64,000 bases of DNA from Ardenticatenia bacterium. Lineage in GTDB: Bacteria > Chloroflexota > Anaerolineae > 4572-78 > NAK82. A model generated the notes under the pieces. The model was not told the DNA's origin and did no database searches. It worked only from the letters and a program-made list of their open reading frames with translations. Positions 1 to 64,000 of the stretch are shown here, one piece after another. The stretch's first letter is position 1; the number at the start of each line of letters is the position of its first letter. A program made the translations under genes and the position numbers. The DNA lies in the NCBI GenBank assembly GCA_003130875.1, contig QEXY01000108.1, positions 3,806 through 67,805 of the forward strand, in the 5' to 3' direction.

Positions 1-1215
1 GAACGTCAGCATCAGATTGTCGCTGATGACGGCGTCATCAGGACGTGTCACCTGTTGCAACAATGCGATTGCTTCCGCTTCACGGCCAAAGCGCGCCCGT
101 AGCACCTCATCATTTGCCCGCACCATACTCGGCAGGCTCAGCACCAAGACGATCGCAGATGCTGCACCTAAGCTACCCCACATCCAACTTCGTTCACGCA
201 GCAACTGCCATGTCGCGGCAGCGGCGCCACCGCACAACAACGCCAGCGGCGGCAAAAGGATGACCGTGTGCTGATAGAACAAGGGCGAATGGATGATCAA
301 CGGCAGGATGCCACCACCTATCAGCCACAATCCCAGCGGGATGAGCGTCTGCCAGCGTGCGCGACGGACTGATAACACCACCCCGCAGACGGCCAGCACC
401 ACAATGCCCCAGTGCTGGCGCCAGAAATCCATCAACCAGGCCAAATTGCGTTCGATCTCCAGTGGATAGACCGCACGCAGTTGAAACCGGAAGGCGATCA
501 CCTGATCGTAGAAGGCGGCAGGTTCATAGAACACGAAACACAACGTCAATGGCAGCAGCGCAGCAACGCCCCAAGCAGCCAAGCGTGTGACGCGACTGCG
601 CCAGCTAACTTGCCCTGGTGTCGTTATTACCAGCCACAGGATCGGCAGTGCGATCAATGGATTCACTGCCTTGACCAGCAAGCTCGTGCTATAGAGCAGG
701 CCAGAAAGCAGCAACCAGATCCACGTCCCACGACGGGCGTATATCTGCGCCAGCACCACGGCGAGCACGGCCAGCGCCAGCGCCGGCACCTCGCCCATCG
801 CCATGCGCGACAGGCGAAACGCGATGGGCGCCAGCACAAAGACCATGACGGCCACCATGGCAGCGAGCCAGCCAGCCTGCTCACCCTCCTGCACGTAGAG
901 CATGCGCGCCGACCATGCCAGCGCCGCGCACGCCAACACCCAAAACGCCAGCACCAGTGCACGTCCGCTCACCACACCGACGCCGGCCAGATCATACACC
1001 CAATCCAGCAACACGAACAGCAGCGGCGTCCAGACCAAAACGGTCTCACTATAGAGTGGATGACCCTCATGGAGCAGCCAAGCCCATGTCAAGTGCGCGC
1101 CTTCGTCGTTGGAGAGGCTGAACGCGTCCAAATTGGGCACGCGCCACGCGAGCGCGGCGGCAATGAGCAAGACGAGCAGGACGAGCCATCCCCAGCAGCC
1201 ACGTACCATCGGCAT
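1..1215 (-). CDS. ArnT/PMT-like GT-C family polytopic membrane glycosyltransferase (3' end runs off the window)
   Basis: Minus frame is open from ATG at 1213-1215 to the window edge, so it is absent from the ORF track (no in-window stop). Hand translation MPMVRGCWGWLVLLVLLIAAALAWRVPNLDAFSLSNDEGAHLTW... is polytopic with an early-loop DE motif. ATGA overlap with the stop of the upstream gene. The + ORF 412..1242 is its Q/H/R-rich antisense shadow. Confidence 0.7.
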   Translation of the reverse strand, partial: MPMVRGCWGWLVLLVLLIAAALAWRVPNLDAFSLSNDEGAHLTWAWLLHEGHPLYSETVLVWTPLLFVLLDWVYDLAGVGVVSGRALVLAFWVLACAALAWSARMLYVQEGEQAGWLAAMVAVMVFVLAPIAFRLSRMAMGEVPALALAVLAVVLAQIYARRGTWIWLLLSGLLYSTSLLVKAVNPLIALPILWLVITTPGQVSWRSRVTRLAAWGVAALLPLTLCFVFYEPAAFYDQVIAFRFQLRAVYPLEIERNLAWLMDFWRQHWGIVVLAVCGVVLSVRRARWQTLIPLGLWLIGGGILPLIIHSPLFYQHTVILLPPLALLCGGAAAATWQLLRERSWMWGSLGAASAIVLVLSLPSMVRANDEVLRARFGREAEAIALLQQVTRPDDAVISDNLMLTF

Positions 1216-2072
1216 CACACTCGGCCCACGGCCACGATGTAGAGCGCTGCCTCATTATGACCATCCAGCTCCAGCAGCGCGTTCAGGTCGTCGTCGAAAA
1301 AGGCGCCTACCGGACAGGCGCCCAACCCCAACGCGGTGGCGGCCAGACACAGGTTTTGAGCAATGTGTCCTGCTTCGAGCAGTACATAGCGATATGTGCG
1401 TTCGCGATACTTCCAGCGCGTGCGTTGGAAGATGGCCGACAAGATAAAGCTCACATTGGCCTCGCCGATGAAACCCTGACCCAGCGCTGCCGCACTGACG
1501 GCGTCCCGCAGGTCGCCGGCGCGTATGCGTTCCAGTGTGTGGGTTTGCACGGCATAGTGATAGGCGCCTCGCTCCAAATCGGTGACACGGTGTGCCAGCA
1601 CATAGAGCTCGATGGGATAGAGCGCGCCGGCAGAAGGCGCTGCGCGCAACTCGCCCGGCGGATAGGTGATGCCCTGAGCGGCGAAGAGCAGCTGCCCCAG
1701 CTCCACCAGCGAGATGGGTTCGTCGCGGTAATTGCGCTGCGAACGGCGCGCGCGCATCACCGCCATCAAGTGACCACCTTCCTCTTCCAAAGGCGTGGGA
1801 AGCGTGATACGCGGCACGTCAGGGTAGGTTTTGTAACGTGGCGGCTGCGTGCCCCAATCAGGTGGTGGCCCCTCGTAGCGCGCATGGCCCGGCTTGCTCC
1901 ACTCATGATACCGCAACCCCAGGTCCGCTTCCTGTGGCTCCGGCGGCACAGTACGCGGCCAGGGCAGCTCGCGCATGGCGGCACAACCGCCCATCAGACT
2001 CAGCAACCCTCCCAGGAACCAACGGCGGGCTGGATTCACCGATTGCCCTCCTTTCTCCCATATCACGGCCAT
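1215..2072 (-). CDS. SagB/ThcOx-type nitroreductase-fold dehydrogenase with twin-arginine/lipobox-like N-terminus
   Basis: 285-aa ORF. The block RRSQRNY...APSAGALYPIELYV...YRERTYRYVLLEAGHIAQNLCLAATALGLGACPVGAFFD matches the SagB-type dehydrogenase domain. N-terminus is RRWFLGGLLSLMGGC. Start lies 3 nt after the upstream stop, and its own stop overlaps the next ATG. Confidence 0.8.
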   Translation of the reverse strand: MAVIWEKGGQSVNPARRWFLGGLLSLMGGCAAMRELPWPRTVPPEPQEADLGLRYHEWSKPGHARYEGPPPDWGTQPPRYKTYPDVPRITLPTPLEEEGGHLMAVMRARRSQRNYRDEPISLVELGQLLFAAQGITYPPGELRAAPSAGALYPIELYVLAHRVTDLERGAYHYAVQTHTLERIRAGDLRDAVSAAALGQGFIGEANVSFILSAIFQRTRWKYRERTYRYVLLEAGHIAQNLCLAATALGLGACPVGAFFDDDLNALLELDGHNEAALYIVAVGRV

Positions 2073-2075
2073 CTC

Positions 2076-4619
2076 TCAGCGCCGCAATTCCGACACCTGG
2101 AGTGCCGCACGCAGCACCACCTTATCATCCAGCACCTCACCTGTGGCACTCACCACGGGCAGCCGCTCCCGAGTGACCGGGTCATACATTCCTACGAATA
2201 GGTCGAACGCGCCTGCCGGCATCTCGCGTGGCAGGGGAACGCGCACCGGATCTACCACCACCTCACCTGCCTGCCAGTTGTGAGTCGGGTAGGCGCCATC
2301 ATCCGGCATCGTGTCGCGCTGAGTCAGGAGACGCTCCTCGCCTGCCTCCATCCTGTCTATCACGTGGACGAAGACGGTATAATCTTGCGGCATATCCTGC
2401 TGTGCCTGCCAATATAGAACCATGCCAAACCAGCAGGCCGTTGTCACGGTTATGCTAGTTTCGTCTCCGCACGTCGGCAGCTGCAGATCGTAACCCACTA
2501 AACGTATCAAATTACCCAGTGAAGCATTCACCTGATATTGAGGACGCGGCACCTGCCACAGGCGTTCCACTGGCCCTCCCTCCGGCATGCCGAACACCTG
2601 GGAGAAACGTGCCAGCTCCAACAACGTTCCCTCGCTGGGCAGGCGCAACGCATAGCGCGCGTCCGCGACGGGGTGTGGCGTCAGCCGTATGCCGGGTTGC
2701 CATGGATCACGCCCGCGCATCACTCCCAATGCCAGGCGAAATGCGGACATATCTCGCGTGTACCATGGCAAGGTGTTGAACACAATGCGCACCCGTTCAC
2801 CCACCTGCCAGCGGCTCGTCGGATGCCAGACGAGTGCAGGCTGATCCACTGTTGTGGCACCGCGTGGAACACCCCACTCATCTAACAGGTACAGGGCAAT
2901 GAATAAATCCTCGTCCAGCGGGCGCAACGGTTCCATCCAAAGCACGACTTGCACCTCTTCGGCGCGATTGAAGCGCAGGTCGAAGCCCGCCAGGCGCAGC
3001 GCATCACCGAAGCTGGCCATAATGGGATGCTGCGGCAGAGCATCCTCCGCACGGGCGAAGTCAGTGAACGCCGGTGGCAGCTGATCGGGTTCGAGCGGCG
3101 GTGCCGAGGGCGTCGCGCGCAACAACAGGAAACCGTCCTCGGCAACCAATGGCTCCCATCCTCCTTGTTTGAGCAGCGCTATGATCACCTGGCGTTGGAA
3201 GTCATCCTGGTTGACCAGCGTGGAGACGTCGAACAGAAGATAATCGGGGGGTGGCAGCGTGCCGTCATAACAGCACGGGCCACCCTGCAGGAGCGCGGTG
3301 AGCAGCTGCGGATCGTAATACAGGACGCGCCTTCCGCTGACATGCGGGTTCAGATTGCTTTGGGCGAAAAGTGCCGCTTCGGGCGGTATTTGGGCGAAGA
3401 CCTCCTGAGCGCGGTGCGCGTGGGCGGTCACCGACGGCAGGCGGAACGGCCGTGCTAGGGGCGAGAAGCCCCGCGCATAGTGATAACCCAACGCACCGAT
3501 GAACAGCCAGGCACATGTGCCGAGCAAGACGTAGCGGGTGGCGGTGCGCCAACAGCGGGCGATGCGCATTCCCACCGCACGGATGCCCCACAGCGCCGAG
3601 ATGAGCACAAACGGCGTCAGCGGTGCCGCATAATGGAACTCTTCCAGCCGCCAGGTAAAGGGATTATCGCTGAGCAAGTTAATCGCCAGCGTGGGCAGCG
3701 TGGGCAACCAGGTCAGCGGGCTGAGTGCCGCCAGCAGGCCGGTGGGCAGCAACAGACCGCCCAAGTAGGCGGGCAGGTTGGCACGCTGCCATATGTGCTG
3801 CCACACCACTTCGGGGCGCTGCAGCAGAGTTCCCACCATCTCGGGCAGGTCGCGGCCCAACCAGGCATAGCGCACTGCCTGAATGTTGCCGCCGGTGGGG
3901 CTGAAAATGGGCTGCACTACGCTCAGCGCCACGACAAACCAGACGATGCCGCCCAGCAAGGCGGGCAACCCGAAACGCCAGCGGCGCGTCACCAGCGCAT
4001 ACAAGCCGAGCGATGCCACCGTCAGCGCCATGTCTTCTTTGCACGCCATCGCCAGCACCGCTGCCAGGGCAAAACGGCCAGGACGACGCGTTTCCAGGTA
4101 GTAGAAGGCGAACAGCAGGAAGGTGGGCGCCAGCGTGACGGCGTGGAAATCATACAATATAGCAGCTTCCAGCGCCGGCATGAGCAGGTAGGCGAGCGGG
4201 AAGACCAGTGCCAACCATGCCCCGACGCGACTGCCCACCGCTCCCCCTACGGATTCGTCTTGCCACAGTGCCCGTTGTGCCAGCCGGAACAGCGGCCATG
4301 CGCCCAGCCCCACCACGGCCGCCTGCACGAGCAGCAGCGCCACCGGGCCGCCCAGCCCCAGCCAATAGAATGGCACGAAGAGCAGCAGGATCGGCTCGAC
4401 GTGCAGCGCCAGCCGGTTGCGCAGCGGCGCCATATTGGTGAAGGCCATGAAGTCGCCATGGGCGGTGTTCCAAAGCGCCTGGTCGACGTTGCCCAGGTCC
4501 ATTCCGTTGCTCTCCAAGGCGAAATGGCGCTGGACGGCCAGGAAAGCGAACGTTACCACGAAGGTGACGCTCAGCAAGCCCAGCACAATGTGGGGCGCGT
4601 TTCTCCTGATTGCCCTCAT
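2076..4619 (-). CDS. DUF2079-like polytopic membrane protein with two C-terminal copies of the recurrent YWQA/YTVFVH domain
   Basis: Start moved to ATG 4617-4619 (MRAIRRNAPHIVLG...), which forms an ATGA overlap with the upstream stop. The first 150 codons of track ORF 2076..5069 are Arg/Gly-rich read-through of the neighbouring gene. NGMDLGNVDQALWNT and multiple TM segments recall DUF2079. Confidence 0.7.
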   Translation of the reverse strand: MRAIRRNAPHIVLGLLSVTFVVTFAFLAVQRHFALESNGMDLGNVDQALWNTAHGDFMAFTNMAPLRNRLALHVEPILLLFVPFYWLGLGGPVALLLVQAAVVGLGAWPLFRLAQRALWQDESVGGAVGSRVGAWLALVFPLAYLLMPALEAAILYDFHAVTLAPTFLLFAFYYLETRRPGRFALAAVLAMACKEDMALTVASLGLYALVTRRWRFGLPALLGGIVWFVVALSVVQPIFSPTGGNIQAVRYAWLGRDLPEMVGTLLQRPEVVWQHIWQRANLPAYLGGLLLPTGLLAALSPLTWLPTLPTLAINLLSDNPFTWRLEEFHYAAPLTPFVLISALWGIRAVGMRIARCWRTATRYVLLGTCAWLFIGALGYHYARGFSPLARPFRLPSVTAHAHRAQEVFAQIPPEAALFAQSNLNPHVSGRRVLYYDPQLLTALLQGGPCCYDGTLPPPDYLLFDVSTLVNQDDFQRQVIIALLKQGGWEPLVAEDGFLLLRATPSAPPLEPDQLPPAFTDFARAEDALPQHPIMASFGDALRLAGFDLRFNRAEEVQVVLWMEPLRPLDEDLFIALYLLDEWGVPRGATTVDQPALVWHPTSRWQVGERVRIVFNTLPWYTRDMSAFRLALGVMRGRDPWQPGIRLTPHPVADARYALRLPSEGTLLELARFSQVFGMPEGGPVERLWQVPRPQYQVNASLGNLIRLVGYDLQLPTCGDETSITVTTACWFGMVLYWQAQQDMPQDYTVFVHVIDRMEAGEERLLTQRDTMPDDGAYPTHNWQAGEVVVDPVRVPLPREMPAGAFDLFVGMYDPVTRERLPVVSATGEVLDDKVVLRAALQVSELRR

Positions 4620-6679
4620 GGCAAAGCCACCTCCTCCAGGATGAGACCGCCACCACCGCCACGCGCTCCTTGCGTTGGTGGCAACACCGCCCAGCTCTGG
4701 GGATCGTACATGCCCACCTCCAATTGATAGCGACCAGGTGGCGTTTCCGCGGGCCGTATCAAACGCTGCACATCCTCGATCAACTGCCCTGCCTTCCAGC
4801 GGTAGGTGGGCAGGAAGCCCATTACCGGCGGCGCGTCGGCACGCGCATAAATCGTGCCGGCGCCGTCCACCGCCCGCACGTAGACGAAGTATTCGGGCAG
4901 GTTGCTGCGCAGCGCGCGCCAATAGAGCGCCACGTCCAACCCATGCGGATGGTCGGCCGCCGGGCGCACTGCATATCCCTCCAAGACGACCACGTCGCCC
5001 ATGCGCACCCCCAGCGGGATGGCGCCCTCGGGCAAACCGCCACGCACGATCACCGCTGGATAGATCCACGCATATGCGACGCCGTTAATGTGGACGACGT
5101 GTTCGGGAATGCGCCTCTGAAAATATGCAATCAGGTTGGGATCAGGGATGTTACGTTGCACCTGGTTGACGTAGAAGACGGCATAATCCGCCTGGAGCAC
5201 ATTTTCGGTGGTGAAGAGGAGAGTCCTGCCTTTGAAGTAGGGCGCGAACGTCCATTCATACCAGGCTGCGACGCGCAATTGATCTGCATCCAGCTTAGTA
5301 TTGAGATATTCCGCGGCGCGGTCCATGCCCTCACCCCAGGCAATGTGCATGACGCGCGGCACCCACAGCCAACCCAGGAGCAGTGGATTGTAGTAGCTCA
5401 GGTAGTAGGGGGCATAGGGCAGCGTCCCAGCAAGCAAGAGGATGCCCCCCAACAGCGCCAGCCGCGGACGTGTCAGCACGGCGATTCGGTCTGTCAGCCC
5501 GTCCATAGCACGCAGCAGCCCCCAGGCGGCCAACGGTGCCAGCGCCACCAGTGGCATCAACGCATAGCGCACGCTTTTCTTCTCGGCGAAGGTCATCACC
5601 ACCAGATAGAACACGACATATACCCAGAGCGACCATTCCAATCGCCGGTGCGTCGCGCGGCGCAGGGTGAACAGGCCGACCAGCACGCCGATGAGCATCA
5701 GCGGCGAGATGCGCACCAGCAGCGCCAGCGGGTAGAACCCCGGTCCGGGGTCGAACACCGTCTGACCCATCCAGTACATGCCTAGATTGCCGGAGCCAGG
5801 TGGCATATTCTTCCACAGCCAGTCGAAGGCCCACACCACCGCGCCGAGAGGATCCACCCACATCGCTGGCCAGATGAGCGCAAAGGTGACAGCTGCCACC
5901 AGCACGCTGACCAGCCACTGCCCGGCAGCCGGCACGATCCAACGGTGAAGGGCAGGCGCATGCGGCCGCTCCGTCCACCAAAAGAGCAGCGCGAGGAGCG
6001 CCAGCGCCGGCAGCAATACCAGCGCTATCGTGACGGTCGAGATGGAAAGCCCGCAAAAGACGCCGCTCAACACAAGCCAGAGGCGGCGGCGTTGCACCAG
6101 CCACAGCAACCAGAGGGTCACCGTCAGGAACATCAGCAGCGCCAGCGGCACCGCCATGTGCACCAGGCGCCCGTAGCCCAACAGCGTAGCGTCGAAGGCC
6201 AGAAGCAACGTGGCAATCAGCGCCACCCGGTCGCCATAAACCCGACGGCCGAACAGATAGATGAATTCCAGTAACACGGTCACCAACACAATGGTGGCAA
6301 TGCGCGCGGCGACGTAGTAGGGGCGGGGCTGGATGTGCCATCCCGCCAGGAACTGATCCAGCGACAGACCCGGCGGAAAGCTGGGCACCCAACCTTGCCG
6401 TGCCAGGACGAACTCCAGCGCCAGGGCTGCGCCGTGTGCCCAGGCGAGCGGCATGTCCGGATAGCCCATTCCCAACGTCAAGCGCAGGTCACCGCTCGTC
6501 AGCCCTTCGAGGAACTGCATCGCGCTGTTCAGGATGGGGCGCTCATCCGCGGCGATGAAACGGTCGATGTCCCACAGGCGCGGCAACAGGATGAGCACGG
6601 CCAGCACTAAGCAGACCAGCCATATGGGTGCCAGAGGACGGTCGTCCGGCCACTTCGGGGCGCTGAGATGTGTTACCAT
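4616..6679 (-). CDS. GT-C-like (ArnT/PMT_2-like) polytopic membrane protein with the recurrent C-terminal domain
   Basis: Start placed at ATG 6677-6679 (MVTHLSAPKWPDD...), overlapping the upstream stop region. More than 10 hydrophobic segments. C-terminal tail LEGYAV..LYWRAL..YFVYVRAVD..ADAPP..LPTYRW..VGMYDP. Confidence 0.7.
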   Translation of the reverse strand: MVTHLSAPKWPDDRPLAPIWLVCLVLAVLILLPRLWDIDRFIAADERPILNSAMQFLEGLTSGDLRLTLGMGYPDMPLAWAHGAALALEFVLARQGWVPSFPPGLSLDQFLAGWHIQPRPYYVAARIATIVLVTVLLEFIYLFGRRVYGDRVALIATLLLAFDATLLGYGRLVHMAVPLALLMFLTVTLWLLWLVQRRRLWLVLSGVFCGLSISTVTIALVLLPALALLALLFWWTERPHAPALHRWIVPAAGQWLVSVLVAAVTFALIWPAMWVDPLGAVVWAFDWLWKNMPPGSGNLGMYWMGQTVFDPGPGFYPLALLVRISPLMLIGVLVGLFTLRRATHRRLEWSLWVYVVFYLVVMTFAEKKSVRYALMPLVALAPLAAWGLLRAMDGLTDRIAVLTRPRLALLGGILLLAGTLPYAPYYLSYYNPLLLGWLWVPRVMHIAWGEGMDRAAEYLNTKLDADQLRVAAWYEWTFAPYFKGRTLLFTTENVLQADYAVFYVNQVQRNIPDPNLIAYFQRRIPEHVVHINGVAYAWIYPAVIVRGGLPEGAIPLGVRMGDVVVLEGYAVRPAADHPHGLDVALYWRALRSNLPEYFVYVRAVDGAGTIYARADAPPVMGFLPTYRWKAGQLIEDVQRLIRPAETPPGRYQLEVGMYDPQSWAVLPPTQGARGGGGGLILEEVALP

Positions 6680-8730
6680 ATCCCCTCCAGACGCAGTGGC
6701 ACAGCGTTCTCGCCGCTCGTATCGCCCACCACGGGCAGCCGTTCCAGCGTGTCCAGTCGATAGAGACCCACCCATAGCGTAAAACTGTCCAGCGGCGTGC
6801 CCCGTGGCAGCTGGAGCACGCTGCGCTCGCGGATGGTGCGTCCGGGTGGCCACAGGGTGGGGGGATAGACCGGCGCCAGAGGCACGTGATCCGCCTGTGC
6901 CACGGTGCGCCCCAGGTCATCCCGCAGGTGTACGAACACCGTGTAGTCATACTCCAACGGGCGCTGTGCCTGCCAGTAGAGCACCAATTCCAGACTGCGT
7001 ACCGGATTGCCGACGAGCAGCGCGACATCATAGCCCTGCAGGGTGATCCGGTCGCTGAACTGGACAGCGAGTGGCCGCGTGGGATGCTCCGGGATGAGAC
7101 GGGCGCCCGGCCGTGAGCGCAGGATGATGATGCCGTTCTCCTCACGTACAAAGTCGGTCATCGCCAGCAGACGCTGCATGGTGAGGGGGGTGAAATACTC
7201 GAGCGTCAGCCCCCAGCGCTCCAGCACCAGCCAGACACGCCGCGGTCCGCTCAGCACGGCGTGCAGTTGTGCATCGCTGCCCAGCCACGGCGATCCCACC
7301 CAACGATCCACGATCTGCCCAGCCCGCTCCATCAGGCGATAGGCATAGCCGGTGCCCTGCATAGCGTAGTAATCGTTGCGCCCCAGGTAGAACGCCGCCG
7401 CTGCTGGTGTGCCCGTGAGGACGGCGTCGCCCGCCTGCCAATTGGCACGCACATAAGCAAAGGCGGCGTCGTAATCGCTGCCGCGGCGTGCCACGAGTGC
7501 GGCAGCTGCCGGACCATAACCCCCTGCGATGACGGCACAGGCTGCCAATGCCATCGGCATCCCCACACGACGCAGTTGTCCCTCACGCTGCAACACGCGA
7601 GCCAGAAAGCCCGCCAGACGTACCAATCCCTCTGCTGCCAGCAGGGCTAGCATGGGCAAGAGCATGAAGTAATAGCGCTCATCGCGCCGTTGTGGCGCCA
7701 CCCCCAGCCCCATCTCCAGCACGCTGACGCCGACCAGCCACGCCAGGAAGAGGACGGCGCGGTCGCGTGTATCCGTTGTGCTGCCACGTCGATGGCGCAA
7801 TGCCGTGCCTATGCTTCCCACCGCCAAGATGGACAGCCAGAGATGTTCTGGCGCGCCGAAGAAAGCCGCGGCGGCCGGCCAGCCCGCCGCCACATCTTCC
7901 GGCCAGGCAGCGTAAATGCTCAGTACCTGGAGGAGGCCGCTGAAGATGCTGGACGGCGTGCCTTCCAGAGGAGCGATGCTGTTCGGTTGCCCCAGCCGCT
8001 TGACCAGCACTGCCACTATGGCCACACCCGCCCAGACGGGCAGCTCCACCAAAAAGGTACGCAGCCCCTTATGGCGCGCATGCCGCCCCAGGAGCATCCC
8101 CATGCCGCTCACCAGCGGCACGAGCAGGGCCAGCGCGACGAAGTGGGTCAGCGCGGCAGATAACAGTGCCGCCGCGGCCAGCAGACGCCAGCGGCGGCTG
8201 TCCTGCACCGCGCCGCGCAGGGCAGCGTCGCTCGCCAGCAGCACCCACACCAGCAGCAAGCTGTACATACGCGCGCGGCCACCCCACAGGACGGCATCCG
8301 GAGCAAATGCCAGCACGGCTGCGGTGAGCAACCCGGTCAGCGTGCTGAAATGGCGCCGCCCCCAATGCCAGGCCAACAAGATGCTGCCCAGGCTGGCCAG
8401 CAAGCTGGCGGCGCGCACTGCCTCGCGACTGAAACCGGCAAGGGCGCTCGCAGCCGCGCCCAGGTAGGAGAAGAAGAGACCGTGCTCGTAGAACAGGCCA
8501 GAAGGGAGAATGGGCAATCCTCGCTCCAGAATGGCGCGCACCGCCAGCAGGGTGACGAACTCGTCGGGATAGGGTTGCACGTGCACCAGGTAGCGCCAAC
8601 GCCACCATGCCGCCAGCCCTACCACTGCCACCATCGCGGCGGCCAAGGCGAAATATCCTCTTTCGTGAGTGTTGTTGCGCAGGCGAGTCGCGTCCTCTGT
8701 CACTGGAAAAGCAGCGGGGCGCAGGCACAA
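6673..8730 (-). CDS. GT-C-like (ArnT/PMT-like) polytopic membrane protein with the recurrent C-terminal domain
   Basis: 685-aa ORF with polytopic N-terminal two-thirds. Tail LQGYDV..LYWQAQ..DYTVFVHLRD..QADHVP..YPPTLW..VGLYRL. The start is uncertain: the track start is TTG at 8728-8730, with an alternative GTG at 8701-8703. Confidence 0.7.
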   Translation of the reverse strand: MCLRPAAFPVTEDATRLRNNTHERGYFALAAAMVAVVGLAAWWRWRYLVHVQPYPDEFVTLLAVRAILERGLPILPSGLFYEHGLFFSYLGAAASALAGFSREAVRAASLLASLGSILLAWHWGRRHFSTLTGLLTAAVLAFAPDAVLWGGRARMYSLLLVWVLLASDAALRGAVQDSRRWRLLAAAALLSAALTHFVALALLVPLVSGMGMLLGRHARHKGLRTFLVELPVWAGVAIVAVLVKRLGQPNSIAPLEGTPSSIFSGLLQVLSIYAAWPEDVAAGWPAAAAFFGAPEHLWLSILAVGSIGTALRHRRGSTTDTRDRAVLFLAWLVGVSVLEMGLGVAPQRRDERYYFMLLPMLALLAAEGLVRLAGFLARVLQREGQLRRVGMPMALAACAVIAGGYGPAAAALVARRGSDYDAAFAYVRANWQAGDAVLTGTPAAAAFYLGRNDYYAMQGTGYAYRLMERAGQIVDRWVGSPWLGSDAQLHAVLSGPRRVWLVLERWGLTLEYFTPLTMQRLLAMTDFVREENGIIILRSRPGARLIPEHPTRPLAVQFSDRITLQGYDVALLVGNPVRSLELVLYWQAQRPLEYDYTVFVHLRDDLGRTVAQADHVPLAPVYPPTLWPPGRTIRERSVLQLPRGTPLDSFTLWVGLYRLDTLERLPVVGDTSGENAVPLRLEGIW

Positions 8731-9002
8731 GGCATCGCGATGCCAAGCACCTCGCCCCGTCTCCTTCCAAGAATGAGGTTATTATAGCAAGGGGGATAGC
8801 AGGGGGCAAAACGGAACAGCGGCCTCCGCATTTCATTCTTGGGGAGGCGTGAGGTCAGGCCATCGTTCCAGTCCGTCCCCAAATTTGAAATACACTCTCT
8901 GGAGCAGTGCGACATGCGAAAAGAGCGGCACTGTGTTATGATGCGGCGACTGTCCCATCGAGGACGGTTGGTAAGCGCTATCTTATCGGAGCTGTCAACC
9001 CT

Positions 9003-9893
9003 ATGGACACAACAGCTGCCAATCGCACGTTCGCCTATGTGGCGTCGCTGCGGGCGCGTCGGGATGCTGCGCGTCCGCTCATCCTAATCACCAACGACGA
9101 TGGCATCGCCTCACCGGGGCTCTACGCCGCGGTGCGCGCCGTCAGCGACCTGGGCGAGGTGGTGGTCGTGGCGCCGCGGCAACAGTTCTCCAACGCCAGC
9201 CGTTGCCATCCCCCCTCGGCGTGGGGACACGAACCCGGTCCGACGGAGCGCATCGCCCTGCCCGCCGATTGCCCGGCCACCCTGGCCTACGCTGTGGATG
9301 GCTCGCCGGCGCAGGCGGTGGCGCGCGCGTGGATCGAGCTCTTGAACCGCCTGCCCGACCTAGTGATCAGTGGCATCAATTACGGCGAGAACCTCGGGTC
9401 GGGCACGACAGTTTCGGGCACCGTGGGCGCGGCCATCGAAGCCGCTTGTGTCGGCATCCCCGCACTGGCGGTCTCGTTGCAAACCCACCCCGATTTCTAC
9501 TACCACCCGTCCGAACAGGTAGACTTCCGCGCCGCCGCGCATTTCACCCGCATGTTTGCCCAGGCGATGCTGGCTGGTGCACTCCCTGCCGACGTGGACA
9601 TTCTCAAGGTCGATGTGCCTGCGGATGCGACTCCGGAGACCCCTTGGCGCGTCACCCGCGTCTCGCGCCAGCCTTATTACGTGCCGGTGATTCCGCGCGA
9701 GCGCGGCATCCCAGATTATCGCATCGAGATCGACCTGGAGACACTGGAGCCCGACTCGGACATTTATGCGCTGGTGGTCGCGCGCGCGGTCTCGGTCTGC
9801 CCGCTGAGCATCGACCTCTCCTCACGGGTGGATCGCCAGCAGCTGTGCCAGCTGCTGGCGGAGCGCACGGTTGCCCGCCGAGTGGAACGTTAA
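9003..9893 (+). CDS. surE: 5'/3'-nucleotidase SurE
   Basis: LILITNDDGIASPGL ... ISGINYGENLGSGTTVSGTVGAAIEA are SurE hallmark motifs. Start placed at ATG 9003 (MDTTAAN...) inside the longer track ORF. Confidence 0.85.
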   Translation: MDTTAANRTFAYVASLRARRDAARPLILITNDDGIASPGLYAAVRAVSDLGEVVVVAPRQQFSNASRCHPPSAWGHEPGPTERIALPADCPATLAYAVDGSPAQAVARAWIELLNRLPDLVISGINYGENLGSGTTVSGTVGAAIEAACVGIPALAVSLQTHPDFYYHPSEQVDFRAAAHFTRMFAQAMLAGALPADVDILKVDVPADATPETPWRVTRVSRQPYYVPVIPRERGIPDYRIEIDLETLEPDSDIYALVVARAVSVCPLSIDLSSRVDRQQLCQLLAERTVARRVER

Positions 9894-11473
9894 CGCGCCG
9901 ACCAGGGGCGCCAACGGTACAGTACACCCCCTAACACCAGCAACATTACCAGCAGCGCCGTGATCACTGTGCGCTGGGTATCCCCCAGCGTCAACAACGT
10001 GTCGCCGGTGACCGGCACGGCCGGTGTCGGCAGCGCGGCTGCGGCCGGCGGTGTGGCTGTAGGGGCCGGTAACTCGGCGATTGCCAGCTCCGTGATTTCA
10101 GGCACCGGTGTCGGCGGGGTCACCGGAGTAGGGGGTGGCAACGTGACGCTGGGCAGCAGCGGTGATGGGGTGACCGCGATGAACGGCGTGGCCCCAGGCA
10201 GTGATGTCGGAGGTGGTGGCGTGACGCTGGGCAGCAGTGTCGGAGTGACCGCAGCGAGCGGCGTTACCCCAGGCGGCAAGGTCGGCAGCATGATGGCTGT
10301 GGGCGTCTGCAATGCGACGGCCACCACAGGACCGACCAAGCTGACGCGCGTGATGTCGTACATCCCTTCGCCCGCATCCGCCCACTTCTTCCACGCACGG
10401 ATGAAGACGGTCAGCTGGGGCTGGCGTGCGGTGATGGTGGTGGTGAAGACCTCCATGCGGTAAGACGGCTGGTCGCGAGACTGCTCATCCCACGGCAGTT
10501 CGATCCAGGACTCGACTGCCTGCCAGTTGTTCCCGCCTTGTGGATCGAAACCGATCTGCATCCGATAGCCGTAACCGGTCTGCTGTACATCACCTTGCGG
10601 GGTGCGCACCAAGCCGGCGATGGTGAAAGTATAGACCCCGCCCGGCACCACGTTGACGGTCTGGTGGATGCCCAGGTAGCGGTCGGGAAGGTCAGCGCCG
10701 CGGATGTGCAGCGTCTGGGAGCGCAGTACCTCTCCCGTCATCGTGCGCAACGTGTCGGGATAGCACCAGAAAGTGGCAGCGCCGTTGTGAAAGACTTCCC
10801 ATGCGTCGGCCACCCCACCACGCAAGAATTCGCCGCTGAAGTCGCCGTTGCGCATCACCTCGGCGATGGTGACGCGAGGCAACGGTGCGGCGGGAGAAGG
10901 CAGCGGTGTCGGGGATAGGCGAGCTGTGGGAGTGGCCGTCGGCGATACCTCCTCGGCCACGACGCCCACCTCAACGCTGATCGGCGAAGGGGATGGTGCG
11001 ACGGTGGTGCGCAGAGGTGTCGCCGTGGCGGTGGGCATGGCGGTGGCCGGCCGAGGAGTCGGCGTCGGGACGATGGTCAGCGGGATCAAGGTGGGCGTGG
11101 CCGTGCTGGGCCGCGTTGGGCTGGGCACCACGACGATCGCGGTCGGCGTTGCTGTAGGCGTGACAGTCACCAGAACAGTAACCGTAACTGAGGATGTAGG
11201 CGTCGCGGTGTCTTCAGCCGGCGCGGTGCCCAGGATGACCACCGGCGTGGACGTCGGACTCGGTGAGATGGTCACCGTCGGTGTGCCTGGTGCAGAGACA
11301 ATGGGTGTCGTCGCCGGCGTTGTCACACCCAGCAGCTGGCGCAACGCTTCGGGTGGCACGCTGCGCAGCGCAGCATAGGCAACCAGCAAGAGCAAGAGGA
11401 CAAGCAGCAACAAGAGCAGGAGGACGCGGACGAACAAAGGGGCGCCTCTCAGGCCAGTAGGTCGTGTGCTCAT
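9890..11473 (-). CDS. Pro/Thr-rich surface protein with a central CBM-like beta-sandwich domain and TM segments at both ends
   Basis: Start at ATG 11471-11473 (MSTRPTGLRGAPLFVRVLLLLLLLV...). Long P/T/S/V low-complexity linkers flank a globular block NGDFSGEF..WEVFHNGAATFW..YRMQIGFDPQGG... C-terminus is LLVMLLVLGGVLYRWRPWSAR. Confidence 0.7.
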   Translation of the reverse strand: MSTRPTGLRGAPLFVRVLLLLLLLVLLLLLVAYAALRSVPPEALRQLLGVTTPATTPIVSAPGTPTVTISPSPTSTPVVILGTAPAEDTATPTSSVTVTVLVTVTPTATPTAIVVVPSPTRPSTATPTLIPLTIVPTPTPRPATAMPTATATPLRTTVAPSPSPISVEVGVVAEEVSPTATPTARLSPTPLPSPAAPLPRVTIAEVMRNGDFSGEFLRGGVADAWEVFHNGAATFWCYPDTLRTMTGEVLRSQTLHIRGADLPDRYLGIHQTVNVVPGGVYTFTIAGLVRTPQGDVQQTGYGYRMQIGFDPQGGNNWQAVESWIELPWDEQSRDQPSYRMEVFTTTITARQPQLTVFIRAWKKWADAGEGMYDITRVSLVGPVVAVALQTPTAIMLPTLPPGVTPLAAVTPTLLPSVTPPPPTSLPGATPFIAVTPSPLLPSVTLPPPTPVTPPTPVPEITELAIAELPAPTATPPAAAALPTPAVPVTGDTLLTLGDTQRTVITALLVMLLVLGGVLYRWRPWSAR

Positions 11474-11629
11474 CGTCGTTTCTCCCAATCCTCGTGATGA
11501 ACCGCTGTCCAAGTGAAAAGATCCCGCCCAGGTTGCGGACTCCTGGCAGGCGCGTGGGAATAACAAGAGACAAGAGCGCGATTTTCCTTATGGAACAGTA
11601 TAACACACTGTTGGGCTTATGTCAACAGA

Positions 11630-11719
11630 GAGGGTGTTGAAAAACTCTTTAGTTACCCGCTTTATTGACCCATTTTCCTATGAAAATCTGAGCGGTCAAG
11701 GGACTTTTTCAACACCCTC
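11630..11719 (+). mobile_element. 90-bp MITE-like element, copy 1
   Basis: Terminal inverted repeats GAGGGTGTTGAAAAA ... TTTTTCAACACCCTC. Near-identical to 60626..60715 (same orientation) and 25306..25395 (inverted). No flanking direct repeat at this copy. Confidence 0.85.
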
Positions 11720-11732
11720 ATGCTGATCCCTC

Positions 11733-11761
11733 TTGCATATGATGTTGAAATATGGTATCAT
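11733..11761 (+). promoter_or_regulatory. Putative sigma-70-type promoter of the CHAT cassette
   Basis: TTGCAT (11733-11738), 17-nt spacer, TATCAT (11756-11761), about 140 nt upstream of the CHAT start. Confidence 0.4.
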
Positions 11762-11900
11762 GTTATGGAAAGTCCGCGCGGACGAGGGTGTGCCGAAGCG
11801 GTCTCGCAGATTAATAAGCCCATACAACAACCGCCTGCTCCCAAAAACCATGGGGCAGGCGACTTTGTTGTATGGCTGTCACCATGCAAGGGGGAAGCTT

Positions 11901-13322
11901 ATGCGTTACGTGGACTTTACGATCCGTGCCCGCGACTGGCAGGATGGCCATTTCAAGGTGGAGGTCACCCAGTCGCCGCTGGACCGCATGCGGGAACCGG
12001 AACAGGTCAGCCAGCTGCCCAACCTGGTGCGCCATCTGCGCAATTTGGAGCGCAAACGGATTTCCACACCAGATTTGCGCGCGCTGGGCAAACAGCTGGC
12101 CGAGATGTTGTTGCCCCCCACGGTGCGCGAGATGTTCTTCGCCAGCATGGCCGCGCTCGACCCGGAAAGCGGGCTGCGCCTGCGGCTGGTGCTGGACGAC
12201 CTGCGCGTGGCCAACCTGCCATGGGAGTATCTCTACCTGTCACCGCTCAAGGAGGAACACACGCCTTATGGCTTTCTGGCACTGGACGCGCGCATTTCGA
12301 TCGTGCGTCACGAGGCGATCCCCATCGCCCCCGGTTCCGTGGGCGCCCGTCTTCCTCTCAAGCTGGTGGTGGGCTTTGCCTCGCCGGCGCAGTGCCCCCG
12401 CCTGGATCTCGCCACCGAACGCGAATATATTGCGAAAGCCCTGGACGGTGTCGCCAGCGTCCAGGTCACCTTCGTGGAGCATCTGACGGCCGAGCGCCTG
12501 GAGGTGGCCTGCCAAGGCGCCCACATGTTCCACTTCGCCGGCCACGCCGGCTTTATGTGGCAGGACAACGGGCGCACGGCTGGATACGGCGCCATTTTCC
12601 TCGAAGACGCACAAGGTGACCTCAGCCCGATGCCGGTCGAACAGTTAGCCCAGACATTGCGCCGCTGCGGCGTGCGCGTCGTCTTCCTAGGCGGTTGCGA
12701 GACAGGCCGGCGCGACGGAGTCAATGCATGGAGCGGCGTGGCGCCTGCACTGATGCGCGTCGGCATTCCCGCTGCCGTCGCCATGCAATACGCCATCTAC
12801 GATGAGGCGGCCATCGCCTTTGCCCACCGTTTCTATGCGGCGCTGTCCGCCGGATTGTCTCTGGACGAGGCCGTGACAGCCGGCCGGCTCGCCATTTTGG
12901 GCCGTGGCAAGGAGGCAGGCACCGAATGGGGAGTGCCGGTGCTCTACATGCGCTCCAGCGATGGGGTGATCTTCCCCGAGATGGCTGCCGACCCATCCCT
13001 GGAAGCGTTCCGCCACGCCCAGCGCGTGCACGTCTCCCAACAGGTGCGGCAACTACGCGACCGTCTGACCGGCATCGAAGTCGGCCAGGCACCCCACACC
13101 ACGCTGGAGGTGACCCAGGAGATCGGCCGGGTCGCTCCCGGCGGTGAAGCGCTCGGCGCGCGCATCGAAAGCATCGCCGCCGGGGTCATCCACGCCATCC
13201 AAAAAGTGGAACACATCGGTCCAGGCGGCAAGCTCACCGGCATCAGCCTGCGCCGAACGGGAGACCGGTCCGCCCAGGCCCTACAGCCCGATGAAGCGCG
13301 AGTGTTGAGGAGAGAACGATGA
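11901..13322 (+). CDS. CHAT-domain (caspase-like) protease
   Basis: Start at ATG 11901 behind GGGGGAAG. The N-terminal FTIRARDWQDGHFKVEVTQSP opening is typical of CHAT proteins. Catalytic-dyad contexts HMFHFAGHAG and VVFLGGCETG. The stop overlaps the next ATG (ATGA at 13319-13322). Confidence 0.85.
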   Translation: MRYVDFTIRARDWQDGHFKVEVTQSPLDRMREPEQVSQLPNLVRHLRNLERKRISTPDLRALGKQLAEMLLPPTVREMFFASMAALDPESGLRLRLVLDDLRVANLPWEYLYLSPLKEEHTPYGFLALDARISIVRHEAIPIAPGSVGARLPLKLVVGFASPAQCPRLDLATEREYIAKALDGVASVQVTFVEHLTAERLEVACQGAHMFHFAGHAGFMWQDNGRTAGYGAIFLEDAQGDLSPMPVEQLAQTLRRCGVRVVFLGGCETGRRDGVNAWSGVAPALMRVGIPAAVAMQYAIYDEAAIAFAHRFYAALSAGLSLDEAVTAGRLAILGRGKEAGTEWGVPVLYMRSSDGVIFPEMAADPSLEAFRHAQRVHVSQQVRQLRDRLTGIEVGQAPHTTLEVTQEIGRVAPGGEALGARIESIAAGVIHAIQKVEHIGPGGKLTGISLRRTGDRSAQALQPDEARVLRRER

Positions 13323-15043
13323 CCGAGCCGGGAATGCGTCTGCGCCAATTGCAACAAATCCCCCTCTTCGCTTTGCGTCAGGCAATGGATCAGCTGCTGG
13401 CGGACGAGAAGACCGAGGCAATCTTACAGCGGCGGTTCGGCCACATCTTCAATCGTCGGCTCCACCACATGCGCCAGGCGATCGCGCGGATGAGCCGCGA
13501 GCAGCTCACCGCCCTGGTGGACGCCTGCCCTGAAATCAGCGATGAGCAGATCGCACAGTTGTTCGAACAATATCGTTTCGGCAGCAATCCCGTGCTCCAG
13601 GTGTACCTCTTCGACAAGACCGTCCTGCGCCGCGATGCTCTCCAGGATCTACATGGCCGCCTGGAGCAAGAGCTGGCTGCCTTCAATCAACCACGCCACG
13701 AGGGTCTTCCGGCGCTGCGCCAGTTGGCCGTCTTTGCACTGATCTCCTTGCCAGAGCAACCGGGCGTTGTAGAGGGGGTCTATCGCTTCCAGACTCGCCT
13801 CGATTACATCGATGCCAACGAGCACGCCGCCTGTACCTATCAGACGCTCTACGGCCTGTTCTGGCTGAGCCCGACGGAGGGCTACCTCACCGTCCAAGTG
13901 CGCAACACCGAGGTGCTGAAGGTACTTAAGGGTGCATTGGAGCGCGCCATGGGCATCTCGTTAGCCCCTTTGGTGATCTCCAAACAGCTTAAGAATGCGC
14001 TGCCGTTCCTGCTGCGCGAGTCCTTCCGCTTCGGCCGGTTGCACGACCCCGACCCAGGTCCGGGACGCTTCCGCTGGCTGACCATCGCCGACGACAACGC
14101 CTATGCCCGGGGGTATCAGGATCTGGAAGAGCGCTATCCGGAAGTGCACAGCGTCCGCTACCGCGAGACGTTGGGCGAGGACCGCGAGACAACGCTCACC
14201 ATTCGCTGTGACCGTGGCGCCTTGAGCCTGAGCGGCATCCTCAGCGCCGCGCAGCTGCGCGCCTGGACACTGGACCGCCTTGGGCAGCTGATCAGCCTGC
14301 TGAATGAATTTCGCCCCAACGCTCCGGCATACGCGACAGGGACGTCCGACCTGGAACAGCTGCCCCCACTGAGTCCCTTCAGCATCATCCAGCGCCATCA
14401 CGTCCGCCGGATCATCTCCGCGTTGTTGACGGTGAAACAATCCCCGCTTTTAGGTTATCACCCACTCGACGTGGATCCTTTGCAGCTGGCCCACGACATG
14501 GGCACCTGGATGCGTCTGCAAATCCCTGTGGAGCACCCGGCGATGTCCGAGGAGAGCGAAGGCTACCTGGCCTGTCCGACGTGCGGTGGCACCACCACCT
14601 TTGCCCTGCAGCGGCGCAACGGCGGCTGGGAGTTGGGGTGTCGCGAACACCGCCAGCAGCGCTGGGCAGCCCCCTTGCCCCTCATCATAGGTGAGACGGA
14701 GACGCAAGAGACTTTCACCCTCGACGCCGAAGAGCTTGCCACTACGATGGAACTGCTCCCTTCAGAAGCGTTGCGGCAGATCATCGCTGAGGTGATCAAC
14801 CGCCACCTGCCCGGCCATACCTTTGACTTGAAGCGCGAGAGCTTCATCATCCGTGGCCCTCACCTGCGCTACTACCCAGATAAATCACAGGTGTACGACA
14901 GCGCACAATCCGGCGCCCGGACGGTCATCTATGTGAGCCAGCACATCGCCCACCTCGAAGGAGGTGAGGTCGTGGGCGTCAAACCAGAAGGCAGCGAGAT
15001 CGAAGTGCGCACCAGCTGCGCCTCCGCGACGCCATCGGACTGA
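13319..15043 (+). CDS. Hypothetical 574-aa protein, translationally coupled partner of the CHAT protease
   Basis: Long ORF with composition typical of this genome's coding regions. Contains a zinc-ribbon-like CPTCGG(x18)GCREH. I recognise no family. Confidence 0.75.
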   Translation: MTEPGMRLRQLQQIPLFALRQAMDQLLADEKTEAILQRRFGHIFNRRLHHMRQAIARMSREQLTALVDACPEISDEQIAQLFEQYRFGSNPVLQVYLFDKTVLRRDALQDLHGRLEQELAAFNQPRHEGLPALRQLAVFALISLPEQPGVVEGVYRFQTRLDYIDANEHAACTYQTLYGLFWLSPTEGYLTVQVRNTEVLKVLKGALERAMGISLAPLVISKQLKNALPFLLRESFRFGRLHDPDPGPGRFRWLTIADDNAYARGYQDLEERYPEVHSVRYRETLGEDRETTLTIRCDRGALSLSGILSAAQLRAWTLDRLGQLISLLNEFRPNAPAYATGTSDLEQLPPLSPFSIIQRHHVRRIISALLTVKQSPLLGYHPLDVDPLQLAHDMGTWMRLQIPVEHPAMSEESEGYLACPTCGGTTTFALQRRNGGWELGCREHRQQRWAAPLPLIIGETETQETFTLDAEELATTMELLPSEALRQIIAEVINRHLPGHTFDLKRESFIIRGPHLRYYPDKSQVYDSAQSGARTVIYVSQHIAHLEGGEVVGVKPEGSEIEVRTSCASATPSD

Positions 15044-15058
15044 GGGAACTGTTCTCGC

Positions 15059-15092
15059 GAAAGACGCGGAGGCTATGACCTCCGCGTCTTTC
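15059..15092. terminator. Bidirectional stem-loop between convergent genes
   Basis: Perfect 14-bp inverted repeat GAAAGACGCGGAGG / CCTCCGCGTCTTTC with a 6-nt loop. It lies between the stop at 15043 (+) and the stop at 15149 (-). Confidence 0.7.
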
Positions 15093-15148
15093 GTGTTGGA
15101 GCGCACGTTTCGTGTCCAAAATGTGCGCCGCGGCGCGACGGGCTGCCC

Positions 15149-16357
15149 TCAGCTGCGCCCGACGCTCCAGATACCATCCGGCCGGCGCAAGCTGAGCAGC
15201 AGCTCCTCCAGGTTGCGTGAGAGCGGCTCCGCACCGTGCTCGCGGATGACGTAGCCAGCTTCTAAACGCGCCCCGTGGAAGACCGGATGGCCGAACATGC
15301 TGACGTCGATGCACACTGTCAGATTCGGCTGCAACACTTCCTCGCTGTTCGGCCCGAAGAAGGGGCGCTCGAACTCGTTCAAACCCACCGTGTGCACGAA
15401 ACCCATCGTCAGGTAAGGACCATATCCCAGGCGGCTCAGAAACTCACGCGGCACGGCGTCGATCTCCTTGCCCTTCTTGCCCGGCTTCAGCGCATCGCGC
15501 GTGACCTCTAGGGCATCGGCCAGGTGGCCCAGGAAGGTCGCCTGCTCCGAGGTGGGCGGATGGTTGACCGCAAATGTGCACGCGACGCCGGCAGCGTAGC
15601 CGCGATACTTCGGGCTGAAGCCGACCAACACCAGCTCGCCCGCCTGCATCTGCTTGAAGGAAGCCGGCGGCACCACCCCGTTGAGGCGCACACCCGAGGC
15701 GACCATGCCGCGGAAGTTCCATCCATCGATGCCCAATGCGCGCATCCGTCCTTCGGCGGCGCCGATGACCGTGAACTCGGTGGTGCCCGGCCGGATGTGT
15801 GGAATGGCGGCCTTGAGCCCTTCCGCCCCCGCCTCGAAGGCGTAGCGCATCACGGCGATCTCCGCCTCGCTCTTGATGGCGCGCATCACTTCGTATTCAC
15901 GCGTCATATCGACGAATTCAACGCCCGGCAACGCCTCGTGCATCGCCACCGCCAGGCCGTGCGGCATCACGCCATAGCCCACCACGCCCAGCCGGCGCAG
16001 CGGCCTATCTCCCAATGCCTCGGCGAGAACCTCCGGCAAGGTCTGGATGACCGCGCCGGGATATTCCTCCTCCGGCACCAGGAAGACGTCGACCGCGCGC
16101 AAATTCTGGATGGCCGAGACTTCGCGCGCATACGGCGCTGCCTCCGGGCCGCCCAACAGCAGCGGCTCACCCTCCAGCGGCAGCAGCACACCTCCCGATT
16201 CGATGATGGGCCAGTAACCGGTCAGGTAACAACCGTTCGCCATGTTGAGGTCGTCGTGGTAGACGAACAAGGCGTCCACCTGCGCCGCGCGCATCAGCCG
16301 GCGCACTTTCTCGATACGTTCTGTGTATTCACTGCGTGGGATCTCGGGCGGAATCAT
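15149..16357 (-). CDS. M24-family Xaa-Pro peptidase/creatinase-like hydrolase
   Basis: Creatinase-like N-domain followed by a pita-bread C-domain (..AEIAVMRYAFE..GTTEFTV..VGFSPKYRGYAAGVACTF..). Start at ATG 16355-16357 behind GAGGAGG. Confidence 0.8.
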   Translation of the reverse strand: MIPPEIPRSEYTERIEKVRRLMRAAQVDALFVYHDDLNMANGCYLTGYWPIIESGGVLLPLEGEPLLLGGPEAAPYAREVSAIQNLRAVDVFLVPEEEYPGAVIQTLPEVLAEALGDRPLRRLGVVGYGVMPHGLAVAMHEALPGVEFVDMTREYEVMRAIKSEAEIAVMRYAFEAGAEGLKAAIPHIRPGTTEFTVIGAAEGRMRALGIDGWNFRGMVASGVRLNGVVPPASFKQMQAGELVLVGFSPKYRGYAAGVACTFAVNHPPTSEQATFLGHLADALEVTRDALKPGKKGKEIDAVPREFLSRLGYGPYLTMGFVHTVGLNEFERPFFGPNSEEVLQPNLTVCIDVSMFGHPVFHGARLEAGYVIREHGAEPLSRNLEELLLSLRRPDGIWSVGRS

Positions 16358-16423
16358 CGGGAATACCTCCTCGTTGAGCAATTGAGTGGATGGATAGGCA
16401 GAAAGGGGGTCTCCCCCCTGCGT

Positions 16424-17332
16424 CTACGGTTCGTAATGGCGCTTCCACTCCTCGCAGAAGTCGCGCAAAGTGTGGAAGCGGGCGCCGAGGCGCTTCATCT
16501 CGGTGATGAAGATGTCCAGCTCATCCAGCGCACGCTGCCCACAATTCTGCACCAGCCACGGCTTGAACTCAATGCGCGCCTCATCCGTGTCCAGCACTGT
16601 GGGCATCGGCACGAACTCCCATGGGTGGAGATACAGGCAGACCATCATCGGCTTGCCCGCCGCCCACATCCTCTCGGCATTGCGACGCACCATATCGGCC
16701 AGATGGCGGCCGCCGTGGGTACGCAATTTGGGCCAACCGTCGCGGTCGCGATGGTCGGGCAGCTCGCCCGGCACCGTCAGGTCGGCGAACAGAGGCACCT
16801 CCAGGATGCGCAGGTCACCCGGTTTGCGCCAGTCTTGGGCAGACGGATGGTAGGGCAACAGGTGCTCGCCGTGGAAATAGGCCATATAGGAAGAATCGAC
16901 CCAGTAGCCCAGCTGGTCGAGCGCCTGGATCATCTCATTGCCACCCCAGCCACGTGGCGCCCGAAACGACACCGGCCGCACGCCGGCGCGCTCCTCGATC
17001 AGCGCGGTGGCCTTCCTGAGACGGTTGAAGACCTCCTCCGGCAGCACCGGCGGGATGCCCGGCGCTTCAAAAATAGGGGTGCCAACGCTCTCGTGTTGCA
17101 ACGTGTGGCAGCCGATCTCGTGACCGGCAGCCTTCACCATCGCGAGCGACTCAGGGCCGGCCAGCGCGGCATTGCCAGTGTACAAAAACGTGGCCGGCAC
17201 CTGATGATGTGCCAGCACCTGCAAAATCGGGGCAGTGCCTTCGATCACCCCTTGGTACGTGTTGCCCCAACTGCCGATGTCGCTTTCCATGTCAAAAGAG
17301 ATGAGCACGTAGAGCGCGTGATCGGTGTTCAT
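16424..17332 (-). CDS. Polysaccharide deacetylase (CE4)-family protein
   Basis: Start at ATG 17330-17332 behind GAGGTGA (MNTDHALYVLISFDMESD...). Motifs FDME(S)D, HEIGCHTLQHE and SFRAPRGW are typical of CE4-like deacetylases. Confidence 0.75.
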   Translation of the reverse strand: MNTDHALYVLISFDMESDIGSWGNTYQGVIEGTAPILQVLAHHQVPATFLYTGNAALAGPESLAMVKAAGHEIGCHTLQHESVGTPIFEAPGIPPVLPEEVFNRLRKATALIEERAGVRPVSFRAPRGWGGNEMIQALDQLGYWVDSSYMAYFHGEHLLPYHPSAQDWRKPGDLRILEVPLFADLTVPGELPDHRDRDGWPKLRTHGGRHLADMVRRNAERMWAAGKPMMVCLYLHPWEFVPMPTVLDTDEARIEFKPWLVQNCGQRALDELDIFITEMKRLGARFHTLRDFCEEWKRHYEP

Positions 17333-17662
17333 CGTTGTCACCTCATATGCCTCCGTGGCTGAGATAAAGAGTGTCTCCATCATAGTCCGGAGCGACGAAC
17401 AGGGCAACTGAAGAGGCAAGGTGGGTGTATGGCACCACAGAGCCCGTAAAGATTTGGTCATTTTCGGCCTTACCTCCCGGAGATGTGAGGCAACCCTTGT
17501 GGTTGTTTCCCGCCGCCGAGCACGCAGAGGTCGCAGAGAACAGCAAGCAATCAAGGGAAAAAATCTGTCGGTGGTCTCGGCACTCTCTGTGGCGAGAGAA
17601 ACCCACCGTCGGCCAATGCTCTCATTCGCCCTCAAACAGCAATACCCCAGTGCATGATAGTG

Positions 17663-17691
17663 TTGACGCTCCCGAGAGAACCTGCTAAGAT
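17663..17691 (+). promoter_or_regulatory. Putative promoter of pcm
   Basis: TTGACG, 17-nt spacer, TAAGAT, about 50 nt upstream of ATG 17741. Confidence 0.4.
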
Positions 17692-17740
17692 ATCAGTGAA
17701 TAAACGGGGAATCATCTATAGAGTTTCAGGAGGCCTTTCT

Positions 17741-18496
17741 ATGCGCAAGCCTGTGCCCTGGGTGATCGCAGGGGTGCTGGTGATCGTGACGGTCATGATC
17801 TTCGTCATGCGCACGTTCCCTGCGCCGCGCTCGATCGCCCGTGAGACACCCACCATGCCGCCGGACGACCGCCGCGAAGAACGCCTGCGCATGGTGGAGC
17901 TGCAGATCCGCGCGCGCGGCATCACCGACCCGCGCGTGCTCGCCGCCATGGAAAAGGTGCCGCGCCATGCATTCGTGCCCGCCGATGTGCTCGATCAAGC
18001 TTACAACGACTATCCGCTGCCCATCGGCTACGGGCAGACCATCTCACAGCCATACATCGTGGCGGTGATGACCGAGCTGCTCAAGCTCAAGCCGGGCGAA
18101 AAGGCGCTTGAGATCGGCACCGGCTCCGGTTACCAAGCTGCCATCCTGGCCGAAATCACCGACCAGGTGTACTCTATCGAGATCATTCCCCAGCTGGCCG
18201 AGCGTGCCCGCGCCACACTTGATCGCATGGGCTACCACTACGTGGTGACCCGCCAAGGGGATGGCTACTGGGGCTGGCCGGAACATGCCCCCTTCGACGC
18301 CATCATCGTCACTGCGGCGCCCGACCACGTGCCCCAGCCCTTGTTGCAGCAGCTGGCCGACGGCGGGCGCATGGTGATCCCCGTCGGGCCACCAGGAGGG
18401 TATCAAAGCTTGTGGCTCATCACTCGCGAGGGCGACGAGTACCACAACTTCAACTGGGGCGGTGTGTCCTTCGTCCCTCTGACACGGCTGGAATAG
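17741..18496 (+). CDS. pcm: Protein-L-isoaspartate O-methyltransferase with an N-terminal TM anchor
   Basis: PRHAFVP..YNDYPLPIGYGQTISQPYIVAVMTELL..LEIGTGSGYQAAILA are PCMT hallmarks. Start at ATG 17741 behind CAGGAGG. Confidence 0.9.
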   Translation: MRKPVPWVIAGVLVIVTVMIFVMRTFPAPRSIARETPTMPPDDRREERLRMVELQIRARGITDPRVLAAMEKVPRHAFVPADVLDQAYNDYPLPIGYGQTISQPYIVAVMTELLKLKPGEKALEIGTGSGYQAAILAEITDQVYSIEIIPQLAERARATLDRMGYHYVVTRQGDGYWGWPEHAPFDAIIVTAAPDHVPQPLLQQLADGGRMVIPVGPPGGYQSLWLITREGDEYHNFNWGGVSFVPLTRLE

Positions 18497-20966
18497 GGAA
18501 TCGCGCCCAAGGTGCCCAGAGCACCAGCCAGGCGACTCCATAGGCCGCCGCGCCGGCGAACATCACCATTCGAAAGCCACCGTCGATCGCCAACATCGGC
18601 GCCAACACGGCGCTGACGACCGAGACACTGCCGTTGACCGCCCAGACCCAGGGCAACAGTGCACGCATTTTGGTGCGCACATCCGCCAGACCCTGGGGAA
18701 AGGGCAGCCCCATCAACATCCCCAGCGGCATCAGCATCAGCCCTCCCAAAACCGCCCGCGCGACGAGCGGCAGGGCGATCGCGGCATCGAAAGCGGATGA
18801 CAACAACGCCGGATAGGCCAGACCCAGCCCCACCAGGACGATCATGCCAAGCTGCGGAGGAATGCGCAGGCTGAGATAGCGGCTGCCCAATCCGGAGGCC
18901 AGAAGTAGCGCACTGACAGCCGTGGCAAAGGCATACGCCGGCTGACCGACGTACAGGATAAAACGCTGCAACAGCGGCATCTCGACGCACATGAACCCCA
19001 GCCCCAGCAGCGCAAAATAGACTAGGTAGCGCAACGTGCCACCGCGCTTCTCACCAGCTACATCTCTGGCATCCGTGCGCAACCTGCGGCGCAGAGCACC
19101 CAGCGGCAGCAGGATGAGCGCAGCTGCCAGAATCACCACCAGTCCTAACAACAACACGAACACCAGGTAACCGCTCCCGCCGAACGGCTGCCAGGTCTTG
19201 CCCAGGGCTGCTATGATAGCGGGCGTCTGTTCCCATTTGAAGAAATGAAAGAAGAACGGACGGTCGTCCGTCGGCGGATGCACTGCATAGGGATAAGCGC
19301 GGTAGAAGGCGGCCTCGTCCGACGCGAACAACAGGCGCACGAACGCCTTGAAGTGAGGCGCATCGGGGATGACGTTGAAACGGTTGATGCCCGCCTCGGC
19401 CAGCTGTGCATCCGAAAGGGCGAGCAAGGTATCCGGCACAGTGGTCCTGGCCGCTAGATCGGGCGTCCAGAGCAGGTCGTATTGCCGTTGCACGGCGAAT
19501 GTCTTGGCCGTTGCCTGCTCGGCAGCGCGCAGCGGAGATCTGGACACCAGGATCAGCGAGGTCTGCAAACTGCGCAAGGCAAGGAGATGGTCCGGCGGAT
19601 GAGCGACGCCGCTGCGGCGCAAGGCGTCCACGGCCAGCGCCCACAAGCGCAAGCTCTCCGAAGGGGGCAATTGCAGCCAACGCTCCGCCACCAACAGGCC
19701 ATCCACCGATAAATGCGCCCACATCTCCTGGAACGCCTCGACGGTGTAACGATATTCCTCGTTCAGCGCGTATGCCCCAGCCGTCACCGGTCGGAAGCTG
19801 TCCACCAGAGGCAGGACAACCAGGTCGTAGGTGTGTGAGTCACGGCGCAGAAAGCTGCGCACATCCTCGAGCACCAGCTGGACGCGCGGATCGTACCCAT
19901 AGCTGTCGCCCCATGTGCGCACTACCTCGGCAACGGCCGGGTTGCTCTGCACCACGGTGACGCGCCGGACAGCGTGGTGCAAAGCGGTCAAAACGGGCAG
20001 CCAACCGCCCGGTTCCACGATGAGCACTTCTGCCTGCGGGCGCAGCTGATAGGCCAACGCGGCGGGGAGATAGGCGGTGAAGGTAGCAGCTTCGGCAGAG
20101 GTGCGGTAGATGGGCATCAGGTTCTGGCCATCCACCACCACCGCGACGCGCGGCGGCAAAGGCTCGCGAAAGGCCATGCTCAGACCCGGCGCCGAATGGA
20201 TCGAGTCCCCGCCGACCACATCCACGCGCGAGAAGGCATTCCACGTCTGCGCCATCACCCGTGTGTCCGGGAAGAGGAGCACCTGGCTCAAAGCTTGATA
20301 GGGGTTCAGGCGGACGTCGATAAGGGGCAGCGGCAATGCCAACAGCGCGCCACAGAGCACGATCAGCAACGCCGTCGGGATATGCCGCCAGCGCCAGGCT
20401 TCCTCAGGACGACACGCTCCCTGGAACAGCCAGAAGGCGACGCAACCGGCCAAGGCGAGCACCAGCGCGGCGCGCGGCCCACCCAACAACGCCAATGCCG
20501 CCAGCGCCAACGGCGAGCCAACCGCCGAACCGAGTAGATTGGCCGCGTACAGGCGATGGGCATGTTCGGGCCAGGCCACCAGCGCACTGCCGACCGCCAG
20601 CCCGCTGAAGAAAAAGGGCACGGTGAGCACCACGTACTGGAGCGCCAGCCAGCCGATTTGCACCGGTTCCCGCACGATGCGATACATGTCGAAGGGAATG
20701 GCGTTCACCAACAGATAGCTGGCCGGCACCGCCAGAGCGAACAGGCAAGCGGAAGCTGTCAGATAACGCGTGGCATCCCCGCGCGGAGGTCTCAAGGAGA
20801 GAAACGTACCGCTGGCGCCGCCGCCCAACAGCGCCAAGCTGATCGCCATAAACGCAAAATGATGCCCCTGCGCCAGGGCGAACAGTCGCGTCAGAACCAC
20901 CTGGAAGGCCAGCGGTGCCGCCGACAGGACGAACAAGCCGGCATAGAGGTGGAGAGGGCATCTCAT
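18450..20966 (-). CDS. Spermidine-synthase-like (class I MTase fold) domain flanked by polytopic membrane domains
   Basis: About 8 N-terminal and about 5 C-terminal TM segments surround VLIVEPGGW..VTVVQSNP..VLEDVRSFL..YDLVVLP. Start at ATG 20964-20966. Convergent 47-nt overlap with pcm. Confidence 0.7.
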   Translation of the reverse strand: MRCPLHLYAGLFVLSAAPLAFQVVLTRLFALAQGHHFAFMAISLALLGGGASGTFLSLRPPRGDATRYLTASACLFALAVPASYLLVNAIPFDMYRIVREPVQIGWLALQYVVLTVPFFFSGLAVGSALVAWPEHAHRLYAANLLGSAVGSPLALAALALLGGPRAALVLALAGCVAFWLFQGACRPEEAWRWRHIPTALLIVLCGALLALPLPLIDVRLNPYQALSQVLLFPDTRVMAQTWNAFSRVDVVGGDSIHSAPGLSMAFREPLPPRVAVVVDGQNLMPIYRTSAEAATFTAYLPAALAYQLRPQAEVLIVEPGGWLPVLTALHHAVRRVTVVQSNPAVAEVVRTWGDSYGYDPRVQLVLEDVRSFLRRDSHTYDLVVLPLVDSFRPVTAGAYALNEEYRYTVEAFQEMWAHLSVDGLLVAERWLQLPPSESLRLWALAVDALRRSGVAHPPDHLLALRSLQTSLILVSRSPLRAAEQATAKTFAVQRQYDLLWTPDLAARTTVPDTLLALSDAQLAEAGINRFNVIPDAPHFKAFVRLLFASDEAAFYRAYPYAVHPPTDDRPFFFHFFKWEQTPAIIAALGKTWQPFGGSGYLVFVLLLGLVVILAAALILLPLGALRRRLRTDARDVAGEKRGGTLRYLVYFALLGLGFMCVEMPLLQRFILYVGQPAYAFATAVSALLLASGLGSRYLSLRIPPQLGMIVLVGLGLAYPALLSSAFDAAIALPLVARAVLGGLMLMPLGMLMGLPFPQGLADVRTKMRALLPWVWAVNGSVSVVSAVLAPMLAIDGGFRMVMFAGAAAYGVAWLVLWAPWARFPIPAVSEGRRTHRPS

Positions 20967-21283
20967 CGCTGTGCGCTCACCCATCTGCCTTGCGCAGCCT
21001 TGCAAAGCTGGACGGATATGGCGGGTGTCGCCCGTCCAGCAAAATACCCGATGCTATCATACACTTCCCGAGCAGGCGGTGCAACCGGGGTGTATTTCAA
21101 ATTTGGGGGCGGGTTGAGCGGTAACCCAGAGTCACGAGGGTTGTCCGGGCCGCGACCGTCGGGCAGCGCTGCAGGGGCGATCGGATGATTGTCCCCACAA
21201 CCCTCCTCAAAAGTGAAAGGCACGCGTGCAACCAGCCGCGTGCGTTTTACACCTGCACGGTCTCCGCTATAATCGTTCTCGAT

Positions 21284-22411
21284 ATGCGCCCTCGAGAACG
21301 GAAAGCGCTGCATCGCACCTACACCGATCCTGGAGAGCACTCTGAGAAGGATGTTCGCGTGTCCATCATCACCGAGCGCGCTGTGTGGCAAGAGTTCGTC
21401 GCGCGCCATCCCGCCGGGCATCTGCTGCAAACCTGGGATTGGGGCGAGCTCAAGGCACGCTTCGGCTGGCACGCCATCCGCATCGCATTGACGGATGAGA
21501 CGGGCAGTCCATCCGCCGGCGCCCAGGTGTTGCTGCATCCATTACCGGTACCGGGCGGACGTGCTCTTGCGTACGTCCCCAAAGGCCCGCTGGTGGACTG
21601 GCACGATCCGATCCAAGCCGGACGCCTGCTCGACGCGATTCATCCGCTGTGTCGCGCCCAACGGTGCATCTTCCTCAAGATCGAGCCACCAGCGGAAGAC
21701 GACGCGGCCCTGTGTGCGGCCATCGCGCAGTATGGCTTCCGGCCCTATGCGCCGACCGTACAGCCACCGCGCACCATCCTCATCGACCTGAGCTTCTCCG
21801 AGGAAGCCATCCTGGCAAGGATGAAACAAAAGACACGCTATAACATCCGCCTGGCAGCGCGCAAAGGGGTGCGAGTATACGAGGGGCATGCCGACCATGT
21901 GGCAGTGTTCTATCAGCTGCTGGAGGACACCAGTCGGCGCGACCATTTCGCCATTCACCATTTTGACTACTACCGCACCGCGTACGAGCTCTTCGCGCCG
22001 CACCATGCGGCGCTCCTGTTGGCCGAGGTGGCAGGTGAGGTGGTCGCCGGCCTGATGGTGTTCACCTATGGGCGGACGGCCTACTACCTCTTCGGCGCCT
22101 CAAACGATCGGCATCGCGAGCACATGCCCACCTACCTGCTCCAGTGGGAGGCGATGCGCTGGGCACGCGCACGCGGCTGCACCGCGTACGATCTGTGGGG
22201 CATACCGGATGCAGAAGAAGAGACGCTGGAAAGTCATCTCGCCCACGCGGATCGCCGCACTGGGGAACTATGGGGGGTCTATCGCTTCAAACGCGGTTTT
22301 GGTGGCCAGGTGGTGCGCAGTGTGGGCGCTTTTGATTACGTCTATAATCCCTTGCTCTATCGCCTCTATCGCTGGTGGCAAGTGTTGCGGCGCCGCGCGT
22401 ATACAGGATGA
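21284..22411 (+). CDS. FemAB-family peptidoglycan bridge-forming aminoacyltransferase, paralogue 1
   Basis: HLLQTWDWGELK..AYVPKGP..MKQKTRYNIRLA..YYLFGASND..MPTYLLQWEAMRWA..YDLWG. The start is uncertain: ATG 21284 was chosen, and a later GTG is possible. Confidence 0.75.
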   Translation: MRPRERKALHRTYTDPGEHSEKDVRVSIITERAVWQEFVARHPAGHLLQTWDWGELKARFGWHAIRIALTDETGSPSAGAQVLLHPLPVPGGRALAYVPKGPLVDWHDPIQAGRLLDAIHPLCRAQRCIFLKIEPPAEDDAALCAAIAQYGFRPYAPTVQPPRTILIDLSFSEEAILARMKQKTRYNIRLAARKGVRVYEGHADHVAVFYQLLEDTSRRDHFAIHHFDYYRTAYELFAPHHAALLLAEVAGEVVAGLMVFTYGRTAYYLFGASNDRHREHMPTYLLQWEAMRWARARGCTAYDLWGIPDAEEETLESHLAHADRRTGELWGVYRFKRGFGGQVVRSVGAFDYVYNPLLYRLYRWWQVLRRRAYTG

Positions 22412-23511
22412 ACCCGATGGCAAACGGTCAGACCAGCTGTCAAGTCATACCGGTCGCGGACCGGGAGGCATGGGATTCTGCCCTGTTGCAACTCCCCCGC
22501 CCACATGTGCTCCAGACATGGGATTGGGGGGCGTTCAAAGAGCGTTGGGGATGGCAAGCCACGCGCTGGCTCTGGCTACAGGCGGGCCGGCCGGTGGCGG
22601 CAGCCCAGCTGTTAAGGCGTCGCCTGGGGCGCATGCCCCTCTCGATCGTCTATGTGCCCAAGGGTCCTTTGTTCGACATCGCCGAATTGGCCTTGTGGCA
22701 GGCCGTGCTCGCCGCGCTGGAGGCCGAGGCACGTCGCGGCGTGCTTTTCGTCAAGATCGACCCCGACGTGCCGCTCAACGCCGCAGATGAGGGTATGGCA
22801 ACGCCGCCGGACATCACTGCCATCCGCGACCTGCTCCGACGGCGCGGCTGGCGTCTTTCCGCCGAGCAGATCCAGTTCAAGAACACGGTGCTGCTCGACC
22901 TCACCGCCGACGAGGAGACCCTGCTGGCGCGCATGAAACCCAAGACACGCTACAACATCCGCCTCGCCGCGCGGCGCGGTGTCGCGGTACGCCCAGGAGG
23001 ATCGGAAGACCTGGCCGCCTTCTATCATCTCTATCGTATCACGGCACAGCGTGATGGATTCATCATCCGGCCGTTCGCCTATTATCGCGACGTGTGGTCG
23101 CAGTTCCTCGCCGCCGGGCGCGCCCACCTGTTGCTGGCCGAGCTGGAAGGACAGCCCATCGCCGGACTGCTTATGTTCGTCTTCGGTCACACGGCATGGT
23201 ACATGTACGGCGCTTCGGACAACGCCCATCGCGAGCGGATGCCCAGCCATCTGCTGCAATGGGAGGCGATCCGGCTGGCCAGACGACTGGGATGCACCCG
23301 CTACGACATGTGGGGGGCACCGGACCGGCTGGACGAAAGCGACCCGATGTGGGGCGTTTATCGTTTCAAAGCGGGATTTGGCGGCCAGACGGTACTCGGT
23401 CTGGGCGCCTGCGACTTCACGACCTTCCCAGTCGGGTATTATCTCTACACCGTGGTGATGCCGCGTCTGCTGGCGGTCATGCGCATGACCGCCAGAGCGG
23501 CTGCCGTTTGA
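22408..23511 (+). CDS. FemAB-family peptidoglycan bridge-forming aminoacyltransferase, paralogue 2
   Basis: Same motif set as paralogue 1 (VLQTWDWGAFK..VYVPKGP..MKPKTRYNIRLA..WYMYGASDN..LLQWEAIRLA). ATG 22408 forms an ATGA overlap with the paralogue 1 stop. Confidence 0.8.
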   Translation: MNPMANGQTSCQVIPVADREAWDSALLQLPRPHVLQTWDWGAFKERWGWQATRWLWLQAGRPVAAAQLLRRRLGRMPLSIVYVPKGPLFDIAELALWQAVLAALEAEARRGVLFVKIDPDVPLNAADEGMATPPDITAIRDLLRRRGWRLSAEQIQFKNTVLLDLTADEETLLARMKPKTRYNIRLAARRGVAVRPGGSEDLAAFYHLYRITAQRDGFIIRPFAYYRDVWSQFLAAGRAHLLLAELEGQPIAGLLMFVFGHTAWYMYGASDNAHRERMPSHLLQWEAIRLARRLGCTRYDMWGAPDRLDESDPMWGVYRFKAGFGGQTVLGLGACDFTTFPVGYYLYTVVMPRLLAVMRMTARAAAV

Positions 23512-23555
23512 ACCTCTTTGCACTCACCAACATGACATTGCCTCTCCGAAGCACG

Positions 23556-23931
23556 CTATAGTTTGCTCAGTCGGTCGAGAACCTGCTGTGCCATCTCTAT
23601 ATCGAGCGCGACCATCTTATCCAGTCCGGACATCTCATCATCGTAATCCGCCCTGTTGCGATCGATGCGCAGTCGGTTCAAATAATGACCAATCTGCTGG
23701 CGCGTGACATCGGCGCTTTCGCGGAAGCGATCCCGCACACAGGTATGCACCTGTGCTTGGGGCAGAGGTTCGTTTCCCCGATCACAGGTGATTGCGTGCC
23801 TGACAGAAGGCGGCGTAATAGGCGCGGCTCAGCGCCGAACGCAACCGCGCTTCCTTTCATGCTACGATCATTCCAGTTTGACCACTCAGCTCTTGAGCCA
23901 GCGCAAAATATTCTCCCCAGTCGAAGATCAT
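23556..23931 (-). pseudogene. HEPN-like small protein gene, disrupted by an in-frame TGA and one frameshift
   Basis: Hand translation gives MIFDWGEYFALAQELSGQTGMIVA, then TGA (23857-23859), then KEAARLRSALSRAYYAAFCQARNHL. The frame breaks at about 23782-23786. It then continues as DRGNEPLPQAQVHTCVRDRFRESADVTRQQIGHYLNRLRIDRNRADYDDE...SKL, which is track ORF 23556..23750. Its ATG overlaps the upstream stop (ATGA). Confidence 0.7.
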
Positions 23932-24401
23932 CGATACTCCAGATGGATGCACAGTTTTCCCTGGCTGGAGTGTGCCGCCTGAAACCACCAAGCCCGATCA
24001 AACTGCTCCAGCCGGGCAAGTGCCTCATGTGGTTCGAGATTGGTGCGGATGAAGGCAACCAGCTGCCGCTCGTCGGTCTCTTCCGGGTCATACACCACTT
24101 CCAACACCACTTCGGATGGTCCAAAAAATCGGACGATATAGGAATATGCCTCCTCCAGCAGCGGTAGTAGAAAGGGATACGCTTCCAGAAAGCGGATGAT
24201 TTCCTCTTCGCCTCTCCAGAGATAGTGTTGTCTGAGATGCGCAGCCAGAAGATCGCGTGTGCGTACAATGGAAGGTTCCCACTGGAGCCGCGGCCACAGG
24301 ATTTTTTTGAGCTCGGATGAAACGGCGGGGCCATAGGAAAAGGCAACCTGCGCTGTTCCCAATGCTGCCGGCATTGCCCAGGCAATGGTGCAATCTGTCA
24401 T
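23928..24401 (-). CDS. Hypothetical 157-aa protein, the only intact middle gene of the decayed three-gene operon
   Basis: Start at ATG 24399-24401 (MTDCTIAW...), overlapping the TGA of the reconstructed upstream pseudogene. Its stop overlaps the ATG of the HEPN-like pseudogene. C-terminal half is EEIIRFLEAYPFLLPLLEEA..LEVVYDPEE..FDRAWW. No family recognised. Confidence 0.6.
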   Translation of the reverse strand: MTDCTIAWAMPAALGTAQVAFSYGPAVSSELKKILWPRLQWEPSIVRTRDLLAAHLRQHYLWRGEEEIIRFLEAYPFLLPLLEEAYSYIVRFFGPSEVVLEVVYDPEETDERQLVAFIRTNLEPHEALARLEQFDRAWWFQAAHSSQGKLCIHLEYR

Positions 24402-25149
24402 ACCCCTTCCACCTCCCCAAACCTCTCGCGCAGTCGCTCGGTGATACACGCTTCAAAAGCGGCCTCGATGTGGGCGTGGGGCAATCTGCACCCACTCGAA
24501 GGCGGAATCCAGAGAGACTTGACCGGGTTTTGCCAGAGAACAGTCGAGATCCAGGATAGCAGTGAAGACAGCAGGCCTCTCAGCTGCAGCGCGCGTCAAC
24601 TCCAGTTGGAGCATGTCACGTCCGTGCTCAAAGGGGACCTGAATGCCCAAGATAAACGGGCCATCGTTCTGAAGCAAAGCAGCGCCAACGTGGGGTCGAA
24701 AGGTGAGGTATTCGTCTAACACGACAGGCTCGCCGGGGATCTCAATGCAATTGACATAGCGCAACCCGATACGCTGGATATTCTTCGGGTGTGCCACCGA
24801 GCAGTACGCGTCAAAACCTTTGCGGATCAAGGGCAGGAATTCCTGCCAAGTTGGATAGGGTTTCAGATGGTTGACGGCCAACAGATGGGGCCCCACTTGA
24901 ACAAGCGCGCTCATCCTCGCGGAGGAAGTGCATCAGCTCCCCTGCCGTCACCGTTTGTTCCACTCCGACAGGACTGCCCGTGACGTGCGTGCGGAAGACT
25001 TTCGTCATCCGTTTTTGAGGAAAGGTGTCTCGCAGCTGCTCGTATACCAAGCCAGGGACGGTCAAGTCCCAGGAAGAGGTGGGGTCGAACTGAAACTCGC
25101 ACAGCGCCTCAATCACAGGGGGATTGCGATATTTCCTGCTCACGGGCAA
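24398..25149 (-). pseudogene. TIGR04255-like family gene, disrupted by at least two frameshifts
   Basis: The N-terminal part (M)PVSRKYRNPPVIEALCEFQFDP... lies in the frame of track ORF 24811..25293. The middle part ALVQVGPHLLAVNHLKPYPTW..IGLRYVNCIE.. is track ORF 24453..24914. The C-terminal part ..HAHIEAAFEACITERLRERFGEVEGV lies in a third frame and ends at TGA 24398-24400. Start is TTG 25147-25149 behind AAAGGAGAAG. Confidence 0.65.
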
Positions 25150-25305
25150 ATCTTCTCCTTTTCCTGGATTGACCCCGGTTTCACAACGGAATAACACCAC
25201 AATCAGCGCCCCGTATAGTGCCGCGGACACCGCTGCACCAGCGCTATGTCCACCTAACACACGAGGATATCCTACCACACCCGTACGAAGCAAGGCAAGA
25301 TACCT

Positions 25306-25395
25306 GAGGGTGTTGAAAAAGTCCCTTGACCGCTCAGATTTTCATAGGAAAATGGGCCAATAAAGCGGGTAACTAAAGAGTTTTTCAACACCCTC
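25306..25395 (-). mobile_element. 90-bp MITE-like element, copy 2 (inverted relative to copies 1 and 3)
   Basis: Same 15-bp terminal inverted repeats. The interior is the reverse complement of copy 1 with one mismatch. It is flanked by the perfect 7-bp direct repeat GATACCT (25299-25305 and 25396-25402). Confidence 0.9.
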
Positions 25396-25510
25396 GATAC
25401 CTGATCTCGGAGGCACATTTCGAATCGGGGGCGAACTGAAAACAGCAACCGTCAGGAAGAGCATTCCACAGTTTGCGCACGCAGGACAGTCCGACTTCAC
25501 CCCCCCACAC

Positions 25511-25544
25511 ACAAAAAATCCCGTGGACTGCCATAGTCCACGGG
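25511..25544 (-). terminator. Rho-independent terminator (minus strand)
   Basis: Perfect 10-bp stem CCCGTGGACT / AGTCCACGGG (25520-25544) with a 5-nt loop, followed on the minus strand by ATTTTTTGTGTG. Confidence 0.75.
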
Positions 25545-25606
25545 AGGCACACTTAAAGAGGAGCACGATGGGCGCGGGTTCGTCCCATCACGCTCATCTC
25601 TACGGG
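25512..25606 (-). ncRNA. Candidate ~95-nt small RNA (promoter, two hairpins, U-tract)
   Basis: On the minus strand there is an extended -10 TGcTATAAT (TATAAT at 25613-25618). The first hairpin (25561-25595) has a 12-bp stem with 10 Watson-Crick and 2 G-U pairs on the minus strand only; the same positions are A-C mismatches on the plus strand. A CU-rich linker follows, then the terminator hairpin. The ends are estimates. Confidence 0.45.
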
Positions 25607-25638
25607 ATTCCCATTATAGCACAAAATTGCGACCTTTT

Positions 25639-25682
25639 GGTTTGAATCCGGTTAGAATTTGGTTAGGATTTGGTTTGAATCA
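25639..25682. repeat. Four tandem 11-nt phased direct repeats
   Basis: GGTTTGAATCC / GGTTAGAATTT / GGTTAGGATTT / GGTTTGAATCA, contiguous. They lie between the divergent sRNA-candidate promoter and the promoter of the 25751 gene. Confidence 0.8.
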
Positions 25683-25712
25683 GGGATGCCACACTACGGA
25701 CGCGTGCAACGG

Positions 25713-25740
25713 TTGACTCCGCTCCGGCAACGCTTAGAAT
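25713..25740 (+). promoter_or_regulatory. Putative promoter giving a near-leaderless mRNA for the 25751 gene
   Basis: TTGACT, 16-nt spacer, TAGAAT ending 10 nt before ATG 25751. No Shine-Dalgarno sequence lies in between. Confidence 0.4.
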
Positions 25741-25750
25741 CCTACAGGCA

Positions 25751-28714
25751 ATGGTATCTGCGACGGACAACCAACCGCCTTCCCCGATGAGGGCTGCGAG
25801 GGCATCGGATGCCGCATCAGCTGCAGCCTCTTCAGCGCGCCGCGTCGACGCAGGTCTGCTGGTTGCTCTGCTCCTGACACTGTTTGCCATCTGGCCGCTG
25901 CTGGCCCACCGCGGCCTGCCCAACACGGCGGACGGGGCGGTGCACCTGATGCGTCAGGCGGAGCTCAACCAAGCCTGGAAGGATGGCATCCTGTATCCGC
26001 GCTGGGCGCCGGACCTGGCATATGGATACGGTATGCCCCTCTTTCACTACGCGCCGCCGCTGCTCTATCAGGTGACGCAGGGGTTGCATATGGCGGGACT
26101 ACCCCTGGATGAGGCGATGAAAAGCACTCTGATCATGATGGTGCTGCTCTACAGCACGGGCAGCTATCTCTTCGTGCGGGATGTTTTCAGCCCACGTGCG
26201 GGAGTGCTGGCGGCTGCCACGTACTTATATGCCCCCTACCGTCTGCGTGAGCTCTACATCCAGGGCAATTACGGTCAGTTCTGCGGGCTTGCCTTCTACC
26301 CGCTTATCCTGTGGGCGTTCTACCGCAGCGCCACCGACCGGTCACCACGCTATCTGCCGCTGGCAGGGCTGGCGTTGGCGGGGTTGTTGCTGAGCCACAA
26401 CATCAGCTTCATGCTGTTCGTCCCCCTGTGGATGGGTTATCTCGCCTACCTGCTCCTGTTTGGCGCGCCGGAGATGCTGGGACGGAGGACGGTGGTGAAG
26501 CGTTTCGTCCTGGCCGGCGTCTTGGGACTGGGGCTCGCTGCCTTCTTCTGGCTGCCCGCCTTCGCCGAACGCGATGCGATCCGCCTCGCCGGCATCACCA
26601 CTGGTTTCTTCGATTTTCGGCGCAACTTCATCGGCCTGGACGAATTGCTCGCCCTGCCGCGCCCGCTTGACCAGGCAGCTGTCAATCCCTACTTCCCGCT
26701 GAGCCTGGGCGCCTCACAACTGGCGTGGGCCGGACTGGCGCTGGTGAGCTGCCTTGTGTGTCTATCGATCGGGCTGGGCCACTTCCTGGTCCGTGGAACC
26801 GTCCCGGACAGGAAACCCCTTGAATGTCCTGCGGACCGACACCTGAGCGGACACGTCCTCTACTTCGGCGCTGCCTTGCTGGTGTATGGCTTTCTGATGC
26901 TTCCCGAATCGCAGCCCTTATGGGAGGCAGCGCCTCTGCTTGAACTGGCCGAGTTTCCCTGGCGTATGTTAGGGCCGGCGGGGTTATGCGCCGCGGTGCT
27001 GGCCGGCGGATGGGTCCATCTGTGGGAAAGGTGGTTTGCTTCCGCTGCCTTGTCCCAGCGCGCCGGCCGCGTCGTCCTGGTCATCGGGCTGGCGCTGACC
27101 CTGGCCGCCCATCTGTTTTACTTCTTTCCCACCCAATTCATCGCCTGGGGTACGCCCACCCCCGACGACGTGATGGCCTATGAGCGGCGTTCTCGCGCCA
27201 TCGGCACCACCAGTACCGGCGAATTCCTGCCGCGCTGGGCAGAGCGGCACCCTTCGCCCGACGTGCTGGCGCCCCCACAAGCGAGCGACGAGCTCGCCCC
27301 GCGGGTCGAACCGCTCTCCCTGCCAGAAGGCGCCCGCACCAGGACGCTGCAGGTCACCGCGCACCAGATCCTGTTGTACGTCAACAGCCCAAGGGATTTC
27401 ACCGCCACCTTCCGGTTGTTGTACTGGCCTGGCTGGCAGGTGTGGATCCGGCAGCTGCCCGATGGAGCATGGCAACCGGTGACAGAGGTCGAGGTCACCC
27501 GGCCGGATGGACTGATGCGCGCACCGCTGCCCGCCGGCGAGATCGAGGTCTTACTCCGTTTAGAAGAATCCCCCCTGCGCCGTTTCAGTGCGTGGGTTTC
27601 TCTACTGGCTGCCATCGCGTGCGCCGGGATCGTGCTCTGGACACGGCTGCACCCCACCACAAAATCGCAGCGCGCGGTTGCTACATCCCCGGACGCGCAT
27701 CCCCGACCGACCCTCCGCACGTATCCGCGGCGTGAGGCGTTGATCCTTGCGTCCGGCCTTCTGGCCGCCGTGCTGGCAATTCGCCCCCTCGAAAGCTGGC
27801 TGCGCGTTCAATCCCCACCCGGCAGTGTGGTGGGCGTGGAACACCCGCGCCGGGCGACCTTCGCCGACCAGGTGCACCTGTTGGGATACGACCTGCCGTC
27901 CTGCAGCCAATGGTGGACGCCAATCCGCTGCACCATGCCCGCAGACGAAGCGCTTCCGGAGATCCTCGCCCAGCCGGGCGAAACGCTGCGCGTCGTGCTC
28001 TACTGGCAGGCGCTGCGCCCCTTGGAACGCGACTACAGCGTGTTCCTGCATCTGAACGGGCTGGATCAGCGCACCTATGCCGGCGACGATGAGGTGCATC
28101 CGGACGACATCCCCACTTCCTCCTGGCCGCCGACAATGTACGTGCGCAATCCGATGCGCCTGGTGTTGCCGGCAGACGCCCCGCCGGTGCGTTACACCCT
28201 CCAGACAGGCCTTTATCTCCGAGCCAATGGAAAACGGCTGCATGCCGCGGAGTGCGCCTGCAGCGAATTTCCGCTCGCTTACGTCTGGCTGCTGCCGGCG
28301 GCTCCGCTCACCGAGCAGGATATCCCGAATCGGCTGGGGTATCGGCTGGGCAACACGATTCAGCTGCTCGGCTACCAGCTCGAGCGGTCGCCCGACCGGC
28401 TGACCCTCTATTGGCGCACCGATCAGCGCCAGGTCACCCGTTACACTGTCTTCATCCATGTGTACGACGCGCACGACCACATGATCGCCCAGGCGGATTC
28501 GCCGCCGTTCGGTGGTCTGTACCCCACCGATGCGTGGCTGCCGGGACAGATCATCGCCGATCTCCATACCCTTGCGCTGCCGGCGCAGGCTCACATCCTG
28601 CGCGTGGGTCTCTATGACCTATCCAGCATGCAACGCCTGAGCGCCACCGGTCCGGACGGACAGCCGGCCGCGGAGGACGCCATTGTGATCCCGATCGCCA
28701 ATGCCGAGCTCTAG
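25751..28714 (+). CDS. Giant polytopic membrane protein (PTPS-related/COG5617-like, GT-C-like) with two C-terminal copies of the recurrent domain
   Basis: 987-aa ORF. N-terminal block ADGAVHLMRQAEL..GILYPRWAPDLAYGYGMPLFHYAPPLLY recalls the '6-pyruvoyl-tetrahydropterin synthase-related' membrane family. Domain copies lie at about 27858-28290 and 28343-28711. The start could instead be Met13. Confidence 0.7.
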   Translation: MVSATDNQPPSPMRAARASDAASAAASSARRVDAGLLVALLLTLFAIWPLLAHRGLPNTADGAVHLMRQAELNQAWKDGILYPRWAPDLAYGYGMPLFHYAPPLLYQVTQGLHMAGLPLDEAMKSTLIMMVLLYSTGSYLFVRDVFSPRAGVLAAATYLYAPYRLRELYIQGNYGQFCGLAFYPLILWAFYRSATDRSPRYLPLAGLALAGLLLSHNISFMLFVPLWMGYLAYLLLFGAPEMLGRRTVVKRFVLAGVLGLGLAAFFWLPAFAERDAIRLAGITTGFFDFRRNFIGLDELLALPRPLDQAAVNPYFPLSLGASQLAWAGLALVSCLVCLSIGLGHFLVRGTVPDRKPLECPADRHLSGHVLYFGAALLVYGFLMLPESQPLWEAAPLLELAEFPWRMLGPAGLCAAVLAGGWVHLWERWFASAALSQRAGRVVLVIGLALTLAAHLFYFFPTQFIAWGTPTPDDVMAYERRSRAIGTTSTGEFLPRWAERHPSPDVLAPPQASDELAPRVEPLSLPEGARTRTLQVTAHQILLYVNSPRDFTATFRLLYWPGWQVWIRQLPDGAWQPVTEVEVTRPDGLMRAPLPAGEIEVLLRLEESPLRRFSAWVSLLAAIACAGIVLWTRLHPTTKSQRAVATSPDAHPRPTLRTYPRREALILASGLLAAVLAIRPLESWLRVQSPPGSVVGVEHPRRATFADQVHLLGYDLPSCSQWWTPIRCTMPADEALPEILAQPGETLRVVLYWQALRPLERDYSVFLHLNGLDQRTYAGDDEVHPDDIPTSSWPPTMYVRNPMRLVLPADAPPVRYTLQTGLYLRANGKRLHAAECACSEFPLAYVWLLPAAPLTEQDIPNRLGYRLGNTIQLLGYQLERSPDRLTLYWRTDQRQVTRYTVFIHVYDAHDHMIAQADSPPFGGLYPTDAWLPGQIIADLHTLALPAQAHILRVGLYDLSSMQRLSATGPDGQPAAEDAIVIPIANAEL

Positions 28715-30974
28715 AAGCATACCAACCGTCGCGGTTTTGATATCCTTCCTGGTGCTCGCTCTTGGCAACACCGCTCCCCTGTGGTTCCATCTTGACATAG
28801 CGGTGCCCGGCGACATCGGCGATCCCTTGCTCAACGCCTGGATCCTGGCCTGGGATGCCCATGCGCTGCTGCACCAGCCCAACCGTCTCTTCGACGCCAA
28901 CATCTTCTTCCCGCTGCCCAATACGCTGGCATATTCGGAGCACCTGCTCGCCACGGCGCTTTTGGCTATGCCGCTGCAGGTGGCCAGCGGTCAGCCGCTG
29001 CTGACATACAACGTCACCCTGCTGGTGAGCTTCGCCCTGTCTGGCCTGGGCATGTACCTGCTCTGTCTGCAGTGGACGGGCCGGCGCATCGCCGCTCTGG
29101 TCGCCGGCCTGGCCTATGCCTTCGCGCCCTACCGGCTGGCTTCCATCTCGCACCTGCAGCTGCTGACGGTGCAATGGCTGCCCCTCAGCCTGCTCGCACT
29201 TGACCACATGCTCGCGCGCATCGGGCAAGGTGGAGGGGAAGACGAACGTGCCAAGACAGAGAACAGGGACATCTGGAAGGCACTGGTCTTGTTCGGGGTG
29301 TTCACCCTGTTGCAGGTGCTCTCCAGCTGGTATCTGGCCGTCTTCAGCGCTGCGGTGCTGGTTCTGTACTTGTTGACGTGGACCGGGCGCTATGGATGGC
29401 GCAGGATGCGCCGGGCGTTGGCGTGGCTCTTGTGCGCCGGGGGCGTGGTGACGCTGGTGGTGACGCCGGTCGCGCTGCCCTATTTCGAGGTGTTACCCCA
29501 TCTGGAAGCGACTCGGCCAGCCGAGGTAGTGAGATTGCTCGGCGCCCGCCCCAGCGATTTTCTGGCCGCGGCGCCGTGGATGCGTCTGGCCGGGCCGCTG
29601 AGCACAGCTTACCGCGAACGCCCCGGCTTCACCGAGGAGCACATGCTCTATCCCGGACTGCTCATCGCGCTTTTGACCCTGAGCGCCATCGGGCTGTTTG
29701 CCTATCGTGTCGCCACTCGGAAAGAAGGCTTCACCGCCCATTGGCGTGCTGGGGTGCTCATCCTGATACTGCTCATCGCGTGGGGACTCACTATAGATGG
29801 TCCTTATCGCGAGCTGGCGCACTGGCTGCCCTCTCTGCGCGTGATCCGGGCGCCGGCACGCTGGATGGTCGTGGTGACATGCGCCATGGCCGGCCTGGTG
29901 GGTTACGCGCTTGCCTGGCTGGAAGGGCATCGCGCCACCTGGCCATCACCATCCTGCACACGAGCTCGTTCCCGCGCCCGCCGTGTACTCAGCTATATGG
30001 CGCCGGCGCTCCTCGCGATCGGCATCTACGCCGAGTCGTTTGCCGTACCGCTGCCGCTGGCGCACGTCGGGAACGTGGAAGAAATGCATCCCGTCTATCG
30101 GGCGCTCAGGCGTCTCACGCTCAGCGAGGAAGAGGGGCGCGGTGCGGTGCTCGAATTGCCCATGTATGTCGCGCCTGCGCCGGAATACCCCGAGGCCAGG
30201 CGTATGCTGGCCAGCTGTCTGGGATGGTGGCAGCTGGTCAACGGCTACAGCGGCTTCACCCCGGCACGGCAGCTGGAATGGGGCAGCCGCTTGGCCAGAT
30301 TCCCGTCTGCGGAGGCGCTGGCGACCCTGCGCGACCTGGGCCGGCTGGGAGTGCGCTATCTCATCGTACACACCGCCGAAGCCCCCTTCGACCCGGCGCG
30401 CTGGCAGGCGACCGAACGCCATATCGTCGAACGGACCACCACGCTCCTGCCGCTGGGCGACTTCGGCCCGGACAGCCTCTACCTGATCAACCCGCATGGT
30501 GACGCGCTGATCCGCGACCCGCAGGCCATCTCCGAGCCTTTCTGGGCGAAAGGCGCGCCGCTGCCGCTGTCTGTCACCTTCGAGGCGGAAGGGGCTGCGC
30601 TCCAGCTGCTGGCCTACCGGCTGGATCCTGTGCTCCCGGAGGCAACCCTACAGGTGCCGTGGGCGCGCGCACTCCGTCTGACCCTTTACTGGCAGGCATC
30701 CCGGGCTTCCACCCGGTCCTACACCGTGTTTGTGCACGCCTTCGACCGGAGCGGTGCATTGGTCGGGCAGGCAGATGCACCGCCCGTCGCCAATCAGTAT
30801 CCGACCCACCTATGGCGCCCGGGCGAGATCGTGCAGGATAGCCGCCTGGTGCCGCAGGCCACTGCCCTGCGCATCGGGCTGTACGACGCCGCCACCGGCC
30901 AGCGCCTGTCCGCCTTCGGGCCGGATGGCCGCCGATTGGAGCAGGACGCGGTGCTCATCCGGGTTGAGGAGTGA
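28701..30974 (+). CDS. Polytopic membrane protein, GT-C-like (family unassigned), with the recurrent C-terminal domain
   Basis: 757-aa ORF with a 14-nt overlap on the upstream gene. N-terminus GDIGDPLLNAWILAWDAHAL..LFDANIFFPLPNTLAYSEHLL followed by many TM segments. Tail LLAYRL..LYWQAS..SYTVFVHAFD..QADAPP..YPTHLW..IGLYDA (30579-30971). Confidence 0.7.
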   Translation: MPSSRSIPTVAVLISFLVLALGNTAPLWFHLDIAVPGDIGDPLLNAWILAWDAHALLHQPNRLFDANIFFPLPNTLAYSEHLLATALLAMPLQVASGQPLLTYNVTLLVSFALSGLGMYLLCLQWTGRRIAALVAGLAYAFAPYRLASISHLQLLTVQWLPLSLLALDHMLARIGQGGGEDERAKTENRDIWKALVLFGVFTLLQVLSSWYLAVFSAAVLVLYLLTWTGRYGWRRMRRALAWLLCAGGVVTLVVTPVALPYFEVLPHLEATRPAEVVRLLGARPSDFLAAAPWMRLAGPLSTAYRERPGFTEEHMLYPGLLIALLTLSAIGLFAYRVATRKEGFTAHWRAGVLILILLIAWGLTIDGPYRELAHWLPSLRVIRAPARWMVVVTCAMAGLVGYALAWLEGHRATWPSPSCTRARSRARRVLSYMAPALLAIGIYAESFAVPLPLAHVGNVEEMHPVYRALRRLTLSEEEGRGAVLELPMYVAPAPEYPEARRMLASCLGWWQLVNGYSGFTPARQLEWGSRLARFPSAEALATLRDLGRLGVRYLIVHTAEAPFDPARWQATERHIVERTTTLLPLGDFGPDSLYLINPHGDALIRDPQAISEPFWAKGAPLPLSVTFEAEGAALQLLAYRLDPVLPEATLQVPWARALRLTLYWQASRASTRSYTVFVHAFDRSGALVGQADAPPVANQYPTHLWRPGEIVQDSRLVPQATALRIGLYDAATGQRLSAFGPDGRRLEQDAVLIRVEE

Positions 30975-31051
30975 CAGGCTTTTATGCCCCTTAACCCTTT
31001 CTTTCACCAGGGACGAGGGAGGGGCGCCTCGGGTTAAATCCCACATCACCG

Positions 31052-33859
31052 CTACCTCGAACACCTAACCCACATGAAAGGGCGCAGCGCTACGGCCAGC
31101 AGCCCCACCCAGACGACCCAAGCTGCGGCGCTGATCCAGGCACCGATGCGCAGCGTGGCGGGGTGATAGCGCAACTCCACGCGATGCTCGCCCGGCGTTA
31201 TGGGCACGGCGCGGAACATCAGATTGGCGCGCAGGATGGGCGTCGGCTGTCCGTCCACAAAGGCTTCCCAACCCGGATAGAACGTGTCGAACACCACCAA
31301 GTAGCCGGGCGCGTCGCTGGTGACGACGAGGGAGATCGCCTCTGGCTCATAGCGTGTCAGAGTCGCCTCGCTCCTGCCTGAGACGTCGATCGCCTCCCCT
31401 GCGCTCAGCAAAACCAGCCGGGCCGGGTCAAAAGATGGGTCGCGCATGCGGGCGAGCACCGCTTCGTCGTCGGAAACCACCTCGGCCTGATGCACAACTA
31501 GCGCGCGCGGCAGGACATCCAGGTTTTCATAGATTTTCACGTCGCCGGAGTGCACCAGGTGATAGCGCCCTTCGGTGGACAACGTCAGCTGCTGCCCCGT
31601 GCGGGTGCGCGTGTCTACCAGACTCAACCCGCGCAGCACAAACTCCCCCTCCGGCAACACCGCTTCAACCACGAGGTCCTCCAGATAATGAGGATCCTGC
31701 AAGGGGAGCAGCGCGATGTAGTCGCTGCCGGTGGGGTCATCGCGCCACGTGTGCCCGATGCGCGCCTGGCGGTGCGCTACGCCGGCATGGTAGTGCCCTT
31801 CGCTGGTGTCACGCCCCGCCACCAGTTCCAACGTTTGCCGCCAGCCGGTCTCGTCACGCACGTGGAGGCGCGCCACCGGGGTGCCGTCGGAGAGACCCGC
31901 CGCGCCTTCCAGATGGGAGACGACCCCCAAAGCAGTGGCCGGAAAGCGCGGCAAGGCGGTCGGTCGCACCGCCGTAACCCCGTGCGGACTGAGGCGGGCG
32001 CTGAATTGCAGGTCGTAATAGATGCCGTCGATCCAGACGTCATAGACCTTGTCGGTGATCACATACTTGACGCCCAACAGGGACAACAGCCGCCCAGGGG
32101 GCACATCGCGCAGCTGCTCGCGCAACCGTCCGTCCACGGCGAGCCGGTCCTCCGGCAACAATAGTCGCTGCAGGGTCAGGAAATCACGCAAGGGCAGCAA
32201 GCCACCATCATAGCCATCCACGCTATACAGCCCATACAAGAGGGGCAGATTGTAAAAGAGCACCTCTTTTTGCTTCGCTGCGACGATGTAATCATACACC
32301 GCCCGTTCCGGCAGCTGACCGCCCAGTATAGCACGCATCTCGGCCAGGTCTCCCGGGTCGTACACGATGCCCGACAAGCTGAGGAAGCGATACACGCCAG
32401 GATCTGTCTTCAAATGCGCGATGGAGGGACGCAACAAGGTGTAGGCCTCTGGCGCCGTGGGATGGTTGTGGCGCAGCGATTGGCCAGCGAGCCACAGCTC
32501 TACGACCAGGATGGCAGCCAGCAGCGGTGGCAACCAGGCGAGGAATGTCTGCTGCTCCCCCTTCACACTCTGTACGCGGACGACCACCCATTCCAAACCG
32601 AGGCCGATCAGCACCGCCACCCCCCAGGCATAAAATGCCATCCACCGTGCCGGCGCACGAAAGGCGTCGAACCCCGGCGCCAGGTGATAGAGCACATAAT
32701 AGAACGGGTTGGCCCGCCCCAGCGCCAGGAACAGGCCTGCGATGGCAAGGAGGGTGAAAACCCGCGCTGCCACTGCCCAATGGAGGGAACCGGAGCGCCC
32801 CTCGCCTCCCGACCCAGACTGTCCCCCAGAAACCCTCGACCGGTGACGCCATCCCTGCCATCCGGCAACCACTGCCAGTCCCAGCCCCACAAGGCCGACG
32901 TAGGCAACATATTCGCTATACGCTTCGCCGAATATCTGGGCCAGGTCCGTGCCATATGGCGGCAGCAACGTGGCGTGTAACAGCCAGGGATTCAAGCTGA
33001 ACGCGGTAGCCTCCCGATAGCTGAGCCCCTCGCTGCGCACTGACAGGCGCGCCAGCTCCCAGGTAGGCAGCAGCTGGACTGCGGTCAGGAGCACGGCCAG
33101 CGCCACGGCCAGCGCCAAGCTCAACAGGCCGTCCAGCCGATACCCGCGCATCCAGGCGCGCAGCCTCTGGGCGCGGGCGCCCTGGATCAACGCACATGCA
33201 GGGCGCACCAATGCGTAGAGGCCCAGCCCCGTCAGCGCGATGAAGGTGGCCTGGGCATGGCCGGCCAGGATCATCAGCGCGATGACGAGCGCCAGCAGCA
33301 ACGTCCGCCCCGCGCGGCGCCACATGCGCATCCCCAGCCCGCTTCCCTCCGCGCCCGCCATGATCCCCTCCAGCAGCCAGAAGGCCCAGGGCAGCCAGGC
33401 GAGGCAATTGAGCTGATTGATGTGTTCACTCTGTGCCGCCAGAAACCCACCCAAAGCGAATGAGACCGCGGCGGCGACGCTGGCCAACCAGCCGAGGTGC
33501 CATCCATTCCGAGCGTACAGGAGCGTACCTACCGCCGCCAACATTGTGTGCAGCACGATGGAGACGGCCACCTGTTTGGGCACTGGCAACCACAGCAACG
33601 GCCAGTGCAACGGATAGAGCACCGCCGCCTGCATGTTCGCCAGCAGGGGCACCCCCATGAACAGATAGGGATTCCAAAGGGGCAAGCGGCCTTGCAGCAG
33701 CTGCTGGGTCACAAACGCGCGGTAGGGATAGAAATACAGAAACGAATCGACGCCCACCAGGATGAGATTAGTGCAGACAATCTTATGAAAGAACATCAAT
33801 GGCAGGATAAGCACGGCCGCGACCGCCCCTGCGCTCCGCCACCATGATGTGCGCCTCAT
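31052..33859 (-). CDS. YfhO-family polytopic membrane protein (GT-C-like)
   Basis: Start at ATG 33857-33859 (MRRTSWWRSAG...) in an ATGA overlap with the upstream stop. GVDSFLYFYPYRAFV..GRLPLWNPYLFMGVPLLANMQAAVLYP and the C-terminal ..FYPGWEAFVDGQP..ANLMFRAV.. are YfhO hallmarks. The first 81 codons of the track ORF are rejected. Confidence 0.8.
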   Translation of the reverse strand: MRRTSWWRSAGAVAAVLILPLMFFHKIVCTNLILVGVDSFLYFYPYRAFVTQQLLQGRLPLWNPYLFMGVPLLANMQAAVLYPLHWPLLWLPVPKQVAVSIVLHTMLAAVGTLLYARNGWHLGWLASVAAAVSFALGGFLAAQSEHINQLNCLAWLPWAFWLLEGIMAGAEGSGLGMRMWRRAGRTLLLALVIALMILAGHAQATFIALTGLGLYALVRPACALIQGARAQRLRAWMRGYRLDGLLSLALAVALAVLLTAVQLLPTWELARLSVRSEGLSYREATAFSLNPWLLHATLLPPYGTDLAQIFGEAYSEYVAYVGLVGLGLAVVAGWQGWRHRSRVSGGQSGSGGEGRSGSLHWAVAARVFTLLAIAGLFLALGRANPFYYVLYHLAPGFDAFRAPARWMAFYAWGVAVLIGLGLEWVVVRVQSVKGEQQTFLAWLPPLLAAILVVELWLAGQSLRHNHPTAPEAYTLLRPSIAHLKTDPGVYRFLSLSGIVYDPGDLAEMRAILGGQLPERAVYDYIVAAKQKEVLFYNLPLLYGLYSVDGYDGGLLPLRDFLTLQRLLLPEDRLAVDGRLREQLRDVPPGRLLSLLGVKYVITDKVYDVWIDGIYYDLQFSARLSPHGVTAVRPTALPRFPATALGVVSHLEGAAGLSDGTPVARLHVRDETGWRQTLELVAGRDTSEGHYHAGVAHRQARIGHTWRDDPTGSDYIALLPLQDPHYLEDLVVEAVLPEGEFVLRGLSLVDTRTRTGQQLTLSTEGRYHLVHSGDVKIYENLDVLPRALVVHQAEVVSDDEAVLARMRDPSFDPARLVLLSAGEAIDVSGRSEATLTRYEPEAISLVVTSDAPGYLVVFDTFYPGWEAFVDGQPTPILRANLMFRAVPITPGEHRVELRYHPATLRIGAWISAAAWVVWVGLLAVALRPFMWVRCSR

Positions 33860-35523
33860 CTGGTCTCCTCGATGCGATAGACGATGAACGAGACGGAACC
33901 GTCGCGTCGGAAGGTGCGGAACACCTCGCGCAGCACCAATCCACGTTGTCGCAGCGCCAGCCGGGCCTCGGTCGCAGAGCGCCAGCTGGGAAAGACGATG
34001 TAACGCCGCGCCCCAGGACGCGCGCTCGCCTGGGCAGCTAAATCCTCCGGTGAGCGCCACATGCGAAAGTCGTACGGGCTGCCCCACAGGTAGAAGCGCC
34101 AATGCGGCCCCAGCCAGCGATGGTAGAACGTGGTGTTTTCCGGCACCGTCTTGAAGTAGGCAGCCAACTGGTCAATGCCGTCATAAGCGCCATGGTCGCC
34201 GCCAACGGGAAAGCGACTGGCCGCCGCATCCCGGACGGCGGGCAACGTGCCGGATAACAGCACCAGCACGAGGACCGTGTAGACGACCGCCAACGCGGTG
34301 ATCCCAGCACGCCAAGCTGGAGGCGCCGCAGGCACAATCACCTCCTCAGACTCGGATATCCGCGCACAACACCCGGCGCGCAGAGCACGCCACGGCAACA
34401 CGAGGACACGGGCCAACAGCAGGAGCAGCAACGCCACCGCGCCCAGCATATACCGATCCCAGATCTGAAACCCTATGAAGGCATGTTCCACCAGGAACAG
34501 GAGGAGGAAACCGCCGAGGACCATATCATAGCGAACCGCATCGCCCATCGTTCGCGCGGCACGCCTCGCCACCATTCCCGGCTCCGCGGCGACACTGCCA
34601 GGACATCCTGCGCGCAGCGGCCGCGCCCACATCCCACCCGAACCGCGTCGACGCAGGAACCAGACCACCCCATCCCCCAGCAGCAACCCCGCCACGCCGA
34701 CGAGACACACACGGTTCAGCAACGCTGATCCGGTGGCATATTGCAGCCACGTGGCGAAGCCGACCAGCCGCGGCCAGACCGCTTCCAGCGGCACATGCAT
34801 CGAACCGTAGCTGAGCATGCTCTGTTCCAGAAAGCCAGGACGACGGCCGCGCGCCACGTCCCAGATCAAAGCCAGGCACACCATCCATGCCAGTCCCAGG
34901 ACGAAGCGCTTCCAGGCACCCTTTGAGTGGTACCATCCCAGCCCGGCGATCAGGGGTAGAAACAGGATGCCCTGCTGCTTGGTCATCATCGCCAGTCCTA
35001 GCGCAACCCCTGCCCAACTGGCGCGCTGTTCGACCGCAGCGAGACATGCCGCCAACACCCACATGACCATCAGCGAATCGGTGAGGGCGGTGGCAGCGAA
35101 GAGGATGGCAAACGGAGAGGCCGCCCAGAGAAAGGCGGCCAACAACCCGGCGCCGCGCCCGTAGAGGCGCAGTCCCAGGCGGTACATCAGCAGGGCACTG
35201 ACCACATGCGCGGTCAGGGAGGGTAGACGGGCGGCCGTCTCCGTGGCGCCGAACAGCAGAAAACTGAGCGCCTGAAGGTACATGAAAAGCGGCGGCTTAT
35301 CCACCGGCGAACCGCTCACCATGATGTCGCGTCCGCTCGCGATGTCCAGCGCCCAGGTGCTGTAAACCGCTTCATCGTGATGGAAACGATTGCCCGCCAT
35401 GGGAGGTAGCGGCGCCAAGACCGCCAGCCCCACGACGAACAGCAGCCCGGCACGCAACCCCCAGCAGCGGAGGCGATCGCCTGGCATCAGCCATGCGAGG
35501 CGAGCCCACATCTCTATGAACAT
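33856..35523 (-). CDS. ArnT/PMT-family (GT39/GT83-like) membrane glycosyltransferase
   Basis: 555-aa ORF. HHDEAVYSTWA..SPVDKPPLFMYL.. is the canonical first-loop region of ArnT-like GT-C enzymes. Many TM segments and a soluble C-terminal domain without the recurrent motif. Confidence 0.8.
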   Translation of the reverse strand: MFIEMWARLAWLMPGDRLRCWGLRAGLLFVVGLAVLAPLPPMAGNRFHHDEAVYSTWALDIASGRDIMVSGSPVDKPPLFMYLQALSFLLFGATETAARLPSLTAHVVSALLMYRLGLRLYGRGAGLLAAFLWAASPFAILFAATALTDSLMVMWVLAACLAAVEQRASWAGVALGLAMMTKQQGILFLPLIAGLGWYHSKGAWKRFVLGLAWMVCLALIWDVARGRRPGFLEQSMLSYGSMHVPLEAVWPRLVGFATWLQYATGSALLNRVCLVGVAGLLLGDGVVWFLRRRGSGGMWARPLRAGCPGSVAAEPGMVARRAARTMGDAVRYDMVLGGFLLLFLVEHAFIGFQIWDRYMLGAVALLLLLLARVLVLPWRALRAGCCARISESEEVIVPAAPPAWRAGITALAVVYTVLVLVLLSGTLPAVRDAAASRFPVGGDHGAYDGIDQLAAYFKTVPENTTFYHRWLGPHWRFYLWGSPYDFRMWRSPEDLAAQASARPGARRYIVFPSWRSATEARLALRQRGLVLREVFRTFRRDGSVSFIVYRIEETR

Positions 35524-35574
35524 CCGAAAGCCTCTACCCTGCCGGCAGGACGAGCCGGTAAGGGTCGCGCTCCT

Positions 35575-36060
35575 TCACAAGCGCGGATGATAGCAATCGA
35601 TGAAGGCACGGTTCACCATGATCAGGCGCGCCGTGTCTCCCGATATCTCGCGCGTCGGCACCAGCGCATGCAGCTGCGCATGGGTGACCGGAACGAACGT
35701 GCCCCCCGTCACGTTGAGGAGATTGCTAAGTGGCATGTCCCCACTCGGGTGCAGATAGCCCTGAATGACATAGCGCGGCGTGTAGAGCACCGCCAGCTCG
35801 GCACGGGAGGGCAACGTCAGCAGCGCATCGCCCTCCGGCGTGCTGATCCCGATGGCGACAATCTGCCCCTTCGGCACGGTGACCATCGGTTGGGCGACAC
35901 GTTCGATTTTCGCCTGCGGATCCAGCGCCAGAATGTGTGCCTCTGCCAGATCCAACGTCTGCTTGTTGGGATTGTTGAGCCAGGTCAGGAAGGCATCGTT
36001 CGATGCGAACCGACCGCTGATCAGATACGCTAGCGTGTACACGCGGATGGGAAAGCGCAT
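35575..36060 (-). CDS. Hypothetical 161-aa protein
   Basis: Start at ATG 36058-36060 behind GGAG (MRFPIRVYTLAYLISGRF...). No family recognised. Lies downstream of, and co-oriented with, the DUF1786-like gene. Confidence 0.6.
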   Translation of the reverse strand: MRFPIRVYTLAYLISGRFASNDAFLTWLNNPNKQTLDLAEAHILALDPQAKIERVAQPMVTVPKGQIVAIGISTPEGDALLTLPSRAELAVLYTPRYVIQGYLHPSGDMPLSNLLNVTGGTFVPVTHAQLHALVPTREISGDTARLIMVNRAFIDCYHPRL

Positions 36061-36127
36061 TGCCTCATCTCCACTGCGTAAAGGAATATGCGAAACGCTC
36101 TGAAATCGCCTGCCCGGTACAGCTGGA

Positions 36128-37255
36128 TCACCACAGCGCCCGGCCGTCGCCCCTTTGCATGGCGTCTGCGATGAGCGGGCCATACTCGGGCATCACGTCG
36201 CCACAAGCACGGATCAGGCCATAACAGCCGGCCAGCATCATATCCCCAAACGGAGCAGCGAACAGCTTGGGCCGCTGGGACGAACGCAACCGATTGCGCC
36301 GCGGGCCAGTCACCACCCAGAGGCGCTCCTCGGGCGGCAAGGCGCGTTTGAGGAACATGATCGCCCCGTGGCCCTGCGTACCGAAGACCTCTTCGTGAGT
36401 GAGCGTGCCCTCGGCCAGGCGGTCGAGGAATTCTTCCAGCTGCGCCGTGGTGATTTCGCCGGTGTGATGCTCAAAGATGCCCTCGATGCCCTCTTCACCC
36501 AGCCGAAAAGCCAGGCAGTGGAAGTTGCCCACGTTCACCACAATGATGGAACGTCTCTGCCCGACGGCGGCATCCTGCAACGCTCCCAACACGGCGGCGG
36601 GTGCGGTGTCCATCAGCACCACCGGCAGGTCGTCACGCGGGACGCTGGCAGCCACGGCGCGCATGCGGGTCATGATCGGCGGCACATCCTCAGCACAAAA
36701 GGCAAAAGCGGAAAGGCGGTTCTCAGCCCGCACGCGCTCGGCCAGGTACTGAAACCGGAACAACCGGTCGCTGACCCCCGGCGGCGCCTGGCCGTGGTCG
36801 AAGACCGCGATCGCCAGAGCATCCAAATCCCGGTCCAAGTTAACGCCAAAGTGGCCAAAAGCCTGAGCCAGGGCGTGATAGTCAAAATCGCCGGTGCGTA
36901 GATGGACCGCCGAGTGGCGGATGGCTGCCGCCTCGTCCTCGCTGACCAGAATCACCCCCATGCCGGCCACCCAATCGAGATCGTCGTCGAACGTACGCGC
37001 CGCGTCGGGTGTCGCATAGACCCGATAGCCGGCATTCAGGTGATCGCGCACCGCCCAGGCACACGGCCCGCCGCCCATCAGCACGCCCGTGAGCACCACG
37101 TCCTCGCCGCGGCGCGTCGCCTCCCGCACCGCCTGGGCCAGCTGAACCGTCGGCGAGGGCAGCACCATCTTGAAACAGTTCTCCACTTCCCGCGCGCTGT
37201 CGAAGAGCAGGATATCTTGCGTGCCCGTGCCGATGTCCACTGCCAAGATCAACAT
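36128..37255 (-). CDS. DUF1786-like ASKHA (actin-like ATPase fold) protein
   Basis: Start at ATG 37253-37255 (MLILAVDIGTGTQDILLF...), a phosphate-1-like DxGxGT motif. VVNVGNFHCLAF comes later. The first 87 codons of the track ORF are rejected. Confidence 0.65.
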   Translation of the reverse strand: MLILAVDIGTGTQDILLFDSAREVENCFKMVLPSPTVQLAQAVREATRRGEDVVLTGVLMGGGPCAWAVRDHLNAGYRVYATPDAARTFDDDLDWVAGMGVILVSEDEAAAIRHSAVHLRTGDFDYHALAQAFGHFGVNLDRDLDALAIAVFDHGQAPPGVSDRLFRFQYLAERVRAENRLSAFAFCAEDVPPIMTRMRAVAASVPRDDLPVVLMDTAPAAVLGALQDAAVGQRRSIIVVNVGNFHCLAFRLGEEGIEGIFEHHTGEITTAQLEEFLDRLAEGTLTHEEVFGTQGHGAIMFLKRALPPEERLWVVTGPRRNRLRSSQRPKLFAAPFGDMMLAGCYGLIRACGDVMPEYGPLIADAMQRGDGRALW

Positions 37256-37478
37256 GCTATCCTTCACCCGCATACCAGATGTGGGCCGCATTGTACCATA
37301 AAGCGGGCCTATGGGGGTATTTCGATTGGGGAGCGAATTGGAACGGTGGCCCACAGAAAGTTCTTTGTTCTCCCGGCACGCTCTGCGATCTCGGCGCTGC
37401 AAGGCGGATGTCGCACCCTGGCGGTCACGCTGTAGATGACCGTCAGGGTACGAGAGTGGAGCAACTTCGGATACCCGT

Positions 37479-37506
37479 TTGACATCCCTTAAGAGGATGG
37501 TATAAT
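37479..37506 (+). promoter_or_regulatory. Near-consensus sigma-70 promoter about 300 nt upstream of the liv-type operon
   Basis: TTGACA (37479-37484), 16-nt spacer, TATAAT (37501-37506), in an AT-richer 560-bp intergenic region. Confidence 0.55.
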
Positions 37507-37815
37507 TTTGCTTCAATTAGATGGAGACGATAGAGTGCGGTAGAATCCTTGCCGAATCCGTGTCTTTGCAAGCAGGTTACCTCAATCTCTTGGAGCAGGG
37601 ATTGTTTTTAATGCCGCCGGTGAGGCAGAGGTGCAAATCGGGGACGAACCATCCAAGGTTTGCCAAATGGCTCACCGGGTGTGCAGAGGTAGATCCAGTC
37701 CACCAAGCTTATCGAGAAAGGAGGGATGACCATCGAGACCATACACACCTTACTAATGTTGCTTGAGCGAGAGAAGAGCGTTTCATACTGAGCCCATTTT
37801 AAGGAGGAGGACGCC

Positions 37816-39279
37816 ATGAAGAAGTGGTTCGTTACCCTGTTGGTCAGCGCGTTGGTGCTGGCGCTCTTGCCGGTGTGGGCATTTGCGGCACCGCCAGCAC
37901 AGATCCCGGAAGACAAGATTGAGGGCAAGATCTACACGCTGGAACCGCGTGAGACGCTCTCCCTGGTCGCGGCACGCGAGTTCGGCAATGTATTGGCCTT
38001 TCCAGCAATCGTGTATTTCAACAACTTTGCTGCGCGCAAGAACCCGCAGCTGACGCTGATCACCGATCCCAACGCCGTGAAACAGGGGGATGTCATTCTC
38101 ATCCCCACCGCGGATTTGGTGAAGGCGTATCTTGCGGGTGAGCGCATCGGACCGGCCAAGGGTGACGCGCCGCCCGACGATCCGTGGGGAGTGGTCACCG
38201 TCGGACCGGGCGAGCCGGTGCGCATCGGCTTTGCTGCCGCGCTGAGCGGCGCGGGCGTGGACGTGCTGGGCATTGACGAGAAGCGGGGCGCCGAGCTGGC
38301 CGTGGTCGACCGCCCCACATTGGCCGGCCATCCAGTGGAGCTGGTGGTGGAGGATGACCTGTGCTCCGGCGAAGGCGGCACCGCCGTGGCCAACAAGTTC
38401 GTAGCCGACCCCACTATCGTCGCGGTCGTCGGCAACATGTGCTCCAGCTCTTCCATCCCGGCTTCGGACATCTACGAGCGCGCCGGCTACACCATGGTTT
38501 CTCCGAGCTCGACCGCGGTGGCCTTCACTGCGCGCGGCCTGCGCTCGGCCAACCGGGTGTGCTGGAGCGATGCTATTCAGGGGCCTGCGGCAGCCAAGTT
38601 CGTATATGAGAAACTGGGCTTGCGCAAAGTGGCCACGATCCACGACGGCAGCCCCTACGGCGAAGGCTTGGTGAATGCCTTTGCGGAAGCGTTCAAGGCG
38701 ATGGGCGGTGAGGTAGTGGCTCAAGAGGCGGTCTCGGTGGGTGACACCGATATGCGCCCGGTGTTGACCAAGATCGGCGTGAACAAGCCGGAGCTGATTT
38801 ACTTCGGCGGCTTCGTGGCCGAGGGCGCCTTCCTGGCCAGTCAGCGCGCGGATGTCGGCATGGAGAACGTCATCTTCATGGGCGCCGACGGCATCAAGGC
38901 CGAAGACTTCATCAAGTCCGCCGGCGCAGCGGCGGAAGGTGTCTACGCCAGCGCAGCGGACCTGGCCACCGCTGGACCGGGTGTCAACGCCTTCCTGGCC
39001 AAGTACGAAGCCACTTACGGCGAGAAGCCACCGGCGCCCTTCCACCTGCATGCCTATGACGCGGTCAACGTGATCATGGACGCCATTTATCACTCGGCGG
39101 TGCAGGGACCGGATGGCACGCTGTGGATCGGGCGTGAGGCGCTCAACCGTGCCGTTCGTGCCACGACCGGTTATCAGGGTCTATCCGGCGTGATCACCTG
39201 CCAGCCCAACGGTGACTGCGGCACCGGCACGGTGGCTATGTCTAAAGTGGTCAACGGTCAGTGGGTGCCTGCCGAGTAG
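37816..39279 (+). CDS. Branched-chain amino-acid-type (LivJ/K family) solute-binding protein with signal peptide and N-terminal LysM-like domain
   Basis: Signal peptide MKKWFVTLLVSALVLALLPVWAFA. LysM-like YTLEPRETLSLVAAREFGN..AVKQGDVILIP. Then a type-1 periplasmic-binding fold (VRIGFAAALSGAG..VAVVGNMCSSS..VATIHDGSPYGEGL). AAGGAGGAGG lies upstream. Confidence 0.85.
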   Translation: MKKWFVTLLVSALVLALLPVWAFAAPPAQIPEDKIEGKIYTLEPRETLSLVAAREFGNVLAFPAIVYFNNFAARKNPQLTLITDPNAVKQGDVILIPTADLVKAYLAGERIGPAKGDAPPDDPWGVVTVGPGEPVRIGFAAALSGAGVDVLGIDEKRGAELAVVDRPTLAGHPVELVVEDDLCSGEGGTAVANKFVADPTIVAVVGNMCSSSSIPASDIYERAGYTMVSPSSTAVAFTARGLRSANRVCWSDAIQGPAAAKFVYEKLGLRKVATIHDGSPYGEGLVNAFAEAFKAMGGEVVAQEAVSVGDTDMRPVLTKIGVNKPELIYFGGFVAEGAFLASQRADVGMENVIFMGADGIKAEDFIKSAGAAAEGVYASAADLATAGPGVNAFLAKYEATYGEKPPAPFHLHAYDAVNVIMDAIYHSAVQGPDGTLWIGREALNRAVRATTGYQGLSGVITCQPNGDCGTGTVAMSKVVNGQWVPAE

Positions 39280-39345
39280 CTGGCTGTGTCCGCCCAGCGG
39301 GAGCATGGGAATTTCTCAATCGCTGTGACAGCACCTCAGACCAAG

Positions 39346-39374
39346 ATAGGGGCGGTCCATTTGGCCGCCCCTAT
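39346..39374 (+). promoter_or_regulatory. Intercistronic stem-loop after the SBP gene
   Basis: ATAGGGGCGG / CCGCCCCTAT, a perfect 10-bp stem with a 9-nt loop, between the SBP stop and the permease start. Confidence 0.55.
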
Positions 39375-39424
39375 CGGAATGTATTCGTGATAAGTTTCCT
39401 TAGGGATGTTGGGAGCGTGTGCGC

Positions 39425-40507
39425 ATGGCAGTTGTCTCTCGGGAGGCACGGGTTAGTCGAGCACCGGCGGTGAAGCTCTCGCTCAACCGCATCATGCTTT
39501 GGGTGGTGGGTCTGGGCGTGACCGCGCTGGTGGTGTGGCGCATCGCGGGCACCGCCGCACTGGGATTGTACGGGCCCGATGTATGGCTTATGCAGACCCT
39601 CAACGGCCTGGTGCAAGGCTCGATGTATGCCCTGGTTGCTCTGGGATACACCATGGTGTACGGCATCCTGCTGATGATCAACTTCGCCCATGGGGAGATC
39701 TTCATGATCGGGGCGATGTCGGGTTACTTCGTCCTGAACGGCTTCCACCAGTCCGGCTTCCTGGCCTCCAACCCGGTGCCTGCTTTGTTGATCACCTTTA
39801 TCGTGGGTATGGGGGTTCCTCCCATCGTGGGCGTTTTGCTGGAACGCATCGCTTACCGGCCGTTGCGTCGTGCGCCGCGCCTGGTGCCATTGATCTGCGC
39901 CATCGGGGCATCCTTCTTCCTCCAGCAAGCGGTGCGGTTGCTGTTTGGCATCCGCACGAAGGTCTACCCCACCGTCGCGGTGCTCTCCGGCTCATGGACG
40001 ATCACCGTGGGCGAGCGGGAAATGCGCATCCAACATATGAGCGTTCTCATTATCGTCATCACCATTGTCCTGATGGTGGCCCTCTATCTACTGGTGCGCA
40101 AGACCAAGATCGGCAAGGCAATGCGCGCGGTGGCGGAGGATAAGGAAGCTGCGGCGCTGATGGGCATCGATGTCGACCAGGTGATTATGGTCACCTTCGC
40201 CATCGGCGCCATCCTCGCCGGCGCGGCGGGTGTTATGTGGGGATTGTGGTACAAACAGGTGATCCATACAGTGGGCTTTATCCCAGGCATCAAAGCGTTT
40301 ACGGCGGCCGTGTTGGGTGGCATCGGCAACATCCCCGGCGCGATGCTGGGTGGATTGTTCCTAGGGTTTGTGGAGGCCATCGCCCCGACCGCCCTGGACA
40401 TCAGCACGCAGCTCAAAGATGTCATTTCCTTCGGTCTGCTGGTGATCGTGTTGATCTTCCGACCGTCTGGCATTCTGGGCGAGGTTCTGACAGGCAAGAA
40501 GGCCTAG
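39425..40507 (+). CDS. livH: Branched-chain amino acid ABC permease (LivH family)
   Basis: LNGLVQGSMYALVALGYTMVYGILLMINFAHGEIFMIGA is the LivH N-terminal signature. Start is ATG 39425 behind GGGAG; the track start at 39419 is GTG. Confidence 0.85.
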   Translation: MAVVSREARVSRAPAVKLSLNRIMLWVVGLGVTALVVWRIAGTAALGLYGPDVWLMQTLNGLVQGSMYALVALGYTMVYGILLMINFAHGEIFMIGAMSGYFVLNGFHQSGFLASNPVPALLITFIVGMGVPPIVGVLLERIAYRPLRRAPRLVPLICAIGASFFLQQAVRLLFGIRTKVYPTVAVLSGSWTITVGEREMRIQHMSVLIIVITIVLMVALYLLVRKTKIGKAMRAVAEDKEAAALMGIDVDQVIMVTFAIGAILAGAAGVMWGLWYKQVIHTVGFIPGIKAFTAAVLGGIGNIPGAMLGGLFLGFVEAIAPTALDISTQLKDVISFGLLVIVLIFRPSGILGEVLTGKKA

Positions 40508-40520
40508 GAGGAACGCGCGC

Positions 40521-42188
40521 GTGAACCTGTTATCCGTCGTTCGTGCTGGTATACGCAGTGGTCTCATTGTGGGTGTGATTGCCATTTTCATCGTGCTGAT
40601 CGGCATGGTGCAGACTTTCGCGAAACGTTATCTCACCGGCGAAATCACACTCGGGATGGTGATTTTGCTGGCTTTTGGATTGGTCGCCGGCGTCCTGGCA
40701 GCGCGCCAGGTGGCCAAGAGCTCTCCCCGACTGGGGCATAAGGTGCTGGCGGCAGCGATCTCCGGTCTGATCACCGGTGTGATGCTCGCGGCATTATTGC
40801 TCGTGGTCAGCCAGGTGTCCTTGCGCGATGTGCTGGTCAACGCCACGCCCGAGATGGTGGCCGCGCTGTCCTTCGGGCTGCCCCTTTCCGGCGCCGCCGT
40901 GATGTTGATGGGCATGTCGGTGGCAACGGCGGTGATTGCCGTCCTCTACGGGCTGGTGCCACCCCGATTACGCCGTGCGCTGCTCGAGGGCATCATGGCG
41001 GTCATCTTGATCGGTCTCTTCTGGGAGGCAATCATCGGCCTGGACGTTTCGCGCCTGGTGATGAACTTCCTGGGTGTGAAGGCAGGCAAAGTGCTTCCGC
41101 TGCCAGGCGGTATCGGTCTGTTGGGCGTGGTCAGCCTGGTGACCTATCTGCTGAGGATGCGTCCACGCCCAGAGACGGCGGTCGTGCGCCAGAGGCACCG
41201 TACTGCCTGGCGCTATGTCTCCCTGGTGCTCATCGCCGGCGCTATGGCCGCGCTGCCCTTTGCTGTGGGGTTGTTCTGGTCGCAGACGTTGACCACCATC
41301 GGGCTGTTCACGCTGATGGGCCTGGGCTTGAACATCGTGGTGGGCATGGCCGGCCTGCTGGATTTGGGCTACGTCGCTTTCTACGCCATCGGTGCCTATG
41401 CAATGGCACTCTTCAGCTCACCAGCTTCTTCACTCGGTTTGGGATTGCCATTCTGGGTGGCATTGCCGATCGCGTTGGTGTTCGCCGCTATCTCCGGCAT
41501 CTTGCTCGGCATCCCCGTCCTGCGGCTGCGCGGGGACTACCTGGCCATCGTCACATTGGGATTCGGGGAGATCATCCGCGTCCTGGCACTTTCGGATGTG
41601 TTGAAGCCTTACATCGGCGGTCCACAAGGCATTATGGAGACTCCACCCCCCTATTTCTTCGGCACCCAGTTGAGCGACCCGCGCTATCTCTACTATCTCA
41701 TCCTGGCCGCGTGCCTGGTGGTAGTTTTCATCTCGCTGCGCCTCAACGATTCGCGCATCGGACGGGCATGGATCGCCGTGCGCGAAGATGAGGACGTGGC
41801 CCAGGCGATGGGCATCAATCTGGTAGCCGCCAAGTTGATGGCCTTCGCCATCGGCGCGTCCTTTGCCGGGGTGGGAGGTGCGATCTTCGCCGCACGCCAA
41901 GGCGCCATCTTCCCGATGGATTTCACCCTGTTCGTCTCTATCAACGTATTATGCCTCATCATCATCGGCGGTATGGGCAGCATCCCAGGCGTGATCACCG
42001 GCGCTTTCTTCCTGATCGGCCTGCCCGAGGTGCTGCGCGAGGTGGACGAGTATCGTATCCTGGCCTACGGCGCCGGATTGGTGATCATGATGTTGGTCCG
42101 GCCCGAAGGATTGATCCCTTCGGCACGGCGGCGTCTCGAACTGCGTGAGGAAGAAGCGGAGGAGGGAGTAGCTGATGTCGCCCGCTGA
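40521..42188 (+). CDS. livM: Branched-chain amino acid ABC permease (LivM family) with a ~240-aa polytopic N-terminal extension
   Basis: C-terminal two-thirds GLNIVVGMAGLLDLGYVAFYAIGAY..GDYLAIVTLGFGEI matches LivM. GTG start. Confidence 0.85.
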   Translation: MNLLSVVRAGIRSGLIVGVIAIFIVLIGMVQTFAKRYLTGEITLGMVILLAFGLVAGVLAARQVAKSSPRLGHKVLAAAISGLITGVMLAALLLVVSQVSLRDVLVNATPEMVAALSFGLPLSGAAVMLMGMSVATAVIAVLYGLVPPRLRRALLEGIMAVILIGLFWEAIIGLDVSRLVMNFLGVKAGKVLPLPGGIGLLGVVSLVTYLLRMRPRPETAVVRQRHRTAWRYVSLVLIAGAMAALPFAVGLFWSQTLTTIGLFTLMGLGLNIVVGMAGLLDLGYVAFYAIGAYAMALFSSPASSLGLGLPFWVALPIALVFAAISGILLGIPVLRLRGDYLAIVTLGFGEIIRVLALSDVLKPYIGGPQGIMETPPPYFFGTQLSDPRYLYYLILAACLVVVFISLRLNDSRIGRAWIAVREDEDVAQAMGINLVAAKLMAFAIGASFAGVGGAIFAARQGAIFPMDFTLFVSINVLCLIIIGGMGSIPGVITGAFFLIGLPEVLREVDEYRILAYGAGLVIMMLVRPEGLIPSARRRLELREEEAEEGVADVAR

Positions 42189-42213
42189 GGACGGTGGTGG
42201 AGCAGGAAGGACA

Positions 42214-42996
42214 ATGGCACTTTTAGAAGCCAAAAGGGTCACCAAACGCTTCGGTGGCCTGGTAGCAGTCAATAAAGTCGACTTTGTCCTGGAAAAGGGG
42301 ATGATCGCCAGCATCATCGGACCCAACGGCGCCGGCAAGACCACTTTCTTCAACTGTATCACCGGCTTCTACAAGCCCGAGGAAGGGCAGATCCTGTTTG
42401 ACGGGGAGGATTTGGTCGGATTGCGCCCCGACCGGATCACCGCACGGGGCATTGCACGCACCTATCAGAACATCCGCCTCTTCAAGGAGATGACCGCGCT
42501 GGAGAACATTTTAGTGGGCATGCACGCCCGACTGCGCTCAGGGTTGTTCGGCGCCATCGTGCGCGACCCCGCCACGGCGCAAGAGGAACGAAACGCAGTC
42601 GAGCGCGGCAAAGAGCTGTTGCGCTTCGTGGGCCTGCGCGGCAAAGGGGATGTCCTGGCCAAGAACCTGCCCTATGGCGACCAGCGACGGTTGGAGGTCG
42701 CCCGTGCCCTGGCCAGCGAACCCAAGCTGTTGCTTCTCGACGAGCCGACGGCCGGGATGAACCCGGCGGAGACCGAGGAGATGATGGCGTTTATCAGCCG
42801 GCTGCGCGATGAGCTCGGATTGACCGTCCTGCTGATCGAGCATGACATGCGCGTGGTGATGGGTATCTCGGACCGCGTCACAGTGTTGGATTACGGCGAA
42901 AAGATCGCCGAGGGCACGCCGGCCGAGATCCAGCGCAATCCGGCCGTGATCGAGGCCTACCTGGGCCGCGGGGGAGACGGCTATGGCACTGCTTGA
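42214..42996 (+). CDS. livG: Branched-chain amino acid ABC ATPase (LivG family)
   Basis: GPNGAGKTTFFN (Walker A), LPYGDQRRLEVARAL, LLLLDEPTAGMN. ATG 42214 behind GGAAGGA. Confidence 0.9.
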   Translation: MALLEAKRVTKRFGGLVAVNKVDFVLEKGMIASIIGPNGAGKTTFFNCITGFYKPEEGQILFDGEDLVGLRPDRITARGIARTYQNIRLFKEMTALENILVGMHARLRSGLFGAIVRDPATAQEERNAVERGKELLRFVGLRGKGDVLAKNLPYGDQRRLEVARALASEPKLLLLDEPTAGMNPAETEEMMAFISRLRDELGLTVLLIEHDMRVVMGISDRVTVLDYGEKIAEGTPAEIQRNPAVIEAYLGRGGDGYGTA

Positions 42997-43702
42997 GATC
43001 GATAACATCCACACGTACTACGGCAACATCCATGCGCTGAAGGGCGTCACCATCTCGGTGGACAAAGGCGAAATTGTCACCCTGGTGGGCGCTAACGGCG
43101 CCGGCAAGAGCACAACCCTCAACACCATCTGTGGCATTCTCAAGCCGCGTCACGGGGAAATCCGGCTGAACGGCGAATCGCTGAACACCCTCAAACCTCA
43201 CGAAATCGTGGCCAAGGGCATTTCGCAGGCGCCGGAGGGACGGAGGATTTTCTCTCGGTTGACCGTGATGGAAAACCTGGAGATGGGCGCTTATACGCGT
43301 TCGGACCGCAACGGGATCGCGCAGGATTTGGAGCGCGTCTTCAGCATATTCCCACGCCTGAAAGAACGCGCGCGCCAGGTGGGTGGCACGCTCTCCGGTG
43401 GCGAACAGCAAATGTTGGCCATCGCCCGCGCCCTCATGGCTCGCCCACGGGTGTTGTTGCTCGACGAACCCTCGATGGGGCTGGCGCCGATCCTGGTGCA
43501 GGAAATCTTCTCGATCATCCGCGAGATCAACCAGCAAGGCACCACCATCCTGTTGGTCGAGCAAAATGTCAATATGGCCCTGCAGATTGCCCAGCGCGGC
43601 TATGTCCTGGAGACAGGGCGCGTGGTGCTCCAAGGCTCCGCGAAGGAATTGCGCGAGAACCCCGAGGTGCGGGCGGTTTATCTCGGCGAAACACGCCATT
43701 GA
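42983..43702 (+). CDS. livF: Branched-chain amino acid ABC ATPase (LivF family)
   Basis: GANGAGKSTTLN, LSGGEQQMLAIARAL, LLLLDEPSMGLAP. 14-nt overlap with livG. Confidence 0.9.
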   Translation: MALLEIDNIHTYYGNIHALKGVTISVDKGEIVTLVGANGAGKSTTLNTICGILKPRHGEIRLNGESLNTLKPHEIVAKGISQAPEGRRIFSRLTVMENLEMGAYTRSDRNGIAQDLERVFSIFPRLKERARQVGGTLSGGEQQMLAIARALMARPRVLLLDEPSMGLAPILVQEIFSIIREINQQGTTILLVEQNVNMALQIAQRGYVLETGRVVLQGSAKELRENPEVRAVYLGETRH

Positions 43703-43836
43703 TCACGATGATCTGGCGTCAATCGATGGGGAAGGGAGGTGAGGCATTGCATCCAAACGAAAGCATGTGGCGGCACACAGCAGGTATGTGGCATGTCAGT
43801 CTCTGACAACCCGAACCGTTTTCAAGGAGGAGGCTT

Positions 43837-46602
43837 ATGAAGAAAGTCAATCTCGTGTTCCTTCTAGCATTGCTGCTGGCCGTCAGCCTGGTAGCAGTGC
43901 AGTGTCGGCAGCCGGAGTCTTTCACCATCACACCGGTCGCACCCAAGGCGACCGAGACTGAGGCCGCCAAGCCAACCGAGGCACCTACAGAGGCTGCCAA
44001 ACCGACCGAGGCAGCCACCGAGGCCGCCAAGCCGACCGAGGCAGCCACCGAGGCAGCCAAGCCGACCGAGGCAGCCACCGAGGCGCCGGTAGCACTGGAC
44101 GGCGCCACCCTCTTGCAAGAGCGCTGCACCAAGTGCCACGACCTCAAGCGTGTCGAGGCGGCGAAGAAAACGGCGGACCAGTGGAAGAGCACCGTCGAGC
44201 GCATGGTGTCTAAAGGGGCTCAGCTGAATGCGGAAGAGCAGAAGGTGCTCATCGAGTACCTGGCAGCGACCTACAAGGCAGCTGCTGCGCCCGAGGCAGC
44301 CACCGAGGCCGCCAAGCCGACCGAAGCAGCCACCGAGGCGCCGGCCAAGGTCACCAAGATCAAGGTGGGCACCAATGCCGAATATCCCCCCTTTGAATTC
44401 GTGGACGAAAGCGGCAAGATCGTCGGCTTCGACCCGGATCTGATGGCGGCAATCGCCAAGGCAGCCGGCTTCGAGGTGGAATGGGTCAACACGCGCTGGG
44501 ATGGTATCTTCGTCGCCCTGGCCAGCGGTGAGTTCGACGCGGTGATGTCGGCCGCGACGATCACCGAAGAGCGCAAGAAGACGGTGGACTTCAGCGATCC
44601 CTACTTCAACGCCGGCCAGGTGCTCTCGGTGAAAATCGGCAGCCCGTACAAGACCCCGGCCGACCTCGCCGGCAAGAAGATCGGCGTGCAGCTGGGCACC
44701 ACCGGGGACATCTGGGCCACCGAAAACACCAAAGCGGAGATCGTGCGCTATGACGAGGTCACCCTGGCCTTCCAGGCGCTCGCCAACGGCGATGTGGATG
44801 CCGTCATCGCCGATGGGCCCACATCGTTGGACATCATCAAGGCGAACCCGGAGATGAAGGTCCAGGTGGTGGGTGAACCCTTCACCGAGGAATATTATGG
44901 CATCGCCGTGAACAAGAAGAAACCCGAAGTCCTGGCTGCCATCAACGCCGGGTTGAAGGCGGTCAAGGAGTCGGGCGAGTATGACAAGATTTACGAGAAG
45001 TGGTTCGGCAAGGAGGAAGCCAAAGCGACCGCGACCGAAGCAGCCAAGGCAGCGGAAGAGGATCCATGCGCCTATGGCGGCGAGTTCAAATCCATCGAGG
45101 CGGTGGACGACCTGACGGTCAAGTTCACGCTGTGCTATCCGGACGTTGCCTTCCCTGCCAAGATCGCGTTCAGCGCCTTCAGCATCCATCCCTCGGAGCA
45201 GATGGAAGCGGAGAAGGGCGGTGGTAAGATGCTGGAGAAACCCATCGGCACCGGGCCCTATCAAATCGTCGAATGGAAACGCGGTGAGAGCATTACCTTC
45301 AAGCGCTTCGACGACTACTGGGGCGAGAAGGCCAAGACCCCCAACCTGATCTTCCGCTGGAGCACCGAGTCGGCACAGCGCACGCTGGAGCTCCAGGCTG
45401 GCACGGTGGACGGCATTGACAACCCTGGGCCAGAGGATTTCAAGACCATCGAGGCCGACCCCAACCTGAAGCTCTACCCGCGCGAGGGCTTCAACATCTT
45501 CTACATCGGCTTCAACACGGCATACCCGCCCTTCGACAACGAGAAGGTGCGCCAGGCGATCGCTATGGGCATCGACCGCAAGCGCATCGTCGAAAACTTC
45601 TATCCGGCGGTCGGCTCCGAGGTGGCGGACTACTTCATGCCGTGTTCCATGCCGGGTGGCTGCGTAGGTCCGAAGTGGTACGAGTTCAACCCCACTGAGG
45701 CAAAGAAGCTGTTGGCTGAGGCGGGCTATCCCAACGGCTTTGAGACCGAGATCGCGCTGCGCGACGTGGTGCGCTCCTACCTGCCGGAGCCCAAAGTCGT
45801 CGCCCAGGACATCCAGGCGCAGCTGAAGGAGAACCTGAACATCACCGCCAAGATCGTGGTGATGGAGTCGGGCGCCTTCCTGGATGCCGCGGACAGCGGG
45901 CAGCTCAAGGGATTGCATCTGCTCGGCTGGAACGGTGACTATCCGGATCCCACCAACTTCCTGGACTATCATTTCGGCGCCGGCGCTTCCAAGCAGTTCG
46001 GGCCCGGCTTCCCCGACATCCACGAAGTCCTGAAGCAGGCCGCTCAGATCAGCGATATGAACGAGCGCATCCAGCTCTATGCCAAGGCCAACGAGCTGCT
46101 GCGGCTGCATGTACCAATGATCCCGGTGGCGCACGGGGGTTCCGCCACAGCGTTCAAGGCCTCCGTCAAGGGCGCCCACGCCAGCCCGCTGGGCAACGAG
46201 TACTTTGCCGTGATGGAAATCCCCGGCAAGGACACCCTGGTGTGGATGCAGAACGCCGAGCCGATCAGCCTCTACTGCAACGATGAGACCGACGGCGAGT
46301 CGCTGCGCGCCTGCGAGCAAGTGCTTGAGTCGCTGTTGTCCTACGAGGTGGGCGGTATGGCAGTCCAGCCCGGCCTGGCCGAGTCGTATGAGGCGAACAA
46401 GGACCTGACCGAGTGGACGTTCAAGCTGCGCAAGGGGGTCAAGTTCCACGACGGTTCGACCCTGGATGCCAAGGACGTGATCACCTCGTTCACCGCATGG
46501 TGGGATGCAGCCAGCCCGCTGCACACCGGCAACACCGGTGCATTCACGTACTTCCAGGCACTCTTCGGTGCGTTCAAGAACGCGCCTCCAGCGACCGAGT
46601 AA
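43837..46602 (+). CDS. Secreted triple-fusion protein: CXXCH (heme-c-type) domain + family-3 (polar amino acid) SBP + family-5 (peptide/Ni) SBP
   Basis: Signal peptide, then EAAKPTEAAT linker repeats, then ERCTKCHDLKRVEAAKKTADQWKSTVERMVSKGAQLNAEEQKVLIEYL (about 44098-44277). A second linker follows, then KVGTNAEYPPFEFVDESGKIVGFDPDL..DAVMSAATITEER (about 44350-45015). Last comes a DppA/OppA-like part ..GTGPYQIVEWKRGESITFKRFDDYWG.. (about 45064-46602). This is one uninterrupted 921-codon ORF. Confidence 0.85.
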   Translation: MKKVNLVFLLALLLAVSLVAVQCRQPESFTITPVAPKATETEAAKPTEAPTEAAKPTEAATEAAKPTEAATEAAKPTEAATEAPVALDGATLLQERCTKCHDLKRVEAAKKTADQWKSTVERMVSKGAQLNAEEQKVLIEYLAATYKAAAAPEAATEAAKPTEAATEAPAKVTKIKVGTNAEYPPFEFVDESGKIVGFDPDLMAAIAKAAGFEVEWVNTRWDGIFVALASGEFDAVMSAATITEERKKTVDFSDPYFNAGQVLSVKIGSPYKTPADLAGKKIGVQLGTTGDIWATENTKAEIVRYDEVTLAFQALANGDVDAVIADGPTSLDIIKANPEMKVQVVGEPFTEEYYGIAVNKKKPEVLAAINAGLKAVKESGEYDKIYEKWFGKEEAKATATEAAKAAEEDPCAYGGEFKSIEAVDDLTVKFTLCYPDVAFPAKIAFSAFSIHPSEQMEAEKGGGKMLEKPIGTGPYQIVEWKRGESITFKRFDDYWGEKAKTPNLIFRWSTESAQRTLELQAGTVDGIDNPGPEDFKTIEADPNLKLYPREGFNIFYIGFNTAYPPFDNEKVRQAIAMGIDRKRIVENFYPAVGSEVADYFMPCSMPGGCVGPKWYEFNPTEAKKLLAEAGYPNGFETEIALRDVVRSYLPEPKVVAQDIQAQLKENLNITAKIVVMESGAFLDAADSGQLKGLHLLGWNGDYPDPTNFLDYHFGAGASKQFGPGFPDIHEVLKQAAQISDMNERIQLYAKANELLRLHVPMIPVAHGGSATAFKASVKGAHASPLGNEYFAVMEIPGKDTLVWMQNAEPISLYCNDETDGESLRACEQVLESLLSYEVGGMAVQPGLAESYEANKDLTEWTFKLRKGVKFHDGSTLDAKDVITSFTAWWDAASPLHTGNTGAFTYFQALFGAFKNAPPATE
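43951..44086 (+). repeat. In-frame 30-nt tandem repeats encoding (TEAAKPTEAA)n linkers
   Basis: gccaagccgaccgaggcagccaccgag-type units are repeated about 4 times. A shorter second block lies at about 44284-44340. Confidence 0.85.
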
Positions 46603-46616
46603 CCATGTTTCCCTTT

Positions 46617-46659
46617 GGTTCGCTCCCGTTGAGGATGCTACCCTCGGCGGGAGCGAACC
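46617..46659 (+). promoter_or_regulatory. Intercistronic stem-loop 1 after the fusion SBP gene
   Basis: Perfect 12-bp inverted repeat GGTTCGCTCCCG / CGGGAGCGAACC with a 19-nt loop, starting 15 nt after the stop. Confidence 0.6.
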
Positions 46660-46699
46660 GCATAGCTTTTCATTGCGGCGCAACCTGTGCCCGTGGCAG

Positions 46700-46758
46700 C
46701 TTGCTCCCCTTCGCGATGCACCCCGCAAGAACACTATAGAAGGGGAGCAAGGTTTTGT
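46700..46758 (+). promoter_or_regulatory. Intercistronic stem-loop 2 with a trailing T-run (possible partial terminator)
   Basis: Perfect 12-bp inverted repeat CTTGCTCCCCTT / AAGGGGAGCAAG with a 28-nt loop, followed by GTTTTGT. Confidence 0.55.
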
Positions 46759-46807
46759 AATGTCCGTAGCGATTGGTAGCGATGTACTCAGGAGCTGCTG
46801 ACCACCT

Positions 46808-47881
46808 GTGACGCGATACGTTATCAGCCGCTTGCTTATGGCGGTGCCGGTCATCTTCGGCGTGTTGTTCATCACGTTTGCACTGGCACGGGTGATCCCA
46901 GGCGATCCGTGTCGTGCCATCCTGGGTGAGAAAGCCACCGATGCTGTATGCGAAAAGTTTATCCAAGATAAAGGACTCGACCAGCCCATCCCGGTGCAGT
47001 TTGCGATCTATCTCAAGGAAATCGCCCAGGGCGACTTCGGCATCTCCTTCCGCACCAAGCAGGCGGTCACCGAGATGATCATCGAACGCCTGCCACAGAC
47101 CATCGAGCTGACCATCGCCGCGATGATCTTCGCCAGCTTGCTGGGCATTCTCCTCGGCATGATCGCGGCCTATTGGGCCAACAGCAAGGTGGACGTGGCG
47201 GTGATGATCGGCGCCAACATCGGGGTTTCCATGCCTGTCTTCTGGCTGGGACTGATGCTAGCCTATGTTTTTGCCCTGTTGCTCAAGGACACCCCCCTCT
47301 GGCTGCCCCCCTCCGGACGATTGAGCTCCGGGATCAACGTCGCAAATCTCACCCAGTTGTGGGGGCTTGAGCCAGGACACGCGCTACATGGCTTCGTGTC
47401 GTTCATCTCCAATCTGGTGATCCTAAATGCCCTCATCACAGGCAACTGGACGGCACTGGGCGATGCGATCAAACATCTCATCCTGCCAGCGGTCGCGCTG
47501 GGCACCATCCCTATGTCCATCATCGCGCGCATGACACGCTCCAGCTTGCTCGAGGTGCTCGGCCTGGATTATATCCGCACGGCACGCGCCAAAGGCCTGC
47601 GCGAGATCTGGGTGATCTTCCGCCACGCAATGTCCAACGCGATGCTACCCGTGGTCACCGTGATCGGTCTATCGCTGGGCTCATTGCTCAGCGGAGCAGT
47701 GCTGACCGAGACGATCTTCGGCCTCTCGGGCGTGGGGCGCATTATGTACGACTCGATCACCGCGCGCGATTACGGGGTCGTCCAGGGATTTGTGGTGGTG
47801 ATCGCGCTGATTTACGTATTGGCCAACCTCGCCGTGGACCTTTCCTATGCCGTGCTGGATCCGCGCATTCGTCTGGACTAG
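46808..47881 (+). CDS. Peptide/nickel-type ABC permease (DppB/OppB family)
   Basis: MTRYVISRLLMAVPVIFGVLFITFALARVIPGDP, ..YIRTARAKGL.. and ..DLSYAVLDPRIR are family signatures. GTG start. Confidence 0.85.
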   Translation: MTRYVISRLLMAVPVIFGVLFITFALARVIPGDPCRAILGEKATDAVCEKFIQDKGLDQPIPVQFAIYLKEIAQGDFGISFRTKQAVTEMIIERLPQTIELTIAAMIFASLLGILLGMIAAYWANSKVDVAVMIGANIGVSMPVFWLGLMLAYVFALLLKDTPLWLPPSGRLSSGINVANLTQLWGLEPGHALHGFVSFISNLVILNALITGNWTALGDAIKHLILPAVALGTIPMSIIARMTRSSLLEVLGLDYIRTARAKGLREIWVIFRHAMSNAMLPVVTVIGLSLGSLLSGAVLTETIFGLSGVGRIMYDSITARDYGVVQGFVVVIALIYVLANLAVDLSYAVLDPRIRLD

Positions 47882-47900
47882 AGGTTTCAGGTAGCACACG

Positions 47901-48842
47901 ATGCCACCATCTGATTTACTGACGAAAAAGCTGGATGAGATGTTGCCACGCGGCTCGAGCCTCTGGGTGGACGCTTTGCGCAATATCGTGCACCGGCGTT
48001 CGGCTATCGTGGGCGCCGCAATGCTCTTCTTCCTGATCGTCACCGCGACCTTCGCTCCCTTGATCGCCACGCACGATCCAGAGATGGTCCTGCTCGGCAT
48101 CGAAAACGTGAAACGGCGCAGCCCGCCGTGCATTCACCTGCTGGGGTGTCCACCCGATCAGCCGCAGCACCTGATGGGCGTGGACGGAAACGTGCGCGAT
48201 TTCTTCAGCCGCATGGTCTATGGCGCACGTTTGTCGTTGCAGATCGGCTTTTCAACGGTGTCCTTCGCCATCGTGGTGGGGGGCTTGCTGATCGGCGCCG
48301 TGTCCGGCTATGTGGGCGGCTGGGTGGACAACCTGCTGATGCGCATCATGGACGTCATCCTGGCCTTTCCCTACCTGTTGCTGGCGATCGCCATTGTCAC
48401 CGTGCTCGGTCCGGGATTGATCAACGCCCTTTTGGCCATCGGCATCGTCTCGATCCCGATCTATGCGCGGGTGATGCGTTCCAGCGTGCTTTCGATTAAG
48501 CAGATGGACTTTGTACTGGCGGACCGGGCGATCGGGGTGCCGCCGGCGCGTATCCTGTTCCGCCGCATCATGCCCAACGCGCTGACGCCGCTGATCGTGC
48601 AGGGGACATTGGGCATCGCCACCGCGATCCTGGATGCGGCAGCGCTCTCCTTCCTGGGACTGGGCGCCCAGCCACCGACGCCGGAATGGGGATTGATGCT
48701 GAGCGAGGAGCGCAATCAGGTGTTCACCGCGCCACACCTGGTGTTCTTTCCCGGTTTTGCCATTATGCTCACTGTGTTATCCTTCAACCTGTTAGGCGAT
48801 GGATTGCGCGATGCGCTCGACCCGCGTTTGCGCCACCGATAG
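47901..48842 (+). CDS. Peptide/nickel-type ABC permease (DppC/OppC family)
   Basis: ..LMGVDGNVRDFFSRMVYGAR.., ..MDVILAFPYLLLAIAIV.. and ..GDGLRDALDPR. Confidence 0.85.
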   Translation: MPPSDLLTKKLDEMLPRGSSLWVDALRNIVHRRSAIVGAAMLFFLIVTATFAPLIATHDPEMVLLGIENVKRRSPPCIHLLGCPPDQPQHLMGVDGNVRDFFSRMVYGARLSLQIGFSTVSFAIVVGGLLIGAVSGYVGGWVDNLLMRIMDVILAFPYLLLAIAIVTVLGPGLINALLAIGIVSIPIYARVMRSSVLSIKQMDFVLADRAIGVPPARILFRRIMPNALTPLIVQGTLGIATAILDAAALSFLGLGAQPPTPEWGLMLSEERNQVFTAPHLVFFPGFAIMLTVLSFNLLGDGLRDALDPRLRHR

Positions 48843-48960
48843 TCATCGATATGGAGGGCGCGTTTCGGTTGCGTTAGAGTGCGCTCGGCGTGCCGGTATC
48901 GGATGACGGACGATGTGCTATACTTCTGCAGGGAATGAGGAGGACAAGGGGACTGGGTCT

Positions 48961-50292
48961 ATGGAATCTGGGGAAACATCCGAATCGCTTTCCAAAGCGT
49001 TACAACCTGATTGGGCAGCGCGCCGGCGCGGGCGTATCGGACTGGCCATCCCCTGGGAACACATCCCATGGTGGGGCATCATCGTGCTCATCGTGGGTGT
49101 CATCGCCGGATTCTCCGCTCTGACGAACACGCGGTATATCGACGCGCTCTATTTCATCTTCGACTTGCCGTGGAACAAGACCGTCGTCGGACGTGGCACC
49201 GTGGATGCAAATGGGCGCTGGCAGGTGACGGTGCAACCCGGCCTGGAGCCCGGCCACTACACACTCTACGCCCAATTCAACGACCCGGAAGGCAACTTTG
49301 TAGGACGCAGCGAAGCGTATCGCATCGTGGTGCCGGAGGGAGCGTCCGCAAAGGAGACACCGCCCATCACCGCGCCAGCGCCGCAACCGCTCGAGATCGA
49401 TACTTCCACACCCACCCTGGCGGGCGAGGCCGTGGCAGGATACGAAGTGATCGTCTATGACGATTTCAGCCATAACCTGTGGCGGGTGCTGGTGCGCATC
49501 GCCACAGCGAACGGAGTGTTGTTGACCATTCGCACGACGTTGCTAGCCTACGGGGGTGCCCTGATACTAGGCCTGATCTTCGGCGTGATGCGCGTCTCCA
49601 GCCGCTCGCCCAATCTGATCGATCACGCTGGCAGACGGGTGGCCATCGGGCTGGCCCTGGCACTCGTTGTGCTGGCCCTGGTGCCTGCCGCGCGGGTACT
49701 CCCGTTAGCCGGCATAGTGGTGCTGGGAGGACCGATTTTGTTGTTTCTGCTGCCGGCGCTGCCCTATACTATCTCCACACTCTACGTCGAGGTGGTGCGC
49801 GGCGTGCCCATGCTGGTCATCATCCTGTATATGGGCTTCGCGGTGACCCCGGCATTGCGCGAGAGCACCGACAACCTGGTGGATTTGCGCGGCTGGCCCT
49901 CCGCGCTGATCGGCCTGGCCTTCGGCTATGGTGCTTACCTGGCGGAGGTGTTCCGCGCCGGCATCCAATCTATCCCACGCGGACAGATGGAAGCGGCGCG
50001 CTCCCTGGGAATGAGCTATATGCAGGCCATGCGCTACATCATCCTGCCGCAGGCGGTGCGCGTGGTACTCCCGCCGCTGGGCAATGACTTCATCTCGATG
50101 CTCAAGGACTCGTCGCTGATCTCCGTCATCGCATTGCCCGAGGTGTTACAACAGGGCCGCTTGTGGATCTCGCGCAACTTTCGCGCTTTTGAGGGCTTCA
50201 ATTCGGTGGTGATGGTCTATCTGGTGATGACTCTGCTGCTTTCGCTGATGGTGCGCACCGTGGAGCGCAAGACCAGCCTGCCAGGCCGATGA
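48961..50292 (+). CDS. Polar amino acid ABC permease (HisM/GlnP family) with N-terminal TM segment and extracytoplasmic Ig-like domain
   Basis: C-terminal half ..[48 protein letters not shown].. N-terminal region [31 protein letters not shown] is Ig-like. The start is uncertain (ATG 48961 or 48913). Confidence 0.75.
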
Positions 50293-50371
50293 ATCGCTCT
50301 TCAAGCGATGGGAGATGAACAGAGGACGTGTTAAGGAAGCGTTTGAGGAAGGAGGAGGAAAGAACGGGGCG

Positions 50372-51112
50372 ATGACTTCACGTCAGCCGGTGATCATCCT
50401 GGAGAATGTGCACAAGCGTTTCGGCAAGGTGCACGCGCTACGCGGGGTGAGCCTGGAAGTGGCATTGGGCGAAGTGGTGGTTGTGATCGGACCCAGCGGT
50501 TCCGGCAAGTCCACCATGCTGCGCTGCATCAACCATCTGGAGACGATCGACAGCGGGCGCATCATTGTGGACGGCATCCCGCTCGACAAAGCCCAAAACA
50601 TCAATAAGGTACGGGCCGAGGTAGGGATGGTCTTCCAACTCTTCAACCTCTTTCCCCATCTCACCGCATTGGAGAACATCACTCTGGCCCAACGCGTGGT
50701 ACGCAAGCGCAGCGAGGAACAAGCTGTGGCCATTGCGCTCGAACTGCTCAAGAAGGTGGGGATTCCCGACAAAGCGGACAGCTACCCGCACCAGCTCTCC
50801 GGTGGCCAACAACAGCGCGTGGCAATCGCACGTGCGTTGGCCATGCAGCCTAAGATTATGTTGTTCGACGAACCGACCTCGGCGTTAGACCCGGAGATGA
50901 TCAAAGAGGTGCTGGATGTAATGCTCGACCTGGCGCGCGAAGGAATGACGATGGTTGTGGTCTCGCACGAAATGGGCTTCGCCCGCGCGGCTGCGACCCG
51001 GATGATCTTCATGGACGAGGGGCAGATCATCGAGCAGGGCACTCCCGATGAGATTTATTACAACCCCCAGCACGAACGGACCAAGCTGTTCCTGAGCAAG
51101 GTGCTGCACTAG
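50372..51112 (+). CDS. Polar amino acid ABC ATPase (GlnQ/HisP family)
   Basis: [48 protein letters not shown] 50372 behind GGAGGAGG. Confidence 0.9.
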
Positions 51113-51122
51113 TAGAAACCCT

Positions 51123-51938
51123 ATGGCACTTATCTACTGCGTCGCCAACCAGAAAGGGGGTGTCGGCAAGACGACCACGGTCGTCAATGTGGGCGACTAT
51201 CTGACCATGCGCGGGCACAACGTGCTGGTGGTCGATGTCGACCCCCAGGCAAACGCGACTTCCAGCTTAGGGATGCGCGAGAAAGAAAGAAGCGCATCCG
51301 CCCATCCCGCGCCCACCATCTACGAGGTGCTCGTCAGCGAGCAGCCTATCGGACAGGCCATCCGGACGACACGGCGACCGCGCCTGCACGTTGTGCCGTC
51401 CACCCCGGCACTGGCCGGCGCCGAGGTGGAGCTGGTGGGACTGACAGGGCGGGAGACACGCCTGCGCAGGGCACTCACCTCTATCCTGCAATACTATGAC
51501 TATGTGTTGATCGACACACCTCCCAGCTTGGGTCTGTTGACCATCAACGCCTTGACAGCCAGCCGTGACGGGGTGATCATCCCGGTGCAATGCGAATACC
51601 TGGCGCTGGAAGGGCTGAGCCATCTCTTGCACACCATCGACCTGGTGCGCCAGCGGCTCAATCCGCAGCTCAAGATCGCCGGTGTCGTGCTGACGATGTA
51701 TGATGGACGCACCCGTCTGTCTCAGGAGGTGGTCCAGGAGGTGAAAAAGTTCTTCCGGGCAGGAGAGGTGTTCCAGACGATTGTGCCGCGCAATGTGCGC
51801 CTGAGCGAAGCGCCCAGCTTTGGCGAAACGATCTTCACCTATTCGCCCGAATCAACCGGCGCCATGGCATATGCCGCCCTGGCCGAGGAATTGCTGGCAC
51901 GCGCCAAACAACCGGTTCGCGAGCGAGGAGTACGATAG
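51123..51938 (+). CDS. parA: Chromosome partitioning ATPase ParA/Soj
   Basis: VANQKGGVGKTTTVVNVG deviant Walker A, DPQANATS, and the position directly upstream of parB. Confidence 0.9.
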   Translation: MALIYCVANQKGGVGKTTTVVNVGDYLTMRGHNVLVVDVDPQANATSSLGMREKERSASAHPAPTIYEVLVSEQPIGQAIRTTRRPRLHVVPSTPALAGAEVELVGLTGRETRLRRALTSILQYYDYVLIDTPPSLGLLTINALTASRDGVIIPVQCEYLALEGLSHLLHTIDLVRQRLNPQLKIAGVVLTMYDGRTRLSQEVVQEVKKFFRAGEVFQTIVPRNVRLSEAPSFGETIFTYSPESTGAMAYAALAEELLARAKQPVRERGVR

Positions 51939-51944
51939 GGGAGC

Positions 51945-52817
51945 ATGAGCAAGCCACGCAGTGTGTTAGGACGTGGATTGGAAGCGCTCATCGCCAGCAG
52001 TGAGCCCTCCTCCGCAGCACGCAGCGCCGCGGTCGTCGACATCCCGCTGGACCAGTTGCAGCCCAACCCGATGCAGCCGCGCCACGACATGCGCCCAGAG
52101 GAGCTGGAAGAGCTGGCGGCTTCCATCCGCGCCCACGGGGTGATCCAGCCGCTGGTTGTGACCAGAACCGATCAAGGGTATCAGATCATCACCGGCGAAC
52201 GCCGCTGGCGTGCGGCACAGCTGGCTGGGTTGGAGAGCGTCCCGGCCATCATCAAGGAGACCACACCGCGCGAAATGCTTGAGCTGGCGCTGGTGGAGAA
52301 CATCCAGCGCGCTGACCTGAACCCGCTGGAGGAAGCCAGCGCCTATCAGCAATTGATGGACGAATTTGGGCTGACGCAAGAGGAAGTGGCGGTCCAGGTG
52401 GGCAAGAGCCGGGTGGCGGTGGCCAACACCGTGCGTCTGCTCAAACTGCCGGACGAGGTCAAAGAGGCGCTGACGGCCGGCGCGATCAGCGCAGGGCACG
52501 CGCGTGCCCTGCTGGCCCTGCCCACAGTGGAACAGCAACTCCGCGCGCTGGAGGCCATCCGTCGCGGCGGTCTGACGGTGCGCCAGACCGAAGCGCTGGT
52601 GCGCGCCCTACAGGCACAGCCGGATGAGGAGGCGACTGCATCCGGCGAACGGCACCTTTCTCCGCAGGACCGTTACGTGGTAGAACGTTTCGAAGGACGC
52701 CTAGGCACCCGGGTGGAGCTGGTGCGCAGCAAGCGAGGCGGACGCCTGGTGATCCACTTCTACTCCGATGAGGAGCTTCAGGCGATCTACCAGGCCGTGG
52801 TGGGAGAGACGATGTGA
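51945..52817 (+). CDS. parB: Chromosome partitioning protein ParB/Spo0J
   Basis: LGRGLEALI, LQPNPMQPR, GVIQPLVV, GERRWRAAQLAGL. Confidence 0.9.
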   Translation: MSKPRSVLGRGLEALIASSEPSSAARSAAVVDIPLDQLQPNPMQPRHDMRPEELEELAASIRAHGVIQPLVVTRTDQGYQIITGERRWRAAQLAGLESVPAIIKETTPREMLELALVENIQRADLNPLEEASAYQQLMDEFGLTQEEVAVQVGKSRVAVANTVRLLKLPDEVKEALTAGAISAGHARALLALPTVEQQLRALEAIRRGGLTVRQTEALVRALQAQPDEEATASGERHLSPQDRYVVERFEGRLGTRVELVRSKRGGRLVIHFYSDEELQAIYQAVVGETM

Positions 52818-52969
52818 GTGGCTGCGGTGTATGCTGGCCGTCCGGAGCATCCTCGGTTATCCGAGCTGCGACCGTCAGCGAACGGCTAGAGCGACTGGCT
52901 TACGCACGCGGTCTGGCTCGAGCCCCTAACTCTCCCCAAAATGAAATGCACCCTTTGTAGAAAACAGAC

Positions 52970-52998
52970 TTGCAAAATTCGCGGGAGCAGGCTATAAT
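52970..52998 (+). promoter_or_regulatory. Promoter of tRNA-Val
   Basis: TTGCAA, 17-nt spacer, TATAAT ending 18 nt before the tRNA 5' end. Confidence 0.55.
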
Positions 52999-53016
52999 AG
53001 AAGGTGAAATACGAAA

Positions 53017-53090
53017 GGGCGCGTAGCTCAGCCGGTCAGAGCGCACGGTTCACATCCGTGAGGTCAGAGGTTCGAACCCTCTCGCGCCCA
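53017..53090 (+). tRNA. tRNA-Val (anticodon CAC)
   Basis: Acceptor stem GGGCGCG/CGCGCCC, D-arm TAGCTCAGCCGGTCAGAGC, anticodon stem-loop CACGG-TTCACAT-CCGTG, T-arm AGAGGTTCGAACCCTCT, discriminator A. CCA is not encoded. A T-rich tail follows. Confidence 0.9.
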
Positions 53091-53640
53091 TTTTGTTTTG
53101 CCCACATGTCCATCCCCACATAACCCGGTCGATCTCATTCTGGCCTCTCAGCCATAGGAAAAATTTGCCCCTGAAAGAGGTCTTTCCAACGCGGATGCCT
53201 CTCATCTTCGGAGAGAAGGGGCGTCGAACCCAGCCGTGCATGGCACAAATGGCGCGTGTTCACCGCGATGGCGGTGTCTACCCAAAGTTCTGGGGGTTCG
53301 CGTGGGATACGCTGTGGATAAACCCGCCCTTGACTGGGGAATGACCACCGACTCCAGTGAGATGAATTTGGCATCAACTCGCTCCTATCGCAGCGTTCCT
53401 CATCCTATCCACACCGCAGTACCCTGCTTTTCCACACCCTTCTATGGCTGCCACCACAACCGTTGGCTTGGACGGATGACCAGCAGTCCATATTTCGTGG
53501 TGGGCGTTTCTTTATCCACATATCCCCGATCCCTATAGCTACAACTATTCAGATTTAATCCTGAGATGGAGTGAATCAGTGAATCATAGATACCAGGGTT
53601 ATCCGAAGAAATTGAAATATTCCCTGGCGCAGCGCCGAGT

Positions 53641-53670
53641 GTGACAAAGATGGGATCTCTACGCTATAAT
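53641..53670 (+). promoter_or_regulatory. Putative promoter of the suf genes
   Basis: GTGACA, 18-nt spacer, TATAAT, about 60 nt upstream of ATG 53732. Confidence 0.35.
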
Positions 53671-53731
53671 GGGCATGTGAAAAAAGTAGAGGGGTATTGC
53701 AAGATTGAAACAAAGGGATTCGGAGGCGTCT

Positions 53732-54517
53732 ATGAGCTCTGCTACGGGTAACATTCTGGAGATTCACGACCTCCACGTGGAGGTCGGGGGCAAAGAGCTG
53801 TTGCATGGGATCAACCTGGCCATCCCCGAAGGCCAGGTGCATGCCTTGATGGGTCCAAACGGGAGTGGCAAGACCTCGCTTATGATGACCATCATGGGCT
53901 TTTCGGCCTATAAAGTGACGCGCGGGCAGATCCTCTTTGATGGTCAGGATATCACCGGCCTGAGCGTCACCGAGCGCGCGCGGTTGGGCATCGCGATTGC
54001 GCAGCAACGGCCACCCACGATCGCCGGGGTCAAGCTACGCGCCGTACTGGATTACATTGTCGCGCATGACTCGGTCAGCGCCGAGGAGATCGCCGACCTG
54101 GTGCGCCAGGCGCGCGTCGAGGAGTTCCTAGACCGTGATATCAATGCCGGCTTGTCGGGCGGTGAGATCAAGCGTGCCGAGCTGGTTCAGCTATTAGCTA
54201 CCTGTCCTCGTTTCAGCATGATGGATGAACCCGAGTCCGGCGTCGACCTCGATTCGTTGGCATTGGTGGGCAGCTTGGTCAATCGCCTGTTTATCCGCGA
54301 CTCGTGCCGACCGGTGCGGCGTCGCTCCGGGCTGATCGTCACCCACACCGGGCACATTCTCAAATACATTGAAGCGGACCGTGCGCATATTATGCTCGAC
54401 GGTCGCATTGCATGCTCGGGGAATCCTCACTTGATGTTGCAGACGATTGCCGAAAGTGGTTACGCGGCGTGTGTATGTTGTGTGGTTGAGGGAGATGGAT
54501 ATGACAAAGTCAGTTAG
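53732..54517 (+). CDS. sufC: Fe-S cluster assembly ATPase SufC-like
   Basis: GPNGSGKTSL, LSGGEIKRAELVQLL, MMDEPESGVDLD. ATG 53732 behind GGAGG. Confidence 0.8.
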   Translation: MSSATGNILEIHDLHVEVGGKELLHGINLAIPEGQVHALMGPNGSGKTSLMMTIMGFSAYKVTRGQILFDGQDITGLSVTERARLGIAIAQQRPPTIAGVKLRAVLDYIVAHDSVSAEEIADLVRQARVEEFLDRDINAGLSGGEIKRAELVQLLATCPRFSMMDEPESGVDLDSLALVGSLVNRLFIRDSCRPVRRRSGLIVTHTGHILKYIEADRAHIMLDGRIACSGNPHLMLQTIAESGYAACVCCVVEGDGYDKVS

Positions 54518-55640
54518 CACTGTGGATGTCATCGCGCAGGATGAGGCAGAAACGCTCGCCGATGTCGGGGTGCAGATCCGCCATGATGAGCCCGAGGTGC
54601 GTTCGGCCACCTATGTGTTGCGCGATCACCTGCCTTTGTGCGTGCAGACCTATCGTGAAGGGTTGGAGATGTTGCCCATCGCCGAAGCGCTGCGCCGCTA
54701 CGATTGGCTGCGCGAGCGCTATTTCTGGAAGTTGATCTCGCCCGATCAGGACGAGGTCACCCGTCAGGTGGCAGCCGAGTCCGAGCCACAGGGCTATTTC
54801 ATCTGGGTGCGCCAGGGGACGCGCATCACCCGGCCGGCGCAGGCAGGGTTGTTCATCTCGCACGAAGGTTTGGCGCAGAAGCTGCATAATGTGATCGTGC
54901 TGGAGGATAACACCGAACTGCACCTGATCACCGGCTGTACCACCGGCCGTGCGGTGCGCAGCGGTCATCATCTGGCGGTCAACGAAGCGTATGTCGGCGC
55001 CAATGCCACTCTGACCATGACGATGGTGCACAGCTGGGGGCCGGAGGTGATCGTGCGGCCGCGCGCAGCTGTCGCCGTTGGCGACCACAGCCATTATATC
55101 AACAATTATGTCTCGCTGCGGCCGGCGCTGGACATCCAGAGCAATCCGCGCACTTACCTCAACGGCGTCGGTGCCACTGCCAAATATATGACGGTCATCC
55201 TCGGCTCGCGCGGGTCGATCATCGACACCGGCGGTGAGGTGTGGCTGAACGGCGAGGACAGCGGCGCCGAGCTGGTGCACCGCGGCGTCTGCACCGGTGG
55301 CAAGATGTACCAGCGCGGCTTCCTGGTGGGCAATGCGCGCTGCCGCGCCCATGTGGACTGCGCCGGCATGTTGCTCGATCCGGGCGAGGATGGCTTCATC
55401 GAATCGGTGCCCGGCCTGCGCTCCTTCCACCCGGAAGCGCGCATGAGCCACGAAGCCAGCGTCGGAAAGGTGGCGCCCGAACAGGTGGAGTATCTGATGT
55501 CGCGCGGCATGGAGGAACATGAGGCGATCTCGATGATCATCCGCGGCTTTCTGGACGCCGACATCGAGGGGCTGAGCGCCGAGCTGGACGCGCGTATCGG
55601 CGAGATCGCTGCCATGGCAGGGCACGGCGAGCACAAGTAG
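54501..55640 (+). CDS. SufB/SufD-family Fe-S assembly scaffold protein
   Basis: Beta-helix-type C-terminal part ..AELVHRGV..GFIESVPGL..HEASVGKVAPEQVEYLMSRGMEEHEAISMIIRGF. ATG 54501 behind GAGGGAG. 17-nt overlap with sufC. Confidence 0.75.
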   Translation: MTKSVSTVDVIAQDEAETLADVGVQIRHDEPEVRSATYVLRDHLPLCVQTYREGLEMLPIAEALRRYDWLRERYFWKLISPDQDEVTRQVAAESEPQGYFIWVRQGTRITRPAQAGLFISHEGLAQKLHNVIVLEDNTELHLITGCTTGRAVRSGHHLAVNEAYVGANATLTMTMVHSWGPEVIVRPRAAVAVGDHSHYINNYVSLRPALDIQSNPRTYLNGVGATAKYMTVILGSRGSIIDTGGEVWLNGEDSGAELVHRGVCTGGKMYQRGFLVGNARCRAHVDCAGMLLDPGEDGFIESVPGLRSFHPEARMSHEASVGKVAPEQVEYLMSRGMEEHEAISMIIRGFLDADIEGLSAELDARIGEIAAMAGHGEHK

Positions 55641-55672
55641 CTTGCGAGCGACATCACGATATAGGGCATAAT

Positions 55673-57907
55673 ATGCGACATCCCACCCATCGCGCGATGG
55701 AACGCACGTTTCACGTCACCGGTTTGGATTGCGCCAGCTGCGCGCAGACGCTGGAGCAGGGCGTGGCACGCTTGCCCGGCGTGCAGGCGTGCCAGGTGCA
55801 GTTTGCTTCCGGCACGTTGCGCGTCGTGGGTGATGTCTCGCTTGCACAGCTTCAGGCGCGCGTGCGCGAGCTGGGCTATGACCTCGCCGCGCCGGCGGAA
55901 GGGTTGGCGACTGCGTCCGCTGCGCCGACGGGATGGCCGCGCTTCATGTGGCAGCACCGCGACACGCGCCTGGCGCTGCTCGGCTTGGTGCTCATCATCC
56001 CCGGCGTGATTCTGGAGGAACTGCTGAGGATCGACCATCCGATCATCACCACCCTGGCGCTGGGTGCCTGGCTGACGGCCGGATTTCCCATCGTGCGCAG
56101 CGCCTGGCGTGCCCTGCGCATCAACCGCGAGGTCAACATCAACGTGCTGATGACAATCGCCAGCGCAGGGGCGATCGTCATTGGGGCCTTTACCGAGGCT
56201 GGTATGGTCATGGTGCTCTTCGCCATCGGCGAGGCGCTGGAGCGTTACACGGGTGAGCGGGCGCGTCAGGCCATCCGCAGCCTCGCCAAGCTGGCGCCGG
56301 AACACGCACGGTTGCTCCGCCCCCACCCGGGCAGCGCATTGGCGCCTGGAGAGGTGGCGGTGACGGCACTCCGCCCCGGCGACGTGATCCTGGTCAGGCC
56401 CGGTGAGCGCATCCCGGTGGATGGTCAGGTCCTCTCCGGCATGTCCGCTGTCAATCAGGCGCCGATCACCGGCGAGAGCCGGCCGATCGATAAGACGCCG
56501 GGCAGTGAGGTGTTCGCTGGCAGCATCAACGGTGAGGGTGCCCTGGAGGTTGAGGTGACGCGCCTCGCCTCGGACACCGTGCTCAGCCGGCTGATCCAGC
56601 TGGTGCAGGAAGCGCAGGAGCGACGTGCGGCCGCGCAGCGCTTCATCGACCGTTTTGCGCGCGTTTACACACCGGCGGTCGTTGCCCTGGCTGGCCTGGT
56701 GGCCGTGGTGCCTCCACTCCTCTTTGGGCAGCCCTTCGTGGATCCGGTCACCCCCAGCGCCGGATGGCTGTACCGCGGGTTAGCCTTGCTTGTGGTCGCC
56801 TGTCCATGTGCCTTGGTCATCAGCACACCGGTAAGCATCATCAGCGCCCTCAGCAATGCCGCGCGACACGGCGTGTTGATCAAAGGCGGAGCTTACTTGG
56901 AGGCGCTGAACCGCATCCGGGCGGTCGCCTTCGATAAGACCGGCACCCTGACCTACGGCCGGCCGGCTGTCATCGCGCTGCGTCCGGCCAATCACATTGA
57001 CGGGGACGGGACAGCGCAGCATTGCACCGACTGTGCTGATCTGTTGGCCCTGGCCAGCGCGGTGGAGCAACAGAGTGAGCATCCGCTGGCGCGCGCGGTG
57101 GTGGACGAAGCGACGCGCCATGGCCTGCACATGCGTTATCCGCCGGCCACGGCGGTCACAGCCTTGCCCGGCCGCGGCGTCACCGGCCGGGTGGAGGACC
57201 GTGAAGTGACCATCGGCAGCCACGCCTACTTCAGCGAGCACGTGCCGCATCCGGAGGAACATTGCGCCGCTGCCGAGCGCGACACCCAGTCGGGTTACAC
57301 TCCGCTGATGGTGGCAGCCGAGGGTCAATACGTCGGGACGATCACCGTGGCGGACACCGTGCGTGCCACTGGCCAGGAGGCGCTGCAGATGCTCAAAGCG
57401 ATGGGCATCTCGACGTTGGTGATGCTCAGCGGGGATGACGCCGCTGTCGGCGCCCGGGTGGGCCAGCAGCTGGGGGTCACCGATGTGCACGCGGAACTGC
57501 TGCCGGCCGACAAGGTGGCCATGATCCAATCCCTGCGCGCCCAGCACGGCGACGTCGTCATGGTCGGGGATGGCATCAACGATGCGCCGGCCCTGGCCAC
57601 GGCGGATGTGGGCATCGCGGTCGGCGCCGCGCTGGGCGGCACCGCCCAGGCTATGGAGACCGCTGATATCACCCTTATGAGCGACGACCTGCGCCGCTTG
57701 CCCTTCCTCTTCGCCCTGGCACGTGCCACGATGCGCACCATCCAGGTGAACCTGGCGCTGAGCATCGGTCTCAAACTGTTGTTCGTCGCCCTGGTGCTCT
57801 CCGGACTGGGCACGATGTGGATGGCGGTGGCGGCAGATATGGGCACCTCCTTGCTGGTGACGCTGAACGGCATGCGCCTCTTAACCACTCCGCGGCCACC
57901 TACCTGA
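55673..57907 (+). CDS. P1B-type heavy-metal-translocating ATPase, Zn/Cd/Co-like
   Basis: N-terminal HMA GLDCASCA, TM6 CPC (VVACPCALVIS), DKTGTLT, GDGINDAP. C-terminal GLKLLF and AADMGTSLLVTLNGMRLL resemble ZntA/CadA rather than CopA. Confidence 0.85.
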   Translation: MRHPTHRAMERTFHVTGLDCASCAQTLEQGVARLPGVQACQVQFASGTLRVVGDVSLAQLQARVRELGYDLAAPAEGLATASAAPTGWPRFMWQHRDTRLALLGLVLIIPGVILEELLRIDHPIITTLALGAWLTAGFPIVRSAWRALRINREVNINVLMTIASAGAIVIGAFTEAGMVMVLFAIGEALERYTGERARQAIRSLAKLAPEHARLLRPHPGSALAPGEVAVTALRPGDVILVRPGERIPVDGQVLSGMSAVNQAPITGESRPIDKTPGSEVFAGSINGEGALEVEVTRLASDTVLSRLIQLVQEAQERRAAAQRFIDRFARVYTPAVVALAGLVAVVPPLLFGQPFVDPVTPSAGWLYRGLALLVVACPCALVISTPVSIISALSNAARHGVLIKGGAYLEALNRIRAVAFDKTGTLTYGRPAVIALRPANHIDGDGTAQHCTDCADLLALASAVEQQSEHPLARAVVDEATRHGLHMRYPPATAVTALPGRGVTGRVEDREVTIGSHAYFSEHVPHPEEHCAAAERDTQSGYTPLMVAAEGQYVGTITVADTVRATGQEALQMLKAMGISTLVMLSGDDAAVGARVGQQLGVTDVHAELLPADKVAMIQSLRAQHGDVVMVGDGINDAPALATADVGIAVGAALGGTAQAMETADITLMSDDLRRLPFLFALARATMRTIQVNLALSIGLKLLFVALVLSGLGTMWMAVAADMGTSLLVTLNGMRLLTTPRPPT

Positions 57908-57973
57908 TGGGGGCAGGATGGGCCAAACGCGCTGCGCGTAAGCAAGGGGCATTGGGAAGTGAGGAGATCATCG

Positions 57974-59203
57974 ATGCATGCAGAGATTGTCGTGACAGGC
58001 ACCGAGCTGTTGCTCGGTGAACTTGTGGATACCAATTCGGCCATGTTGGCGCGCATGCTGCGCGAGATCGGGCTCGATCTGTACTATAAGACGGTGGTGG
58101 GCGACAACCGTGAACGCATCGCCGCCGTGCTGCGCCTGGCCCTGGAGCGCTCGGACATCGTGCTAACCTCCGGCGGGCTGGGCCCCACCGTGGACGATGT
58201 GACGCGCGAGGCGGTGGCGGATGTCACGGGCCGTCCGCTCGTTTTTCATCAACATCTCTTGGATCAGATCGCCGCCCGCTTCGCCCGCTTTGGGCGCCCG
58301 ATGAGCGAGAACAACCGTCGTCAGGCCTATGTACCCGAGGGCGCCATCATCCTGGAGAACCGCGAAGGGACGGCGCCCGGCTTCATCGTCGAGGATCCGC
58401 GCGGCACCATTATCTGCCTGCCAGGGGTGCCGCGTGAGCTGGAACATCTGATGCGCACCTATGTGCTGCCCTACTTGAAGCGGCGCCTGGGACAGGAGAT
58501 GGTCATCCTGCCGCGCGTGTTGCGCACGTGCAGCATCGGCGAGAGCCAGATCGATGCTCAGATCGGTGACCTGATGCGCGGCAGCAATCCCACAGTGGGG
58601 CTGGCGGCGCATGCCGGCCAGGTGGACATCCGCATCACTGCCAAAGCGTCCACGCACGCCGAGGCGGAGCAATTGATCGCACCGGTGGAAGCAGAGGTGC
58701 GCCGCCGCCTGGGCGACGTGATCTTCGGCAGCGACGGAGAGACATTGGAGGGCGTGGTGAGCGAGCTGTTGGTGCAGCGCGACGCTACCCTCGCGCTGGT
58801 GGACAGCCTCACCGGTGGTCAAGTGGCCGATATGCTGCGCGACGTCGGGACGCCGACGTTGCTCCTCGCCGATCAGCGCTATGTCGATGCGCCTGCCGCG
58901 CTGGCCGGGTTGCGCCTGGAGGCGGTGTATCGAGATGCCGGCGCCCGGCGCACGGCGGAGGAAGCGGCCGAGCGTGTCCGTGTGGAAAGCGGCAGCTCCC
59001 TGGGGTTGGCGCTGCTGGGCATGCTGCCGGAAGAGAGCCGTGCGATACCGATGGCTTACGTCGCCCTCTCCGACGGTGCCGCGCGCATGGTGCGCGCGTA
59101 TCGCTTCGGAAGTGAGAACGAGCTGACGCGGCGCTGGATCACCGTGCGTGCGCTGGACATGCTGCGCCGTCATCTGTTGGGCCTGGCTCCCTTTGACCGT
59201 TAG
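57974..59203 (+). CDS. cinA: CinA-family competence/damage-inducible protein (MoCF-type N-domain, divergent C-terminal PncC-like domain)
   Basis: MHAEIVVTGTELLLGELVDTNS..LTSGGLGPTVDDVTRE. The C-terminal domain has DSLTGG where the canonical motif is ESCTGG. ATG 57974 behind GAGGAG. Confidence 0.8.
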   Translation: MHAEIVVTGTELLLGELVDTNSAMLARMLREIGLDLYYKTVVGDNRERIAAVLRLALERSDIVLTSGGLGPTVDDVTREAVADVTGRPLVFHQHLLDQIAARFARFGRPMSENNRRQAYVPEGAIILENREGTAPGFIVEDPRGTIICLPGVPRELEHLMRTYVLPYLKRRLGQEMVILPRVLRTCSIGESQIDAQIGDLMRGSNPTVGLAAHAGQVDIRITAKASTHAEAEQLIAPVEAEVRRRLGDVIFGSDGETLEGVVSELLVQRDATLALVDSLTGGQVADMLRDVGTPTLLLADQRYVDAPAALAGLRLEAVYRDAGARRTAEEAAERVRVESGSSLGLALLGMLPEESRAIPMAYVALSDGAARMVRAYRFGSENELTRRWITVRALDMLRRHLLGLAPFDR

Positions 59204-59239
59204 GCATCCATCCCCAGTGGCGCTGGAGGAAAGCGGCAT

Positions 59240-59722
59240 ATGGACACGTTTCAACTCGCGGCAGCGGTAGGAGAACAGTTGCGCGCCCGCGGCTGGCGCC
59301 TGGCAGTGGCCGAGTCCTGCACCGGTGGGTTAGTGGGGCATTGGATCACCGAGATAGCGGGCAGCTCGGACTACTTTCTGGGAGGTGTGATTGCCTACTC
59401 GAATCAGGCGAAGGAGCAACTGTTGGGGGTACATTCCCATACACTGCTCCAGCACGGCGCTGTGAGCGAGGCGACGGCGCGCGAGATGGCGGCGGGTGTG
59501 CGCAGGCTGCTGGGCGCCGATGTGGCCCTGGCGGTGACGGGCATCGCCGGCCCCGGCGGAGGCACGACGGAGAAGCCGGTGGGGTTGGTCTACATCGCGC
59601 TGGACGCACCCGATCGCCAGATCTGTCGCCGCCACGTCTGGGATGGTGACCGCGCGACGAACAAAGCCCACTCGGCACACGCCGCATTGGCGTTGTTGCG
59701 CGATTACCTCGCCCACCTGTGA
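59240..59722 (+). CDS. pncC: Stand-alone nicotinamide-nucleotide amidohydrolase PncC (CinA C-terminal domain family)
   Basis: [44 protein letters not shown], with the canonical ESCTGG motif. Confidence 0.85.
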
Positions 59723-59728
59723 TGTGCC

Positions 59729-60622
59729 ATGATCATCAGTGCCAGCCGACGCACGGATATCCCGGCGCTCTATGCCGAATGGTTCATCCGGCGCATCCAC
59801 GCTGGTTTCTGTCACGTGCCCAATCCGTTCAACCCCCGTCAGGTCAGCACCGTGTCGTTGCGGCCGGAGGATGTGGAGGTGATCGTCTTCTGGACGCGTC
59901 ATCCGCGTCCTCTCTTGTCTCATCTCGATGTGCTAGACCGCCTCGGTTATCGGTACTATTTTCATTACACCGTATTGGGTTATCCCCGTGTGCTGGATGC
60001 GGGTTCGCCCCCTTTGGAAGTGGCCATCTCCACGTTCCAGCAGCTCTCCCGGCGGGTCGGCGCTACGCGGGTGATCTGGCGCTACGATCCCATCCTCTTC
60101 AGCCCGGTGTGCGATGCCGATTTCCACCGGCGCAACTTCGTGCGCATCGCTGCGGCGCTCCAGAGCTACACCGGCCGCTGCGTGATCAGCCGCTGCACCG
60201 GCTATCGCAAGACGACGCGGCGCATCCACACTCTGGACGCGCGTGGCGTTTCGATCGAGATTCCCGAAGCCGCTGACCCGCGTTTTCTGGCGCTGGTGGT
60301 GGATCTGGCAGACATCGCCCGCGCGCATGGAATGGAGCTGGTGAGCTGTGCGGAGGAGGCAGACCTGCGTGCCTACGGCGTCCGTCCGGGCAAGTGCGTG
60401 GATGATGCGCTCATCCACCAGGTCTTCGGCGTCCAGGTGACCGCGCAGAAAGATCCGGGGCAGCGCCCGGCATGTCGGTGTGTCGTGAGCAAGGACATCG
60501 GCATGTACGACACCTGCACCATAGGGTGTGTTTATTGTTATGCTACGTCCAGTGTAGCCCGTGCGCGCCGCAATCGCATGCGCCACGATCCACGTGCGCC
60601 CTCGCTTCTGCCCCTTTCATAG
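59729..60622 (+). CDS. DUF1848-family protein
   Basis: MIISASRRTDIPALYAEWF... N-terminus and C-terminal cysteine cluster ..CRCVVSKDIGMYDTCTIGCVYCYA.. as I recall for DUF1848. Confidence 0.7.
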   Translation: MIISASRRTDIPALYAEWFIRRIHAGFCHVPNPFNPRQVSTVSLRPEDVEVIVFWTRHPRPLLSHLDVLDRLGYRYYFHYTVLGYPRVLDAGSPPLEVAISTFQQLSRRVGATRVIWRYDPILFSPVCDADFHRRNFVRIAAALQSYTGRCVISRCTGYRKTTRRIHTLDARGVSIEIPEAADPRFLALVVDLADIARAHGMELVSCAEEADLRAYGVRPGKCVDDALIHQVFGVQVTAQKDPGQRPACRCVVSKDIGMYDTCTIGCVYCYATSSVARARRNRMRHDPRAPSLLPLS

Positions 60623-60625
60623 ATT

Positions 60626-60715
60626 GAGAGTGTTGAAAAACTCTTTAGTTACCCACTTTATTGGCCCATTTTCCTATGAAAATCTGAGCGGTCAAGGGAC
60701 TTTTTCAACACCCTC
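60626..60715 (+). mobile_element. 90-bp MITE-like element, copy 3
   Basis: Same orientation as copy 1. The left TIR has one mismatch (GAGAGTG...). It is flanked by the perfect 7-bp direct repeat ATAGATT (60619-60625 and 60716-60722). The left repeat contains the DUF1848 TAG stop, and the right repeat abuts the nusA -35 box. Confidence 0.9.
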
Positions 60716-60721
60716 ATAGAT

Positions 60722-60750
60722 TTGCAATTGCCACCACAGAGTGATATAAT
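60722..60750 (+). promoter_or_regulatory. nusA operon promoter
   Basis: TTGCAA (60722-60727), 17-nt spacer, TATAAT (60745-60750). Confidence 0.6.
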
Positions 60751-60778
60751 GAGAATGATTTAATCGAGTGTCATCACA

Positions 60779-60809
60779 GAAAAGTGGGTCTTTTTCCCAC
60801 TTTTCTTTG
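60779..60809 (+). terminator. Leader stem-loop/terminator-like attenuator upstream of nusA
   Basis: GAAAAGTGGG / CCCACTTTTC, a perfect 10-bp stem with a 7-nt loop, running into TTTG. It lies about 25 nt downstream of the predicted start site and 70 nt before the nusA start. Confidence 0.5.
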
Positions 60810-60879
60810 TAAGAAGGTATGATTGGGGAGGCATGACCTTCGCAACGAGTAGCAGGGGCAGGAGGTCAAAAGAAGAATT

Positions 60880-62634
60880 GTGAATAAAGAGTTCATCGCG
60901 GCCATCAATCAGGTGTGCCACGAACGCCAGCTCCCCAAGGAAGTGGTGCTGGAGGCCATCCATGCAGCATTGGTTTCGGCGTATCGGCGCAGATTTGGTC
61001 CCGCGCCGGGTATTACAGCGCGCCTGGATCTGGAGACGTGCACGGCGCATATCTACTGCGAAAAGACAGTGGTCGAGCGCGTTACCGACGCAGCACGCGA
61101 GATTGCGCTGGAGGAGGCGCGCCGTATCAAGCCGGACGCCAACCTGGGCGAAGTGGTGTTGGTGGACATCACACCACGGGATTTTGGGCGCATTGCTGCT
61201 CAGACAGCGCGCCAGGTGATTCTGCAGCGCATCCGCGAAGCGGAACGGGATTCGCTCTACCATGTTTATGCAGATCGCGAGGGCGAGATCGTCAACGGCA
61301 CGGTGCAGAGCATCGACTCCCAGCAGGTCACACTCAGCCTGGGCAAGGTGGAGGCGATTCTGCCACGCAGTGAGCAGATACCCACCGAGCGTTACAGCAT
61401 CGGTCAACGCTTGCGCGCGTATGTCTCGGAAGTGCAGAAGACGCCTCGCGGACCCTTGATCATCGTATCGCGTACGCATCGCAATATGTTGCGTCGCCTG
61501 CTCGAGCTAGAGGTGCCGGAAATTTACAACGGCATTGTGGAAATCAAGGCGATCGCACGCGAGGCAGGTTATCGCTCCAAGGTGGCTGTAGCAGCGCTGC
61601 AGGAGGGTGTCGATCCGGTGGGCTCGTGCGTTGGCATGCGCGGCGTGCGCATCCAGAGTATTGTGAACGAGCTGAATGGTGAGAAAATCGACGTGGTGGC
61701 CTGGAGCTCTGACCCGGCGACCTTGATTGCAAACAGCTTAAGCCCGGCCAAAGTGCTGAACGTCATGCTGGAGGATGAGAGCGATGACAAGACTGCCGTT
61801 GTGGTGGTGCCGGACCGACAGCTGTCGCTCGCCATCGGCAAGGAAGGTCAGAACGCCCGCCTCGCCGCCAAGCTGACCAGCTGGCGCATCGATATCAAGA
61901 GCATCTCCGAAGCAGCCGCTGAAGCGCTGGCCAAAGTGGCGGAGGATAAAGAGCTGCGAGCCGCTGTCGCGCGCGAACAGCATCTGATCACCATGGCTCG
62001 TGAAATCTTGCAAGAAAAAGAGGGCACAGCCCTTTCCGATGGCGAGATGCAGGCGCTCAGCCAAGTGGTGCGCATTGTATATGAAGCCGAGAAGGCCCTC
62101 GAAAAGGAGCGTGCGGCGTTGCGTCTGCGCGAGGCGGTTCTCCGCGCCTTGGAGGAGACAGAGCCATCCGAATCATCACCTCGCATCGAGCATACGGAGG
62201 ATCTGCTCGCCCGCGCCGAGGCGATCCTGGCAGCAAAGTCCGCCGAGGCCGATGAGGAGCAACCCCAGGAAGCGGCGGCGAGCCTGGGTGAAGGTGCTGA
62301 GGCAGCTGAATCTCCTGAACCTGAGGCCATCCCCTTCCCCTTGTGGGAGGAAGAAGTGGCTGTGGTGATGGAGGAGACCGCCGAGACCTCTTCCCAGGCT
62401 GAGAACGCGCCGCAGGAGATCTCGCTCGAAGAGGAGCTGAACCGCCTGCAAACACCTGAAGAGATCTATGCTTGGGAGGATGAGGAAGAGGAAGATCTGC
62501 CCGGAGGTGCGCGCAAAAAGAAACAACGTGGCAAACGGCATGAGCTCATCTACGACGAAGAATTGGGTGCCTATATCTCGCACCGCCGGCGCAAGCCTGG
62601 GCGTCAACGGGGCGATTGGGAAGACTATCTGTAA
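60880..62634 (+). CDS. nusA: Transcription termination/antitermination factor NusA with an acidic/basic C-terminal extension
   Basis: N-terminal domain, S1 (GEIVNGTVQSID..), KH1/KH2 (..VDPVGSCVGMRGVRIQSIVNEL..LSLAIGKEGQNARLAAKLT). GTG start. Confidence 0.9.
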   Translation: MNKEFIAAINQVCHERQLPKEVVLEAIHAALVSAYRRRFGPAPGITARLDLETCTAHIYCEKTVVERVTDAAREIALEEARRIKPDANLGEVVLVDITPRDFGRIAAQTARQVILQRIREAERDSLYHVYADREGEIVNGTVQSIDSQQVTLSLGKVEAILPRSEQIPTERYSIGQRLRAYVSEVQKTPRGPLIIVSRTHRNMLRRLLELEVPEIYNGIVEIKAIAREAGYRSKVAVAALQEGVDPVGSCVGMRGVRIQSIVNELNGEKIDVVAWSSDPATLIANSLSPAKVLNVMLEDESDDKTAVVVVPDRQLSLAIGKEGQNARLAAKLTSWRIDIKSISEAAAEALAKVAEDKELRAAVAREQHLITMAREILQEKEGTALSDGEMQALSQVVRIVYEAEKALEKERAALRLREAVLRALEETEPSESSPRIEHTEDLLARAEAILAAKSAEADEEQPQEAAASLGEGAEAAESPEPEAIPFPLWEEEVAVVMEETAETSSQAENAPQEISLEEELNRLQTPEEIYAWEDEEEEDLPGGARKKKQRGKRHELIYDEELGAYISHRRRKPGRQRGDWEDYL

Positions 62635-62648
62635 GCTGGAGTGCTGGG

Positions 62649-62984
62649 ATGAAGCACATACCGTTGCGCACGTGTGTCGCCTGCCGTGCGGTGCGCGCAA
62701 AACGTGAGCTCATCCGGATTGTGCGCACACCAGAGGGGCGCATTTGTGTTGACAGCACAGGCAAAATGAACGGTCGAGGTGCCTATCTCTGTCGCAAGCG
62801 ACGTTGCTGGCAAAGTGCGATCGGCGACTCGCCTCGTCAGTTCGCCCGCAGCCGCTTGATAGCAGCGCTGCACGCTGTGCCGGATGAGGAGGCGTGGTCT
62901 ACGCTGCATGCATATGCCCAGCAGCTGTCGGATGAGGTCGAGACAAATCTCGAACCACACTATACAGGGGTCAAAGGCGCATGA
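62649..62984 (+). CDS. ylxR: YlxR/RnpM (DUF448) family RNA-binding protein
   Basis: MKHIPLRTCVACR..KRELIRIV..GRGAYLC, plus the conserved nusA-ylxR-infB position. Confidence 0.85.
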   Translation: MKHIPLRTCVACRAVRAKRELIRIVRTPEGRICVDSTGKMNGRGAYLCRKRRCWQSAIGDSPRQFARSRLIAALHAVPDEEAWSTLHAYAQQLSDEVETNLEPHYTGVKGA

Positions 62985-63379
62985 GAGCTTCCAGGGGGCA
63001 GCGGAAAGGGTTGATCCACCGCTCTGCTCCCCGAAGCGGACGGCATTGATCGAGTGTGACAGACCGGAAGAGCAACACCAAAGTGCATAGCGTGATGATT
63101 TTGGCGGGATCGGGAGGACGGCAATGATGGCCGAGGAAGCTTGAAGATTTAAGCACGAGAACTTCCCCCACGCAAAAACTGCCTGCCCTCCCTTCCCCCC
63201 GCGACAGCTGAGTGACAATATCCGATCTGTCGGTTTTCTGTGCTGAGATCTGCGATGACCTGCTCGACCTGGCGGCAGGGATCTCCGGTCGAGATGTGGA
63301 CGGAGCCTGCACCTACGCAGGTTCAAAGGTACAGGTATGTGGCGGTGCACAATATCACCGCTAGAATGAGGAGGTTGGT

Positions 63380-64000
63380 ATGGGTAGAAACCAGGCGAAA
63401 GTGGCACAAGCGCGAGTGTCACAAGTGCAAGCACCACAAGCACCATCTGCCGAAGTACGCGCGGCTGAATCCCGCACGATTCGCGTGCCTTCCAGCTTGA
63501 CGGTGCGGGAGCTGGCCAACTTGATGCGCGTGAGCCCCATCGACGTGATCAAGCAGCTGATGAACAACGGCATCATGGCCACCATCAACCAGCAGATCGA
63601 CTTCGACACGGCAGCGATTGTGGCCAGCGACATGGGCTTTGAGGTGTTGCCCGAAGCACCCAGCGAGCCGACATCGACGCCGACCACGACAACCGACGTA
63701 CCAGCACGCGATCGTTTCATCGCGGATGAGGATCCCAGCAAACTGAAGCCCCGGCCGCCCGTCGTGGCTGTGCTGGGCCATGTGGACCACGGTAAGACAA
63801 CCTTGTTGGACCGCATTCGCGCTACGAATGTCACTGCAGAGGAAGCGGGTGGAATCACCCAACACATCGGCGCCTATCAGGTGACGGTTGGGGGACGCAA
63901 AATCACCTTTCTGGACACCCCTGGACACGAAGCTTTCACGGCAATGCGTGCGCGGGGTGCTCAGGTCACCGACCTGGTCATCTTAGTCGTTGCTGCCGAT
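63380..64000 (+). CDS. infB: Translation initiation factor IF-2 (5' part; runs off the window)
   Basis: ATG 63380 behind GGAGG. Hand translation gives ..[23 protein letters not shown].. then the G-domain [25 protein letters not shown]. It is absent from the ORF track because it has no in-window stop. Confidence 0.9.

Follow-up and report, generated by a model that had tools for sequence, protein, structure and literature searches.

A mobile extracytoplasmic domain with a predicted Ig-like fold at the C-termini of GT-C membrane proteins and a PASTA kinase in Chloroflexota

We analysed a stretch of 64,000 nucleotides (hereafter, the window) from Ardenticatenia bacterium, an uncultured Chloroflexota bacterium with a 3.5 Mb genome. 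The window spans forward-strand positions 3,806 to 67,805 of contig QEXY01000108.1 in assembly GCA_003130875.1. It contains an operon whose first gene, C, is preceded by a TATAAT-like box at about 8779-8784 and followed by genes B and A (Table 1). A first-pass annotation, made from the sequence alone, had called these three genes translationally coupled, and their junctions bear this out: the ATG of B lies inside the end of C in a 7-nt overlap (ATGGTAA), and the start of A and the stop of B share an ATGA. Also within the operon, after a 3-nt gap from the stop of A, is a nitroreductase-family gene that overlaps the subsequent GT-C-like gene (GTGA/TGATG). The N-terminus of the nitroreductase-family protein resembles an export signal with a lipobox-like LMGGC. 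The GT-C-like gene has its own copy of the C-terminal domain described below, located just left of the window, and the contig beyond it encodes a further GT-C protein with three domain copies.

Table 1. Genes and domain copies in and beside the window (coordinates are window positions).
Feature	Position	Strand	Description
Gene C	6673-8730	minus	PMT_2/ArnT-like GT-C membrane glycosyltransferase (PMT_2 E 1.1e-7); one C-terminal domain copy
Gene B	4616-6679	minus	PMT/PMT_2 GT-C (Pfam); one C-terminal domain copy
Gene A	2076-4619	minus	DUF2079-family GT-C-clan membrane protein; two C-terminal domain copies
Nitroreductase-family gene	1215-2072	minus	PF00881 E 1.8e-33
Multi-TM GT-C-like gene, N-terminal part	1-1218	minus	Weak PMT_2 match
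Left-flank ORFs C64_3089_5056 and C64_10_3153; L011			PMT_2 E 3.2e-15 for L011
PTPS_related/PMT_2 GT-C protein	25751-28714	plus	Two domain copies, at about 27842-28267 and 28331-28693
Eight-TM membrane protein	28701-30974	plus	No Pfam match; one domain copy at about 30573-30962
Domain copy in C, terminal type	6691-7071	minus	HMM E 3e-38; profile E 1.6e-41
Domain copy in B, terminal type	4631-5014	minus	HMM E 5e-34; profile E 1.6e-36
Distal domain copy in A, terminal type	2109-2531	minus	HMM E 5e-38; profile E 3.2e-44
Proximal degenerate domain copy in A, internal type	2655-3023	minus	HMM E 4e-20

The tails of A, B and C had been proposed to share one recurrent domain. BLASTP of the isolated tails gave 69 bits between the distal copy of A and C (38% identity over 123 aa), 57 bits between the distal copy of A and B, and 53 bits between B and C, the last equivalent to an E of about 1e-8 at this proteome's scale, and the similarity survived profile testing. 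An extra degenerate copy had also been suspected in A. It scored 31 bits against both the distal copy of A and C, and was recovered over positions 1-84 (E 7.4e-7) by a profile that did not contain it. The refined ends of the copies fell within about 15-125 nt of those first estimated, with the degenerate copy off most, and the count of seven copies in the window stood: four in A, B and C, two in the ORF at 25751-28714 and one in the ORF at 28701-30974. The distal copy of A carries an insertion of ~10 residues after the second strand. The HMM consensus of the domain (...LLGYDL...LYWQAL...DYTVFVHLLD...AQADSQP...YPTSRWQPGE...GEYRLRVGLYDPATGERLPV) agrees with the ordered motif string originally read from the tails.

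The N-terminal modules preceding these tails belong to different families, as had been claimed. Gene A matches DUF2079 (PF09852) in Pfam over the full length of the model (positions 1-459 of 459, E 2.7e-67), whereas the multi-helix GT-C membrane cores of C and B were recognized by PMT_2/PMT matches above the Pfam gathering score. An AlphaFold2 model of full-length C (pLDDT 89, pTM 0.86) had ArnT (5f15) as its top fold match, with E 3.9e-9 and TMt 0.62, followed by STT3, ALG12, AglB, PglB, Emb, AftA and Pmt4. In this model a short linker around residues 511-530 has a pLDDT of 92-95. The first extracytoplasmic loop of C contains P30-D31-E32-F33, which is invariant across 43 homologues of C, and the corresponding site in B reads AADERP. 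This acidic motif is putatively catalytic, as judged by comparison with PMT and ArnT.

Searching the host genome with the HMM and profile revealed 76-78 domain copies in 50 proteins, each with 1-3 tandem copies and with profile E-values down to 1e-49. In 49 of the 50 proteins, the chain ends no more than 27 residues past the last copy. Partners above the Pfam threshold include at least five GT-C families (PMT_2, PMT, DUF2079, TMEM260-like and PTPS_related), and GT87 and DUF6541 matched weakly. One further partner is a Ser/Thr kinase (Pkinase E 1.1e-53) that has the features of PknB/PrkC/Stk1 PASTA kinases, namely a Pkinase domain, a single TM helix and extracellular PASTA repeats. Its strongest hydrophobic segment, the single TM helix, lies at residues 333-357, it has two PASTA repeats, and the domain occupies residues 515-632. 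The fusion of Pkinase and PASTA to the domain, represented here by locus L009, is conserved across 44 protein clusters of Anaerolineae. The shared tail domain of about 125 residues is thus real, and its range of GT-C partners and the PASTA kinase fusion show that it is mobile and located outside the cytoplasm. This agrees with the first-pass annotation, which had described a mobile extracytoplasmic domain rather than simple gene duplication: within this genome the domain is joined to 14 BLAST-unrelated N-terminal groups as well as to the kinase, and it follows the PASTA repeats and single TM helix in the kinase and an ArnT-type periplasmic domain in C.

The domain had not been matched to any named family, and our searches led to the same result. 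Pfam-A found nothing in the isolated window tails at E ≤ 10, NCBIfam gave no domain-level match on the full proteins, and a PDB sequence-profile search with the domain returned nothing significant (best E 0.02-0.04). The literature on DUF2079, on GT-C enzymes in Chloroflexi and on GT39 C-terminal domains does not describe it. Nevertheless, 34,391 clusters in a representative library of 1.84 billion proteins match the domain. It was present in 60 of 151 sampled Chloroflexota genomes and in none of 151 sampled Actinomycetota genomes. Hence, within a survey of these two phyla, the domain was seen in Chloroflexota only, where it is hugely expanded. A pattern built from a 6-sequence subset (DYTVFVHL-type) likewise matched only Chloroflexota loci, although this pattern is biased to close relatives and its outcome is therefore not a full phyletic survey.

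The copy in C was predicted by AlphaFold2 (pLDDT 94.8) to be all beta with eight strands forming a beta-sandwich. Its closest folds in Foldseek were Ig-like domains of GH2 enzymes at TM 0.5-0.6 (6hpd, with E 1.7e-4 and TM 0.59; also 6ed1 and 2vo5). NPC2 and ApaG were other top matches, and viral structures yielded nothing at E ≤ 0.001. These models suggest an Ig-like (CBM-like), outward-facing beta-sandwich that is absent from curated catalogues. The GH2 Ig-like domains are structural modules that do not bind sugar, which counts against reading the domain as a glycan-binding cap. Their resemblance to the tail domain is at the level of fold only: a weak profile match covered residues 213-276 of E. 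coli beta-glucuronidase (E 0.036), Glyco_hydro_2 (PF00703) had no match in the genome, and HHalign reached 18.6% over 32 columns. GH2 Ig-like domains also differ in being internal structural modules of soluble hydrolases.

We compared the domain with known accessory domains of glycan assembly and wall sensing. Wzt_C (PF14524; structure 2R5O) is the C-terminal carbohydrate-binding domain of Wzt in O-antigen ABC transporters. Like the tail domain, it is a beta-sandwich of about 130 residues that forms a C-terminal accessory to a protein of glycan assembly, but Wzt_C is cytoplasmic and attached to an ATPase, whereas the Chloroflexota domain is extracytoplasmic and attached to GT-C enzymes and a kinase. 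HHalign of the domain against 20 Chloroflexota Wzt_C domains gave a weak match (53% probability, P 1.4e-4, 82 columns), compared to 0.2-0.3% for reversed-template controls, and the alignment was in register from strand 3 (the LYWQA region) through strand 7 (G-x-Y-L-x-VGLYD). At its gathering score of 30.4 bits, PF14524 matched one locus in the whole genome, a true Wzt of 430 aa (C129), and none of the 76-78 tails. Wzt was also not among the best 50 Foldseek matches of the domain. Homology to Wzt_C may be entertained as a weak link at the level of sequence profiles.

Mycobacterial GT-C arabinosyltransferases are another point of reference, as EmbA/B/C and AftD have carbohydrate-binding modules in their C-terminal extracytoplasmic domains (PMC3044687; bioRxiv 10.1101/2019.12.22.885152). 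They share with the Chloroflexota proteins the arrangement of a GT-C core followed by outward beta-sandwich modules, which in the mycobacterial enzymes hold the acceptor polymer. Emb proteins match full-length C through the TM core, while the Emb modules are absent among the listed fold matches of the domain itself and have no detectable sequence relation to it. A further difference from Emb and AftD is that the Chloroflexota domain is one family common to many GT-C families, with cap and spacer copies. Among kinases, PrkC of Staphylococcus aureus has a C-terminal Ig-like domain beyond its PASTA repeats that was proposed to bind peptidoglycan (PMC3601408). It is likewise a beta-sandwich missed by Pfam at the distal end of a kinase ectodomain. 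The PrkC domain had no detected sequence similarity to ours, and no PASTA kinase was among the matches listed in the PDB profile search. Unlike it, the Chloroflexota domain is eight-stranded and shared with glycosyltransferases.

Proteins with several copies revealed a difference between the last copy and the others. A near-invariant signature (T-x-F-x-H, Q-x-D, E...D, G-x-Y and R-L) is found in the last copy only, whereas internal copies conserve fold residues only. In HMM numbering, the signature positions are T44, F46, H48, Q59, D61, E78, D82, G102, Y104 and R111. In 16 of the 19 multi-copy proteins of the host genome, the last copy is the highest scoring. Among 150 public multi-copy proteins, F46, H48, Q59, D61, D82 and R111 were conserved at 93-99% in the last copy, as opposed to 8-80% in the remaining copies, although these proteins were selected by their scores with a profile enriched in terminal copies, which may exaggerate the contrast. 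W33, W74 and G95 were conserved in every copy of these proteins. The same trend was observed in the host genome, and the kinase copies retain the signature. This conservation pattern fits a ligand-binding cap atop spacer copies. Of the roles suggested in the first-pass annotation, namely binding of a common acceptor glycan or the cell wall, or service as a ruler or targeting domain, our data would favour the ligand-binding one. The last copy, presumably membrane-distal, would be the functional cap, in which three adjacent strands carry the conserved polar and aromatic residues, and the internal copies may be spacers that have kept their fold-determining residues. Judging solely from strand periodicity, the conserved polar residues would lie on one exposed face, a putative binding site.

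Our preferred reading, to which we give a probability of roughly 0.55, is that the tail is a mobile Ig-like beta-sandwich on GT-C enzymes and a PASTA kinase, whose terminal cap binds a common envelope ligand. Shuffling would have placed the domain at the C-terminus of many lipid-sugar-dependent GT-C families and of a PASTA kinase that senses the cell wall. The ligand would be one common envelope component and probably a glycan, either a glycopolymer of the wall or the end at which such a polymer grows. Binding by the cap would hold the acceptor or position the enzyme on the polymer being extended or decorated. In a more specific version, which we consider doubtful, the cap reads a single Chloroflexota envelope glycopolymer or lipid-linked growing end, and dozens of GT-C enzymes share this reader with the sensing kinase. 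Through the reader on the kinase, the cell would then sense the state of the polymer and coordinate polymer assembly with division and the synthesis of peptidoglycan. Counting against the preferred reading, one would not obviously expect some 50 enzymes, whose acceptors presumably differ, to share one ligand.

The domain could instead be a structural or protein-protein module, such as an Ig-like stalk, a docking site for GT-C complexes or a surface-layer anchor, with the cap face being a protein interface. We regard this as rather less than an even prospect, at the level of a serious minority alternative. Its appeal lies in the top Foldseek matches, which are the non-catalytic GH2 Ig-like domains, NPC2 and ApaG, in tandem arrays of 1-3 copies typical of spacers, and in the confident linker and pTM of the full-length C model, which suggest rigid packing on the periplasmic domain. 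Firmicutes PrkC kinases likewise end in an Ig-like domain (PMC3601408). However, acidic, amide and histidine residues are near-invariant across tens of thousands of copies that are otherwise 30% identical, which is more typical of a site for a small ligand, glycan or metal than of an interface with many partners, and the weak profile match to Wzt_C, a domain that binds glycans, points the same way. Alternatively, the polar cluster might form a structural metal site (e.g., for Ca2+) or an intramolecular lid that regulates access to the GT-C active site, involving no independent ligand recognition. Structural calcium occurs in many beta-sandwich accessory domains, the H/Q/D/E/D residue set is metal-like, and the model of C suggests rigid packing. 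This explanation is nonetheless quite unlikely, as the PASTA kinase keeps the signature yet has no GT-C active site, and in multi-copy proteins the signature occurs only in the distal copy, presumably farthest from the active site.

Finally, the tail might be the conserved end of one repeatedly duplicated ancestral gene, or a product of compositional chance. A tree of 74 domain copies, whose branches were very long at 2-3 substitutions per site, was too poorly resolved for individual shuffling events, so only its label changes were counted. There were 32 changes of N-terminal family, compared to 38.6 in shuffles, and 0 of 1000 shuffles reached 32. The tree thus follows N-terminal family slightly but significantly, which means that some whole-gene duplication has certainly occurred within families. 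Yet 32 changes is far above the minimum of 8 for strict co-inheritance, the tails share 30-38% identity although A and C have TM modules from different Pfam families with no BLAST similarity, and profile E-values as low as those reported above argue against chance. Plain paralogy or chance is therefore extremely improbable, and either one as the sole source of the shared tail is contradicted by partners from several families and by the fusion to a kinase.

Little is understood of the Chloroflexota cell envelope. GT-C enzymes take up about 2% of the genes in these genomes. A single domain marks most of these enzymes and a wall-sensing kinase. Accessory beta-sandwiches on GT-C enzymes are already known from Emb and AftD, and what we describe is therefore a new domain family and architecture, of a kind already familiar, rather than a new principle. 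It deserves a Pfam/InterPro entry, as tens of thousands of proteins carrying it are now labelled 'glycosyltransferase family 39' or 'hypothetical'. A recombinant cap domain could serve as a probe with which to stain its ligand or to isolate it by pull-down. If the cap does read a single polymer, the domain would provide a handle to find and purify that polymer, and would define a phylum-wide system for glycan assembly and surveillance.

Three packed minus-strand genes for GT-C-like membrane proteins at the left end of the window (C, B, and A) share a C-terminal domain of ~125 residues, hereafter the tail, of which A carries a degenerate proximal and a distal copy. The isolated tails of A (distal), C, and B gave pairwise BLASTP scores of 69, 57, and 53 bits with 30-38% identity over 113-125 residues, and they are clearly homologous by this comparison. 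The proximal copy of A scored 31 bits and was recovered at E 7.4e-7 by a profile built without it. The first-pass annotation had proposed translational coupling, different N-terminal families, seven tail copies in the window, and no match to a named domain, all of which held. The overlap is 7 nt (ATGGTAA) between C and B and ATGA between B and A; the Pfam families differ as tabulated; A holds two copies, B and C one each, and two further open frames two and one. Pfam-A returned no match to the isolated tails at E ≤ 10, and NCBIfam nothing over the tail region of the full proteins. The C-B-A order is kept among relatives with protein identity down to about 55-60%, and upstream of C a 176-nt gap with a TATAAT box separates it from a divergent SurE gene.

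Coordinates of the features discussed (window positions unless a contig of the same assembly is named; the window corresponds to C64:3806-67805)
Feature	Position	Strand	Remarks
Gene C	6673-8730	minus	PMT_2 match (Pfam)
Gene B	4616-6679	minus	PMT and PMT_2 matches (Pfam)
Gene A	2076-4619	minus	full-length DUF2079, E 2.7e-67 (Pfam)
Nitroreductase-family gene	1215-2072	minus	PF00881; 3-nt gap after A
CHAT-domain (caspase-like) protein gene and gene for 574-aa protein	11733-15043	plus	4-nt overlap (13319-13322); 574-aa protein without Pfam match
Two adjoining FemAB-family genes	21185-23511	plus	peptidoglycan interpeptide-bridge formation; overlap about 37 nt
Open frame with two tails	25751-28714
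Open frame with one tail	28701-30974
Tail copies of a PTPS_related gene and its adjoining gene	27842-28693 and 30573-30962	plus	membrane cores unrelated
Untailed PMT_2 protein	33856-35523	minus	555 aa; E 7.3e-18
Tailed kinase (L009)	C30:11533-13470
TMEM260-like protein with HAD-type hydrolase (L002)	C119:4399-8382		1328-aa open frame
Second, larger array	C181:92380-113558	minus	eight GT-C genes in one 21-kb run

The nitroreductase-family gene lies inside this operon, translationally coupled to both of its neighbours, and overlaps the next multi-TM GT-C-like gene (GTGA/TGATG), which continues past the window edge. Its product begins with RRWFLGGLLSLMGGC, which resembles a Tat-type signal plus lipobox and suggests an exported lipoprotein, a putative outward-facing flavoenzyme within a glycosyltransferase operon.

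The tail defines a domain family that is both new and very large. Starting from the four tails, an HMM was iterated over the six-frame ORFs of the complete assembly and converged on 78 copies in 50 proteins; an independent search of the genome found 76. In a library of 1.84 billion proteins, represented by clusters at 50% identity, the profile matched 34,391 representatives at E ≤ 1e-3 and 25,034 at E ≤ 1e-10. Two phyla were sampled genome by genome: the tail occurred in 60 of 151 Chloroflexota genomes, the phylum of the window, with many of these reaching the ceiling of 27 scored per genome, and in 0 of 151 Actinomycetota genomes. The best 80 motif-anchored loci among GTDB representative genomes were all from Chloroflexota (Anaerolineae, Ardenticatenia, Caldilineae, and Chloroflexia). 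We found no paper describing the domain.

Tails occur singly in 30 of the 50 proteins, in pairs in 12, and as triplets in 8, and in 49 of the 50 at most 27 residues follow the last copy. The N-terminal modules fall into 14 mutually BLAST-unrelated groups, matching PMT_2, PMT, DUF2079, TMEM260-like (PF11028), PTPS_related (PF10131), weakly GT87 or DUF6541, and in some groups no Pfam model. One carrier, L009, is not a glycosyltransferase: a Pkinase domain is followed by a single TM helix, two PASTA repeats, and the tail. This fusion is conserved: Stk1-like kinases of Anaerolineae show it in 44 distinct clusters, each with one C-terminal copy (E down to 1e-42); Streptomyces and Paraconexibacter kinases from the same match list are without it. 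That its partners span many families and include this kinase shows the tail to be a mobile domain, which the first-pass annotation had proposed in place of simple gene duplication. A poorly resolved tree of 74 copies required 32 changes of N-terminal family label, versus a mean of 38.6 with shuffled labels and 8 under strict co-inheritance; some whole-gene duplication has taken place within families, but the tree is far from congruent. The PTPS_related gene's last copy and the single copy of the adjoining gene were mutual nearest neighbours in this tree (distance 1.66), which hints at local exchange of the tail from one gene to the next.

Several related proteins deserve separate mention. L002 combines a TMEM260-like GT-C core, three tails, and a C-terminal HAD-type hydrolase (PF13344/PF13242); it is the sole own-genome protein with a non-terminal tail, and the frame may represent either a genuine fusion or two separate genes running together. 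The genes of the second array carry 1-3 tails each. Tails are present in 32 of the 50 PMT_2 matches of the genome, and the strongest such match is the untailed window protein, so classical ArnT-size GT-C enzymes coexist with tailed ones. The tail of L009 has lost its PTSxW loop by a ~7-residue deletion (...HESPL-------AMSQAGE...), a loop kept by nearly all orthologous kinases.

The proposed extracytoplasmic location of the tail was also borne out. PASTA repeats are extracellular, and in the kinase the tail lies C-terminal to them. An AlphaFold2 model of full-length C (pLDDT 89, pTM 0.86) places the helical membrane core at 1-390, an alpha/beta domain at 395-514, and the beta-sandwich at 527-654. 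Its top fold match was ArnT (5f15, E 3.9e-9), followed by STT3, ALG12, AglB, PglB, Emb, AftA, and Pmt4, and by comparison with ArnT the soluble C-terminal region is periplasmic. A P-D-E-F motif, invariant in its first loop, suggests that C is an active enzyme. All 120 listed homologues of C, from Anaerolineae/Chloroflexota MAGs, are annotated with at most PF13231 and named 'ArnT family' or 'glycosyltransferase family 39'.

The tail itself, modelled with AlphaFold2 from an alignment of 50 paralogous copies, is confidently predicted to be all-beta with eight strands (pLDDT 94.8, pTM 0.87). Foldseek against the PDB gave moderate matches only, led by GH2 glycosidases through their Ig-like beta-sandwich domains (6hpd, E 1.7e-4, TM 0.59), then NPC2 and ApaG. 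A profile search of PDB sequences gave no significant match; its weak ones included E. coli beta-glucuronidase (E 0.036), again at the GH2 Ig-like domain. HHalign paired the tail alignment with 20 Chloroflexota Wzt_C domains at 53% probability (P 1.4e-4, 82 in-register columns) and with PF00703 at 18.6%, versus 0.2-0.3% for reversed-template controls. The Pfam Wzt_C model matched one genuine Wzt and zero tails in the genome. Taken together, these results leave a relation to Wzt_C as no more than a possibility.

Copies within a protein are not equivalent. In 16 of 19 multi-copy proteins of the genome the last copy scored best (means 125 vs 89 bits). Compared column by column, the fold residues W33, W74, G13, and G95 (HMM numbering) are equally conserved across all copies, whereas T44, F46, H48, Q59, D61, E78, D82, G102, Y104, and R111 are far better kept in terminal ones. 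Across 150 public multi-copy proteins, a set picked by score, which may inflate the contrast, conservation in last versus other copies was 0.99 versus 0.22-0.27 (F46), 0.93 versus 0.08-0.27 (H48), 0.98 versus 0.19-0.63 (Q59), 0.99 versus 0.25-0.80 (D61), and 0.99 versus 0.25-0.37 (R111). The kinase copies have the same signature (H48 in 40/45, Q59 in 41/45, D82 in 44/45). By strand periodicity, T44/F46/H48 on strand 4, Q59/D61 on strand 5, and E78/D82 on strand 6 would each lie on a single face of their own strand.

The most economical reading is that the terminal copy is a putative ligand-binding cap, with degenerate copies serving as spacers that would lengthen some proteins. That this polar cluster is instead a structural metal site or lid strikes us as improbable; a protein-docking or stalk function for the tail is somewhat easier to envisage, yet still unlikely. 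For the putative cap, the ligand is likely a common envelope component rather than each enzyme's specific acceptor, since the same signature sits on many enzyme families and a wall-sensing kinase. A glycan is most likely, because the carriers build glycans, GT-C enzymes are known with accessory CBMs (EmbC, PMC3044687; AftD, bioRxiv 10.1101/2019.12.22.885152), and there is the weak Wzt_C link. PrkC of Firmicutes ends in an Ig-like domain that is unrelated to the tail and has been proposed to bind peptidoglycan (PMC3601408). Envelope glycosyltransferases with an accessory beta-sandwich are familiar as a kind; the new architectural theme is one putative reader domain that many GT-C families have in common with a PASTA kinase and that has differentiated into cap and spacer copies.

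Follow-up and report, generated by a model that had tools for sequence, protein, structure and literature searches.

A CHAT protease gene and an RdgC-like partner gene with a common tail motif in an Ardenticatenia bacterium

The two-gene cassette and its flanks

The window, a 64,000-nucleotide stretch of contig QEXY01000108.1 (assembly GCA_003130875.1), contains the following cassette and associated elements.

11630..11719, no strand: MITE-like element of about 90 bp with terminal inverted repeats of 15-18 nt, bounding the cassette upstream
11733..11761, plus strand: weak candidate promoter read by eye, TTGCAT-17-TATCAT with TG before it
11901..13322, plus strand: CHAT (caspase-fold) protease gene, 473 aa (Pfam CHAT, E 1.5e-27)
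13319..15043, plus strand: partner gene, 574 aa, its start codon lying within the overlap with the CHAT stop codon (ATGA)
15058..15093, no strand: perfect 15-bp GC-rich inverted repeat with a 6-nt loop, in the gap where the partner and M24-peptidase genes converge

The translational coupling of the two genes that was proposed in the first-pass annotation is borne out by the ATGA overlap at 13319-13322. The two start codons are preceded by Shine-Dalgarno-like sequences, GGGGGA and GAGGAG. The upstream MITE had also been recognized correctly. The window has three copies of it (the other two at 25306-25395, inverted, and at 60626-60715), and its terminal-repeat pattern is matched six times where 0.07 matches are expected by chance. 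The promoter-like element described next to the MITE is readable, but it is weak and absent from the output of a consensus scan. The downstream hairpin does have a perfect stem, of 15 bp rather than 14 bp as first reported, and no T-run was found with it; it is a possible bidirectional terminator.

The flanking genes lie on the opposite strand, as noted earlier. Upstream there is a gene for a Pro/Thr-rich protein; downstream are those for an M24 peptidase and a polysaccharide deacetylase. The synteny with the peptidase and deacetylase genes holds down to 65% partner identity. This stability is unlike that of fast-turnover defence islands and counts against a conflict-system reading. In this window the cassette does not lie in a defence island: the 64 kb contain no other defence gene and no NLR/STAND gene, no MoxR/vWA, GTPase or STAND core, and no third ORF bearing the motif described below.

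The protease and its partner

The protease gene encodes a catalytic domain and a repetitive tail.

12081..12905, plus strand: CHAT catalytic domain, aa 61-335 (Pfam match), with dyad codons for His215 at 12543-12545 and Cys266 at 12696-12698
13029..13256, plus strand: C-terminal tail with three tandem beta-motif units of about 22 aa (HMM of partner tails, E 1.2e-6; AF2)

Pfam PF12770 (CHAT) matches aa 61-335 with 97.2 bits, the gathering cut-off being 24. The two residues of the dyad reported in the first-pass annotation, in HFAGHAG (aa 211-217) and FLGGCETG (aa 262-269), are invariant in an alignment of 54 sequences; the protease is predicted to be catalytically intact. The AF2 model of the protein (pLDDT 83.3) finds SAVED-CHAT, the Craspase TPR-CHAT and separase as its top Foldseek matches, with a probability of 1.0, and the closest structure is that of the activated SAVED-CHAT filament. 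Domain score, dyad and fold all identify the protein as a peptidase of PF12770, clan CD. The SAVED_CHAT model of PADLOC matches the CHAT part only (E 2.3e-6), and the NCBIfam HetF match is weak (51.8 bits, far under the cut-off of 1200 bits).

The three units of the tail span aa 377-396, 402-425 and 430-452. The AF2 monomer forms long beta strands and hairpins over aa 376-450, at moderate confidence (pLDDT 63-89), which is not in itself evidence of amyloid. At the C-terminal site that corresponds to the triple motif, relatives of the protease bear either EAD7 (P0248) or TCAD2 (P0252).

The partner has a more complex organization.

13319..13582, plus strand: N-terminal six-helix domain, aa 1-88, the best-conserved region of the family
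13586..14533, plus strand: alpha/beta core with an RdgC-like fold, about aa 90-405 (Foldseek against PDB and BFVD)
14573..14650, plus strand: zinc-ribbon-like knuckles C419, C422, C441 and H444 (conservation; the aIF2-beta zinc ribbon as a weak profile hit)
14924..14989, plus strand: C-terminal motif VIYVSQHIAHLEGGEVVGVKPE, aa 536-557, one copy in a tail of low pLDDT

The partner had been described as belonging to no recognizable family, and this agrees with the Pfam, NCBIfam and PADLOC profile searches, none of which gave a match; PADLOC likewise assigned no family to seven of its relatives. The family is rare and confined to Chloroflexota: a set of 5.8 billion proteins yields 59 clusters of it, and it is found in 16 species genomes. 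Its globular part is strongly conserved, and Arg or Lys is found at 18 of the 95 positions that are conserved at ≥90%. The zinc-ribbon-like pair noticed earlier, CPTCGG (aa 419-424) and GCREH (aa 440-444), is conserved at all three cysteines, and 25 of 36 sequences have H444. A distant relative of the partner adjoins a type I HsdM gene.

The structural model of the partner is confident (pLDDT 86.6) and consists of the helical N-domain, the RdgC-like core, the zinc ribbon, a C-terminal alpha/beta domain and the disordered tail. The structure comparison suggested in the first-pass annotation points to RdgC, a ring-shaped, recombination-associated DNA-binding protein. The partner core aligns with the full length of RdgC (Foldseek, PDB 2owy/2owl; all 306 columns, E 2.7e-6, probability 1.0); phage RdgC-like proteins rank top in the BFVD search. 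The TM score, normalized to RdgC, is 0.41-0.43, and because it is moderate the match is fold-like rather than close. In sequence the partner shows no relationship to the RdgC family: Pfam PF04381 has no match to it at E ≤ 1, the hhalign comparison with a shallow alignment of RdgC has a probability of 0.6%, and the PDB profile search returns the weak aIF2-beta zinc-ribbon match alone. The modelled resemblance to RdgC is thus at the level of the fold, and the partner differs from RdgC by its additional N-terminal helical domain, zinc ribbon, C-terminal alpha/beta domain and adaptor tail.

The tail motif and the genomic company of the cassette

The protease tail, with three tandem copies, and the partner tail, with one, share a beta motif of about 22 residues rich in G, V, I and Q, with the approximate pattern h-x-V-x-Q-x-(I/V)-G-x-V-x-x-G-G-x-V-x-G-(V/I). 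Relative to the long ORFs of the window, the motif is enriched in G (1.9x), V (2.3x), I (2.1x) and Q (1.5x) and depleted in L and P (0.26x each), a bias similar to that of published BASS motifs. An HMM built from 36 partner tails only matches CHAT tails, that of the window included, as well as N-terminal regions of NLR/TPR proteins in the related loci L007, L008 and L009; none of 6745 shuffled decoys reached E < 0.1 with it. The reciprocal HMM, built from eight NLR-side units, found 10 partner tails, 11 CHAT tails and no decoys. The suggestion that the CHAT tail is a docking or oligomerization element is strongly borne out by the presence of the motif on the partner and on neighbouring NLRs.

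In the related Chloroflexota loci, STAND/NLR NTPases and zinc-ribbon/TPR proteins encoded beside the pair have the motif in their N-terminal regions, in the NTPases before the NTPase domain. The combination of the motif at the N-terminus of an NLR and at the C-terminus of a nearby effector is found in L007, L008, L009 and L010, and not in the window. Neither window protein carries a Pfam EAD or TCAD domain. TCAD2 is present in the partner homologues P0024 and P0049, and a sub-clade of partners has a tail of another class, GGDYV..GDK plus TCAD2. The protease upstream of the partner in L029 is a C14 caspase, not CHAT, and the caspase and the partner share a GGD.V..GDK..GVAIG tail plus TCAD2. The L010 partner has this tail too, and the adjoining nSTAND1-HEAT-FGE NLR begins with it. 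In these loci the class of the tail co-varies in protease, partner and NLR.

Adjacency of the two genes in other genomes, which the first-pass annotation put forward as a check, is seen in at least five distinct genomic contexts. Every partner homologue of ≥52% identity whose contig reaches far enough upstream has a CHAT gene directly upstream (10 loci), as has L025, at 42%. The loci with CHAT in this position are the window, L002, L006, L011-L015, L017, L018 and L025; in L007, L008 and L009 it is nearby. Two-gene cassettes without any NLR occur repeatedly, in differing contexts. About a third of the homologues (7 of ~21 informative loci) have no protease nearby and lie among housekeeping genes. 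P0119 is a Rosetta-stone fusion of the N-terminal module of the partner to a CHAT domain, the latter being 34% identical to the window CHAT (E 1e-42). NTPase cores stand beside homologues in L007-L010, L023 and L025, and the neighbours include nSTAND1, NACHT, TPR, WD40 and FGE-sulfatase sensor architectures. A functional link between the CHAT and partner genes is supported.

Comparison with known systems and a possible mechanism

Several known systems resemble the cassette in part. BASS1-10 are short amyloid motifs, rich in G, V, I, Q and N and poor in L and P, that wire pairs of NLRs and Bell-domain effectors; one motif is found at the N-terminus of the NLR and one to three pseudo-repeats at the C-terminus of the effector, and CHAT is mentioned as another effector that can take the place of Bell (Dyrka et al. 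2020, bioRxiv 10.1101/2020.01.06.895854). Two or three repeats on the effector against one on the NLR is the pattern of published BASS and HET-s systems. The table of that paper lists no BASS1-10 pairs in Chloroflexota. The cassette is similar in that adjacent gene products share a short (~20-25 aa) G/V/Q/N-rich beta motif, in the asymmetry of three copies to one, and in its restriction to multicellular or filamentous bacteria. It differs in having CHAT in place of Bell as the effector, in its extra RdgC-like component with a C-terminal motif, and in having no NLR. Assignment of the motif to a published BASS1-10 class was rejected, as it did not match the few example sequences printed in the supplement of Dyrka et al., the best example (a BASS7 variant) giving E 0.077-1.6 and the BASS4 examples E ≥1.8.

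Bab/Agp (BASS11) is a two-gene amyloid-signalling system for abortive infection and anti-phage defence in E. coli, in which the sensor Agp (TPR-GreA/B-C-PIN) bears its motif N-terminally and a small, Bell-like pore-former acts as effector; BASS11 is also reported with CHAT, EAD7, TIR and NACHT (Ibarlosa et al. 2024, bioRxiv 10.1101/2024.11.07.622273). The two-gene layout, the common amyloid-type motif and the non-NLR sensor of Bab/Agp recall the cassette, whereas in the window the motif is C-terminal on both proteins, a protease takes the effector role and the second protein is RdgC-like. The EAD and TCAD domains are short homotypic adaptors, shared with STAND/NLR cores, that recruit caspase and CHAT effectors in NTP-dependent conflict systems of multicellular prokaryotes (Kaur, Burroughs, Iyer, Aravind 2020, PMC7159879; 2021, PMC8195603); neither paper mentions 'RdgC'. 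Relatives of both window proteins bear such adaptors (TCAD2, EAD7), and the window proteins have the repeat motif in their place. SAVED-CHAT, which is linked to type III CRISPR and CBASS, has the same CHAT fold and His/Cys dyad and is activated by higher-order filament assembly, and the Craspase TPR-CHAT (Csx29) has the co-encoded substrate Csx30. Unlike both, the cassette has no SAVED, TPR, Cas7-11 or cyclic-nucleotide sensor, and its coupling would run through a cross-beta tail. The first-pass annotation suggested that the module might be of an undescribed type. As a whole it fits the known short-motif logic of NLR/effector pairs and of EAD/TCAD, and only parts of it are new: the RdgC-like component and partner family, the unclassified motif class, and a layout in which the 64 kb hold no NLR.

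The shared motif, the matched switching of tails and the fusion of the partner to CHAT suggest that the cassette probably belongs with those conflict systems of multicellular bacteria in which adaptors or amyloid motifs wire NLRs to caspases. By analogy with HET-s/NWD2, BASS and EAD/TCAD, the tails would be matching homotypic adaptors. The process might then be described as follows. A trigger would cause a single-motif protein to oligomerize. Candidates are the RdgC-like partner, by assembly on nucleic acid, and an NLR whose gene lies elsewhere in the genome; the two might also both take part. Once clustered, the single motifs would nucleate cross-beta stacking of the CHAT triple motif. Proximity would activate the CHAT proteases concentrated in this way, in the manner of SAVED-CHAT filaments and of caspases, and they would then cleave cellular targets and possibly the partner too. 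In the end the affected cell of the filament would stop growing or die. The role favoured for the partner, with a likelihood somewhat short of even, is that of nucleator or sensor; that it is a co-recruited substrate or effector is possible and rather less likely.

A more specific proposal, which is speculative, is an NLR-free, inflammasome-like pathway. The RdgC-like/zinc-ribbon partner would directly sense foreign or aberrant DNA and assemble on it, and its single motif, clustered in this way, would template a prion-like cross-beta polymerization of the CHAT triple motif leading to proximity activation. AIM2-ASC-caspase-1 would be a functional parallel. The proposed pathway would differ from it, with the same tentativeness, in being wired by an amyloid motif and in using a DNA-clamp fold that is not known from immunity.

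The position of the motif at the C-terminus of the partner, as on Bell and CHAT effectors, is typical of effectors and not of sensors. It is possible, though not favoured, that the partner is a toxin or regulator, DNA-binding and inactive, which its motif recruits to active CHAT; cleavage by CHAT would free or destroy the RdgC-like module, and the sensor would be an NLR elsewhere. In L007, L009 and L010 the pair has NLRs beside it that carry the motif N-terminally; such a role would also suit the tight, translationally overlapping order of protease and partner, the strong conservation of the globular part, and the precedent of Craspase and Csx30. However, the partner and its tail are kept in L029, where the protease is from the C14 family, and any proximity-activated caspase therefore fits more easily than a conserved cleavage specificity. 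The recurrence of NLR-less two-gene cassettes and the fusion in P0119 also speak against a substrate role, and no cleavage site is identifiable in the partner.

HetF-type CHAT proteins act in cyanobacterial development. By comparison, the partner might be a nucleoid or recombination factor of Chloroflexota analogous to RdgC, with CHAT as its dedicated regulatory protease, the pair serving housekeeping proteolysis rather than conflict. The stable position among housekeeping genes, the lack of defence genes in the window, the stand-alone homologues in housekeeping neighbourhoods and the weak HetF match are all in line with this. Yet such a role is unlikely in view of the rarity of the family and its confinement to Chloroflexota, the variable, interchangeable tails (motif or TCAD2), the association with NLR/CHAT/C14 islands, the distance of the HetF score from its cut-off, and the HsdM gene next to the distant relative. 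The hairpins modelled in the CHAT-tail monomer and the failure to match the published BASS1-10 examples would agree with the motif being an ordinary oligomerization or beta-helix segment, or low-complexity sequence, alike by convergence and with no templating or signalling role. This is improbable to a similar degree, since the HMM matches are significant in both directions with no decoys and the tail class co-varies in protease, partner and NLR. Moreover, a single unit of ~22 aa occurs in the disordered termini of otherwise unrelated proteins (partner, NLRs, zinc-ribbon/TPR proteins) and is too short for folding by itself.

If the assignment to adaptor-wired conflict systems is true, amyloid/adaptor signalling in bacteria reaches past pairs of NLRs and pore-formers to caspase-fold proteases, and takes in a new component that is not an NLR and has a DNA-clamp-like fold. 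The adaptor logic would be visible directly, as NLRs, CHAT and C14 proteases and the two classes of tail change in concert; few peptides and point mutants would then suffice to test how adaptors are matched. The two-gene cassette would be a compact system for the proximity activation and the targets of bacterial caspase-like proteases, and, as a case from Chloroflexota, would enlarge the set of examples linking a multicellular habit with regulated cell death.

The gene pair in the window

The pair lies on the forward strand; its genes and catalytic motifs, with the copies of a MITE-like element that occurs upstream of it, are listed here.

11901-13322, +: CHAT (caspase-like) protease gene, 473 aa, ORF map
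13319-15043, +: partner gene, 574 aa, ORF map
CHAT aa 211-217: HFAGHAG
CHAT aa 262-269: FLGGCETG
11630-11719; 25306-25395 (inverted); 60626-60715: MITE-like element of ~90 bp, terminal inverted repeats GAGGGTGTTGAAAAA, present three times in the window

The ATGA at 13319-13322 is common to both ORFs in the ORF map, as the first-pass annotation had read it, and purine-rich ribosome-binding sequences are present 5' of both start codons. The protease with a His/Cys dyad described there is likewise recovered: the 473-aa protein matches Pfam CHAT over aa 61-335 (E 1.5e-27), and H215 and C266 are invariant in the 54 homologues compared. Judged from these residues, it is predicted to be an intact protease. 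The closest structural match of its model is the activated SAVED-CHAT filament. Equivalence to HetF was rejected at 51.8 bits, far under the 1200-bit cut-off.

The genes flanking the pair lie on the opposite strand, as had been described, and those on the 3' side encode an M24 peptidase and a polysaccharide deacetylase. The upstream MITE that the annotation had reported is genuine, its terminal-repeat pattern giving 6 matches against 0.07 expected by chance. The downstream hairpin has the perfect stem claimed for it, of 15 bp instead of 14 bp and without a T-run, and the promoter-like element proposed on the + strand is a weak match by eye that is absent from the consensus-scan output.

No STAND NTPase (the NLR type of immune sensor) or recognisable defence gene is found in the 64-kb window, the large ORFs of which encode membrane glycosyltransferase-like proteins, a solute-binding protein and a P-type ATPase. 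Very large membrane proteins that match DUF2079, PMT_2, PTPS_related and YfhO form two clusters (2076-8730 and 25751-34102), which suggests a locus for envelope glycosylation; a 757-aa ORF at 28701-30974 is without a Pfam match. The same is true of a 558-aa protein at 9890-11566 (-), in which long low-complexity flanks rich in Pro, Thr and Ala enclose a globular centre, with a hydrophobic, Leu-rich stretch in the N-terminal part. Within 43837-46989, a 921-aa SBP_bac_3 and SBP_bac_5 solute-binding fusion on the + strand is covered completely by an antisense 1041-aa ORF with no Pfam match, probably a spurious frame of the kind often met in high-GC DNA.

The partner family and its linkage to caspase-fold proteases

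The partner had been called a protein of no recognisable family, and it indeed has no match in Pfam, NCBIfam or PADLOC, a weak zinc-ribbon match being all that profile searching of the PDB sequences gives. In 5.8 billion proteins the family forms 59 clusters (90% identity), an exhaustive HMMER scan gives 130 representatives (50% identity), and no source gives a name to any member. All 16 of 16 genome matches are Chloroflexota MAGs (Anaerolineae, Ardenticatenia, Caldilineae and Chloroflexia), the closest being an Anaerolineae MAG at 91% identity; as the genome scan, made with a 36-sequence alignment, used three peptide patterns only, this spread is a lower bound. No relatives were found in viral contigs, so that a phage origin of the partner is without evidence. 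The zinc-ribbon-like CPTC noticed earlier occupies aa 419-422 and is followed by C441 and H444, the three cysteines being conserved and the His present in 25/36 sequences. With a threshold of >=90%, 95 positions are conserved and 18 of them are Arg or Lys, which is compatible with nucleic-acid binding by the partner; conserved Arg/Lys residues include R20, R60, R86, R134, R160, K222, K225, R237, R240, R280 and R282.

An AlphaFold2 model followed by a Foldseek search, the route the first-pass annotation had proposed, gave a confident structure (65-sequence alignment, pLDDT 86.6, pTM 0.83) with a predicted RdgC-like core. Its parts are:

aa 1-88: six-helix N-domain, the most conserved region
~aa 90-405: alpha/beta core
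zinc ribbon
small C-terminal alpha/beta domain
from ~aa 520: low-confidence tail

RdgC is the top match in the PDB (2owy/2owl, E ~3e-6, probability 1.0, full-length RdgC aligned), followed by CENP-L and CENP-N, and the best BFVD matches are phage RdgC-like and 'exonuclease' proteins. At the sequence level, Pfam, the PDB-sequence profile search and hhalign found no relation to RdgC. The hhalign probability is 0.6%, with an RdgC profile that is shallow because the search with E. coli RdgC gave only relatives >=85% identical; the sole aligned piece (FFWInTxEGYvII versus MMWIDTVNGLIMV) is not significant. Since this relation is absent and the TM to RdgC is only 0.41-0.43, the claim is kept to an RdgC-like fold, as modelled, rather than membership of the RdgC family. 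For the partner, the analogy to Craspase or gasdermins was discarded, as no such structural matches occur in the PDB or BFVD.

Distant relatives of ~690 aa have a C-terminal domain with invariant PH-G-E-GD...K...Q residues. A nuclease identity of this domain is unsupported, because Pfam and PADLOC give no match and the PDB only chance VEGF matches. In L027 (254-3545) one such relative of 693 aa, composed of the RdgC-like module, zinc ribbons and the extra C-terminal domain, lies directly 5' of a type I restriction-modification HsdM methylase gene.

The linkage of partner homologues to proteases was surveyed by phmmer and hmmsearch in 27 fetched loci (numbered with L), several of which are short or frameshifted metagenomic contigs.

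Position of CHAT genes relative to the partner homologue
Immediately 5': window, L002/L003, L006, L011-L015, L017, L018, L025
Immediately 3': L007
A few kb away at most: L008, L009
Among housekeeping genes, with no protease within 2.7-10 kb: L001, L004, L020, L021, L022, L024, L026

The adjacency to CHAT that had been asked about is seen in the first two rows; a CHAT gene lies nearby in the third, and the last has no protease. As the synteny of the window is kept in L011-L013, L015 and L002, down to 65% partner identity, these loci are not independent observations; separate genomic contexts are provided by L006, L007, L008, L009, L025 and L029. In protein P0119 the N-terminal module of the partner is fused to a CHAT domain 34% identical to that of the window (E 1e-42), and a 576-aa gene without a Pfam match comes after it. 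The defence-island setting that had been asked about applies to L007-L009, where the pair is surrounded by STAND NTPases (NPHP3_N, nSTAND1 and NACHT) that carry TPR or WD40 arrays, and by an endonuclease, a C14 caspase and additional CHATs, but not to the window.

Several of these loci have further peculiarities. Two NLR-rich loci each have, beside CHAT and partner, a recurrent protein that lacks a significant Pfam match and may be a further component of the system (396 aa in L007, 9389-10579; 399 aa in L009, 4684-5883). The partner-adjacent CHAT genes of L007 (7814-9260) and L008 (861-1653) are split into two overlapping ORFs, perhaps through decay or faulty assembly; L008 begins with a DDE transposase fragment. 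In L020 (8882-11668) the partner homologue has no adjoining CHAT; a 355-aa CoiA_N protein ends 4 nt upstream and a deoxynucleoside kinase gene comes next downstream. In L025 (5911-11675) a 1353-aa protein composed of zinc ribbon, motif, NACHT, CHAT and triple motif is encoded directly 5' of the partner homologue, which is probably frameshifted, since it is divided over two ORFs that overlap (10001-11320 and 11166-11675).

A tail motif common to protease, partner and NTPases

Protease and partner end in related units of ~22 residues.

Partner aa 536-557: VIYVSQHIAHLEGGEVVGVKPE, the conserved C-terminal unit of the homologue alignment
CHAT aa 377-396, 402-425, 430-452: three units resembling that of the partner

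The periodic beta-like pattern that the first-pass annotation had seen in the CHAT tail corresponds to these three units, and AlphaFold2 shows aa 376-450 as long beta strands (pLDDT 63-89). An HMM built from 36 partner tails only was searched against 1349 ORFs >=80 aa from the window and loci. It finds CHAT tails in every locus (window CHAT, E 1.2e-6), together with single units in the N-terminal regions of proteins encoded beside the partner in L007, L008 and L009, namely STAND NTPases, where the unit precedes the NTPase domain, and zinc-ribbon/TPR proteins. The N-terminal units start at aa 14-37 in four proteins and at ~aa 115-130 in three; examples are aa 14-34 of an nSTAND1-WD40 protein and aa 29-48 of an nSTAND1-TPR protein. 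Shuffled decoys gave 0/6745 matches at E < 0.1, and the few reversed sequences that score are expected because the motif is near-palindromic. In the reverse direction, an HMM made of eight units from the NLR side picks up 10 partner tails and 11 CHAT tails, and neither other sequences nor decoys. In composition the motif favours G, V, I, Q, N and E over L, P and aromatics, in which it is depleted; a similar bias has been reported for the bacterial amyloid signalling sequences (BASS).

A short N-terminal zinc ribbon (aa ~3-42) is followed 10-35 residues later by one motif copy in L007 (4837-5985), L008 (7777-8757) and L025 (from 5911), the carriers being a TPR protein, a 326-aa protein without another Pfam domain, and the NACHT-CHAT protein.

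The tails also change together. CHAT relatives bear the short homotypic adaptor domains EAD7 or TCAD2 exactly where the window CHAT has its triple motif, and fusions with STAND or TIR modules occur among further relatives. A partner sub-clade (P0024, P0025, L016) has instead the tail ..IYGGDYVAG.K..GDK..GDKIT.GNI.GS.G.AIG.. followed by TCAD2. In L029, the gene 5' of a sub-clade partner encodes a Peptidase_C14 caspase, not CHAT, with a matching GGD.VG.DK...GDKITVGNISGSTGVAIG stretch and TCAD2 at its C-terminus; in L010, the gene 3' of such a partner encodes an nSTAND1-HEAT-FGE-sulfatase NLR that starts with ..GGAYVEGQVHTGGGDFVGRDKIVHVY. The tail class therefore switches jointly in protease, partner and NLR, and the pairing of protease and partner outlasts a change of protease family. 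Chance adjacency of CHAT and partner is rejected on the grounds of recurrence, the P0119 fusion and this co-variation. In L029 (3-3430) the caspase, with its G-rich repeat tail and TCAD2, precedes the partner homologue. The TCAD2 of the latter is encoded apart, in a 111-aa ORF beginning at the partner stop codon, so that either the gene is split or the sequence contains an error.

Proposed adaptor coupling and the possible role of the partner

It is possible to propose, as a reading we find moderately probable, that the tails of CHAT and partner are homotypic adaptors that would co-assemble as cross-beta, amyloid-like stacks, and that the clustering of tails would switch CHAT on by proximity. 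Within this model the partner may be the nucleator or sensor, an assignment we hold tentatively. Its single motif copy is as on NLRs, cassettes without an NLR recur, its module is fused to CHAT in P0119, a C14 caspase can displace CHAT, and its modelled fold is DNA-clamp-like and accompanied by a zinc ribbon. The partner may instead be a substrate or co-effector, which we regard as somewhat less likely: its motif is C-terminal, the position found on effectors, NLRs occur in the island-type loci, and some partner homologues stand alone. The stand-alone homologues, and the stable, housekeeping-like location of the cassette, would also suit regulated proteolysis outside any conflict, a reading we consider improbable.

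The adaptor arrangement would follow the cross-beta homotypic-adaptor logic of HET-S/NWD2 and BASS. In these systems the effector has 2-3 pseudo-repeats and the NLR one, and CHAT was previously noted as an alternative effector (Dyrka 2020, bioRxiv 10.1101/2020.01.06.895854); the published table of that study has no BASS1-10 pairs in Chloroflexota, and none of the BASS1-10 example sequences compared, those printed in a supplement, matched the motif. Unlike NLR/BASS and EAD/TCAD systems, the window has no NLR or NTPase core, and neither protein has a Pfam EAD or TCAD domain. Bab/Agp is a two-gene, NLR-less system shown to protect against phage (Ibarlosa 2024, bioRxiv 10.1101/2024.11.07.622273). 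No PADLOC model is matched by the partner, and 'RdgC' is absent from the text of both Aravind-lab papers (Kaur 2020, PMC7159879; 2021, PMC8195603).

The cassette had been put forward as possibly a module of an undescribed type, which goes too far, as by analogy it would work like the NLR/BASS and EAD/TCAD conflict systems. From these differences, the lack of a PADLOC match and the absence of 'RdgC' from the two papers, what appears to be new, as judged from sequences and predicted structures, is the protein family within the system, the motif class and the two-gene arrangement, the underlying kind being already known.

Follow-up and report, generated by a model that had tools for sequence, protein, structure and literature searches.

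The islet at positions 23,556 to 25,149 of the window (the whole stretch of 64,000 nucleotides that was analyzed) is probably a recently decayed copy, now dead, of a conserved and horizontally mobile tripartite toxin/antitoxin (TA)-like module made up of a TIGR04255 protein (G1), a small middle protein (G2), and a HEPN-T protein (G3). The features of the locus are as follows.

24398..25149, minus strand: G1 pseudogene of the TIGR04255 family (three-frame translation, HMM, and homologue alignment).
23928..24401, minus strand: G2, an intact 157-aa open reading frame (three-frame translation).
23556..23931, minus strand: G3 pseudogene, a 125-aa HEPN protein of the UPF0332/AF0298-like HEPN-T type (translation and homologues).
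25306..25395, no strand assigned: a 90-bp MITE with 18-nt terminal inverted repeats and the 7-bp target site duplication GATACCT.

Three-frame translation from 25149/25143 to 23556 showed three minus-strand genes coupled by ATGA overlaps, of which one combines the G1 stop with the G2 start (24401-24398) and the other the G2 stop with the G3 start (23931-23928). G1 starts with GTG at 25143 (alternatively with TTG at 25149), with AAGGAG at 25160-25155, and is read in one frame to approximately 24903, in a second to approximately 24479, and in a third to the TGA at 24400-24398. Compared with its homologues, it has a net loss of 2 nt at about 24902-24903 (gct[ct]cttgtt to gcttgtt) and one additional C in the C run at 24478-24481. 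The largest G1 fragment called is 153 aa, and G1 thus lacks the uninterrupted coding sequence of a functional TIGR04255 member; it is also changed at invariant or nearly invariant positions (Y202 to C, Q72 to H, and consensus R133 to C). G2 runs without interruption for 157 aa from the ATG at 24401 to the TGA at 23930-23928. G3, which extends from the ATG at 23931 to the TAG at 23558-23556, carries a nonsense codon at 23857-23859 (TGA, where the orthologue has GGA) and a frameshift caused by the net loss of 2 nt at 23784/23785 (ctg[cg]tgat to ctgtgat). The GC content of the triad is 56.1%, versus 63.7% and 64.6% in the flanks, and the GC3 of G2 is 0.59, versus 0.77 to 0.78 in the flanking genes. 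Thus, the preliminary description was right in proposing a coupled operon that is poorer in GC than its surroundings and whose two outer genes are inactivated, three of the four lesions being present in independent contigs as well.

Joining the three frames of G1 from the GTG at 25143 gave a protein of 248 aa that matched the NCBIfam profile TIGR04255 over its full length (positions 1 to 252 of 252) with 133.5 bits and an E value of 1.1e-38, the curated cutoff of this HMM being 30 bits. The joined protein aligned without gaps to intact homologues of 247 to 248 aa at approximately 62% identity. Its predicted fold is double TBP-like, a tandem beta-alpha-beta4-alpha arrangement, and the best PDB matches of the model were AdoMetDC/prozyme and TBP, all of them weak (AdoMetDC E value, 7e-5; TM, approximately 0.3); no SecB fold match to the model was found in the PDB. 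Approximately 25 residues are invariant in the family, and many of them are polar (E12, C15, D26, D77, R129, Y130, N132, Y202, H223, and E231). Such a set resembles the pocket of an enzyme or of a ligand-binding protein rather than a passive chaperone, a point against our own reading of the module. G1 had no match in PADLOC or PHROGs, and the literature searched gave neither a function for TIGR04255 nor any mention of it.

The third gene had been described as HEPN-like. Joined G3 aligned over its full length to 79 homologues, nearly all of them 125 aa long, and the profile of this family matched the solved HEPN structures 9xbd/9xbc with an E value of 2e-7 and 2hsb (UPF0332 AF0298) with an E value of 0.096. 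The reconstruction from the window scored 17.6 bits against Pfam PF05168 (E value, 0.0045), below the gathering score of 22 bits; for several close homologues, a match to PF05168 is among the precomputed annotations. The solved relative has also been deposited as a Y>F variant; relevant literature on the codes 9xbd/9xbc was not found. R36, Y38, Y39, H63, D96, and Y97 are invariant in the family. Its motif region, R-I-D-R-N-K/R-A-D-Y, has no His and lacks the catalytic Rx4-6H motif; the invariant His63 lies upstream of this region, as it does in AF0298-like HEPN-T proteins and AbiV, and the invariant Tyr97 stands next to the RN motif in a register that differs from RX4HXY. The invariant residues match those of the AF0298-type HEPN-T family (PMC3710099), and G3 also agrees with the "class II" HEPN proteins with a conserved Tyr (PMC7641770). 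PADLOC returned only a weak, generic HEPN_IX match for G3, and PHROGs returned a single PHROG of unknown function.

G2 consists of a poorly conserved N-terminal extension (residues 1 to 50) and a conserved alpha/beta core (approximately residues 55 to 157), which is presumed to be an antitoxin or adaptor. The G2 family comprises 3,680 clusters (50% identity, E value of ≤1e-3) and is unnamed; no match to it was found in Pfam, NCBIfam, PADLOC, or PHROGs. The AF2 model of the core has a pLDDT of about 90, and the PDB contained no fold match to it (best E value, 0.015; TM, <0.35). We also considered G2 as a diverged MNT and rejected this, as it has no GSX10DXD motif, NTase family hit, PDB sequence hit, or NTase fold match. 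A MazE/AbrB antitoxin domain was present on 1 of 148 members of the G2 family; apart from this fusion, no recognizable antitoxin fold or DNA-binding domain was found in G2, an observation that speaks against our own reading of the module.

A search for intact versions of the triad had been suggested, and G1, G2, and HEPN genes were indeed found together: of 74 evaluable TIGR04255 loci, which span many phyla of bacteria and archaea, 60 have them in this order. In total, 80 genome loci were found via G1, and they comprised 59 (plus 1 probable) with G1-G2-HEPN, 6 with G1, a 119-aa protein, and VapC/PIN, 4 with G1 followed by proteins of 110 aa and 183 aa, 4 with other arrangements, and 6 that ran off the contig end. 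Another two-gene cassette follows G1 in 10 of the 74 evaluable loci, 6 of them with a VapC/PIN toxin, whose third gene matched the PIN Pfam family (E value, 4e-14) and VapC in NCBIfam. In 55 of 74 cases, the distance from the G1 stop to the G2 start was +1, −3, or 0 nt. In the G1 tree, HEPN-type clades enclose those of the PIN and type-C loci, which indicates swapping of cassettes.

Viewed from G2, a HEPN gene followed in 93 of 104 cases, and among 44 metagenome loci found via G2 the HEPN gene was directly downstream wherever the sequence sufficed, while G1 was upstream in about half. G2-G3 pairs without G1 exist, sometimes as tandem arrays. G2-HEPN is the core pair, which G1 joins often but not obligatorily. 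Only G2 proteins that occur with G1 have a long N-terminal extension: its median length was 74 aa in loci with G1, compared with 20 aa in loci that lack it, and these lengths are upper bounds, since G2 was assumed to begin at the first possible start codon of the longest open reading frame. At 22 of 129 loci, the module sits between mod and res of a type III restriction-modification (R-M) operon on the same strand; these nested modules occur with or without G1, are of the HEPN or type-C kind, and mostly have gaps of only 2 to 19 nt. No R-M genes lie near more than 80% of the loci, the window copy and its orthologue among them; the neighbors there are housekeeping genes such as FemAB, PriA, UvrD, and TIM. 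The layout is that of type II-like TA systems, with small, adjacent, codirectional genes, the antitoxin position first, and mobile, sporadic occurrence in a low-GC islet. The earlier suggestion of a TA-like or defense-like module is supported by the HEPN partner, the exchangeable toxin cassettes including VapC/PIN, and the frequent nesting in type III R-M operons. As had also been stated, the triad is not known to have a described function, and a search of the literature on tripartite TA systems and HEPN proteins gave no description of it.

In the reading that we favor, G3 would be an AF0298-like, RNA-targeting HEPN toxin with a putative RNase activity, the canonical His of Rx4-6H being absent, and G2 would be its protein antitoxin, taking the place of the MNT of classical HEPN/MNT pairs. 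G1 would be the third part of the system, acting on G2 via the N-terminal extension either as a sensor or trigger for release of the toxin or as a stabilizing partner, in the manner of chaperone-dependent tripartite TA systems. The module in the window would be dead, with the toxin and G1 broken and the MITE separating G1 from any promoter farther upstream, and its G2 would be a remnant that no lesion has reached so far. More tentatively, and with a little less confidence than doubt, we suggest that TIGR04255, with its predicted double TBP-like fold, is a common third component of modular three-gene TA or defense systems. By docking on the N-terminal extension of the antitoxin-position protein, it would control interchangeable toxins, among them AF0298-type HEPN, VapC/PIN, and two or more others; the modules, having repeatedly inserted between mod and res of type III R-M operons, would act there as a second, coupled line of defense.

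Among the alternatives, the one that survives best, although it is unlikely, is that G1 is an enzyme that chemically neutralizes or arms the toxin in place of the MNT adenylyltransferase; G2 would then be not the antitoxin but an adaptor between G1 and the toxin. HEPN proteins of this Pfam type are usually paired with an MNT that AMPylates the conserved Tyr (PMC7641770), and G3 keeps its invariant Tyr97 yet has no MNT partner; the many invariant polar residues of G1 and the enzyme fold of AdoMetDC among its PDB matches point in the same direction. However, the conservation of G2-G3 pairs without G1 means that G1 cannot be essential for neutralization, the partnership of G1 with a PIN toxin and with two unrelated cassettes argues against a chemistry specific for one toxin, and the fold matches on which the enzyme comparison draws are weak. 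Somewhat less likely still is that the module, rather than being an autonomous TA system, is an accessory of type III R-M systems, a second-line effector restrained by the R-M proteins and released on their inhibition, in which case the window copy would be a stranded remnant. The same-strand, closely spaced insertions between mod and res fit this explanation, and clustering of HEPN-T genes with R-M operons has been noted previously (PMC3710099), but the large majority of loci stand apart from R-M genes and the tandem G2-G3 arrays resemble ordinary TA arrays.

The age of the decay could be judged from a syntenic orthologue (L130) that has 80% nucleotide identity, carries G2 and G3 intact, and lies at the same site beside the same FemAB gene. 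Measured against this orthologue, dN/dS was 0.22 for G2 and 0.15 for G3, and the FemAB flank was in the same range. The intact G2 and G3 of the orthologue together with the low dN/dS indicate that the decay is recent, and the presence of the pair at the same site shows that the islet is not newly acquired, which rules out recent acquisition. In composition the islet is foreign, but it is not a recent arrival. Other decayed copies were found at L039, L041, L107, L114, L123, and L128, and among decayed copies a broken G3 with a whole G2 outnumbered the reverse by 5 to 2. Broken G2 next to whole G3 was seen at L120 and L128, an observation that goes against a strict toxin/antitoxin reading.

The element at 25306-25395 is a MITE by its short length, its lack of coding capacity, its terminal inverted repeats and target site duplication, and its multiple copies. 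As described earlier, it was inserted directly upstream of the block, 157 bp from the G1 start, and the duplicated target GATACCT is found at 25299-25305 and 25396-25402. Three copies are present within the window, and in sequencing run X1 the depth over the MITE was 3757, versus about 7 in the flank (approximately 500-fold), with contigs ending at the MITE borders. A search of the minus strand between the MITE and G1 gave no sigma-70-like promoter. A small-RNA-like element upstream was considered and rejected: it had no Rfam match and no RNA contigs and was missing from related loci. RNA contigs at a low level were present over parts of the block.

The preliminary description had further held that the central gene was kept selectively, and the corresponding explanation is that G2 was retained as an orphan antidote or adaptor once the toxin had been disarmed. 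G2 is the sole intact reading frame of the three, and the low-level RNA contigs would agree with its retention. However, G2 makes up 30% of the block, and the chance that four lesions would all miss it is approximately 0.24; its dN/dS does not fall below that of the broken G3; and the sister strain in X1 has lost the G2 start codon and the first 7 codons together with the coupling site. In addition, the MITE and an upstream terminator leave G1-G2-G3 without an evident promoter, and the 5-to-2 ratio elsewhere does not favor selection either. We therefore do not uphold this claim and consider selective retention improbable.

The lesions themselves were compared with independent data, a read-level check having been proposed near all four sites. 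At both G3 lesions (the TGA and the loss at 23784) and at the 24903 deletion of G1, the window agreed without gaps with Logan contigs of DNA run X1, and an RNA (metatranscriptome) contig of run X2 likewise crossed 24903 without a gap; a sequencing artifact is thus rejected at these three sites. At 24381-24495, an interval that includes the extra C, X1 has a 115-bp deletion, and the stretch around 24478-24481 occurred in no other indexed run. That the stop codon and frameshifts are all sequencing or assembly errors in genes that are really intact is hardly credible: the extra C does lie in a homopolymer, at a site that no second data set covers, but three lesions recur in the independently assembled X1, neither the two 2-nt deletions nor the substitution is of a typical error type, G1 has its substitutions at conserved positions as well, and X1 has a further deletion in the same block.

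The window copy itself is an ordinary pseudogene remnant of little importance, and the lead is the larger family. "Thermophile-type" UPF0332 HEPN genes rank with the most common TA-like genes, and MNTs are their assumed partners, whereas the large HEPN subfamily described here has another partner that lacks a PDB fold match (approximately 3,700 clusters at 50% identity). Compared with class II HEPN/MNT (PF05168 plus PF01909; type VII TA), G3 is likewise a HEPN protein of about 125 aa without the Rx4-6H His, with an invariant upstream His and a Tyr by the RN motif, and it is likewise the downstream gene of a tightly coupled pair of small genes that is mobile and sporadic. However, G2 is not a nucleotidyltransferase (no GSX10DXD, NTase Pfam hit, or MNT fold match), and a third gene, TIGR04255, is usually present in the triad.

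The TAC systems combine a SecB-like chaperone with HigBA, MqsRA, or HicAB cassettes. They resemble the present module in that a constant third protein (here G1) is combined with exchangeable cassettes and the antitoxin-position protein is extended only in the company of this third protein. In contrast to them, G1 is predicted to be double TBP-like rather than SecB-like, is encoded first rather than last, and goes with an N-terminal extension, and a chaperone role for it is putative. The VapBC (PIN) type II TA systems are approached by the six TIGR04255 loci with a VapC-like third gene and a 119-aa protein in the antitoxin position; in contrast to VapBC, these loci have G1 ahead of the pair and a 119-aa protein with no known VapB domain, and the window copy is not of this kind. 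PrrC, a HEPN anticodon nuclease encoded within an R-M locus, is held in check by the EcoprrI R-M proteins and released on their inhibition, and the HEPN module inside the mod/res operons of 22 of 129 related loci is similar in its placement. However, the R-M systems concerned are of type III rather than type Ic, the HEPN protein is small and stand-alone without an ABC ATPase, and the window and most other copies lie outside R-M operons. Overall, the occurrence of TIGR04255 ahead of HEPN, PIN, and other cassettes, together with frequent nesting in type III R-M operons, suggests a general control component for toxin effectors.

The minus strand was read from 25300 to 23500 in three-frame translation, and the three genes joined by ATGA overlaps that the preliminary description had placed there were seen. 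In reading order they are G1 (a TIGR04255 protein), G2 (a small unnamed protein) and G3 (a HEPN protein), and they lie among the following features.

22375-23511, plus strand: FemAB-family gene, convergent with G3, flanking the triad
23931-23929 (ATG) to 23558-23556 (TAG), minus strand: G3, with a TGA at 23857-23859 and a frame change at 23784/23785
24401-24399 (ATG) to 23930-23928 (TGA), minus strand: G2, an unbroken 157-aa ORF
25143 (GTG) or 25149 (TTG) to 24400-24398 (TGA), minus strand: G1, from three-frame translation
25306-25395: MITE of 90 bp, 157 bp upstream of G1, with 18-nt inverted ends and a 7-bp target duplication, GATACCT
25751-28714, plus strand: PMT_2/PTPS_related large membrane protein gene, the other flank

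The stop of G1 overlaps the start of G2, as the stop of G2 does the start of G3, and AAGGAG lies at 25160-25155 ahead of the G1 start. G1 begins in one frame (VSRKYRNPPVIEALCEFQF...FLREDERA), continues in a second (LVQVGPHLLAVNHLKPYPTW...FEWVQIA) and reaches its stop in a third (HAHIEAAFEACITERLRERFGEVEGV), while G3 reads MIFDWGEYFALAQELSGQTGMIVA, the TGA, KEARLRSALSRAYYAAFCQARNHL, the frame change and the TAG. The middle gene is intact, and the block is less GC-rich than its flanks (56.1% versus 63.7% and 64.6%), both as first described; GC3 is 0.59 in G2 versus 0.77 to 0.78 in the neighboring genes.

When its frames were joined, G1 (248 aa) matched the whole NCBIfam TIGR04255 profile (133.5 bits, E 1.1e-38), as expected of the TIGR04255-like protein proposed earlier, and aligned without internal gaps to intact homologues of 247 to 248 aa, with a best identity of about 62% among the 709 homologues found. 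Joined G3, previously called HEPN-like once its TGA and frameshift are ignored, aligned over its full length with 79 homologues; almost all of these have exactly 125 aa, many are named 'UPF0332 family' and some have a PF05168 HEPN match. The alignments to homologues gave the following lesion types.

About 24903, G1: net 2-nt deletion (gct-ctt-gtt to gcttgtt)
24478-24481, G1: one extra C in a run, known from the window assembly alone
23857-23859, G3: GGA to TGA, Gly in the orthologue
23784/5, G3: net 2-nt deletion (ctg-cgt-gat to ctgtgat)

G1 also differs from its homologues at sites that are otherwise invariant or almost so (Y202 to C, Q72 to H, and consensus R133 to C).

Assembly indels were checked for in independent contigs (Logan assemblies). 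A public DNA run (X1, about 7x) has almost identical sequence, differing from the window by three A>G changes, at 24106, 24196 and 24816. Contigs of this run, assembled independently, align gap-free across the TGA and the deletions at 23784 and 24903, and the 24903 site is spanned in the same way by a contig of metatranscriptome run X2. These three lesions are confirmed. The X1 strain has an extra 115-bp deletion (24381-24495, flanking repeat not obvious), by which G1 is cut short at its 3' end and G2 loses its first seven codons. This deletion also covers the site of the extra C, a stretch absent from all other indexed runs. Low-depth RNA contigs from microbial-mat metatranscriptomes partly cover G1 and G3. 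With frameshifts in G1, a TGA and a frameshift in G3, and three of the four lesions present in independent contigs, both outer genes are inactivated, and window G1 and the putative toxin gene are dead.

G2 had no match in Pfam, NCBIfam, PADLOC or PHROGs. A word-indexed search returned only 7 relatives, and an exhaustive profile search returned 3,680 clusters (50% identity) at E<=1e-3 and 1,826 at E<=1e-10, with a conserved core of about 105 aa that was always C-terminal. The HEPN gene comes next after G2 in 93 of 104 G2 occurrences, most exceptions being contig ends or decayed copies. In the G2-based survey (44 metagenome loci), G1 lay directly upstream of G2 in about half of the loci; some loci (L015 and L024) have the G2-HEPN pair repeated in tandem, in two or three copies, with no G1. 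Intact triads were also sought through G1, at 80 loci in species-representative genomes, and G1-G2-HEPN was found at 59 of them (plus one probable). At six loci G1 is followed by a 119-aa protein and a VapC-like PIN protein (Pfam PIN, E 4e-14), at four by proteins of 110 aa and 183 aa (unknown) and at four by other arrangements; six contigs end right after G1. These loci span Chloroflexota, Verrucomicrobiota, Nitrospirota, Acidobacteriota, Bacillota, Bacteroidota, methanogenic archaea and others. A neighbor-joining tree built on G1 places the PIN loci in one clade and the '110+183' loci in another, each nested within the HEPN-type loci, and thus the cassette was swapped while G1 stayed. In 55 of 74 cases the G1 stop abuts or overlaps the G2 start (+1, -3 or 0 nt), and the median length of G2 ahead of the core is 74 aa with G1 versus 20 aa without it. 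At 22 of 129 loci (L002, L003, L010, L050, L052, L074, L103 and L104 among them), the module sits between the Mod methyltransferase and ResIII helicase-nuclease genes of a type III R-M operon, on the same strand and mostly with gaps of 2 to 19 nt, as G1-G2-HEPN, G2-HEPN pairs or a non-HEPN, non-PIN two-gene cassette (type C). The window block is a decayed member of this conserved, mobile, tightly coupled module, whose core is G2-HEPN and whose usual third partner is TIGR04255.

Other two-gene cassettes after TIGR04255 occur in L096 (4404-5277), L104, L113, L127, L077 (4634-5508) and L093 (6757-7815). One type ends in the 183-aa protein, with an IMTQSCDL motif, and another in a protein of 124 to 131 aa; neither has a family match, and these last genes may be unrecognized toxins. 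Four metagenome contigs (L019, L020, L022 and L023; about 3665-3979 in L019) have a G2 homologue with an in-frame stop and no HEPN gene after it, and represent a further lineage in which the module has decayed.

Contig L130 (1,342 bp, from a different run) shares 80% DNA identity with the window over 1,329 bp and has the same arrangement of G2 (3' part), G3 and convergent FemAB gene, with both triad genes intact. The common ancestor therefore already had the module in this position. Of the proposed horizontal acquisition, the mobile module and foreign composition stand and a recent arrival does not: the islet is not newly arrived, though still foreign in composition. The dN/dS values versus L130 were 0.22 for G2, 0.15 for G3 and 0.15 for FemAB (dS 0.5 to 0.8); purifying selection acted on G3 over most of the divergence, so the lesions are recent. 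The suggestion that the central gene was kept by selection found no support: G2 makes up 30% of the block, and all four lesions would miss it by chance with a probability of about 0.24; the X1 strain lacks the G2 start; and decayed copies with a broken HEPN gene and whole G2 (the window, L041, L114, L123 and L129a) exceed those with the reverse (L120 and L128) by only 5 to 2. The window copy represents ordinary genome decay.

The MITE reported directly upstream is present as listed (terminal inverted repeat GAGGGTGTTGAAAAAGTC), with nearly identical copies at 11646-11735 and 60642-60731 (approximate, minus strand) and a depth in X1 about 500x that of the flank; it is common in mat metatranscriptome contigs too. 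Beyond it, as seen from G1, is a strong minus-strand terminator hairpin (25545-25519; 11 bp, GC-rich, T-run), and between this hairpin and G1 the minus strand showed no promoter-like site. Any upstream promoter is cut off from the triad by the MITE and terminator, and window G2 is probably a remnant that is not expressed. A candidate small RNA gene lies at 25510-25625 on the minus strand, with an extended -10 box (TGCTATAAT, about 25622-25614) followed by about 100 nt comprising a long hairpin and the terminator hairpin (MFE -49.8 kcal/mol, z = -5.3). Rfam gave no match for it, none of the runs checked had an RNA contig of it, and related loci lack it; upstream of it are AACCAAAT(C/T)CTAACC-like direct repeats (about 25640-25680). 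Beside the islet, two FemAB-family genes of the peptidoglycan interpeptide-bridge type are tandem and overlapping (21185-22411 and 22375-23511), the second 89% identical in amino acids to the L130 copy.

The AlphaFold2 model of G2 is confident at residues ~50 to 157 (pLDDT about 90; three helices, a beta-hairpin, a long helix and a final strand) and disordered at residues 1 to 40, with no significant Foldseek match in the PDB (best E 0.015, TM<=0.34). G2 is not an MNT, because the GSX10DXD motif is absent; a MazE/AbrB antitoxin domain occurs in 1 of 148 family members. For G1, the model of an intact homologue (P0088, 62% identical; pLDDT 87, pTM 0.84) shows two tandem beta-alpha-beta4-alpha units of TBP-like fold. 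Its best PDB matches, all at low TM (~0.3), were AdoMetDC/prozyme (E 7e-5) and TATA-binding proteins (E 2e-3); its BFVD matches were giant-virus TBP-like proteins and one unnamed protein (TM 0.44 to 0.53). About 25 positions of G1 are invariant, many of them polar, and the literature searched held no mention of TIGR04255. Invariant residues of the G3 family are R36, A37, Y38, Y39, H63, D96 and Y97. Its profile matched the solved structures 9xbd/9xbc (E 2e-7), the retron-Kva2 HEPN structure (E 0.012) and 2hsb (AF0298; E 0.096). The Rx4-6H position has no His, and an invariant His lies upstream instead, the pattern of AF0298-like HEPN-T proteins and AbiV, for which an alternative active site was proposed (Anantharaman et al., PMC3710099). 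'Class II' HEPN/MNT toxins (PF05168) lack RX4H and keep a Tyr that could be adenylylated (Yao et al., PMC7641770); one of the 9xbd/9xbc structures has Phe in place of this Tyr.

The reading of a disarmed toxin/antitoxin- or defense-like triad is supported, and the uncharacterized family behind the window copy is a reasonable lead as a tripartite TA-like module. By analogy with HEPN/MNT systems and from the VapC replacement in sister modules, G3 would be the toxin; the upstream position, size, stand-alone pairs, tandem arrays and single AbrB fusion of G2 point to a protein antitoxin. G1, a candidate sensor or trigger, stabilizer or enzyme, may act through the N-terminal extension of G2, because G2 proteins without G1 lack this extension, a reasoning shared with the chaperone-addiction extension of TAC systems. 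For part of the family, the R-M-embedded copies suggest that the module is coupled to restriction in a PrrC-like manner.
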